Below, in pieces: positions 1 through 15,727 of a DNA stretch of 15,727 nucleotides. This stretch comes from a virus. The first letter of the stretch is position 1; each line of letters opens with the position of its first letter. The notes beneath the pieces were generated by a model. The model was given only the letters and a program-made list of their open reading frames with translations, had not been told where the DNA came from and did not search any database. Position numbers and translations under genes: made by a program. The DNA is taken from UHGV virus genome UHGV-0299427. One strand, 5' to 3'.

Positions 1-126
1 ATTAATAAACCACATCGCATACCGATACACTCTATTACTAACCAATCATAGCCCACATCATAAAATCGAGATGAGGAGTACAATACCTTTAACAAGAAGG
101 TGTCATAACGATAATATGTCGTGCAA
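1..126. repeat. Left arm of a perfect inverted repeat pairing with 537-662; truncated by the window start
   Basis: Positions 1-126 are the exact reverse complement of 537-662, checked base by base. Identity ends at 127/536. The outer end coincides with position 1, so the true length is unknown. Confidence 0.9.
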
Positions 127-257
127 TTCATCAAAAAAAAGATCTATATCAAAGAGATAGAACTCTTATCAGTGCTTCAGACATCGGCATTCGAGGCAGC
201 AGAAAAACAGTAAATCTGACGAATTTGCCTTTTCCCAAGATGTTGTCAGATTAAAAA

Positions 258-405
258 GATAGATTAGCGCAGGTACCTGTTGGTGGATTGCAGGAGGAAA
301 AATGAAGTCGAGTGGAAAAATCCCAGAAAAATTTTTGTTTAACAGAGGTCCTGGCTCACTATGCGAAATACGGAGGAGCTGCAGAAGAATTCTGCTTCAT
401 CCTTA
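258..405 (+). pseudogene. Degenerate, internally deleted copy of the hok-like locus (leader motif plus 33-codon ORF MKSSGKIPEKFLFNRGPGSLCEIRRSCRRILLHP, no transmembrane segment)
   Basis: By-eye alignment to the minus-strand hok locus: motif GATAGATTAGCGCA vs GATAGATTACGCGC (13/14), following leader 21/32 and 24/30 matches, and tcactatgcgaaatacggaggagct vs tcgctgtgtgaaatacggatgagct (21/25). About 150 bp spanning the hok SD, start and hydrophobic N-terminus are missing. Strong SD AGGAGG before ATG 302. Confidence 0.35.
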
Positions 406-495
406 GAGTTTAAACAGCACGTGCACTACCATTGTTTCTGCATATCGCCACACCATCGCCACTCAACCGCCATTGCACAAAATACAAATACGAAA

Positions 496-515
496 AAACC
501 ACCCGAAGGTGGTTT
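496..515 (-). terminator. Hairpin (AAACCACC cgaa GGTGGTTT) followed on the minus strand by a T-rich run; candidate rho-independent terminator for a leftward transcript
   Basis: Perfect 8-bp stem with 4-nt loop. The minus-strand downstream sequence is TTTTTCGTATTTG; on the plus strand it is not T-rich. Confidence 0.4.
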
Positions 516-536
516 CACGACACTGCTTATTGCTTT

Positions 537-662
537 TTGCACGACATATTATCGTTATGACACCTTCTTGTTAAAGGTATTGTACTCCTCATCTCGATTT
601 TATGATGTGGGCTATGATTGGTTAGTAATAGAGTGTATCGGTATGCGATGTGGTTTATTAAT
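537..662. repeat. Right arm of the perfect inverted repeat; contains the putative ATG (643) and first 20 nt of the downstream secreted-protein gene
   Basis: Exact reverse complement of 1-126. ATGCGATGTGGTTTATTAAT at 643-662 lies inside the arm. Confidence 0.9.
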
Positions 663-924
663 GGCAATCTGCCTTTGTTTAGTATCTTTTAGCGGATATG
701 CAGCAACAGGAAAGTCTGATGCTCAGATCAAAAAAGAAATAATTAAAGAATCCATTGAATCTTATCCAGGCAATTGTGCGTGTCCTTATAATCATGCAAG
801 GAATGGTAGTAGATGTGGTGGACGCAGTGCATATAGCCGTAATGGAGGGTATGACGTGGTATGTTATGAGGGTGATGTTACCGATGAAATGATCCGGCAA
901 TGGAAGCAGGAGAATGCTGAGTAA
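643..924 (+). CDS. Small secreted Cys-containing protein of unknown function (93 aa; signal peptide MRCGLLMAICLCLVSFSGYA, mature part with CxC and two further Cys)
   Basis: C-terminal third of track ORF 361..924. Positive n-region, hydrophobic core and a GYA-A cleavage-like site begin at Met-643; the upstream 94 codons run through the repeat-flanked segment and look non-coding. SD is weak. Followed by a terminator at 992-1034. Confidence 0.45.
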   Translation: MRCGLLMAICLCLVSFSGYAATGKSDAQIKKEIIKESIESYPGNCACPYNHARNGSRCGGRSAYSRNGGYDVVCYEGDVTDEMIRQWKQENAE

Positions 925-991
925 TCTCTTTTAACAGGTTTGTTGTGCGAGCATTATGTGCCGTTAACGGTACACTAGCTAGTGATAGTTC

Positions 992-1034
992 CAAAAAGAA
1001 AACCCGCAGTTCTTACGCTGCGGGTTTGTTGTTC
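992..1034. terminator. Bidirectional rho-independent terminator (stem CCCGCAG / CTGCGGG, A-run 5' and T-run 3')
   Basis: AAAAAGAAAA-CCCGCAG-ttcttacg-CTGCGGG-TTTGTTGTT. It sits between the convergent secreted-protein gene (+) and hok-like gene (-). Confidence 0.55.
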
Positions 1035-1113
1035 ATGTCTGTGAGATAGGGTGCCTTATCGACCTTACCCTGGCAACCGATTGACGGGGGATAGCTCCCC
1101 CGTCGCGGTTTCC

Positions 1114-1254
1114 TTACTGCTTACACTGTAAGAACGCCGCAAACTCCGCTCCCCAGAAGCTCATCCGTATTTCACACAGCGAACCGTGCAGCATCCAGAT
1201 GATGAGGATTGCCGTCACGCAGAACGTGATGGCCATAAGCGATTTTTGCGACAT
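1114..1254 (-). CDS. Hok/Gef-family type I toxin (46 aa: MSQKSLMAITFCVTAILIIWMLHGSLCEIRMSFWGAEFAAFLQCKQ)
   Basis: Manual minus-strand translation; the ORF is below the track's size cutoff. N-terminal transmembrane helix followed by the SLCEIR-x6-E-x-AAF pattern recalled for Hok family members (nearest to HokA-like). SD AAGGAG lies 8 nt upstream. A GC hairpin (1083-1104) follows the stop, then the terminator at 992-1034. Confidence 0.6.
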   Translation of the reverse strand: MSQKSLMAITFCVTAILIIWMLHGSLCEIRMSFWGAEFAAFLQCKQ

Positions 1255-1490
1255 AGCGCTTGCTCCTTTTTCAGGGAGGCGCTAACCTATCACTTGCTAA
1301 GGTTAGATGGTCAGGGCCTCGGTTAAACAGAAATGTTTTCCGGGGCCTTTCCACATCTGGCCTTCGGGTATTCCCTCCGACCATCAGCCGAAAGGCACCC
1401 GCGCGTAATCTATCGCTTTTTTGTTACTCCGGCAATTCTGCCTGTTAATTCTGAGATAAAGGCAAACTCATCTGATTGTTTCCCCTGTGT
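1255..1490 (-). promoter_or_regulatory. Leader region of the hok-like mRNA (presumed mok/sok-type regulatory region), with motif GATAG(A/G)TTA(C/G)GCGC twice and a short leader ORF
   Basis: Motif at 1278-1291 and 1401-1414 (minus-strand sense). Layout GATAG...CGC...AAGGAG...ATG resembles the recalled R1 hok leader. Homology to the left-hand copy extends to about 1480-1490. No antisense RNA was mapped. Confidence 0.35.
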
Positions 1491-1705
1491 GAAGCTGGCA
1501 GCTCATGCCACGGGATACCTTCTGAAGAGTGAACGCCGGAGGCGTGTTTTGATGTGAATTTATGGAAAGCTTCCAGTGTTGAGAAGCATACGCCGCATTC
1601 CAGATTGTTACACTGGTAATACTTTTGCCGCACGGTGTTTGAATCATTTTCCGGACGACTGGTGCGGATACGGGCAGATGCGCCACAAAGCGGACAACGG
1701 AACAT
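1445..1705 (-). CDS. ogr: Ogr/Delta-family zinc-finger late transcription activator (86 aa as read; likely core about 72 aa plus a C-terminal extension)
   Basis: MFRCPLCGASARIRTSR...YQCNNLEC matches the P2 Ogr CPLC...C-x4-C zinc-finger pattern. SD AGGGAGG upstream. Sits immediately downstream of D, as in P2. Confidence 0.85.
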   Translation of the reverse strand: MFRCPLCGASARIRTSRPENDSNTVRQKYYQCNNLECGVCFSTLEAFHKFTSKHASGVHSSEGIPWHELPASHRGNNQMSLPLSQN

Positions 1706-1745
1706 AGCGACCTCCCTTAACGTGGTGCTGCCTATTCTAAGTTGC

Positions 1746-2855
1746 TCACTCTGTTTCCGCTATCCATTCCGGGATTTTTGCCTCAAGCTCAAGCTGCGTG
1801 GTAAAACCGCTGTTATCAATGGTGTGCTCGGCTTTTGCAATGATCCAGTCCTTATTATCAATCTCGCTTTTAAATCCTGTTACCGTGCCATGCATTTCGG
1901 GGTAGAGTTCTGCACGTCCACGCGCCAGCGTGATGGAGAATGATGCGGCTCCGCGTTGTAGTTGCTGCCACTTTGCCGCCGCTGCGCGTCTTGCTGCCTG
2001 CTCGTTCTGATAAGTCTTGCGTAACACAAACACATTGCCTTCCGCGCCTTCCATATAATCACCTTCACGGCTGCTGCTTTTCTCCTTTTTGGGTTTTGGC
2101 GGTTTACGGCGTTTCACGCTGACTTTTTTCTTTTTCCCGTAATTAAGATCAAGCCAGTAGGCGCGTACCCCCGTATACGCCTCGCGGTCAGCAATGCGGA
2201 ACTGATGGCGATCGCCGCTGCTGCGTGTAATGGCGAACGAGGGCAACGGCTGGCCCTGTGCGTTCACGCCACCACCTGGCATGATGAATAACAGATTGCC
2301 GCTTTTTACCGTGGTGATTGCGCCCAGCATTTCCGCCATGCGCGTAAGGAAGGACATGTCGCTTTCTTCGGTCTGGTCGGCGTGGTCGATTTCGATATCC
2401 ATCAGCATTTCGCTGATTTGCGGTTTCAGACCATACCGATGAGCGATGGCGGATACCACACGCTCAACGGTCACATCATGCCAGGACACCTCACGTTTAA
2501 CGTTAAATTCATCCCGAAAATCTGCGCTTCTGGCTGAAACAGTCAGCCTGTCCGGCGGTCCTTCGTGAGCGATTTCATCAACAATGTAAGTGCCTTTTTC
2601 TGTCAGCGGTTCTCCTTTCCAGCCAATGAGAACCGTCAGGCGCGCGCCCCGTGGCGGTAGCTGCAACTGACCATCCGCATCATCCAGCGTGATGGTGAGC
2701 TGGTCCGCGTCAAATCCCCGGTTGTCGGTCAGTGACAGGCTCATCAGGCGCTCTGCCACGCCTGACAGCGTTTTACCCTCCGCGAGAATATCAAAATCCG
2801 GCATTTTTACGGGGTCTGTGCCCTGACTGAGCAATTGCATGGTGGTGTCGGTCAT
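1746..2855 (-). CDS. D: Late control / tail protein D (gpD-like), 369 aa
   Basis: Track ORF 1746..2987 trimmed to ATG 2855, which is preceded by SD GGGAGGGAG. Length and position next to ogr fit P2 gpD. Contains a Lys-rich linker. Confidence 0.85.
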   Translation of the reverse strand: MTDTTMQLLSQGTDPVKMPDFDILAEGKTLSGVAERLMSLSLTDNRGFDADQLTITLDDADGQLQLPPRGARLTVLIGWKGEPLTEKGTYIVDEIAHEGPPDRLTVSARSADFRDEFNVKREVSWHDVTVERVVSAIAHRYGLKPQISEMLMDIEIDHADQTEESDMSFLTRMAEMLGAITTVKSGNLLFIMPGGGVNAQGQPLPSFAITRSSGDRHQFRIADREAYTGVRAYWLDLNYGKKKKVSVKRRKPPKPKKEKSSSREGDYMEGAEGNVFVLRKTYQNEQAARRAAAAKWQQLQRGAASFSITLARGRAELYPEMHGTVTGFKSEIDNKDWIIAKAEHTIDNSGFTTQLELEAKIPEWIAETE

Positions 2856-3012
2856 CTGCTCCCTCCCTGTGCGGCATGGTCGCATGTGCGTGCGGAGGGG
2901 GTTACTGCTTTTTGTTGTCGCCGTGGCGGGAGAACGGCGCAGGGGTGAGATTACGCGCGTGGTGGGTGATGATTGTTGCCGAATCATTTAACGGATACAA
3001 GGGGCTGAAGCT
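2856..3012. promoter_or_regulatory. Divergent intergenic region between D (-) and FI (+); expected site of the FI late promoter and any promoter for D
   Basis: 157 bp between divergent start codons. Only imperfect Ogr-type dyads were seen by eye (for example TGT-N12-AGA at 2916-2933); no perfect TGT-N12-ACA. Confidence 0.3.
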
Positions 3013-4197
3013 ATGAGTGAAACTCGTTTTCATGGTGCCCGTGTTACGGAAAGTACCGACCTGGTAACAGCGATTAACGATGTTGATTCCAGCGTTATCG
3101 GTATCGTGGCAACGGCGGATGATGCGGACGCGAAGCTGTTCCCGCTGAACAAGCCCACACTGCTGACCCGCGTCAATGACGTGCTGGGAAAATGCGGGAC
3201 AACGGGGACGCTTTATCGTGCGCTTAAGGCCATCGCAGACCAGGTGAGCACAAAGGTGATCGTCGTTCGCGTGGCTGAACACAAAGAAGAAAACGGAAAG
3301 ACGCAGGATCAACTGGTTATCGGTGGTTCTGAATCTGACGGCAGCTATACGGGGATGTATGCGCTGCTTGTTGCAGAGCAGGATGAAAGCATCGGATACC
3401 GTCCGCGTATTCTGGCCGCGCCGGAGCTGGACACGGAGGCGGTGACAAAATCCCTGTGCGTGATTGCGGGTAAACTGCGCGCGTTTGTGTATGCCTCATG
3501 TCATGGCTGTAACACGATGGCAGAGGCAATTACCTACCGCCAGAAATTCAACGAACGTGAGGTGATGCTCTTATGGCCGGACTTCATCGCCTACAACCCG
3601 AAAAGTGGCAAAAACGAAACGTTCCCCGCGCCTGCTTATGCGTGCGGCCTTCGTGCGTACATTGACCATGAGCAGGGCTGGCACAAATCACTGTCCAACG
3701 TTCCGGTTAAAAATGTGCTGGGGATGTCCCGGCATGTGTTCTGGTCGTTGCAGGCCGAAGACAGCGATGCCAACAGCCTTAACAACAAAGAAATCACGAC
3801 CATTATTCGTCGTAACGGGTTCCGCTTCTGGGGCAACCGCACACCGGAAACGAACGCCTACATCTTTGAGGTGTATACCCGAACCGCACAGGTGCTGGCT
3901 GATTCAATTGCGGAAGCGCAGTTTGAAACCATCGACAGTCCACTGACGCCTGCGAACGTGAAGGATGTTATCAGTGCCATCAGGGCAAAACTGGATTCAC
4001 TGGTTACTGCCGGGAAACTGATTGGCGCGGAGTGCTGGTATGACGTGGTGGATAACAGCACCACGGGTTTACGTCAGGGACGTGTGCGTATTCGCTACAA
4101 ATATACGCCAGTTCCCCCGCTGGAAGACATGGAGCTTTACCAGTCGTTTACTGATGAATTCTTTGGTCCCGCATTTGCGGTGCTGGGAGGTGCCTGA
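3013..4197 (+). CDS. FI: Contractile tail sheath protein (gpFI-like), 394 aa
   Basis: Length and motifs (…ADDADAKLFPLNKP…, …FRFWGNRT…) match P2 FI. SD AAGGGG. The stop overlaps the FII start (TGATG). Confidence 0.9.
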   Translation: MSETRFHGARVTESTDLVTAINDVDSSVIGIVATADDADAKLFPLNKPTLLTRVNDVLGKCGTTGTLYRALKAIADQVSTKVIVVRVAEHKEENGKTQDQLVIGGSESDGSYTGMYALLVAEQDESIGYRPRILAAPELDTEAVTKSLCVIAGKLRAFVYASCHGCNTMAEAITYRQKFNEREVMLLWPDFIAYNPKSGKNETFPAPAYACGLRAYIDHEQGWHKSLSNVPVKNVLGMSRHVFWSLQAEDSDANSLNNKEITTIIRRNGFRFWGNRTPETNAYIFEVYTRTAQVLADSIAEAQFETIDSPLTPANVKDVISAIRAKLDSLVTAGKLIGAECWYDVVDNSTTGLRQGRVRIRYKYTPVPPLEDMELYQSFTDEFFGPAFAVLGGA

Positions 4198-4709
4198 TGG
4201 CTGTACCAAAACATCTTCGCTTTTTTACGCTGTTTGTGGATGGTGAAAACGAAGTGGGTAAGGTGACGTCCGTCACTCTGCCTAAACTGACGCGCAAAAC
4301 CGACAGCTACCGGGGTGGTGGCATGATGGGTGCGGTAAGTATTGATCTCGGTCTGGACGACTCCGCGCTTGATGCGAGCTTTGTCATGGGGGGCGCAGTT
4401 CGTGAGCTGTTCCTTAAGTATGGCGGCACGATTGACGGCACGCTGCTGCGTTTTGCGGGTGAATACTACACCGATGCAGAAAGCGACCTGTATGAAGTCG
4501 AAATGCGCGGACGTGTGACGGAAATTGATATGGGGGAAGCCAAACAGGGCGAAGCCACATCACACACTTACGCCATTAAAAACACCTACTACAAGCTGAG
4601 TGTTAACGATCGCCCGTTGTGGGAGATTGACCTGCTGAACTTCATTTACCGGAAGGACGGCAAGGACATTGTGCCTGACCGTATCCGTTCCGCGCTTGGG
4701 CTTGGCTGA
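4197..4709 (+). CDS. FII: Tail tube protein (gpFII-like), 170 aa
   Basis: Follows the sheath gene with start/stop overlap; size and sequence are typical of P2 FII. Confidence 0.9.
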   Translation: MAVPKHLRFFTLFVDGENEVGKVTSVTLPKLTRKTDSYRGGGMMGAVSIDLGLDDSALDASFVMGGAVRELFLKYGGTIDGTLLRFAGEYYTDAESDLYEVEMRGRVTEIDMGEAKQGEATSHTYAIKNTYYKLSVNDRPLWEIDLLNFIYRKDGKDIVPDRIRSALGLG

Positions 4710-4763
4710 TAAGTAATATGCAGGCGGCGCAGTGCGTCGCCTCTGACTGAAAGGAGTTTCCTG

Positions 4764-5129
4764 ATGAAAGAGACGAAAAACATCGATACCGAAAACACGG
4801 TAGTTACTGACACTGTGAAAGAAACCAGTGAGCGTGGCGTAAAACTTACCCAACCAATTGAGCGAGGCGGCGAAAAAATCACGTATGTGGAGATCACCGG
4901 AGCTATTGAGCAGGCTGGATCTCTGCGAGATTTGTCGTTGTCTGATGTGCTGAATCTGAAAGCGGAATCCATGTTTACGCTGCTGTCACGCGTGACATCA
5001 CCGCGACTGGATGAAGTGACGATCAAAAAAATGGCATCCCGTGACTTTATTCAGTTATGTGTGGTTGCCGTAAATTTTTTGAGCGGTGCGGACTCTGGCG
5101 GGAAGAACGAACAGGCGACGGAAGCCTGA
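4764..5129 (+). CDS. E: Tail assembly chaperone gpE (frame-0 product)
   Basis: Sits between the tube and tape-measure genes. SD AGGAG 8 nt upstream. Contains the slippery heptamer near its 3' end. Confidence 0.8.
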   Translation: MKETKNIDTENTVVTDTVKETSERGVKLTQPIERGGEKITYVEITGAIEQAGSLRDLSLSDVLNLKAESMFTLLSRVTSPRLDEVTIKKMASRDFIQLCVVAVNFLSGADSGGKNEQATEA

Positions 5130-5293
5130 TCACGGTTGTGTGCTTTGAGCACATAGAAGACTTTGTGGCAGATATTGCCGTTATTTTTAACTGGTCGCCC
5201 GCTGAAATCTTCATGATGACGCCCGGCGAAGTGGTTAGCTGGCGTGAGCGGGCGGCACTTCGCAGCGGGAATGCAGACAATGAAGACTCTTGA
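5075..5293 (+). CDS. E': E' extension: -1 frame continuation giving the E+E' fusion by programmed frameshift at T TTT TTG (5075-5081)
   Basis: Track ORF 5057..5293 is in the -1 frame relative to E. Slippery site TTTTTTG is identical to the P2 E/E' site. Its stop overlaps the T start. Confidence 0.7.
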   Translation, partial: FFERCGLWREERTGDGSLITVVCFEHIEDFVADIAVIFNWSPAEIFMMTPGEVVSWRERAALRSGNADNEDS

Positions 5294-8192
5294 TATCCGG
5301 GTCGCTTTCAGCGCCGTTGACAGGCTGACCCGGCCTGCCGAAAACGCCCGCCGCCTGATGGGGCAGTTTGGTGACTCCATCCAGCGAACGCAGGGGGCGA
5401 TCAAAAATCTCGAGCGTCAGGCGCGTTCATTTGAGCGCGCCCGTGACGCTGTCAGTAAAGCGGATGCTGGCATCGTGAAAGCACGACGCCAGCTTAACGC
5501 CCTTAATCAGTTACAACGCACGGGTACAGTGCTCAGCGAAAAACAACAAAAGCTGATGCAGCAGTTAAGCACCCGGCTTGAACGCCTGAATGAATCGCGC
5601 ACACGGGAAATTCAGAAAATGCGGGAGCTTGGCGGAGAGCTGAAACGCCACGGCATTTCCCTGACAGGCAGCGATAACACCATCCAGCAGGCCATCAGAC
5701 GCACCGAACAGTACAACAATCAGCTTGAACGCGAACGGCAGGCGCTTGCGCGTGTAACGCGTGCGCGTGAGCGGTATTCGCGCGCGCAGGAAACAGCAGG
5801 AAAACTGAAAACAGGTGGTGCGCTGGCAATTGGTGCGGCAGCGGCTGGCGGCTATGCTGCCGGGCGTTTTTTGCAGCCTGCGATCGGGTTCGGGAAAGAG
5901 ATGTCCCGCGTTCAGGCACTGACGCGAATCGACAAAAACAGCCTGCAGTTTAAGGCGCTGCGTGAGCAGGCGTTAAAACTTGGCTCTGAAACGCAGTTCA
6001 CCGCAGGCGATGCCGCCAGTGGGCAGGCATTTCTTGCAATGGCAGGCTTCACTCCGCAGGCCATTCAGGCTGCGCTTCCCGGCGTACTGAGCATGGCAAC
6101 GGCTGGCGGTATGGATCTCGGCGAGACGGCAGATATTGGCTCAAATATCCTGACGCAGTTCGGCCTTTCTGCTGACCAGATGGACCGGGTCGGAGACACA
6201 CTCACCGCAGCGTTTACCCGTACCAACACTGACCTTCGCGCACTGGGCGAAACCATGAAATATGCCGGTCCGGTGGCGGGTAAGCTGGGGATATCGCTGG
6301 AGCAGGCCGCAGCGATGGCGGGCGTGCTGGCGAATATGGGCATCAGAGGGAGTGATGCCGGGACGGCAATGCGTGCCAGCCTGGCTCGTCTGGCATCACC
6401 GCCAAAGGCGGCGGCAGAAGCTCTGAAAGAGCTGGGCGTGTCCGTCTCGGATGCCGGGGGCAAAATGCGCCCGATGGAAGATCTGCTGGCTGACCTTTAT
6501 AAAGCTACCCGCAAATACGGGGAAGTTGACCGGGTATCCTTCTTTAAGGACATCGCCGGGGAAGAGGCTTTCACATCGTTTATGGCACTCGTTGATGCGG
6601 CGGGTGACGGTTCCTTACCCAAACTGAGAAAAGAACTTGAGGGCGCACGCGGTGAGGCTGAACGCACGGCAAAGGTTATGGCCAACAACCTTGATGGCGA
6701 TCTGAAATCACTCGGCAGTGCATGGGAAGGGTTGCGCATCCGCATTGCAGATCTGATTGACGGTCCGCTGCGTTCTGTCACGCAGTGGCTCACGCGGGTG
6801 GTCTCAAAGGTGACGGCGCTGGCGCAGGCCCATCCGGTACTGACGCGCCAGTTACTGATAGCGGGAGGCGCACTGCTGGCGACAACAGCAACGGTTGGTT
6901 CGTTGTCTCTGGTTATTGGGGTGCTTCACGGGAAGCTGGCTACGTTACGTCTCGGTTTTTCTCTCCTGACAGGATCAATGAATGTCGTCAGGGTGCTGCC
7001 AGCACTATGGGGAATGGTAACAGGTTCCATCTCGTTGCTGGGTGGCGCTATCGGGGCGCTGTTCAGTCCGGTCGGATTGATTGTTGCCGCGTTTGTGGCT
7101 GCGGCAGTTCTCATCTGGAAATACTGGGAACCCATCAAGGCGTTTTATATCGGGGTGTTCAACGGGATTATGGAACGACTGGCTCCGTTGCGCGAAACCT
7201 TTGAACGGTTCGGTCCTGTTTTTGATGTCGTGCGCGATGGGATTATTCAGGTCTTTAACTGGTTTAAATCGCTGCTGTCACCGATGGAGTCCAGCAAGGA
7301 AACGCTGGATAAATGTACCAGTGCTGGCGAGATATTCGGTAACGTTCTTGGCGGTGCGTTACAGCTTGTTCTGACACCTGCAAAAATGCTACTGGATACG
7401 CTGGCGTGGATACTTGAAAAACTTGGCGTCCTTCCGGATGAAGCGGAAAGGGCGCGCAAGAAAATTGAAGACGCACAGCGTGCGGCCATTCTTCAGGACA
7501 AGGTTGCTCTGTTTCAGGGAGACATTGCGAAAATCAATCCGCCGAAGTCTGCGGAAAATGGCAATGGCACCGGAGGCGATAAACCCAAAGACAACAAACC
7601 GCTCACAGACAGCAATACCGGTACGCTACGCAGACTCAGCAAAATTGCTGATAACACAGGTAAGCTGGTTGATGAGACGAAAAAACGCATTGGCCCCGGT
7701 GATATTGTCTTTAAGAACCTGCCCCGCGCACTTGCCGTTCGTGGGGAGTGGCAGGAGCGGAAGATTGCGCAGGTCAGTAAGCCTGCCTCCGCAATTAATA
7801 TCACACCCGTGGTCCCTGCTCCGCTGCCTCTGGCGCTGGTCCCTGGTGGGGAGTGGCAGGAGCGGAAGATTGCGCAGGTCAGTAAGCCTGCCCCCGCAAT
7901 TAATACCACACCCGTGGTCCCGGCTCCGCTGCCTCCGGCGCTGGTCCCTGTTGTTGCGGCCAGCTCCCGCCCGGTGGCGGAGGCCATACGATCGCCAGTG
8001 GCATCAGTTCCTGTAACTTCCCGTAACCGGGAGCCTGTTGCCTCCGGATTTGGTGGTGAAATTCATGTTCATCTGCATAACGTTGTTACGCAGAATCCCC
8101 GCGAACTGGCGAAACTGGTCGGTGAAATGGTCAGGGCAGAAATGGAACGGCGCGCCCGTGCCGGGCGTGGCAGTTTTTACGATAAAGATTGA
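5280..8192 (+). CDS. T: Tail tape measure protein (gpT-like), about 970 aa; start codon uncertain (GTG 5244, ATG 5271 or ATG 5280)
   Basis: Long Ala/Gly/Leu-rich protein with coiled-coil-like N-terminus and hydrophobic segments, between E/E' and U. Contains a 105-bp in-frame tandem duplication. Confidence 0.9.
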   Translation: MKTLDIRVAFSAVDRLTRPAENARRLMGQFGDSIQRTQGAIKNLERQARSFERARDAVSKADAGIVKARRQLNALNQLQRTGTVLSEKQQKLMQQLSTRLERLNESRTREIQKMRELGGELKRHGISLTGSDNTIQQAIRRTEQYNNQLERERQALARVTRARERYSRAQETAGKLKTGGALAIGAAAAGGYAAGRFLQPAIGFGKEMSRVQALTRIDKNSLQFKALREQALKLGSETQFTAGDAASGQAFLAMAGFTPQAIQAALPGVLSMATAGGMDLGETADIGSNILTQFGLSADQMDRVGDTLTAAFTRTNTDLRALGETMKYAGPVAGKLGISLEQAAAMAGVLANMGIRGSDAGTAMRASLARLASPPKAAAEALKELGVSVSDAGGKMRPMEDLLADLYKATRKYGEVDRVSFFKDIAGEEAFTSFMALVDAAGDGSLPKLRKELEGARGEAERTAKVMANNLDGDLKSLGSAWEGLRIRIADLIDGPLRSVTQWLTRVVSKVTALAQAHPVLTRQLLIAGGALLATTATVGSLSLVIGVLHGKLATLRLGFSLLTGSMNVVRVLPALWGMVTGSISLLGGAIGALFSPVGLIVAAFVAAAVLIWKYWEPIKAFYIGVFNGIMERLAPLRETFERFGPVFDVVRDGIIQVFNWFKSLLSPMESSKETLDKCTSAGEIFGNVLGGALQLVLTPAKMLLDTLAWILEKLGVLPDEAERARKKIEDAQRAAILQDKVALFQGDIAKINPPKSAENGNGTGGDKPKDNKPLTDSNTGTLRRLSKIADNTGKLVDETKKRIGPGDIVFKNLPRALAVRGEWQERKIAQVSKPASAINITPVVPAPLPLALVPGGEWQERKIAQVSKPAPAINTTPVVPAPLPPALVPVVAASSRPVAEAIRSPVASVPVTSRNREPVASGFGGEIHVHLHNVVTQNPRELAKLVGEMVRAEMERRARAGRGSFYDKD
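7741..7950 (+). repeat. Two tandem copies of a 105-bp (35-codon) unit within the tape measure gene
   Basis: 7741-7845 and 7846-7950 differ at about 4 positions. Protein repeat is VRGEWQERKIAQVSKPA(S/P)AIN(I/T)TPVVPAPLP(L/P)ALVP. Confidence 0.85.
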
Positions 8193-8204
8193 GGAGTCAT
8201 GGCC

Positions 8205-8693
8205 ATGATGATGATCTACGGCATGTTTGTTTTTGAGCTGCGCACGTTGCCGCATCAGCAGTTACAGCAAAGCAAAAGCTGGCGGCATGTGAAAAATGAA
8301 CGCGTTAACCGTTCAGCAAGCTGGCAGTATATCGGTGCAGGTGATGATCGCATCGTGCTTTCAGGCGTGCTTTATCCTGAAATTACAGGTGGCGAAGTGT
8401 CGCTTTCGTTGCTGACCACGCAGGCATATACAGGACGCCCCTGGCCTCTGATTGATGGTGTCGGGCAGATTTACGGCATGTATGTCCTGACCGAAACGAA
8501 TACGACCCGTTCCGAGTTTGATCGCTACGGTAAGGCGAAAAAGATAGAATTTTCACTGACCCTTGAACGCTGTGATGAGGATTTGCGGGAGCGCCTGCAA
8601 TCCTCATCGTTCAGTGATATGCTGTCCGGCTTCAAAGATAAGGTCACATCATCCCTTAACAGCGCGGCCAGCTCCGTTAAAGGGCTGTTTTGA
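8205..8693 (+). CDS. U: Tail protein gpU-like (about 162 aa); start at ATG 8205 preferred over 8199
   Basis: Follows T with SD GAGGAG; size and position fit P2 U. ATG 8199 is only 2 nt from the SD, 8205 is 8 nt. Confidence 0.85.
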   Translation: MMMIYGMFVFELRTLPHQQLQQSKSWRHVKNERVNRSASWQYIGAGDDRIVLSGVLYPEITGGEVSLSLLTTQAYTGRPWPLIDGVGQIYGMYVLTETNTTRSEFDRYGKAKKIEFSLTLERCDEDLRERLQSSSFSDMLSGFKDKVTSSLNSAASSVKGLF

Positions 8694-8700
8694 TTAACGC

Positions 8701-8730
8701 AAAACCGCTAATGGTCAGATTAGCGGTTTT
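8701..8730. terminator. Perfect 12-bp-stem hairpin (AAAACCGCTAAT ggtcag ATTAGCGGTTTT) between convergent U and invertase genes; bidirectional terminator candidate
   Basis: Seen directly. T-run follows on the plus strand. The invertase stop codon (8720-8722) lies inside the stem. Confidence 0.6.
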
Positions 8731-9319
8731 CATTTTCCTGAGTCTGCCTGGTTGTTGCTTCAGCCTGTATATCGCCTACAGGGTGATAACGATAAATCGT
8801 CGATATGCCGATGTCGTAAATGATCGCCAGTTGTTTCCTGTCATGACCGTTTTTAATCAGCCTTGCTATTTGCTCGTGTTGTTCTTTTGTCAACTTCGGG
8901 CGACGTCCGCCAATGCGTCCTTGTGCGCGTGCTGCTGCCAGCCCGGCCAGTGTACGTTCTACAATTAATTCACGTTCCATTTCGGCTAAAGCCCCCATGA
9001 CGTGAAAAAAGAAACGCCCCATGGGTGTTGACGTGTCAATGCTGTCCGTCAGACTACGGAAATTAACACCTTTTTCCCGCAATTCCTCAATAAGCGTGAT
9101 CAGGTGTTTCATACTTCTGCCCAGTCTGTCCAGCTTCCAGACAACCAGCGTATCTCCTTCTGATAGCGTTCTGAGCAGTTTTTTCAATCCCGGTCTGGTT
9201 GATTTCGTTCCGCTGATTTTATCTTCAAAAATCAGTTCACATCCTGCGCAGTTCAGTGCATTGCGTTGTAAATCCGTGTTCTGGTCGTTTGTTGACACAC
9301 GAATATAGCCAATTTGCAT
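8720..9319 (-). CDS. Serine-recombinase DNA invertase (Hin/Gin/Cin/Pin, Din family), 199 aa
   Basis: MQIGYIRVSTNDQNTDLQ… with catalytic Ser motif and C-terminal HTH (…AIIYDIGISTIYRY…). Track ORF trimmed to ATG 9319 with SD AAGAGGA. Adjacent to the invertible tail fibre segment. Confidence 0.9.
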   Translation of the reverse strand: MQIGYIRVSTNDQNTDLQRNALNCAGCELIFEDKISGTKSTRPGLKKLLRTLSEGDTLVVWKLDRLGRSMKHLITLIEELREKGVNFRSLTDSIDTSTPMGRFFFHVMGALAEMERELIVERTLAGLAAARAQGRIGGRRPKLTKEQHEQIARLIKNGHDRKQLAIIYDIGISTIYRYHPVGDIQAEATTRQTQENENR

Positions 9320-9373
9320 AAAAAACATCCTCTTTGTTTCGTGAAAAATACAGAGTTGGTATAGGTAGGGATA

Positions 9374-9399
9374 AAAACGAAAACGTTGGTTTGGGAGAA
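9374..9399. other. Left crossover site of the invertible segment (reverse complement TTCTCCCAAACC AA CGTTTTCGTTTT)
   Basis: Shares the 15-nt core TTGGTTTGGGAGAAG (9386-9400) in inverted orientation with 11209-11223. Resembles recalled gix/cix/hix half-site architecture (AAACC-NN-GGTTT). Confidence 0.6.
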
Positions 9400-9738
9400 G
9401 CGGCAAAAAGGAATGTGGGGACAGGGACGAATCAGATACCTGATATGGGTAGCTTCACGCTTTCTGTTTCAGGTACTGGATATCAAAAATTACCATCTGG
9501 TTTTATTCTTCAGTGGGGCTCAATCGGCGCACCAAGCATTGCACAGGATGTGGTAACCCATTTTCCGATTGCATTTCCAAACAGATGTCTGCGTGTTTTG
9601 GTCTCACAAGACTACACACCAGATAGCGGGGCTGTTGGTTATATTGCCTGTGCAGGTTTTAGTTCCGACCCGGTTAAATTTATATCCAGAGCCAGTACTC
9701 CTGGCCTCGGCGCTTCATTTTTAGCGTTAGGCTGTTAA
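9386..9738 (+). CDS. Alternative tail fibre C-terminal segment (Hv'), silent in this orientation; no start codon of its own
   Basis: Reading frame is continuous with the shared core (…VGLGEAAK…), which matches the …LGLGEGS… junction in H. Would fuse to the H constant region after inversion. Track ORF 9334..9738 begins at an incidental ATG. Confidence 0.6.
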
Positions 9739-9760
9739 TTTAGCTATATGGAGTGAAAAA

Positions 9761-10201
9761 ATGAATTACATATATTCCGCGACGACAAACTCTTTCTATC
9801 CCTTGGAGATGAAAGAGGATTACACACAAGCTGACTCATGGCCAGATGATGCTGTTGAAGTTGATGAGCAAGTGTATATTGAGTTTTCCGGATTACCGCC
9901 GAAAGGAAAAATCCGTATCGCTGGAGAAAATGGTTTTCCTGCATGGTCTGAAATTCCACCACCAACACATGAGGAACAGATTGCTGCAGCCGAACAGGAA
10001 AAGCAGCAACTGATTAATCAGGCCAACGATTATATGAACAGTAAACAATGGCCTGGTAAAGCGGCTATTGGTCGTCTGAAAGGTGAGGAACTGGCGCAAT
10101 ATAATTTGTGGCTGGATTATCTGGACGCACTGGAACTGGTCGATACTTCCGGTGCGCCAGATATTGAATGGCCTACGCCTCCGGCAGTTCAGGCCAGATG
10201 A
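9761..10201 (+). CDS. Tail fibre assembly protein (tfa', alternative copy), 146 aa
   Basis: C-terminal …DTSGAPDIEWP… motif homologous to the minus-strand tfa C-terminus. SD GGAGTG. Convergent 29-nt overlap with tfa. Confidence 0.8.
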   Translation: MNYIYSATTNSFYPLEMKEDYTQADSWPDDAVEVDEQVYIEFSGLPPKGKIRIAGENGFPAWSEIPPPTHEEQIAAAEQEKQQLINQANDYMNSKQWPGKAAIGRLKGEELAQYNLWLDYLDALELVDTSGAPDIEWPTPPAVQAR

Positions 10202-10766
10202 CATCCGGCGCGGTGCTGGTATCTGTTGTCGTCACCGCGTCAATGTAATCAAGCACGGCGTTAAGCCGGGTGGTTTCTGCCTGCGTCAGCTTCCGCCCGG
10301 CCTGTAATTTCAGCTGAATCAGACTGATGGAAGCCATTGCAGCATCAATCAGTGACTGGCGCTGTGCTTCTGCCGCTTCTACTGCGGCACCGTGTTGTGC
10401 CTCAGTATCTGTCACCCATTTCTCACCATCCCATTTATCATATGGCGTTAACGGTGAAAGCGTGACATAACCGTTTTTGATGGCACCGATATAATCCACT
10501 GTAACAGCAGCACCATTTTCGATTGAGTAAACAGTCTCATTGCGATGGTCTTCTTCATGGCTCCATCCCTTACCTGTAAATACTGCCACTCTTCCCGGAA
10601 TGTTTTCGCCAGGGTCAATACCAGTGGAACAGGCGGGCATACTTACGCCAGTATTAATATATTCATCAGACCAGCCCGTATACTCAGATGTTTCAGCATC
10701 ATAATAAAAACAACGCATATCGCCCGGCACTGTAGCCAGCCCATTTTCATCAAAAACAGGTTTCAT
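10173..10766 (-). CDS. Tail fibre assembly protein (tfa, expressed copy; gpG-equivalent), 197 aa
   Basis: Start overlaps the H stop (TAATG). C-terminal …DTSTAPDVIWP… motif. Confidence 0.85.
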   Translation of the reverse strand: MKPVFDENGLATVPGDMRCFYYDAETSEYTGWSDEYINTGVSMPACSTGIDPGENIPGRVAVFTGKGWSHEEDHRNETVYSIENGAAVTVDYIGAIKNGYVTLSPLTPYDKWDGEKWVTDTEAQHGAAVEAAEAQRQSLIDAAMASISLIQLKLQAGRKLTQAETTRLNAVLDYIDAVTTTDTSTAPDVIWPELPEA

Positions 10767-12301
10767 TATTTAGCCCTCACCAGAAAGTTAAATGCAATAT
10801 TTCGCGGTCTGACAGCAACAAAATTCACACCATCACCCAAAGAGTTACTGGTGAAATTAAATCGTGAAAATCCTGGCTGATTTCCGGCGATGCCATCATG
10901 AAAATTAATTGCGTGTCCCGCACCTCCGCCTATATTCCCGGCAAACTGAGAAAAGTTTGTAGCTGCCTGCCAGCTTAATAATTTGCGACCACCGTCTGCA
11001 CCTCGCCCGTCATCCCAGATACGAATGAAATCACCGCGGGCTTCAGGTAATACCAGCGAAGGAAACACTTTTGCCAGCACAGGGTAATCAGAGGCAGAAA
11101 ATTTCGCCCCGTTGAACTTCAAAAACACCATACTGGACCAGCTTTTGATTACGGTATCTGGCATTGCGGCGGACGGCCAGAAGAACGGAACGCCAATAGC
11201 TGGAGAACCTTCTCCCAAACCAAGGTAATTGAGGACATCTTTTATACTGCCCTTAGCGATAATAGCGCGACCAATAGCTGTAAGGGTTGCCAGCGCTGCG
11301 CGGTCTGCTCCGGTAAAATAAGGCAACCGATCTGCTGCAGTGACAAGTCCTGCCAGAGCAGTGAGCGTGGCATCTGCCGGTTGTTTTCCGTTTGCCAGAT
11401 CGTATGCAGCCTTGACCGCTTTCGGTGTGGCGGCCAGTATTTCAGACGTGCTGTTGATGGCACTGCTCAATTGTACGGTGCCTTTTGCCGTCAGCGAGGC
11501 AGCAGGCACTCCCGTTATCTGACTCCACGGGTGAGTGTGGCTGACGGGTGCCTTGCCAGCTGCAAGGTCGTATGCAGCCTTGACGGCTTTTGGTGTGGCG
11601 GCCAGCGTTTCAGAGGTGCTGTTGGTGGCACTGCTCAGTTGTACGATCCCTTTACGGGTCGTTGTTGCATCCTGGGCTGTGTATTTTCCCCGGGCCAGAT
11701 CATACGCGATTTTCACAGCCTTCGGCGTGGCAGCCTCAGTTTCTGATTGACTGTCCGTGGCGCTGCTAAGTTGAACAAAGCCTTTTGCGGTCAGCGAGGC
11801 GTCCGGGTGACGTCGTGACTGCTCGTGCTTTGAGATTTTATCATCCACATATTTGCGGGTTGCCAGAACCACAGACGGGTCGATTTTCAGCGTGATGGCT
11901 TTGGTGTTCGTGACAACCAGAATCATGCGGATAGTCTGGGTGCGTCCACTGCCTTCCTGCAACTGCGGTTTGTACGTTTCCGGGCAGTTTGCCACCGCAA
12001 TGAGTACACCTTTATCATCATAAAGACCAATCTCACGGATCCAGAATCCTCCCTCGTCTTCAGGGATGATTTGCTCCGCAATAATCTGGCTCTGATTGTT
12101 AGGGTCAACACTCAGAAGATTCAGCGGTGCAATGCGTTTCTGGTTAATCAGTTTTGTTTGTGCAGGGTTTGGTGTTGGTAACACACCATTTGCATCACCA
12201 ACGGCCATTTGCGTCAGATTCAGCTTACTGCCGAGCATCGTCGCGTTAGCCAGTCGTGCCGCGCCCTGATTAGTCAGAATGGCGTAGTATTTCATTGTCA
12301 T
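10766..12301 (-). CDS. H: Tail fibre protein (gpH-like), 511 aa; constant N-terminal part about residues 1-364 and a variable C-terminal part inside the invertible segment
   Basis: N-terminus …MAVGDANGV… is P2 H-like. Three internal about 35-aa fibre repeats. Crossover core lies at codons about 360-364. Confidence 0.9.
   Translation of the reverse strand: MTMKYYAILTNQGAARLANATMLGSKLNLTQMAVGDANGVLPTPNPAQTKLINQKRIAPLNLLSVDPNNQSQIIAEQIIPEDEGGFWIREIGLYDDKGVLIAVANCPETYKPQLQEGSGRTQTIRMILVVTNTKAITLKIDPSVVLATRKYVDDKISKHEQSRRHPDASLTAKGFVQLSSATDSQSETEAATPKAVKIAYDLARGKYTAQDATTTRKGIVQLSSATNSTSETLAATPKAVKAAYDLAAGKAPVSHTHPWSQITGVPAASLTAKGTVQLSSAINSTSEILAATPKAVKAAYDLANGKQPADATLTALAGLVTAADRLPYFTGADRAALATLTAIGRAIIAKGSIKDVLNYLGLGEGSPAIGVPFFWPSAAMPDTVIKSWSSMVFLKFNGAKFSASDYPVLAKVFPSLVLPEARGDFIRIWDDGRGADGGRKLLSWQAATNFSQFAGNIGGGAGHAINFHDGIAGNQPGFSRFNFTSNSLGDGVNFVAVRPRNIAFNFLVRAK
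11210..11235. other. Right crossover site of the invertible segment (TTCTCCCAAACC AA GGTAATTGAGGA), inside gene H
   Basis: Core 11209-11223 is the exact reverse complement of 9386-9400. Confidence 0.6.
11384..11806. repeat. Three imperfect intragenic repeats in H (phage tail fibre repeat, (A/R)KG(F/I/T)VQLSSA…ATPKAVK(A/I)AYDLA)
   Basis: Protein repeats start at residues 172, 216 and 272 (spacing 132 and 168 bp). They also generate the spurious plus-strand ORFs at 11381-11750. Confidence 0.7.
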
Positions 12302-12906
12302 GCGTTTACTCTCAGATTATCAATTAAATGAATGGCCGGGGCAGGGAAATAATCCCCTTCGACAATAATGGACTCCGGGGTGTAGGGGTAAACCGTCAGG
12401 GCATCGCCGTGATAGCATCCCGTACCAACGAAAATCTTTCCGTTCACACTCAGACTGATCGCCAGCCCTGTCAGATGGCGACTTACTGGTTTTGCATCCG
12501 CAATAAGGCGTTCAAGTTCCTGATGCATTTCATCGGTGATGCCCTGATCAAGTACTCCGACAACAATGCGAAATGTCCCAGGCTCCTCATTGAGTTGCCA
12601 CCACTCCTTTACTTCAATCAGGTAGCCGAGAGGCTCCACGGCTCTTCGCAGTGCGCTGATGGTCCCTTTGTGTCGGTGTATCAGCCATGCATCACGAATC
12701 ACCTGTCGCTTTGTCTCTTCCGGCCAGTTGCGATCCCAGCGGTCAACGGAAAACGCCCAGGCGAGATAAGGCAGCAGATGCACCGGGCAGGTGTCCGGCG
12801 ACCACAACGTGTTGAGGTCTACCGGAATGTCTGTAATGCGTGTTCCGACGGCTTCGGCACAACGCATGAAATTGCTGGCTGATGGGGGTAACAACGAATT
12901 ACTCAT
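12298..12906 (-). CDS. I: Baseplate assembly protein I (gpI-like), about 202 aa
   Basis: Track ORF trimmed to ATG 12906, which overlaps the J stop. Its stop overlaps the H start (ATGA). Confidence 0.85.
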   Translation of the reverse strand: MSNSLLPPSASNFMRCAEAVGTRITDIPVDLNTLWSPDTCPVHLLPYLAWAFSVDRWDRNWPEETKRQVIRDAWLIHRHKGTISALRRAVEPLGYLIEVKEWWQLNEEPGTFRIVVGVLDQGITDEMHQELERLIADAKPVSRHLTGLAISLSVNGKIFVGTGCYHGDALTVYPYTPESIIVEGDYFPAPAIHLIDNLRVNA

Positions 12907-13795
12907 TGCGTCCACCTTCGCTGATGGTGAATGACTCACAGCGCGCCGCCTGTATGTCGCTGATGGCCATATTCTGTGTGGGTTCGATTATCTCCACGCG
13001 TTGCACACCGTGCACATGCAGTGCGGCAGCAATGGCGGACAACGCCACGTCCTGACCGATAAGCCCCTGCTCAGCCAGCCACTTCCTGAACGACGATTCA
13101 GCCGCGGCCAGAATAGGTTCGGATTCCGGGCCGGGGTAAAAGTACAGTTTTGCATTCAGCCGCCATGTCACGATTCTGGCGCTCTGTACGGTCAGGCGGT
13201 CGGCCACCGGGCGGGTATCCTCTGCATTCAGAGTGGCGCGAACGGTATTAAGCAACGCCTCCGTTGCTGTGCCGTCGCCTTCAGTGGACAGAATGGAAAC
13301 CGTCACGTTGGCCGGAGACGGGCTGATGGCTCGCGCGTCGCGTACCAGACCGCTGGCGCTGCGTGCAAAATACTCGTATGCGCCTGACGGGCCAGCAACA
13401 CTCAGACCGTCATACGCCCGTTGCGCCCGCAGTCTCAGCGATGTGTCGCTTTCCATCACCGCGTCGGTGGTATCCGTTGCCGGAGTGATAACCAGGCGCT
13501 TTGTGTTCATATTGCCCGCGAGGTTGTCCAGGTCTGTCCCGGCGCTGTGGCTTAACATGCAGGCGCGTGCACCCTCATTGACCCGCTGGCGTAACAGCAT
13601 TTCACGAAACGCTGTTGTCTGGGCGATAACGTTCAGGGGTTCTGATTCCAGCTCCAGCGCGGCGGAGACGGCTTCACGCTGTTCGGCAGGATAGGACGCA
13701 ATCATCATGGCCTTTGTGTCAGCCAGAATTGCCTCAAAATCAGGCTTCGCGATGATGGCGGGTTCCGGTAACTGGGAAAGGTCAACAGCAGGCAT
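12899..13795 (-). CDS. J: Baseplate assembly protein J (gpJ-like), 298 aa
   Basis: Size and position between W and I; typical translational coupling. Confidence 0.9.
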   Translation of the reverse strand: MPAVDLSQLPEPAIIAKPDFEAILADTKAMMIASYPAEQREAVSAALELESEPLNVIAQTTAFREMLLRQRVNEGARACMLSHSAGTDLDNLAGNMNTKRLVITPATDTTDAVMESDTSLRLRAQRAYDGLSVAGPSGAYEYFARSASGLVRDARAISPSPANVTVSILSTEGDGTATEALLNTVRATLNAEDTRPVADRLTVQSARIVTWRLNAKLYFYPGPESEPILAAAESSFRKWLAEQGLIGQDVALSAIAAALHVHGVQRVEIIEPTQNMAISDIQAARCESFTISEGGRNE

Positions 13796-13798
13796 GAT

Positions 13799-14149
13799 TT
13801 ACTCCCTCAGCGTGATGGTTAACTCAACATTCTGCATGGTCTGCATGACAGTGCCCGACAGCGTCACCCCGGCGCGGCCTCCTGCCTTCCAGACAACGTC
13901 GATGGCGTCCAGGGCAATGCGGGGTTCCCATCGTGTCAGCGCAATCACGGCAGCACTCATGCATTGCAGACGCGTGGTGTTATTCATGGGTTCGTCAATC
14001 AAATCAGGTACAAGGCTGCCATATTCCCGTCGCATAACCCGGCTGGCCAGCGGGGTGGTCAGGATGTCCCTGGCTGACTGTTTCAGGTGCTCCATATCAT
14101 TCAGGTTTCCCGTCCCGTCCGGATTCATTCCTGTGTAGCGGGTTGTCAC
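13799..14149 (-). CDS. W: Baseplate wedge protein W (gpW / gp25-like), 116 aa
   Basis: Size and position; start overlaps the V stop. Confidence 0.85.
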   Translation of the reverse strand: MTTRYTGMNPDGTGNLNDMEHLKQSARDILTTPLASRVMRREYGSLVPDLIDEPMNNTTRLQCMSAAVIALTRWEPRIALDAIDVVWKAGGRAGVTLSGTVMQTMQNVELTITLRE

Positions 14150-14727
14150 TGCGGGCCTCCTGTCGAATCGCTGCCGCCTTTCACACCACCGTGTTTATGC
14201 GTATGCACTGTGATGCCGTTTGAGGTGAAATCGCCGCCGCTGTGCGTGATATTGCCGCTCATCTTTCCCCCTTTTGTGACGTCAAGCGTCGCTGTTCTCA
14301 GAAGGTTTGTGCATTCCACGACGGGCGTGTCCAGTGTCACGCTGACGGATGCCTGCAGGGTGGCTGTTTTCATGCCGCTGGCGCTCAGTGCGCCAGCGTC
14401 TGCGTCGTAGCGGAACACCGCGCCATCCGGCGCGCTGACCACGATTTCTTTCAGGCTTTTGCCGGGGGCCGGACTGGCATCACTCCACAGGCTGCCAATT
14501 ATCATGGCGGTTTCCGGGTTGCCGCCAATGCAGGCAATTACCACCTGTTCGCCTGGTGATGGCGGCAGCCACACATTGAAGGCTCCCGCGCGCGTGGTGT
14601 TCCAGCGCAACCAGCCTGTTTCCAGTTCGCCGCTGCGAACGCGCACGCGCCAGGACTTCTCATCAACTTCAGAGATGATCCCGGTGCGGATGATGTTGCT
14701 CAGCAGTCGCATGAGTTCTGCGCTCAC
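14146..14727 (-). CDS. V: Baseplate spike / assembly protein V (gpV-like), 193 aa
   Basis: …IRTGII…EQV…GG…DGA…SG(M/I)KTA…TLDTP(V)VECTN…KGG(K/T)M(S/R)GNI(T/E)H(S/T)GG…SNGI(T)VHTHKH… matches recalled P2 V. Confidence 0.85.
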   Translation of the reverse strand: MSAELMRLLSNIIRTGIISEVDEKSWRVRVRSGELETGWLRWNTTRAGAFNVWLPPSPGEQVVIACIGGNPETAMIIGSLWSDASPAPGKSLKEIVVSAPDGAVFRYDADAGALSASGMKTATLQASVSVTLDTPVVECTNLLRTATLDVTKGGKMSGNITHSGGDFTSNGITVHTHKHGGVKGGSDSTGGPQ

Positions 14728-15359
14728 CGTACAGCCTCCGCAATCCGGCCCAGCACCGTGTTATAAATCAGGCGCTCATCTGCCTGGCTGATACCCAGCA
14801 GCTCACGTACCGGGTAATCGGTGAAAATGCCCGGCGCAACCTGATCGCGCTCACCGAACTGATGAACGCGTGCAATACGTGCGGCCACGCCGCTGTAACC
14901 CACCGTCACACCGGAAGCATCTGCACGGGCTTTCAGGTAGCGGGCGGTGCGCAGTTTTACGAACATGGGGACGCGCCTGGTGCTGTCCTGGTTGATGCGC
15001 CGGGTGCGTATTTCCAGAAAACGGTCGATGTCATCCCGGTAAAACGTGCGGATATTGTTTTTATCCTCATCCCACCCGGTAATGGTTCGCCCGTATTTCC
15101 CCGTGTCGTGATGCCAGTTTTTCAGCGTGCGTGCTTCGTTATTCCAGATAAAGCGAATACGTTCCTGTATCCGGGTTACGCGGCGTCTGCGTGGTGTCCA
15201 TGCGGTCCCGTCCGGCGCTTTCTGTGACCGGATACGCGCCTGCTGGGCGCGGCGTAAATCCTGTGCCAGCTTTCTGGCGATGTTATTGATGGCCTGCTGA
15301 TTCAGGCTGTCGCGGATGGCCTCAAAGGTTTCATCCACGCGGGTGAATGCCTTATCCAT
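14724..15359 (-). CDS. S: Tail completion / virion morphogenesis protein (gpS-like), about 211 aa; start at ATG 15359 preferred over GTG 15368
   Basis: Position immediately upstream of V, overlapping the R-like stop. Assignment is by synteny and general family resemblance only. Confidence 0.6.
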   Translation of the reverse strand: MDKAFTRVDETFEAIRDSLNQQAINNIARKLAQDLRRAQQARIRSQKAPDGTAWTPRRRRVTRIQERIRFIWNNEARTLKNWHHDTGKYGRTITGWDEDKNNIRTFYRDDIDRFLEIRTRRINQDSTRRVPMFVKLRTARYLKARADASGVTVGYSGVAARIARVHQFGERDQVAPGIFTDYPVRELLGISQADERLIYNTVLGRIAEAVR

Positions 15360-15727
15360 CGCTTTCACCCCACGTCACATCCTGGAATACATGCGACCAG
15401 TCGCCTTCGGAAGAGGGCAGACGGGGTTTTGGCTCCTGCAGGTGTTCTGCCTGCGGTGTCCCCTGACTGTTGCGCGTAATGCGAACGCGTTCCCGCAGGG
15501 GGAGCGTAAACAGGAGATCGGCGCTGTCATCGTCATTGATAACGGCGGAGAATTTGATGTCCTGATTACGCTCAGGGTTGAGCAACAACTGTGGCTGATT
15601 TTCGGATAACCACGCCAGCAGCGGCAGCGTGAGGTCGTCCAGCTCTCCGGCGTAATCCATGACAAACATCACCATCTGATAGCGGTAAACAAACGAGGGC
15701 GTTTCCCCGGTCGTTTCAATGTTGCCG
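15352..15727 (-). CDS. R: Probable tail completion protein (gpR-like), N-terminus outside the window
   Basis: The frame stays open from the window edge (15727) down to the stop at 15352. Call is by synteny upstream of S-like and V. Confidence 0.45.
   Translation of the reverse strand, partial: GNIETTGETPSFVYRYQMVMFVMDYAGELDDLTLPLLAWLSENQPQLLLNPERNQDIKFSAVINDDDSADLLFTLPLRERVRITRNSQGTPQAEHLQEPKPRLPSSEGDWSHVFQDVTWGESDG

What the first reader, a model, noticed from the sequence alone, without database searches (positions are those of the whole stretch)
215..410. Second, internally deleted hok-like locus in inverted orientation
Plus-strand 215-375 aligns to the minus-strand hok locus leader (1490 down to about 1300) and again to the SLCEIR-coding part. 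The intervening about 150 bp (hok SD, start codon and hydrophobic N-terminus) is missing. The resulting 33-codon ORF has a strong SD but no transmembrane region. This is either a decayed toxin copy or a retained RNA-level regulatory element, and with the right-hand copy it forms an imperfect inverted duplication bracketing the secreted-protein gene.
Basis: seen in the sequence. Interest (0 to 1): 0.45.

Follow-up and report, generated by a model that had tools for sequence, protein, structure and literature searches.

The report
Decayed hok toxin relic, artificially flipped
This is a real but dead, internally deleted leftover of a hok/sok toxin-antitoxin locus at the edge of a common P2-like E. 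coli prophage, and its "inverted" orientation is peculiar to this sequence and most likely an assembly error.

Summary
The similarity is real. Window 213-232, 253-353 and 356-380 (+) align in the same order to 1477-1458, 1421-1312 and 1182-1158 (-) of the intact hok locus, with z = 5.2, 16.4 and 7.5 against dinucleotide shuffles. The copy lacks 129 nt: the presumed sok promoter, the hok SD and start codon, and the membrane helix. It also lacks the hok 3'UTR.

It is an unannotated relic next to the attP arm of a P2-like prophage integrated at leuZ. It occurs in about 615 of 5426 complete E. coli genomes, always with the same deletion.

Nothing suggests a function:
- The SD-ATG ORF comes in three incompatible forms (34, 36 or 13 aa) across 26 haplotypes.
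- Nucleotide diversity is 0.09-0.10, against 0.027 and 0.002 for the matching parts of the intact copy.
- The predicted fold is no better than shuffles (z = +0.4; the intact hok mRNA gives z = -6.8).
- The Rfam sok model does not match it.

The inverted orientation is not native. Window 1-536 is the exact reverse complement of the native block and carries a perfect 126-nt overlap duplication (1-126 / 537-662). Every other sequence examined has the two hok copies in direct orientation, including two contigs otherwise identical to the window. The flip is probably a misassembly. Ordinary; low interest.

The parts
1..126 (.). Left arm of a perfect 126-nt inverted repeat. It is the reverse complement of 537-662 and is cut by the window start. 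It carries the first codons of the secreted-protein gene pointing leftwards.
   Evidence: I1, 100% complementary; window 1-536 is the exact reverse complement of the native block
127..536 (.). 410-nt segment that is inverted here relative to every other sequence examined. It contains the hok relic, the attP arm and 44 nt of the att core.
213..232 (+). Fragment homologous to the last codons of ogr. This is the left edge of the relic.
   Evidence: 213-232 ~ 1477-1458, z = 5.2; ogr ORF at 1445-1705
253..353 (+). hok leader homologue. It holds a -10-like TAGATT at 260-265, the +1 equivalent near 271, the SD AGGAGG at 292-297, an ATG at 302 and the counterpart of the Sok-target hairpin at 316-351. 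An 18-nt gap relative to the intact copy removes the -35 position.
   Evidence: z = 16.4; alignment A1; Rfam model position 1 maps to 1400 in the intact copy
353..356 (+). Deletion junction. Intact 1311-1183 (129 nt) is missing here. That stretch holds the presumed sok promoter and Sok 5' end, the mok stop, the hok SD, the hok ATG and codons 1-24 (the membrane helix).
   Evidence: the sok promoter position is inferred by analogy with plasmid R1
356..417 (+). Remnant of the hok C-terminal coding part (SLCEIR...). It is frameshifted relative to Hok. Homology ends at the hok stop, so the 3'UTR is absent.
   Evidence: 356-380, z = 7.5; 402-417 weak, nothing beyond
302..406 (+). 34-codon mok'-'hok fusion ORF. 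It is not conserved and not coding.
   Evidence: no Pfam match; 34, 36 or 13 aa, or SD-ATG lost, across 26 haplotypes
418..492 (.). Phage attP arm with ATCGCCAC repeats at 444-451 and 455-462. These are putative integrase arm sites.
   Evidence: read from the sequence; the same motif lies next to int at the other prophage end in E. coli 55989; their function is inferred
493..536 (-). 44 nt of the att core: the leuZ operon terminator and the distal part of 3'ETS-leuZ. It breaks off at 536.
537..662 (.). Right arm of the inverted repeat. This is the native upstream region and start of the secreted-protein gene.
643..924 (+). 93-aa Cys-rich protein gene with a predicted signal peptide and no family assignment. 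It lies between the two hok copies.
1040..1400 (-). Intact hok mRNA. It includes the hok CDS at 1114-1254, a mok-like ORF at 1271-1384, and 5' and 3' ends that pair with each other. The presumed sok promoter is on the + strand (-35 at 1260-1265, -10 at 1283-1288), with Sok RNA at about 1295-1350.
   Evidence: Rfam sok 42.7 bits, E = 8.5e-8, below the gathering score of 59; HOK_GEF 30.2 bits; z = -6.8; sok coordinates are inferred
1445..1705 (-). ogr/Delta zinc-finger late activator. It marks the right end of the P2-like prophage.

Best explanation
Window 213-417 is a non-functional relic of an "ogr 3' end - hok/sok" module. It sits directly against the attP arm of a family of P2-like prophages that integrate into the 3' half of leuZ.

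What the relic has lost:
- A 129-nt internal deletion removed the antitoxin promoter and Sok 5' end, the hok ribosome-binding site, the start codon and the membrane helix.
- An 18-nt gap removed the -35 position of the hok promoter.
- The 3'UTR that carries the fold-back (fbi) element is missing.

It therefore cannot make toxin, cannot make Sok, and cannot adopt the hok mRNA architecture. It drifts neutrally and hitch-hikes with the prophage.

The likely history (inferred) is that an older phage had hok directly next to attP. After that copy decayed, or as it did, a newer "ogr-hok-terminator-secreted protein" block was added inboard of it by recombination between P2-like phages.

Natively the relic and the intact hok are direct repeats on the same strand. 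In this window the terminal 536 nt appear as their reverse complement and overlap the rest by a duplicated 126 nt. I read this as a misjoin or inverted chimera at a contig end rather than biology.
For: Homology:
- Three blocks in the same order in both copies have z = 5.2, 16.4 and 7.5.

Context:
- The native order is pgsA, glyW-cysT-leuZ, att core, relic, 93-aa gene, hok, ogr, D.
- Homology with K-12 stops right after the leuZ terminator.
- The att core is repeated next to int at the other prophage end.

Age and spread:
- The relic is unannotated in 615-643 of 5426 complete genomes.
- All 26 haplotypes are 410-413 nt long, so they share the same deletion.

No coding constraint:
- The ORF is 34 aa, 36 aa in another frame, or 13 aa, or has lost its SD-ATG.

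No sequence constraint:
- Diversity (pi) is 0.097 and 0.099 in the relic's leader and C-terminal parts.
- The adjacent intergenic DNA has 0.043.
- The homologous parts of the intact copy in the same prophages have 0.027 and 0.002.

No RNA signal:
- The relic folds with z = +0.42, against -6.81 with 5'/3' end pairing for the intact mRNA.
- The alifold covariation term is -0.88 kcal/mol.
- The Rfam sok model hits the intact copy only.

Orientation:
- Window 1-536 is the reverse complement of the native block that overlaps 537-662.
- The 536/537 junction is absent from 5426 complete E. coli genomes, IMG/VR, GTDB representatives and JGI metagenomes.
- All 30 IMG/VR loci are native.
- ENA contigs k141_27757 and k119_80888 match the window with no mismatch outside the invertible tail-fibre segment (537-15727 and 537-9400 plus 11209-15727) but have the native arrangement.
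- The repeat arm is 126 nt, which is 127 - 1. The flipped block ends inside the att-core repeat, near where other draft contigs also end (L056 starts 75 nt beyond the equivalent point, L014 49 nt short of it).
Against: - The SD-ATG and the first ~10 codons (MK[S/L]SGKIPEK) are kept in 25 of 26 haplotypes. A promoter-like TTAACA-17-TAATAT at 89-117 points into the relic (not above chance). Transcription of a short leader peptide or RNA is therefore not excluded.
- No expression data were available.
- The misassembly reading is circumstantial. No repeat at the 536/537 junction explains a purely graph-based misjoin. I could not see the reads, nor what lies left of window position 1.
- The sok promoter coordinates rest on analogy with plasmid R1 recalled from memory. 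The hexamers are weak (3/6 and 3/6).
Confidence: 0.8

Rival explanations
1. The flipped 536-nt block is a genuine rearrangement in the source strain. It would be a fold-back inverted duplication, making the two hok copies truly inverted and creating a recombinogenic 126+ nt inverted repeat around a 410-nt segment.
For: - The sequence as given carries it, and the repeat arms are perfect.
- No shared k-mer at the junction would explain a purely computational misjoin (sequence inspection).
- The left arm may extend beyond the window.
Against: - The junction is absent from 5426 complete E. coli genomes and from three large collections.
- Two contigs identical to the rest of the window are native.
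- The native locus has only one copy of the 126-nt sequence, so there is no substrate for simple inversion.
- The arrangement would cut 3'ETS-leuZ 22 nt after the tRNA and detach the glyW-cysT-leuZ operon.
- The arm length equals 127 - 1.
Confidence: 0.2
2. The relic is kept as an RNA-level element. One possibility is a decoy for Sok from the neighbouring intact locus. Another is a short-leader-ORF regulatory RNA.
For: - The counterpart of the Sok-target hairpin (316-351) is about 80% identical to the intact one.
- The SD-ATG is nearly invariant.
- The relic has persisted through about 14% divergence.
Against: - It folds no better than shuffles and covariation is negligible.
- It has the highest diversity in its neighbourhood, 3.6 to about 50 times that of the intact homologous parts.
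- The stretch complementary to the Sok 5' tail lies inside the deletion (inference).
- The -35 position is lost.
- The Rfam sok model does not match.
Confidence: 0.05
3. The 34-codon ORF 302-406 encodes a functional small protein, a Mok-Hok fusion.
For: There is a strong SD (AGGAGG) 4 nt before the ATG.
Against: - The product is 34 aa, 36 aa in a different frame, or 13 aa in different haplotypes.
- It has no Pfam match and no hydrophobic segment.
Confidence: 0.02
4. The relic persists because it lies inside the functional attP arm. It would act as spacer DNA or carry binding sites for integrase, IHF or an excisionase, so deleting it would impair integration or excision.
For: - It abuts the arm that carries ATCGCCAC repeats (444-462), which also occur next to int.
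- Its length is constant at 410-413 nt across 26 haplotypes.
Against: - Its sequence diversity is higher than in the arm itself (0.090 against 0.080) and twice that of the DNA on its other side.
- No repeated motifs were found inside it.
Confidence: 0.1

Closest known systems
hok/sok (parB) type I toxin-antitoxin locus of plasmid R1 and its relatives
   Same: - There is clear nucleotide homology to a hok leader and to the SLCEIR-coding part.
- The neighbouring copy at 1040-1400 has the full architecture: a Hok/Gef protein, a mok-like ORF, 5'/3' end pairing and an Rfam sok hit.
- The elements tac/fbi, ucb/dcb, the mok SD and Sok binding are as described in PMC9841398.
   Different: The relic lacks the toxin start and membrane helix, the antitoxin promoter, the -35 of the hok promoter and the fbi-bearing 3'UTR. 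It is not a working member.
Inactivated chromosomal hok loci of E. coli K-12 (hokA, hokC, hokE and others; Pedersen and Gerdes 1999, recalled from memory, not checked here)
   Same: These are hok-family loci that have lost function and persist as relics in E. coli chromosomes.
   Different: As I recall, those loci were disabled mostly by IS insertions or point changes and sit at core chromosomal sites. This one is disabled by an internal deletion plus truncation, and it is prophage-borne at an attP arm.
hok loci of P2-like phages (annotated 'MokW-like host killing' in phages P88, Chuche and 500465-2)
   Same: These are the only phage-database relatives of the relic (72.5% over about 100 nt). 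They occupy the same position between ogr and attP.
   Different: Those copies are intact. No phage record in the collection contains the relic or the 93-aa gene.
Inverted chimeras and fold-back misjoins at contig ends
   Same: One strand is read outwards and then the other strand is read from a point a few hundred bases inside. This gives a perfect inverted repeat at a contig end that also lies at a genomic repeat.
   Different: This is not proven here. Reads are unavailable, and the arm length matching 127 - 1 is only suggestive.

Membership tests
hok/sok type I toxin-antitoxin locus (functional member) | ORF encoding a Hok/Gef toxin (about 50 aa) with an N-terminal membrane helix | tested here: not met
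   ORF 302-406 has no PF01848 match and no hydrophobic stretch. The intact neighbour scores 30.2 bits against a cut-off of 22. Codons 1-24 fall in the deletion.
hok/sok type I toxin-antitoxin locus (functional member) | Antisense Sok RNA gene with its own promoter opposite the mok/hok leader | tested here: not met
   The positions that correspond to the presumed sok -35, -10 and +1 in the intact copy (1260-1296) lie inside the missing 1311-1183 stretch. The promoter assignment itself is by analogy with R1. PMC9841398 places pSok in the dcb region.
hok/sok type I toxin-antitoxin locus (functional member) | Highly structured mRNA with 5' tac / 3' fbi long-range pairing | tested here: not met
   The relic folds with z = +0.42, against -6.81 with paired ends for the intact mRNA. 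Homology stops at the hok stop codon, so there is no 3'UTR.
hok/sok type I toxin-antitoxin locus (functional member) | Match to the Rfam sok model RF01794 (hok leader) | tested here: not met
   There is no hit at E <= 10 even when only 361 nt are searched. The intact copy gives 42.7 bits, E = 8.5e-8, itself below the gathering score of 59.
hok/sok type I toxin-antitoxin locus (descent, i.e. pseudogene of the family) | Significant nucleotide homology, in matching order, to a bona fide hok locus | tested here: met
   Three blocks in the same order in both copies, z = 5.2, 16.4 and 7.5.
hok/sok type I toxin-antitoxin locus (descent, i.e. pseudogene of the family) | Relaxed constraint compared with functional copies | tested here: met
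   Diversity (pi) is 0.097 and 0.099 in the relic against 0.027 and 0.002 in the intact copy. The ORF frame is not conserved.
Invertible DNA switch (phase-variable segment flanked by inverted repeats) | Inverted repeats flank the segment in the native locus, and both orientations occur in the population | tested here: not met
   Native loci have a single copy of the 126-nt sequence. Only one orientation is seen in 5426 genomes and in more than 35 other contigs.
Invertible DNA switch (phase-variable segment flanked by inverted repeats) | A dedicated recombinase acts on the repeats | not testable with these tools
   A Hin/Gin-type invertase is encoded at about 8720-9320. It serves the tail-fibre segment at 9383-11226, which is inverted in L056. 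Nothing links it to 1-662.

The most novel reading that the evidence does not exclude
Despite its decay, the relic could be transcribed from the promoter-like site in the 126-nt block. Through its conserved SD-ATG mini-ORF and hairpin homologue, it could modulate the neighbouring hok/sok module or attP function. Alternatively, the fold-back inversion could be a real in vivo rearrangement that truncates the 3'ETS-leuZ sponge RNA.
Probability: 0.05. Interest if true: 0.4.

Novelty: new member of a known kind. Interest (0 to 1): 0.12.

Why it matters
It matters little for biology. It adds one more unannotated hok pseudogene, and it shows that P2-like phages build up and erode accessory ("moron") cassettes between ogr and attP.

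It has two practical uses:
- About 11% of complete E. coli genomes carry this relic without annotation. Homology-based searches for type I toxin-antitoxin loci may trip over it.
- The window shows how a flipped contig end can pass for an "inverted duplication".

Tried and rejected
- Rfam at gathering threshold on the whole window gave nothing. With permissive E-values, the sok model matched only the intact copy.
- The consensus promoter scan found no sigma-70 site in either hok copy. Its only hits are the same site in both repeat arms, no more than chance would give.
- I looked for the 536/537 junction as an exact 24-mer in IMG/VR, GTDB representative genomes and JGI metagenomes, with no matches. 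A 96-nt junction query against the complete E. coli genomes found no spanning place.
- I looked for a pre-deletion, intact version of the leuZ-side copy using the attP-arm motif. There was none in the GTDB representatives. All 30 IMG/VR hits carry the same deleted form.
- I tested whether homology extends further into ogr (127-212) or into the hok 3'UTR (381-492). It does not (z = 0.1 and 1.1).
- I tested whether the breakpoint at 536 coincides with the att-core boundary, which would point to integrase involvement. It does not: the core runs on into the tRNA.
- A look-up of the 187-aa ORF that spans the junction found nothing on record.
- Literature searches for a described hok relic at leuZ or in P2-like prophages found nothing relevant.

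Full report
**Observation**

A Smith-Waterman alignment of window 190-430 (+) against the reverse complement of 1080-1520 scores 54. 500 dinucleotide-preserving shuffles give 18.1 +/- 2.2 (maximum 27), so z = 16.4; the same-strand control scores 16.

Masking that block and testing the flanks gives two more blocks in the same order:
- 356-380 ~ 1182-1158, the SLCEIR-coding part (z = 7.5).
- 213-232 ~ 1477-1458 (z = 5.2). In the intact copy this is the last codons of ogr.

Nothing further aligns on the left (127-212, z = 0.1). Only a weak tail aligns on the right, 402-417 ~ 1132-1117, up to the hok stop.

The stretch missing from the left copy is intact 1311-1183, which is 129 nt. The ORF is 302-406, 34 codons, with AGGAGG at 292-297. 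It has no Pfam match and no hydrophobic segment. The right-hand Hok (1114-1254, minus strand) scores 30.2 bits on PF01848.

**Genomic context**

The window is the ogr-proximal end and tail module of a P2-like prophage of E. coli. The native order is uvrC, pgsA, glyW-cysT-leuZ, att core, relic, 93-aa signal-peptide protein, hok, ogr, D, and so on.

Comparison with K-12 shows chromosomal homology ending exactly after the leuZ operon terminator. In E. coli 55989 the same core is repeated next to the integrase gene at the yecA side. That core comprises the 3' half of tRNA-Leu, 3'ETS-leuZ and the terminator. The relic is therefore phage DNA, lying between the attP arm and the 93-aa gene. The arm carries ATCGCCAC repeats at 444-462, which also occur beside int.

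**Orientation**

The window contains a perfect 126-nt inverted repeat, 1-126 / 537-662, whose left arm is cut by the window start.

In every other sequence examined, window 1-536 maps as the exact reverse complement of a block that overlaps 537-662. The native sequence is therefore [att-core part][relic on the same strand as hok][126-nt block][93-aa gene...]. The window is the reverse complement of those first 536 nt, placed in front of the 126-nt block again.

Evidence that this arrangement is unique to the window:
- None of 5426 complete E. coli genomes holds a place spanning the 536/537 junction.
- An exact 24-mer across the junction is absent from IMG/VR, GTDB representatives and JGI metagenomes.
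- All 30 IMG/VR contigs with this attP arm are native.
- Only two public contigs carry the window's exact 970-aa tape-measure protein. Both are native on the left. ENA ERZ27255841 k141_27757 is 100.000% identical to window 537-15727 (15,191 nt, no mismatch). ERZ27272354 k119_80888 matches with no mismatch over 537-9400 and 11209-15727; in between it has the tail-fibre segment inverted.

Native loci have only one copy of the 126-nt sequence, so simple inversion is impossible. The flipped block ends 44 nt inside the att-core repeat, near where other draft contigs also end: L056 starts 75 nt beyond the equivalent point and L014 49 nt short of it. The arm length is 127 - 1.

I conclude, with about 75-80% confidence, that the "inverted orientation" is a contig-end misjoin or inverted chimera. 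Natively the two hok copies are direct repeats separated by the oppositely oriented 93-aa gene.

**What the relic retains and lacks**

The Rfam sok model (RF01794) aligns to the intact copy at 1400-1241 on the hok-sense strand. The score is 42.7 bits (E = 8.5e-8), below the gathering score of 59. This alignment sets the mRNA 5' end near 1400.

The relic retains:
- the -10-like TAGATT (260-265);
- the leader, with a mok-type SD/ATG;
- the counterpart of the Sok-target hairpin (316-351);
- a frameshifted stretch of the hok C-terminal codons.

The relic lacks:
- the -35 position of the hok promoter, through an 18-nt gap;
- the 129 nt that in the intact copy hold the presumed sok promoter, the Sok 5' end, the mok stop, the hok SD, the ATG and the membrane helix. 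The promoter (-35 at 1260-1265, -10 at 1283-1288 on the plus strand) is placed by positional analogy with plasmid R1. This is my inference. PMC9841398 places pSok in the dcb region;
- the whole 3'UTR, which in hok mRNAs carries the fbi element (PMC9841398).

**Tests for residual function**

1. *Coding.* From more than 50 loci I extracted 26 haplotypes of the 410-nt segment. All are 410-413 nt long, so the deletion predates about 14% sequence divergence. The ORF behind the conserved SD-ATG is 34 aa, 36 aa in another frame, or 13 aa, and one haplotype has lost the SD-ATG.
2. *Constraint.* Mean pairwise diversity is 0.090 in the relic, with 0.097 in the leader part and 0.099 in the C-terminal part. 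Neighbouring values are 0.043 in the adjacent intergenic DNA, 0.080 in the attP arm and 0.003 in the att core. In the same prophages, the homologous parts of the intact copy have 0.027 and 0.002, and the hok CDS 0.009.
3. *RNA structure.* The intact hok mRNA (1400 to 1040) folds at -160 kcal/mol, z = -6.81, with its 5' and 3' ends paired. The relic (267-420) gives z = +0.42. A consensus fold of four divergent haplotypes has a covariation term of only -0.88 kcal/mol.
4. *Rfam.* There is no sok hit on the relic, even in a 361-nt search at E <= 10.

**Best explanation**

This is a dead relic of an "ogr 3' end - hok/sok" module next to attP. It is carried passively by leuZ-integrating P2-like prophages and is present, without annotation, in about 615-643 of 5426 complete E. 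coli genomes.

The only phage-database relatives of the relic are the intact hok loci of P2-like phages (72.5% identity). In those phages hok lies directly between ogr and attP. This suggests that the relic is the original attP-adjacent copy, and that the present ogr-hok-terminator-93-aa-gene block was added later by recombination. That history is inferred, not shown.

**Comparison with known systems and novelty**

The relic descends from the hok/sok family but fails every functional criterion tested: toxin ORF, antitoxin promoter, mRNA architecture and Rfam model. Decayed hok loci are a familiar phenomenon in E. coli (Pedersen and Gerdes 1999, from memory). This is a new, unannotated member of that known kind. 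It is ordinary and of low interest.

The residual open point is that the SD-ATG and about 10 codons are nearly invariant, and I had no expression data. I give about 5% to a retained RNA or leader function.

Noticed in passing
window 493-536 (minus strand); L007 4028-4116 and about 39672-39760: The prophage att core is long. It covers the 3' half of tRNA-Leu (leuZ), the whole 3'ETS-leuZ sponge sRNA and the operon terminator. In lysogens, the 3'ETS-leuZ attached to leuZ is therefore supplied by phage DNA, and a second partial copy sits beside int.
   Followed up: partly
window 444-451, 455-462 (and a degenerate copy at 465-473); L007 about 4250: ATCGCCAC direct repeats lie in the arm next to the att core. 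The same motif occurs next to the integrase gene at the other prophage end. They are probably integrase arm-type binding sites.
   Followed up: no
window 643-924 (+): A 93-aa Cys-rich protein with a signal-peptide-like N-terminus and no Pfam family (only a sub-threshold Sclerostin hit). It is a phage accessory gene between the two hok copies, and it is interrupted by an IS element in some strains (IS3 family in RM8988; IS600 listed under the match in 90-3040).
   Followed up: no
window about 8720-9320 (-) and 9383-11226: A Hin/Gin-type serine invertase lies next to alternative tail-fibre C-termini and tail-fibre assembly genes. The 1844-nt segment 9383-11226 is inverted in the otherwise identical contig L056, so the host-range switch is active in the population.
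   Followed up: partly
window 7719-7928: There is a tandem 105-nt repeat inside the tape-measure gene. Related contigs encode 935-, 970- and 1005-aa versions that differ by one repeat unit (35 aa), which implies repeat copy-number variation.
   Followed up: no
window 1255-1311 and 1040-1113 (intact hok locus): Within the intact hok locus the CDS is almost invariant (pi 0.009). The stretch with the presumed sok promoter and the 3'UTR are very variable (pi 0.105 and 0.124). This suggests allelic replacement or co-evolution of the Sok and fbi parts.
   Followed up: no
window 1000-1027: A strong bidirectional terminator hairpin lies between the 93-aa gene and the hok 3' end. Homology to sequenced P2-like phages (P88, Chuche) stops at about 991-993, just beyond it, and near 1039-1049 in others.
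   Followed up: no

Follow-up and report, generated by a model that had tools for sequence, protein, structure and literature searches.

The 15,727-nt stretch of viral DNA analysed here (the window) carries, directly beyond ogr, a short minus-strand reading frame that an earlier note had interpreted as an unannotated type I toxin locus of the Hok family. Two questions are raised by this locus: whether it represents a complete hok/sok-type toxin-antitoxin module, and how an antisense RNA could control the toxin in a leader without a conserved mok frame. Homologues for comparison were taken from P2-like phages and prophages, Stx phages (3' of lom), an IncI1 plasmid, chromosomal sites near ykgM and serS, E. 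albertii, Salmonella and Citrobacter, and the alignment used below comprises 16 distinct mRNAs from homologous loci. A scan of genome contigs returned 12 loci, including 7 real relatives; it added the divergent members L022 and L023 and little on distribution.

The hok gene and its prophage context

The predicted ORF is present where the earlier note had placed it, starts with ATG and encodes a peptide of 46 aa (MSQKSLMAITFCVTAILIIWMLHGSLCEIRMSFWGAEFAAFLQCKQ), preceded by the Shine-Dalgarno (SD) sequence that the note had listed:

1114-1254, minus strand: hok coding sequence, 46 codons and a stop; one transmembrane helix predicted for about residues 5-22; C27-E28 and C44 conserved
1268-1263, minus strand: hok SD AAGGAG, 8 nt 5' of the ATG; kept as AGGAG in 15 of the 16 loci

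The peptide matches the Pfam family HOK_GEF (PF01848) with 30.2 bits (gathering cutoff 22, E 3.5e-7), residues 7-44 being aligned with profile positions 5-42 of 42; a search against Hok models was the check that the earlier note had named. The match to PHROG 251 reaches 80.3 bits (E 1.6e-22). Both protein features claimed from the sequence are there: hydropathy peaks at 2.56 over residues 5-22, consistent with one predicted transmembrane helix, and the SLCEIR-x6-E-x-AAF motif is found by reading the peptide. Residues M1, C12, W20, S25, C27, E28, L42, C44 and K45 are invariant in 10 members of the subfamily, and L26 is kept in most of them. The family logo in the preprint of Escalera-Maurer et al. 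(2026; 10.1101/2025.08.07.668861) has a conserved Cys-Glu core, C31-E32. The peptide has the shape of this family, belonging to the ~50-aa class (46 aa) and carrying an N-terminal transmembrane helix and a Cys-Glu core. The dN/dS of hok against its homologues is 0.12-0.40, and the 46-aa Hok-family peptide is under purifying selection. A chance ORF is ruled out by the profile matches and the dN/dS values.

Some sources name this protein HokA. The HokA equivalog of NCBIfam (NF007290) is its best model, but the score of 33.3 bits is far under the equivalog cutoff of 89, so the source name "protein HokA" is unjustified; judged by these models, the peptide is a member of the Hok family, not HokA.

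The description of the locus as unannotated does not hold for public records, since RefSeq has a "Hok/Gef family protein" (WP_000078910.1) at exactly the same place. The exact 46-aa peptide occurs on 714 contigs, again named "Hok/Gef family protein". The locus is already annotated and catalogued, and its product is a known family member. The identification therefore adds little: the gene is called by annotation pipelines, the subfamily has been catalogued and the enrichment of hok in prophages is known.

Window positions 537-3000 are 100% identical to E. coli strain TW10598, for which RefSeq gives the order tRNA-Gly/Cys/Leu, hypothetical protein, Hok/Gef (WP_000078910.1), ogr/Delta-like zinc-finger protein and tail gene D. 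The ogr product passes the Pfam Ogr_Delta model. Homology to K-12 stops at window position 490, and positions 490-536 are the 3'ETS-leuZ terminator region, which places the host junction there. On sequence grounds, the window represents a P2-like prophage of E. coli, of the P88/Xuanwuvirus type, located next to tRNA leuZ.

The isolated phages Chuche, P88, Xuanwuvirus P884B11, PhiR44_2 and Citrobacter phage Shae_phiSM share the ogr-hok segment at 95-98% identity, and in Chuche it is followed by com, methyltransferase and integrase genes. Its conservation in isolated phages, together with the presence of these genes beyond it in Chuche, indicates that hok, placed between ogr and the attachment site, is genuine cargo of the phage. 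The proposed placement of the locus directly downstream of ogr and near the prophage end is thereby supported. A search of the hok-to-att segment (127-990) against the phage collection gave only a 47-nt match, to host sequence on the leuZ side, and the cargo between hok and att is therefore absent from deposited phage genomes. At a coverage of at least 80% of the 731-bp query, 1179 of 5426 complete E. coli genomes (22%) contain the ogr-hok pair, with annotation of both ogr and Hok/Gef in every one among the matches listed. The subfamily, defined by a length of 46 aa and a FLQCKQ end, is found in P2-like phages, Stx phages 3' of lom, IncI1 plasmids and chromosomal sites.

Transcripts of the locus

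The promoters of hok and of the putative antisense RNA were both placed by homology. A simple promoter scan of positions 900-1500 reported none, because both are weak matches to the consensus. Hexamers and spacing of the hok promoter are kept in 12 homologous loci, with 8 of 12 consensus positions matched. The following elements are predicted for the hok transcript:

1407-1435, minus strand: hok promoter; -35 TTGCCG (1435-1430), 17-nt spacer, -10 TAGATT (1412-1407); predicted start at about G1402-G1400
994-1402, minus strand: predicted full-length hok mRNA, ~405 nt; ends deduced from promoter and terminator and from where the Rfam model starts
1386-1400, minus strand: tac element GGGUGCCUUUCGGCU at the mRNA 5' end; predicted partners fbi (full-length RNA) and ucb (truncated RNA)
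1341-1354, minus strand: ucb-like box GGAAAGGCCCCG, alternative partner of tac
1309-1320, minus strand: GAGG element GAGGCCCUGACC, counterpart of the mok SD region of R1 and hokB without the start codon; pairs with the dcb/anti-SD box in the predicted open form
1275-1287, minus strand: dcb/anti-SD box GGUUAGCGCCUCC, predicted to alternate between the GAGG element and the hok SD as partners
1083-1104, minus strand: post-stop hairpin GACGGGGGA-GCUA-UCCCCCGUC, 9 bp (1083-1091/1096-1104); -19.7 kcal/mol, z -4.65
1049-1064, minus strand: fbi element GGUCGAUAAGGCACCC, complementary to tac and paired with 1386-1400 in the minimum-energy fold
1000-1027, minus strand: intrinsic terminator of the hok mRNA; -16.3 kcal/mol, z -4.57; U tract to ~994

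The 409-nt RNA from 1402 to 994 folds with -176.5 kcal/mol against -135.4 +/- 5.7 kcal/mol for shuffled sequences (z -7.25), its 5' end folding back on its 3' end, in line with the structured leader described from the sequence. In the minimum-energy fold, tac and fbi form a 15-bp helix. All 16 loci have the GGGTGCC of tac (columns 4-10) unchanged, and the remainder is nearly invariant; the fbi side shifts its register among the loci, retaining complementarity to tac.

The two 3' elements of the earlier note, a strong terminator and a 9-bp GC hairpin, were likewise confirmed, the terminator stem being followed by UUUUCUUUU. Across the 16 loci the post-stop hairpin is paired in 99.3% of cells, and four of its nine pairs show compensatory double changes, which makes it the best-supported helix of the RNA. 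It is probably not part of termination and would instead cap the 3' end of the processed, active mRNA.

The Rfam model RF01794 ("sok") matches positions 1241-1400 on the minus strand, the hok strand, with 42.7 bits (E 7e-7), under its gathering score of 59. In K-12 this model matches hokC and hokB on the hok strand, with 118 and 110 bits, whereas the annotated sokC and sokB lie on the opposite strand. What the model describes is therefore the hok leader, and its orientation rules out that the match in the window is the antisense RNA itself. Model positions 44-102 correspond to sokC and map to ~1300-1356 in the window, where an antisense transcript and its promoter are predicted:

1260-1288, plus strand: predicted Sok promoter; -35 TTGCTC (1260-1265), 17-nt spacer, -10 TAACCT (1283-1288)
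~1296-1357, plus strand: predicted Sok RNA, ~60 nt, start near G1296; 18-nt 5' tail GCUAAGGUUAGAUGGUC..., stem-loop 1313-1322/1340-1349, U-rich tail

The promoter has the layout found upstream of annotated sokB (TTGCCG-17-TAAGAT) and is kept in the homologues, with TTGACT as the -35 hexamer in Stx phages; its spacer contains the complement of the hok SD. The predicted Sok begins with GCUAAGGUU..., has UUUCC after the stem and folds as a 5' tail plus stem-loop (z -3.2 to -5.2). Annotated SokB reads GCUAGGUU...GGCCUCGGUUGAUAGAAAUAUCGGUCGGGGCCUUCGUCUUU, and its stem is nearly the same. The candidate is homologous to sokB and sokC in sequence and layout, with an Rfam score below the gathering value and a weak promoter.

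Protein profiles, the Rfam hok-leader model, the RNA architecture in 16 loci and public annotation all bear out the earlier assignment to a Hok-family type I locus. The locus is very probably a type I toxin-antitoxin module of the hok/sok type that is still intact and that a P88/Xuanwuvirus-type prophage carries, as accessory cargo, between its ogr gene and its attachment site.

A locus of this kind could also be a decaying, silent relic, with an intact-looking ORF that is unexpressed and has no effect, like several chromosomal hok loci of K-12. Pedersen and Gerdes reportedly found in 1999 that chromosomal hok loci are often inactivated. A second hok copy, clearly dead, lies ~700 bp away in the same window (220-470), 8 nt are deleted from the coding sequence of the Stx-phage homologue EH2011, and the weak consensus matches of both promoters would fit such decay. 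The dN/dS values speak against it, however, as do the conservation of the promoters, SD, tac, fbi, Sok stem and 3' hairpin, some with compensatory changes, and the retention of the locus in free-living phages isolated as virions and in more than a fifth of complete E. coli genomes. Toxicity data on a near-identical peptide point in the same direction. The peptide 72_1621 (45 of 46 residues identical, M7T being the only change) was cloned as LRP137 by Escalera-Maurer et al. (2026), and 42 of 45 Hok constructs were toxic; the preprint text names 19_179, 60_1482 and 69_1540 as exceptions, and 72_1621 is not among these non-toxic constructs. The text of the preprint thus implies that 72_1621, a variant of the window peptide at residue 7, is toxic in E. 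coli. Taken with this, a silent relic is very improbable.

Folding states of the hok mRNA and the mok question

The closed structure compared across the alignment consisted of the tac/fbi helix, the Sok-target hairpin, a long-range helix joining the Sok-tail target to the 3' UTR, the anti-SD/SD hairpin and the 3' hairpin. In the 16 loci, 88.6% of cells pair in this structure, against 36-45% when the partners are slid, and 15 pairs have changed on both sides, against 1-6 in the slid controls. Predicted helix 1 (tac/fbi) is paired in 92.4% of cells. For the dcb/anti-SD box, a local hairpin (GCGCCUCC/GGAG..GCGC, -13 kcal/mol) is predicted, and helices 5 and 6 are paired in 95-98% of cells. The RNAalifold consensus gives an open structure, in which tac pairs with the ucb-like box and GAGGCCCUAAC with GGUUAGCGCCUC, at 98.5-99.4% of cells paired. 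The tac/ucb helix (columns 3-17 with 50-63, 98.5%) is also used in the minimum-energy fold of the truncated RNA; the GAGG/dcb helix comprises columns 87-99 with 122-133 (99.4%). Both of these helices are invariant and therefore provide no covariation evidence. Because the 16 loci are related to one another, the agreement of their folds does not amount to independent evidence.

Truncation of the RNA behind the 3' hairpin is predicted to switch tac from fbi to ucb and to raise the probability that the Sok-tail target is unpaired from 0.23 to 0.90, the target then lying in a 14-nt loop. Single-sequence folding in this respect reproduces the logic of R1. For the window, the predicted cost of opening the hok ribosome-binding site (RBS, -20 to +13) amounts to 16.2 kcal/mol with the full-length RNA, 12.5 with the truncated RNA and 17.8 with the truncated RNA whose Sok site is occupied; the renewed rise is predicted to occur because the anti-SD hairpin re-forms when the stretch covered by Sok is unavailable. 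The corresponding means over the 16 loci are 16.8, 11.8 and 17.9 kcal/mol, with a drop upon truncation in all 16 loci and a renewed rise with Sok in 15 of them.

In textbook accounts, mok is the element through which Sok is thought to act. Across the 16 loci, no conserved start or frame of mok was found. The position of the mokB ATG, as given by alignment with the hokB leader, is ATC-TAA in the window and ATC, GTC, CTT, ACA or ATA among the 16 loci, with stops immediately after. A 37-codon ORF (1271-1384, minus strand), which starts inside tac and stops 4 nt before the hok SD, was rejected as a mok substitute: its ATG is ACG or absent in 4 of the 16 loci, and its stop shifts with indels.

The locus could still be a canonical mok-dependent hok/sok, in which a leader frame with a non-standard start or of very short length was missed and Sok blocks it as in R1. 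Such an arrangement would be consistent with the retention, in 15 of the 16 loci, of the GAGG element, which is the mok SD in R1 and hokB, and with the location of ATC-TAA at the very position of the mokB start. An ATG at mRNA nt 48, with GAAGG before it, is present in 14 of the 16 loci, and its frames cross the hok start in pKPC_P2 and in E. albertii L020. In addition, none of the predicted states frees the hok start codon from base pairing, and such pairing is why R1 needs mok. This reading is nevertheless unlikely. The mok-start position is variable and closed by immediate stops, and most loci contain no start codon, even with NTG and ATH starts included, in the frame open across the hok ATG. 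The frames from the ATG at nt 48 have lengths of 8 to 79 codons, stop at unrelated places and extend as far as the hok SD in only 2 of the 16 loci; with neither length nor frame conserved, this ATG was rejected as a mok start. Both GAGG and this ATG are situated inside conserved RNA helices, which accounts for their conservation without a coding role.

Control of hok is likeliest to be direct. The complementarity to Sok ends 27 nt upstream of the hok SD, and direct occlusion of the SD by Sok is therefore not possible; as suggested by the folding models, Sok would sequester the GAGG element, and the anti-SD box thus freed would re-close the hok SD. It can be tentatively proposed that the 46-aa FLQCKQ subfamily lacks mok and uses GAGG as an anti-anti-SD in a direct three-state RNA switch, as opposed to translational coupling, a proposal that as a whole is possible rather than probable. 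Following 3' processing, GAGG would bind the anti-SD box and thereby open up the hok RBS, until Sok occupies GAGG. In every one of the predicted states, the hok start region is paired with the 3' portion of the coding sequence, and initiation without mok is therefore not fully explained by folding. If the proposal is true, this widespread subfamily would be a convenient natural case for studying control of a Hok mRNA without translational coupling.

By analogy with R1 and from the folding models, the control of hok could proceed as follows. The full-length mRNA, closed by tac/fbi, would be poorly translatable, with the Sok target hidden by pairing with the 3' UTR. Slow trimming of the 3' end to the hairpin at 1083-1104 would allow tac to pair with ucb, exposing the Sok target in the 14-nt loop and loosening the hok RBS. 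Short-lived Sok would then bind the processed hok mRNA, and RNase III would destroy the duplex. Once synthesis of Sok stops, which might result from loss of the element, shut-off of transcription by an infecting phage or prophage induction, Hok would be made, insert into the inner membrane and kill or arrest the cell.

Relation to known hok systems and possible roles

The paradigm of such modules is hok/sok of plasmid R1, established by the Gerdes laboratory (reviewed in PMC9841398 and PMC4147584). The window locus resembles it in its small membrane toxin with a conserved L-C-E core and, as predicted, in a long structured mRNA with tac/fbi fold-back, alternative tac/ucb and SD/dcb pairings and a protective 3' hairpin. 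The predicted Sok would likewise resemble that of R1 as a cis-antisense RNA in which a single-stranded 5' tail precedes a terminator stem and whose promoter abuts the hok SD. Unlike the R1 peptide, which has 52 aa and ends with AYESGK, the window peptide has 46 aa and the C-terminal sequence FLQCKQ; the window locus is phage-borne and has no conserved mok frame, whereas R1 hok/sok is plasmid-borne. The window hok SD is situated within the spacer of the predicted Sok promoter, a position ~6-8 nt closer than in hokB or R1.

The hokB/sokB and hokC/sokC loci of K-12 are matched by RF01794 in the same orientation, and the predicted Sok is strikingly similar to SokB in its 5' end and stem. The K-12 loci differ in their much higher scores with this model (110-118 against 42.7 bits), in having annotated mokB and mokC, and in their peptides, whose identity to the window peptide is low.

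Escalera-Maurer et al. (2026) catalogued 1264 distinct Hok peptides, clustered at 60% identity, and reported hok in 9.3% of Escherichia phages. Their abundant cluster 72 represents the same subfamily as the window peptide, with nothing of substance different at the protein level: 72_1621 is identical to Hok of phage Chuche, 72_1589 is the Stx-phage version, and all have 46 aa ending with FLQCKQ. According to the authors, Mok, Sok and the ends and structure of the mRNA are outside their analysis, and the P2-like context is not addressed in the text of the preprint.

For a P2-like phage, the candidate functions of a hok/sok module are stabilisation, exclusion of other phages and, as in the case of hokW-sokW, assistance in lysis. 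The most probable role is selfish stabilisation of the prophage region, although this is a guess; abortive infection and lysis help are plausible, if equally conjectural, as additional effects. Defence against phages is reported for R1 hok/sok, T4 being one example. This role, as cited in PMC8621323 and by Escalera-Maurer et al. (2026), would favour a different selected function of the window locus, namely anti-phage abortive infection or faster lysis at induction, and not prophage stabilisation. The four-fold enrichment of hok in prophages reported in the preprint is consistent with such a function, and P2-like phages are known carriers of defence cargo. On the other hand, hok is reported not to be enriched beside defence systems, and the described defence hotspot of P2-like phages adjoins cos, not the interval between ogr and att where hok resides; the papers on this hotspot mention neither ogr nor hok.

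Faster lysis has its precedent in hokW-sokW of the Stx2 prophage Sp5, which brings on growth arrest sooner after mitomycin C and doubles the release of phage (PMC8621323). It is likewise a prophage-borne hok/sok and the only one with a tested role in the phage life cycle. However, Sp5 is a lambdoid phage, and HokW is a 51-aa HokC/HokD-like peptide (MKQQKAM...VDYESEK) assigned to cluster 35 of the preprint, while the window peptide belongs to cluster 72. The hokW-sokW pair thus represents a different Hok subfamily, and its role as a lysis helper is not simply transferable to the window locus. All considered, anti-phage defence or lysis as the selected function is somewhat unlikely, and stabilisation of the prophage region is preferred.

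The PHROG that contains the window peptide carries the label "MokW-like host killing". Orthology with hokW of Sp5, which this annotation suggests, was ruled out, HokW being a different peptide. In Stx phages such as 933W, the subfamily of the window forms a separate locus downstream of lom, which is unannotated in AF125520.

Host junction and fold-back at the window start

Compared with E. coli TW10598, a strain 100% identical to window 537-3000, the window is in forward orientation from 537 on, whereas window 1-536 corresponds, in reverse complement, to the 536 nt ending at the site that matches window 662; the window therefore starts with a fold-back. Window 537-662 is a perfect inverted repeat of 1-126 (100% arm identity), and the fold-back comprises 126 duplicated nucleotides and 410 inverted nucleotides adjoining the tRNA gene leuZ. 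Because the arms are completely identical and the window opens with them, the structure (1-662) is more suggestive of an assembly or chimera artefact than of a biological feature. Host sequence is found in this region:

490-536, minus strand: glyW-cysT-leuZ operon, its 3'ETS-leuZ small RNA and terminator

Its location on the minus strand results from the fold-back. Homology to K-12 ends at window 490, which, judged by this boundary, is the prophage/host junction.

An ORF between hok and the attachment site, and a second hok copy

Two further features were noted:

643-924, plus strand: 93-aa ORF between hok and the attachment site, matching PHROG 27544
220-470, plus strand: second hok locus, dead, recognized by alignment with the ogr-hok segment

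The product of the 93-aa ORF begins MRCGLLMAICLCLVSFSGYAATGK and is Cys-rich, and its N-terminus resembles a signal peptide. The best-matching PHROG family is 27544, of unknown function, with an E-value of 7e-58, while searches of Pfam and NCBIfam returned no family, and it is annotated as "hypothetical protein" WP_001303543.1. The ORF is absent from deposited phage genomes. In Chuche, an isolated phage with the same ogr-hok segment, com and a methyltransferase gene occupy this position, which indicates that ogr-hok-att is a variable cargo slot.

The dead hok copy aligns to the final ogr codons, the hok promoter and the leader up to GAGGUCCU. Beyond that point 127 nt are deleted, with loss of the promoter of Sok, the predicted antisense RNA, together with the SD and codons 1-23; past the deletion, the alignment resumes at hok codon 24 (GSLCEIR...) and decays. 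This copy appears to be what is left of a former ogr-hok prophage end that occupied the same attachment site.

The hok subfamily in other loci and its start-codon helix

An intact copy of the same 46-aa Hok subfamily is located directly downstream of lom in Stx phages (loci L005, L004, L013, and L014). In phage 933W it is present without annotation in the record:

L005 370-510 (AF125520): hok copy of the 46-aa subfamily in phage 933W

This locus is distinct from the studied one, hokW, and the Stx phages thus probably hold two unrelated hok loci. Elsewhere, tandem loci with two Hok/Gef genes at most ~500 bp apart were observed in STEC1012 near serS (L015) and on an E. albertii plasmid (L008). 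The scan of genome contigs yielded three near-identical enterobacterial hok loci (L017, L018, and L021) in assemblies that bear the names Planococcaceae MAG, Vagococcus sp., and Xanthomonas pisi; the likeliest explanation is contamination with Enterobacteriaceae contigs.

A conserved long-range helix is predicted in the aligned hok mRNAs (alignment A2, n = 16):

A2 columns 157-174 with 263-280; window about 1254-1238 with 1150-1136, minus strand: long-range helix at the hok start

In this model, the start codon and first codons are base-paired to the 3' portion of the coding sequence, and the helix is kept in all predicted RNA states. Three sequences carry double changes at one of its pairs (columns 172/265).

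Layout of the tail genes

The tail operon of P2 is single and rightward. In the window, strands differ from this layout over 1746-9700: ogr and gene D are on the minus strand, and the ORFs occupying the tail sheath, tube, tape-measure and U gene positions (3013-8693) lie on the plus strand. Chuche shares this layout, so the split-strand arrangement is normal for this phage group.

Follow-up and report, generated by a model that had tools for sequence, protein, structure and literature searches.

The tail genes of the prototype phages P2 and 186 all lie on one strand, and in the annotated records (NC_001895 and NC_001317, respectively) V-W-J-I-H-G, FI-FII-E-T-U-D and ogr or B read in the same direction, with D as the last gene of the F operon, as an earlier note on this DNA had correctly stated. 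This synteny is typical of the prototype phages and is not an ICTV criterion for Peduoviridae. The late promoters of P2 and 186 are of the TGT-N12-ACA type, centred at about -55, and the P2 record assigns a single activator site to the divergent promoters pP and pO, with starts located 55.5 bp to either side. Outside the prototypes, P88 was described as a plaque-forming phage with a burst size of around 65 and a contractile tail 140 nm long, and its genome was sequenced on DNA extracted from purified particles (PMC5285337). SEN4/5 was described as a myovirus (PMC5261728). A literature search on the P88-like/SEN4-type lineage found no paper that remarked on the inversion considered here or that mapped late promoters.

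Like P2 and 186, the window (the whole 15,727-nucleotide stretch of virus genome UHGV-0299427 analysed here) carries the tail gene set FI, FII, E/E', T, U and D followed by an Ogr/B-type activator. All homologues of the P2-family (Peduoviridae) contractile tail module, including the Ogr/Delta activator, are thereby present, and the tail-module proteins have 32-49% identity to those of P2, while the comparison of whole systems put protein identity to P2 at only 42-60%. Gene identities and strands, assigned with PHROGs and with Pfam above the gathering score, were as the earlier note gave them. FI, FII, E/E', T and U (3013-8693) are on the plus strand, whereas R, S, V, W, J, I, H, G, an invertase gene, D and ogr are on the minus strand. 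In P2 and 186 a single operon, located downstream of V to G and read in the same direction throughout, runs from FI to D; in the window the FI-U block is opposite both to V-G and to D/ogr. The annotated records of both phages confirmed the inversion that the earlier note had proposed. The note was also right that D, reading leftward, is severed from the FI operon and needs a promoter of its own.

Within the inverted block, FI, the tail sheath gene (3013-4197), was assigned to phrog_23, has Pfam sheath domains and is 45% identical to P2 FI, and is followed by the tail tube gene FII (4197-4709; Pfam Phage_tube, 159.6 bits). The tail-assembly chaperone pair (phrog_103; Pfam Phage_P2_GpE) consists of E (4764-5129) and E' in the -1 frame (5138-5293), and the frameshift geometry is as expected, with the ORF 5057-5293 at a -1 offset relative to 4764. 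The tape measure gene T (phrog_28) occupies about 5244-8192. Its mechanical ORF begins at a GTG at 5244, but a true start near 5280 is probable, by analogy with annotated relatives, in which T and the end of E' share 14 bases. The final gene of the block is U (8199-8693; Pfam Phage_P2_GpU, 133 bits), beyond which lies a minus-strand gene for a serine DNA invertase of 199 amino acids (8720-9319; phrog_125; Pfam Resolvase and HTH_7). The baseplate, fibre and tail-completion genes H, I, J, W, V, S and R (10766-15675, minus strand), mapped with PHROGs and tblastn, are contiguous and in the same order as in P2. S and V overlap at 14724-14727, so that, unlike in P2 and 186, a separate pV would not fit.

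On the other side of the block, the tail/baseplate hub protein gene D (1746-2855, minus strand; phrog_52; Pfam Phage_GPD) encodes 369 amino acids with 49% identity to P2 gpD. The mechanical ORF of D extends to 2987 (413 amino acids), but the true start is the ATG at 2855, which has a Shine-Dalgarno sequence, GGGAGGGAG, just ahead of it and gives a length that agrees with RefSeq relatives (including L006). The divergent D-FI spacer is therefore the 157 bp at 2856-3012, as the earlier note had taken it. The ogr-like late activator (1445-1705, minus strand; 86 amino acids) has an Ogr/Delta zinc finger (Pfam PF04606 Ogr_Delta, 52.4 bits against a cut-off of 26.3) and 42% identity to P2 Ogr. As in P2, it lies 3' of D in the same direction, and D and ogr form their own leftward transcription unit. 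The ORF at 361-924 had no match in Pfam or PADLOC, and an Rfam scan of the window returned nothing at gathering thresholds.

The closest described phages share this arrangement. The window is collinear with P88, 500465-2, P884B11, Citrobacter phage Shae_phiSM and PhiR44_2, all of the genus Xuanwuvirus, at 94-96% nucleotide identity over 70-86% of its length; the ICTV genus level is roughly 70% genome-wide, and the present comparison spans the 15.7-kb window, with the remainder of the prophage outside it. Gene order and strands are the same in all five, and the Xuanwuvirus layout, S V W J I H G, inverted U-T-E-FII-FI, D and ogr, is that of the window, which was identical to P88 and Shae_phiSM when their maps were drawn from tblastn and from annotation. 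The P88 D-FI spacer has one mismatch to that of the window. The 14-30% of the window that was not covered is accounted for by the tail-fibre C-termini, the content of an invertible segment and the cargo beyond ogr/hok, all of which differ; the tape measure ORF is also longer in the window, at 2949 nt compared to 2808 nt in P88. In Salmonella phage SEN4/SEN5 (Senquatrovirus) and Serratia phage KSP20 the FI-U block is likewise inverted and divergent from D, with D 63-74% identical to that of the window and an activator-type dyad kept in the spacer. SEN5 belongs to another ICTV genus, has no invertase and has U converging straight on G, while KSP20 is placed only to the family Peduoviridae. The earlier note had implied an odd rearrangement, a possible misassembly and a threat to tails, and had named beforehand the conservation of the same D/FI divergence in functional relatives as what would refute this; P88 and SEN4/5 show exactly that divergence. 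The inverted layout is standard in an established and widespread lineage, with annotated genomes publicly available for years, and tail production is not impaired by it.

The same arrangement was seen in a wider survey. Wherever D was at least 61% identical to that of the window, the order was always U< T< E< FII< FI< D> ogr>; this group comprises 57 loci from GTDB species representatives in about 25 genera of Enterobacterales, as well as those of 80 IMG/VR loci that were long enough to include both FI and D. Wherever D was at most 53% identical, every locus had the P2 order. Neighbour-joining trees of D, FI, U and FII, which are rough and unrooted, are built from tblastn-derived fragments and cannot tell which arrangement is ancestral, each separated inverted from canonical arrangements by one split. 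This points to a single inversion that is old and fixed. The FI-U inversion is one ancient fixed rearrangement that marks a deep clade of Enterobacterales phages, and is neither recent, nor an invertase switch, nor an assembly error. P2/186 synteny is accordingly not universal in Peduoviridae, and when prophages are annotated the inversion is no ground for suspecting misassembly or a defect. D/FI divergence can instead serve as a clean synapomorphy that separates P88/SEN4-type from P2-type prophages.

That the 5.8-kb block was simply misoriented in the source genome has nothing specific in its favour beyond the prior expectation of a P2-like order, and we regard it as vanishingly improbable. 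Both junctions are repeated in independent complete genomes, D/FI being intact and unbroken in about a quarter of the complete E. coli genomes (1358 of 5426) and U/invertase in 621, and both are also present in the P88 genome from purified particles. The D/FI junction is 100% identical in strain TW10598, and at least 80% of the window was found at one place in 99 complete E. coli genomes. The alternative U-D adjacency, searched for with a synthetic junction query, was joined in none of the 1413 E. coli genomes that carry the genes, a result that also argues against a reversible or recent flip of the block by the adjacent serine invertase, acting as a Din/Gin-type enzyme on secondary sites. This flip, although the gene for the enzyme directly adjoins the right breakpoint, is given next to no credence either. 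Inversion of the Gin/Hin/Cin/Pin type takes place between two crossover sites of about 26 bp that bound the segment in inverted orientation, and FI-U lacks them: inverted-repeat and site-pattern searches found no gix/hix-type site at either block end (2856-3012 and 8694-8730), in agreement with the earlier note, which had seen no inverted repeats or Din-type sites at the breakpoints. The orientation is moreover uniform in all relatives examined, many of them without an invertase, and the spacer and the terminator look fitted to the present orientation. A foreign sheath-tube-tape measure cassette inserted in reverse, with no inversion in situ, is a somewhat less remote but still quite improbable origin. 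Phage genomes are mosaic, and E and T are further from P2 (32-33%) than their neighbours, but E and T are the fastest-evolving genes of tail modules in general, and their greater divergence fits this. The other genes of the block, FI (45%), FII (42%) and U (46%), are as close to P2 as the flanking V (47%), W (44%) and D (49%), and the tree of D in the flank gives the same single split as those of FI, FII and U in the block, as co-inheritance predicts. We infer that the original event was an inversion in situ.

The invertase itself serves a tail-fibre switch and has no part in the FI-U inversion. The only strong site-like inverted repeat in the window (I17, 94% complementary) joins 9378-9399 and 11210-11231, and the gix/hix-type pattern search gave two matches, where none were expected, both bounding the same tail-fibre segment (9378-11231). 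This invertible segment holds, by PHROGs, an alternative C-terminus of H (9334-9738) and G' (9761-10201) on the plus strand, and G (10173-10766) with the 3' part of H on the minus strand. Since these are the sole gix-type sites, and since the gene is missing in some relatives with an equal FI-U inversion (L006 and many survey loci), the inversion is independent of the invertase. Invertase-driven flipping of FI-U was rejected as a candidate.

The D-FI spacer, which is the left breakpoint of the inversion, is proposed to be a bidirectional late promoter region. A candidate Ogr-type activator site, TGTCGCCGTGGCGGGAGA, lies at 2916-2933 as a TGT-N12-AGA dyad centred on 2924.5, with AGA, not ACA, in one half. 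A strict TGT-N12-ACA regular expression had no match in the spacers of the window, of P88 or even of P2, whose own sites are imperfect (CCA or CAA), and a looser pattern, positioned with the help of an alignment, was used instead. With one mismatch allowed, a TGT-N12-A(C/G)A dyad is in the same place in 56 of 56 distinct clade spacers, a set that is phylogenetically related, so that this and the following counts overstate independent support. A longer version of the motif, TTGTTGT-N12-AGAAC, has just two occurrences in all of P88, one in the D-FI spacer and the other in the P-O spacer. In the window a hexamer stands at an offset of 53 from the dyad on both sides, as in an Ogr/Delta promoter. 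Towards FI, the -10-like hexamer GATGAT (2968-2973, plus strand), with a -35-like GTGAGA at 2945-2950, would place the predicted start at about 2980-2983, and an nA..AT hexamer is at this offset in 54 of the 56 spacers, other offsets giving no peak of similar height. Towards D, the mirror offset holds GACCAT (2876-2881, minus strand), with a predicted start at about 2866-2869. By the same anchoring rule, the four mapped P2 late starts have offsets of 65-68. The architecture resembles that of P2 pP/pO, a bidirectional promoter with one activator site.

It is less clear that D shares this site. D might instead be served by an independent promoter, whether Ogr-independent, with a second site, or low and constitutive, within the same fixed lineage trait, which we consider unlikely though less so than any of the origins weighed above. 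In the window GACCAT is a weak -10 and a convincing -35 is absent; the nA..AT hexamer is at the mirror offset in only 39 of the 56 spacers; and when 1000-9800 was scanned for the sigma-70 consensus, the spacer gave no hit. The empty scan is uninformative, because activator-dependent late promoters deviate from consensus and those of P2 fail such scans too, with GAAACT, TAGCCT, CAATCT and TGAAAA as the hexamers at the same offset. The D-side signal, moreover, peaks exactly at the mirror offset and nowhere else, every other offset being below 15%, and P2 itself drives two divergent promoters from one site.

Taken together, we consider it very likely that the window is a P88-like tail region in which FI-U and its late promoter were inverted in a lineage-wide, ancient and fixed manner, and in which the D-FI spacer is probably a bidirectional Ogr-dependent promoter. 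As the inversion would have brought the FI late promoter back-to-back with D, the tail genes are probably expressed from this 157-bp region, with the single dyad at 2916-2933 about 55 bp upstream of both the rightward and the leftward start. Ogr would bind there, judging from the motif, and both promoters would fire from it, the rightward transcript running from FI to U and stopping at a hairpin beyond U, and the leftward one covering D and continuing into ogr. Such a bidirectional Ogr-type promoter would be a small and testable addition to P2-family late regulation. With rather less confidence, and on a balance that tips only slightly in its favour, we suggest that capture of the FI Ogr site beside D created a second bidirectional late promoter, so that the entire late regulon of the clade would run from only a pair of divergent hubs, D<->FI and P<->O...G, in place of the four promoters of P2, with ogr fed back from the D side. 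If true, the two-hub late regulon would be a natural case of operon rewiring by promoter capture; our literature search found no paper describing it.

At the right breakpoint, a terminator scan found a 12-bp hairpin, AAAACCGCTAAT-N6-ATTAGCGGTTTT, at 8701-8730, with a U-tract on both strands and folding energies of -15.6 and -16.9 kcal/mol (z of -2.9 and -5.4) on the two strands. It is likely to be a bidirectional terminator between the convergent U and invertase genes. A crude hairpin-plus-T-run test applied 3' of U flagged 10 of 52 relative loci. As an unquantified impression, a GC-rich stem-loop after U is obvious in many more relatives than this test flagged.

Open reading frame listing and family searches place a complete P2-family tail region in the window. 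On the minus strand lie ogr (1445-1705, Ogr_Delta) and D (1746-2855, Phage_GPD), followed on the plus strand by the sheath gene FI (3013-4197), the tube gene FII (4197-4709), E (4764-5129), E' (5138-5293, in the -1 frame, Phage_P2_GpE), the tape measure gene T (about 5244-8192) and U (8199-8693), and again on the minus strand by a serine invertase gene (8720-9319) and by G, H, I, J, W, V, S and R, which reach from 10173 to the end of the window. In the annotated records of P2 and 186, V-W-J-I-H-G, FI-FII-E-T-U-D and ogr/B share one strand and D closes the F (or J) operon, which matches the order given in the earlier note. Set against these records, FI to U is indeed inverted, with FI diverging from D and U converging on the invertase gene.

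When the whole window was compared with phage records by megablast, collinear matches of 94-96% identity were found in Escherichia phages P88 and 500465-2, Xuanwuvirus P884B11, Citrobacter phage Shae_phiSM and PhiR44_2, and P88 and Shae_phiSM, as annotated, have exactly the strands of the window. At least 80% of the window was present at one place in 99 complete E. coli genomes. The D/FI junction was unbroken in 1358 of 5426 complete E. coli genomes (757-bp probe), and the U/invertase junction in 621 (701-bp probe). As a negative control, an artificial canonical junction was used in which the U 3' end was joined to the D 5' end, as P2 synteny predicts; the two halves were adjacent in none of the 1413 E. 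coli genomes containing both. From the collinearity, the control and the recurrence of both junctions in complete genomes, the misassembly that the earlier note allowed for, as well as a strain-specific rearrangement, can therefore be ruled out for practical purposes.

Phage P88 was obtained by induction from E. coli K88; under the electron microscope its head measures 50 nm and its contractile tail 140 nm (PMC5285337). Electron microscopy also shows Salmonella phage SEN4/5 to be a myovirus, and the phage is active against indicator strains (PMC5261728); in its map U, T, E, FII and FI share a strand and diverge from D, which lies on the opposite one. The same D/FI divergence is seen in a 6-kb fragment of Serratia phage KSP20. 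Relatives with the inverted layout are functional, which is the outcome that the earlier note had named as refuting its reading. The window, whose layout had been taken as something unusual, thus fits into a known lineage as an ordinary representative; the arrangement could already be read plainly from annotated genomes of named, functional phages that have been public for a long time. In a report on Citrobacter rodentium phages, phiSM virions were described as siphovirus-like with non-contractile tails (PMC6456863). The Shae_phiSM genome record, however, is placed in Xuanwuvirus and encodes a complete set of sheath, tube and baseplate proteins of the P2 type; the phiSM and phiNP micrographs or labels may have been swapped in that report.

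A D-protein alignment was used to search IMG/VR and a GTDB set with a single genome for each species, and loci were mapped by tblastn with 15 window proteins and 14 P2 proteins. Every locus with a D at least 61% identical to that of the window had the order U< T< E< FII< FI< D> ogr>, and every locus with a D of 53% identity or less and an FI closer to P2 had the P2 order. The inverted set comprised 57 species-representative loci, which come from about 25 genera, among them Salmonella, Klebsiella, Enterobacter, Citrobacter, Serratia, Erwinia, Pantoea, Pectobacterium, Brenneria, Yersinia, Hafnia, Morganella, Providencia, Xenorhabdus and Photorhabdus, plus those of 80 viral contigs long enough to hold both FI and D. 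In unrooted neighbour-joining trees of the flanking gene D and the block genes FI, FII and U, a single split parted 53-57 inverted from 16-17 canonical loci in all four. Divergence from P2 was about equal for block genes (identities of 45% for FI, 42% for FII and 46% for U) and flanking genes (V 47%, W 44%, D 49%). The simplest reading is a single old inversion that was passed on together with the other tail genes; as the trees are unrooted, either order may be the ancestral one. The inversion now characterises Xuanwuvirus and Senquatrovirus, at least two ICTV genera, along with many prophages that are unclassified. One prophage, on a 226-kb contig of an assembly labelled as a Firmicute ('Vagococcus sp. 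WN89Y', NZ_JBQPOM010000071.1), has D and FI 97-98% identical to those of the window; that assembly is probably contaminated or mislabelled.

As the earlier note pointed out, D has lost the FI promoter. The 157-bp D/FI spacer is nearly identical in P88, and in an alignment of 58 loci its core stands out as sharply conserved. This core is a TGT-N12-ACA-type dyad, as is characteristic of late promoters that depend on Ogr/Delta, and the candidate site in the window reads TGTCGCCGTGGCGGGAGA (2916-2933). When 56 distinct spacers were anchored on this dyad and the hexamer nA..AT was counted by offset, there was one peak per side, at offset 53 towards FI (54/56) and at the mirrored offset 53 towards D (39/56); all other offsets from 19 to 74 stayed below 15%, except FI-side offset 43 (9/56). 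The corresponding -10-like hexamers of the window are GATGAT (2968-2973, plus strand) and GACCAT (2876-2881, read on the minus strand). Under the same rule the four experimentally mapped late starts of P2 (NC_001895) fall at offsets 65-68, 7-10 nt past such a hexamer, and in the P2 record one activator site serves the divergent pP and pO, whose starts lie 55.5 bp away on each side. An extended TTGTTGT-N12-AGAAC occurs in the P88 genome in exactly two copies, in the P-O and D-FI spacers. From these sequence comparisons we propose that the D/FI spacer is a second late promoter working in both directions, with starts predicted close to 2980-2983 for FI and 2866-2869 for D and a D transcript that would continue into ogr, as in P2. 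The D-side elements are weak in the window, which would favour an independent promoter driving D, an explanation we consider unlikely. No papers commenting on the inversion or mapping late promoters in P88-like or SEN4-like phages were found in the literature; the putative bidirectional promoter is the one element that is mildly new. S and V overlap at 14724-14727 and R to G is contiguous (compare P88, 18978-19116), and thus there is no room in this lineage for a separate P2-like pV; its late genes may run from just two divergent promoter regions, P/O and D/FI. The mechanical D frame (1746-2987, minus strand) is 44 codons too long upstream and reaches into the spacer, where some RefSeq genomes annotate a 'hypothetical protein'; since it overlaps the conserved promoter-like elements, this extension is probably not a gene.

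The sole strong site-like inverted repeat in the window is the pair 9378-9399 / 11210-11231 (TTCTCCCAAACCAA(C/G)GT...), and, in agreement with the earlier note, nothing similar was found at either block end (2856-3012 or 8694-8730). These gix/hix-type sites bracket a classical invertible tail-fibre host-range switch (9334-11231), in which an alternative H C-terminal segment (9334-9738) and its chaperone G' (9761-10201) lie on the plus strand between the invertase gene and G, opposite the currently expressed H C-terminus and G (10173-10766, minus strand). The invertase was rejected as the cause of the FI-U inversion, given the block ends lacking sites and the many inverted relatives without an invertase, in which U converges directly on G (SEN5, a RefSeq-annotated relative and most surveyed loci). 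Because of these relatives, the invertase cassette is seen as an optional element inserted where U and G converge. At the U/invertase junction a 12-bp hairpin (8701-8730) with A/T runs on its flanks is common to both genes; folding is favourable on either strand (z -2.9 and -5.4), which fits an intrinsic terminator working in both directions.

Just beyond ogr, at the prophage end, lies a 46-aa Hok/Gef-family toxin gene (1114-1254, minus strand, Pfam HOK_GEF); P88 ('MokW-like host killing') and the RefSeq-annotated relative have a gene of this type at the same place, and Rfam gave no Sok-type antisense RNA in the window at gathering score. Further out, a 187-aa frame (361-924, plus strand) with a low GC content (about 40%, where the prophage has about 54%) had no Pfam or PADLOC match and matched phrog_27544 (unknown function) only over its C-terminal 80 residues; a palindromic terminator-like hairpin (1000-1027) lies past it. 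Relatives have other genes at this position, a BRCT-domain protein in the RefSeq-annotated one, and the frame probably represents a cargo gene, or moron, that sits at the boundary of the prophage.

Follow-up and report, generated by a model that had tools for sequence, protein, structure and literature searches.

Does the tail-fibre region of UHGV-0299427 (15,727 nt, referred to here as the window) carry a working DNA inversion switch, and does inversion give the phage an alternative fibre tip together with its own chaperone? Our analysis found the invertible segment at 9374-11235, where a preliminary description of the window had placed it, with 1,836 bp inverted per flip. The tail-fibre operon here belongs to a P2-like E. 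coli prophage (Peduoviridae, Gemsvirus-type), and the locus within it is very probably a functional site-specific inversion switch of the Din family (Pin/Gin/Cin/Hin-type). The Din-type switch and its occurrence in P2-like E. coli prophages are already established, and no new question is raised here on either count. The features of the locus, in window coordinates, are as follows.

8720-9319, minus strand: serine DNA invertase of 199 aa, Pin/Gin/Cin type (Pfam Resolvase 2.4e-51, HTH_7 1.4e-12)
9230-9301, no strand: candidate Fis-dependent recombinational enhancer, nt 19-90 of the invertase gene, collinear with the annotated P1 cin enhancer
9374-9399, no strand: left 26-bp site L, AAAACGAAAACG TT GGTTTGGGAGAA, centre 9386-9387, invertase-proximal
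9388-9738, plus strand: Hv', silent alternative C-terminal cassette without its own start, 116 aa from the common GLGE
9761-10201, plus strand: tfa', silent chaperone for fibre assembly, the partner of Hv', 146 aa (Pfam Caudo_TAP 1.2e-38)
10173-10766, minus strand: tfa, chaperone now downstream of H, 197 aa (Pfam Caudo_TAP 1.2e-26)
10766-11221, minus strand: Hv, C-terminal 151 aa of H and in-frame tip in the present orientation, part of the 511-aa reading frame
10766-12301, minus strand: H tail fibre, 511 aa, a continuous reading frame through site R
11012-11037, no strand: quasi-site Q inside Hv, ATCCCAGATACG AA TGAAATCACCGC, inversion partner of site L in related prophages
11210-11235, no strand: right 26-bp site R, TTCTCCCAAACC AA GGTAATTGAGGA, centre 11222-11223, inside H and coding ...NYLGLGE...
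11222-12301, minus strand: Hc, constant N-terminal part of H (residues 1 to ~360), outside the segment (Pfam Phage_tail_fib, Phage_fiber_2 repeats)

The two inverted 26-bp sites with a common 15-nt core, as first described, lie exactly at 9374-9399 and 11210-11235. Both have the 12-2-12 layout, with AA (TT on the other strand) as the core and identical inner half-sites, the reverse complement of site L being TTCTCCCAAACC AA CGTTTTCGTTTT. A repeat search gave an inverted repeat at 9383-9400/11209-11226 with 17 of 18 positions matching, its perfect part being 15 nt (9386-9400/11209-11223), and the window has exactly two copies of the 14-mer TTCTCCCAAACCAA, inverted relative to each other. Comparing the 26-mers directly showed poor identity between outer and inner half-sites (5/12 at L and 7/12 at R), and in e14 the outer half-site of the pin-proximal pix site is likewise a poor match to the inner one. 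When the sites were compared with those of known systems, site L matched the pin-proximal e14 pix site at 20/26 positions, both sites matched e14 pix at 20-21/26 and cix at 17-20/26, and site R matched the 5' crossover site of EC958 Phi2 at 25/26 (PMC4134206 Table 3). Homology to unrelated prophages with the same cassette stops at window 11226-11232. The 15-nt repeat alone was not significant, with at least one perfect 15-nt inverted repeat in 64 of 200 dinucleotide shuffles, and for this reason the repeat by itself was dropped as evidence; its significance derives from its position, the reading frame, the likeness to sites of known systems and the existence of flipped copies in other assemblies. 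A scan of the window for extra canonical sites (multi-site shufflon as in p15B/EPEC, up to 3 mismatches) returned only L, R and a chance match at 4525. One further, unrelated 15-nt inverted pair is present within the window.

The gene content (ORFs, Pfam) bore out the proposed arrangement, in which Hv and tfa are the expressed pair, Hv' and tfa' are silent and the invertase gene lies just outside. The ORF map and Pfam assignments give the fibre architecture of the Mu G, P1 C and e14 P switches, with a constant N-terminus outside the segment and, inside it, two mirror-image, in-frame C-termini, each paired with its own Tfa-type chaperone. Phage_tail_fib covers residues 1-150 of Hc, and the 511-aa native and 476-aa flipped forms of H have the same N-terminus. 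Hv is 41% identical to e14 StfE and approximately 91% identical at the DNA level to side tail fibres of the lambdoid phages mEp213/mEp043; it also weakly matched the T4 gp37 tip (2xgf, E 0.008), with a similar C-terminal motif, NIAFN-[YF]-[IL]-VR. Hv' is read through the site in the same frame as H, matched Pfam Gp53-like_C (5.9e-16) and, weakly, AP22 gp53 (4mtm, 8e-4) and R2/R1 pyocin fibres (6ct8, 6cl6, 6cxb; 2e-3 to 1e-2), and is 29% identical to the e14 StfP C-terminus. BLASTP found no similarity between Hv (151 aa) and Hv' (116 aa). The two tips belong to different families, Hv being StfE/gp37-like and Hv' Gp53-like_C/R-pyocin-foot-like; the PDB sequence searches for both tips gave weak matches only (E ~1e-3 to 1e-2). 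This agrees with the earlier view that the silent pair is shorter than and unlike the expressed one (116/146 against 151/197 aa), and its guess that the tips differ is matched by their assignment to separate families.

The start of tfa overlaps the stop of H (TAATG), and tfa is 63.5% identical to e14 TfaE while tfa' is 60% identical to TfaP. The two chaperone genes overlap tail-to-tail by 29 bp, an overlap also present in e14 and at the EPEC locus. Another route to inversion, by recombination of tfa with tfa', was considered and rejected: the two are 37.5% identical over the C-terminal 72 residues only, and no such junctions were seen.

The invertase gene starts 55 bp outside site L and reads away from the segment. 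Its product matched PHROG 125 'DNA invertase' (7e-99), the Gin structures 4m6f/3uj3 (E 3e-91 over residues 1-182) and, through its C-terminal DNA-binding domain, the Hin structure 1hcr (E 1.5e-11), and is 82.5% identical to PinE of e14, 76% to Gin of Mu and 74% to Cin. Relative to Gin, the catalytic Ser9 and Arg7, DRLGR, His106 and Met114 are unchanged. As judged from its sequence, the protein is a full-length, intact Din-family serine invertase, wild type at catalytic and regulatory positions, as expected of the Din-type enzyme originally proposed. A simple sigma-70 consensus scan between the gene start and site L found no invertase promoter. Within the gene, nt 19-90 are 72-86% identical to the corresponding part of related genes (cin 78%, pinE 86%) against 64-68% for the rest, and G-N13-C motifs at 9284-9298 and 9235-9249, 49 bp apart, are common to pinE and gin. 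Third-position identity in this region is only modestly higher, and the coding sequence there is conserved anyway. The signal is not separable from coding constraint, and 9230-9301 is a candidate enhancer.

The enzyme acting on the segment might not be its neighbour. Din invertases (Gin, Cin, Pin, Hin) cross-complement, and inversion could be driven mainly in trans by another such enzyme present in the host cell (PinE, PinQ, PinR or that of a Mu-/P1-like element), a reading that is compatible with the local switch and that we consider unlikely. The inner half-site and core here are identical to those of e14 pix, Phi4 of EC958 inverts despite a truncated invertase of its own (PMC4134206), and the e14 P segment is inverted by PinQ of Qin (PMC12529663). 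Against a predominant role in trans, the adjacent invertase is full length with wild-type catalytic and regulatory positions, and unrelated prophages have invertase and cassette together as a single module, with homology over window 8776-11232.

The inversion itself was followed in public assemblies. Flipping the segment in silico at the central AA/TT dinucleotide gave an in-frame Hc-Hv' fusion, H', of 476 aa, in keeping with the initial proposal that inversion swaps the H tip and its chaperone, and full-length matches to H' were present in public E. coli assemblies: P0013 and P0014, both 476 aa and ending in Hv', are tabulated at 100% identity and 100% coverage, and P0016 and P0018 at 99%. 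P0014 was found on seven contigs, of which six loci from six different samples were fetched (L005-L010). In all six, window 8000-9400 and 11209-13000 align on one strand (99.5-100% identity) and window 9383-11223 on the opposite strand (99.4-99.95%), the change of strand is located within the 15-nt core, and tfa' lies directly downstream of the fused H'. A junction census of the fetched loci gave the native junction pair in the window, L001, L015-L020, L022 and L023, and the flipped pair in L005-L010; the cut contigs L021 and L024 hold the R junction only. Among complete genomes, two were fully native, two had flipped chromosomes and one carried an inversion between L and the quasi-site Q. Both orientations thus occur naturally, in assemblies other than the source strain, and the flipped state always gives an intact, in-frame H'.

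It could be argued that the locus is a frozen relic, with no switching in the source strain now (through weak invertase expression or degenerate outer half-sites) and with orientation differences that are rare or old. The promoter scan and the degenerate outer half-sites are in its favour, no single sample among those returned held both orientations, and the invertase of the relative L020 is interrupted by an IS element, indicating that locking does occur. We nevertheless regard this as very unlikely: the invertase reading frame is intact and retains all catalytic residues, homologous cassettes invert at measurable rates in culture (PMC4272514, PMC4134206), and the flanks of native and flipped copies differ by no more than 0.5%, the two kinds turning up in roughly equal numbers of independent assemblies. 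Near-identical flanks and roughly equal counts fit frequent switching and not a single old event.

A third state, produced by inversion between L and Q, was found in five fetched loci (L004, L025-L028). Q is intact in the window and matches the canonical sites at only 11-13/26 positions, but has the AA core in common with them. The reciprocal junctions L-outer/TT/Q and L-inner/AA/Q (AAAACGAAAACGTTCGTATCTGGGAT and TTCTCCCAAACCAATGAAATCACCGC) were recovered from L004 and L025-L027 with zero bases gained or lost, and L028, which is cut, has one of the two. The exchange is both conservative and reciprocal and lies precisely at the central dinucleotide, with the exact crossover at the TT of site L seen in L004. 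L004 and the native locus L001 have the same protein accessions for the invertase, the two chaperones and the neighbouring tail genes, and differ in the state of the segment. The product of the L-by-Q inversion is an in-frame hybrid fibre of 642 aa (P0008), in which Hc is followed by the initial 66 residues of Hv and then by Hv', and is carried on 12 contigs from prophages that differ in neighbouring alleles. That the invertase uses Q to create a third heritable state with a hybrid fibre, beyond the two canonical states, is advanced here only as a rather doubtful possibility.

These junctions also bear on whether RecA-dependent homologous recombination between the short inverted repeats, or faulty assembly, could account for the orientation differences. 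The locus does have a perfect 15-nt inverted repeat, repeats of this kind can arise by chance, and short-read assemblers can mis-orient segments between repeats. However, 15 bp is too short for efficient RecA recombination, and the L-by-Q product is perfectly reciprocal and conservative although only the 2-bp core is common to its partners at the exchange point. The flipped state is also found both in six independent assemblies and in complete genomes from long reads, with H' intact and in frame in every flipped case. The probability of such an origin is close to negligible, and site-specific inversion remains the preferred reading.

Of the known systems, the e14 P segment of E. coli K-12 (pix, stfP/tfaP, tfaE/stfE) has the closest invertase, PinE, and its pix inner half-site and core, TTCTCCCAAACC AA, are identical to those of the sites here. 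It has the same layout of tip, chaperone, inverted chaperone and inverted tip, followed by an invertase reading away, and a segment of ~1.8 kb; the cassettes are homologous, with tips diverged from those here. The lambdoid element e14 is defective and its fibre gene truncated, in contrast to the complete P2-type tail operon and full-length H of the window, and the invertase here has a 15-aa C-terminal extension that PinE does not. The P2-like prophages of EC958 (Phi2) and EPEC E2348/69 represent the same phage type with the switch at the same position in H, although their tip combinations differ from those of the window. Inversion of homologous cassettes was demonstrated by PacBio in the EC958 prophage (PMC4134206) and has been reported in that of EPEC E2348/69 (PMC4272514 Table S1), both segments being present in two orientations within cultures (PMC4134206, PMC4272514). 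The 5' site of EC958 Phi2 is one base off site R (PMC4134206 Table 3), but the Phi2 sites lie within 227-bp imperfect repeats, whereas the repeat here measures no more than 15-18 bp. At the EPEC locus (2977580-2979467) the core reads TTG(G)TTTGGGAGAAG (PMC4272514 Table S1), and the gp53-like/tfa' module shows 86.8% identity to window 8889-10454; overall identity of the EPEC invertase is only 70%. The sheath gene of the EPEC remnant follows in the same direction, whereas the FI-U block of the window lies on the opposite strand.

Mu G/Gin and P1 C/Cin employ the same enzyme family and 26-bp 12-2-12 sites and follow the same logic, and in P1 the enhancer is annotated within the 5' part of cin. 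They differ from the window in the gix core (GA/TC against AA/TT), in their larger segments (3 kb in Mu and 4.2 kb in P1), in S/U tips that are unrelated to Hv/Hv', with weak C-terminal similarity of the chaperones only, and, in P1, in a cin gene that reads towards the segment instead of away from it. Salmonella Hin belongs to the same recombinase family and has the same mechanism, with hix sites and a Fis-dependent enhancer inside the recombinase gene. The Hin/H segment flips a promoter and contains hin, whereas coding 3' ends are exchanged here and the invertase lies outside.

A complete P2-type morphogenesis set surrounds the switch. Unlike in P2, the FI-U block is on the strand opposite to H-V and D/ogr; an anomalous large inversion of this block was discounted, as phage 500465-2 (genus Gemsvirus) and other prophages have the same layout, and because of this the arrangement is a lineage trait. 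This setting is relevant to a further reading, in which the switch mainly serves the lysogen, one orientation yielding a fragment or fusion of the fibre that would cover a surface receptor and keep superinfecting phages out. In the homologous e14 cassette, StfE2 is reported to block T2 after PinQ-driven inversion (PMC12529663), and the similarity of Hv to StfE and of tfa to TfaE noted above is in line with such a role. We judge it highly improbable here, since e14 does not have the complete morphogenesis set of the window and H lies inside the late baseplate/fibre operon, with no indication of expression in the lysogenic state. The late baseplate/fibre operon of P2 is silent in lysogens, and H would accordingly be expected to be expressed only as part of that late operon.

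Under the preferred reading of a working inversion switch, dimers of the serine invertase (8720-9319) would bind both 26-bp sites, which would synapse on supercoiled DNA with a Fis-bound enhancer in the 5' end of the invertase gene, by analogy with Gin, Hin and Cin. Both sites would be cut at the central AA/TT dinucleotide, and one half-site pair turned through 180 degrees before religation. In the present orientation H consists of Hc (residues 1-360) and the 151-aa StfE/gp37-like Hv, followed by the chaperone tfa, and in the inverted orientation of Hc and the 116-aa gp53/R-pyocin-foot-like Hv' (476 aa in total), followed by tfa'. With two alternative tips and chaperones, lysogen populations would give off particles of either one receptor specificity or the other.

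The existence of two states explains three recurring annotation artefacts: a stand-alone 'gp53-like domain-containing protein' called across the left site, tail-fibre proteins of unequal length for the same prophage, and rearranged copies flagged as pseudogenes. If the hybrid fibre is functional and has arisen more than once, the switch would also act as a natural means of shuffling domains, by which fibres are lengthened or re-architected, beyond its role as a two-state toggle. The different families of the two tips give indirect support to a difference in adsorption specificity between the orientations, and two receptor specificities from one lysogen would be relevant to the prediction of prophage host range and to the borrowing of such fibres for phage or tailocin retargeting.

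The window comprises the tail region of a P2-like E. coli prophage. Over the queried stretch 8700-12400 it shares 99.4% identity with a prophage of E. coli O15:H18 ST69 (NZ_CP102488), and its gene order is shared with Escherichia phage 500465-2 (Peduoviridae, genus Gemsvirus). The features are as follows:

1746-2987, minus strand: D
3013-8693, plus strand: FI, FII, E, T and U
8720-9319, minus strand: invertase gene
9374-9399: left crossover site L (26-mer), reverse complement TTCTCCCAAACC AA CGTTTTCGTTTT
9388-9738, plus strand: Hv', the silent C-terminal tip
9761-10201, plus strand: tfa', chaperone gene paired with Hv'
10173-10766, minus strand: tfa, chaperone gene paired with the expressed tip Hv
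10766-12301, minus strand: tail-fibre gene H
11012-11037, inside Hv: quasi-site, ATCCCAGATACG AA TGAAATCACCGC
11210-11235: right crossover site R (26-mer), reading TTCTCCCAAACC AA GGTAATTGAGGA and encoding ...NYLGLGE...
Minus strand: I, J, W and V

The sheath-tube-E-T-U block (3013-8693) lies on the strand opposite to D/ogr (1746-2987) and the V-W-J-I-H operon (10766-15368). P2 itself lacks this opposite-strand block, whereas phage 500465-2 and the other E. coli prophages examined have the same layout, which is therefore a lineage trait and not a window-specific rearrangement. Elsewhere, a 126-nt perfect inverted repeat (1-126 / 537-662) begins at window base 1, and window 1-536 corresponds, in reverse complement and at 90% identity, to upstream sequence adjoining tRNA-Leu in a related complete genome; either the contig has been folded back at its end (126 = k-1 for k = 127), or the prophage end has undergone a true inversion of 410 bp. 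Where the U and invertase genes converge, window 8701-8730 can form a hairpin (perfect 12-bp stem, 6-nt loop) with T-rich sequence after it. The terminator scan flagged this hairpin on the plus strand only; it is a likely terminator and, with T-rich sequence at both sides, may act two-way.

The repeat search of the window returned an inverted repeat (9383-9400 / 11209-11226) with a perfect stretch of 15 nt (9386-9400 / 11209-11223), in agreement with the shared core reported in the preliminary description, whose outer coordinates proved to be the exact ends of the L and R 26-mers (9374 and 11235). The 14-mer of inner half-site plus core occurs twice in the window, inverted, and only at L and R. 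However, of 200 dinucleotide shuffles of the sequence, 64 contained at least one perfect 15-nt inverted repeat, and one further, unrelated 15-nt pair is present in the window; such a repeat alone is thus not improbable, and the case for a switch rests on all the other evidence.

The reading frame of H (511 aa in the present orientation, its stop overlapping the tfa start) crosses site R, and Hv' is open in that frame across site L. In-silico flipping of 9388-11221 gave an uninterrupted 476-aa fusion, H', consisting of residues 1-360 of the constant N-terminal part and 116 aa of Hv', followed by tfa'. This fits the assignment of Hv and tfa as the expressed pair and of Hv' and tfa' as the silent one, Hv' being joined only after the flip. 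The two pairs were also said to be dissimilar, and this holds: no similarity was detectable between Hv and Hv', and the chaperones have only the C-terminal ~70 residues in common (37.5% identity). In ORF calls and PGAP annotation, Hv' appears as a separate 'gp53-like domain-containing protein' (9334-9738), with a TTG start upstream of the left crossover site and read-through across it; this call is an artefact, produced by a C-terminal cassette that has no promoter. The tfa' and tfa genes overlap tail to tail on opposite strands by 29 bp (10173-10201), as they do in e14 (tfaP/tfaE) and the EPEC E2348/69 locus.

An invertase gene had been placed just outside the segment, and the ORF there (8720-9319) encodes a 199-aa protein with Resolvase and HTH_7 domains that aligns end to end with crystallised Mu Gin (E 3e-91); identities are 82.5% to PinE of e14, 76% to Gin and 74% to Cin. 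It retains the nucleophilic Ser9, Arg7 and the DRLGR motif, and His106 and Met114, the positions at which mutation makes Gin or Hin Fis-independent, are wild-type. The annotated enhancer of P1 cin has a collinear counterpart in nucleotides 19-90 of the invertase gene (9230-9301), a stretch that is conserved above the rest of the gene and includes two G-N13-C motifs common to pinE and gin; it fits a candidate Fis-dependent enhancer, with conservation inseparable from coding constraint. Inversion is presumably Fis-dependent and would be expected to occur at some rate in the source strain, and other resident invertases may help.

Flipping was tested by searching public sequences, rather than reads, for the predicted product H'. 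The search returned E. coli proteins of 476 aa, of which P0013 and P0014 are tabulated with 100% for both identity and coverage, and P0016 and P0018 with 99%. Seven contigs carry P0014, and six of these loci, each from a different sample, were fetched (L005-L010). In them one strand aligns with window 8000-9400 and 11209-13000 (99.5-100%) and the opposite strand with 9383-11223 (99.4-99.95%), which places the strand switch inside the 15-nt core. The window's own 511-aa H was present on 16 contigs in native arrangement. Across all fetched loci, the native junction pair was found in the window, L001, L015-L020, L022 and L023, the flipped pair in L005-L010, and just the R junction in L021 and L024, where contigs end early; among complete genomes, two are fully native and the flipped R junction occurs in two chromosomes. 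Both orientations thus exist in nature, bearing out the claim that inversion swaps the C-terminus of H together with its chaperone. Length polymorphisms between near-identical prophages were also seen in H (511 aa, against 611 aa in L001, with the extra 300 bp falling in the Phage_fiber_2 repeats at 11400-11800), correspondingly in the flipped-state fibre (476 versus 576 aa), and in the tape measure (5244-8192; a 982-aa ORF, whereas in relatives the product is called at 1005, 970 and 935 aa).

A third state was found in L004 (strain S1-CHI-01-A), whose invertase, two chaperones and neighbouring tail proteins have the same accessions as those of L001 but whose segment state differs, being neither native nor canonically flipped. 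Its junctions (L004 3160-3225 and 4785-4850) read AAAACGAAAACG-TT-CGTATCTGGGAT and TTCTCCCAAACC-AA-TGAAATCACCGC, so that site L and the quasi-site have recombined in a conservative and reciprocal inversion, exchanged exactly at the central dinucleotide (TT/AA). Agreement of the quasi-site with the real sites is limited to 11-13 of 26 positions, with the AA core in common; for Cin, the use of quasi-sites chosen by their central dinucleotide is documented (Iida and Hiestand-Nauer 1987, cited in PMC4134206). The product encodes an in-frame 642-aa hybrid fibre (P0008; 12 contigs), and its junctions were confirmed in L025-L028 (one of the two in L028, a cut contig); PGAP calls pieces of this locus pseudogenes. 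Quasi-site use here fixes the crossover point independently, and it excludes both homologous recombination and misassembly as the origin of the rearrangements.

Of the known systems, the P segment of e14 with its invertase PinE is the closest; its inner half-site and core are identical to those of the window (whole pix sites, 20-21/26), with the same gene layout and chaperone-gene overlap. Site R and the EC958 Phi2 crossover site are distinguished by a single base (PMC4134206 Table 3), and alternative PacBio contigs were reported for EC958 prophages Phi1, Phi2 and Phi4 (Forde et al. 2014, PMC4134206). Coexisting orientations have been quantified in e14 (51% forward) and at two P2-like prophage loci of EPEC E2348/69 (Goldberg et al. 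2014, PMC4272514 Table S1), where one locus is 86.8% identical to window 8889-10454 with the same core, and a systematic survey of gene-altering inversions found tail-fibre genes to be a major class (PMC9881135). The switch type has already been shown experimentally in P2-like prophages, and the window locus is an ordinary, known system. The observation is confirmed and its interpretation supported: in its sites, reading frames, enzyme, exchange point and two natural orientations, the locus has the sequence features of a Din-type tail-fibre switch, the enhancer being a candidate.

Homology to otherwise unrelated prophages and phages begins and ends at the sites (matches span 8776-11232 or 9381-11226), which indicates that invertase and cassette move as a unit. 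In a metagenomic relative (L020 8983-10347), an insertion sequence (HTH_Tnp_1 transposase) cuts the invertase after 80 residues, and its segment would be locked in the native state unless another invertase acts in trans. Masking of a receptor to the lysogen's benefit, which has been reported for PinQ and e14 (PMC12529663), is an unlikely role for inversion here, since the window prophage has a complete late operon. Hv shares 41% identity with e14 StfE, ~91% DNA identity with side tail fibres of lambdoid phages mEp213 and mEp043, and a weak match (E 0.008) to the T4 gp37 tip (2xgf) with a similar C-terminal motif, NIAFN-[YF]-[IL]-VR, whereas Hv' is a Pfam Gp53-like_C domain (5.9e-16) weakly matching AP22 gp53 and the R1/R2 pyocin fibre foot domains; tfa resembles TfaE (63.5%) and tfa' TfaP (60%). 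These family matches, StfE/gp37-like against Gp53-like_C/R-pyocin-foot-like, place the two specificities on structurally different tips, which supports the earlier guess of markedly different specificities; inversion would be expected to change host range.
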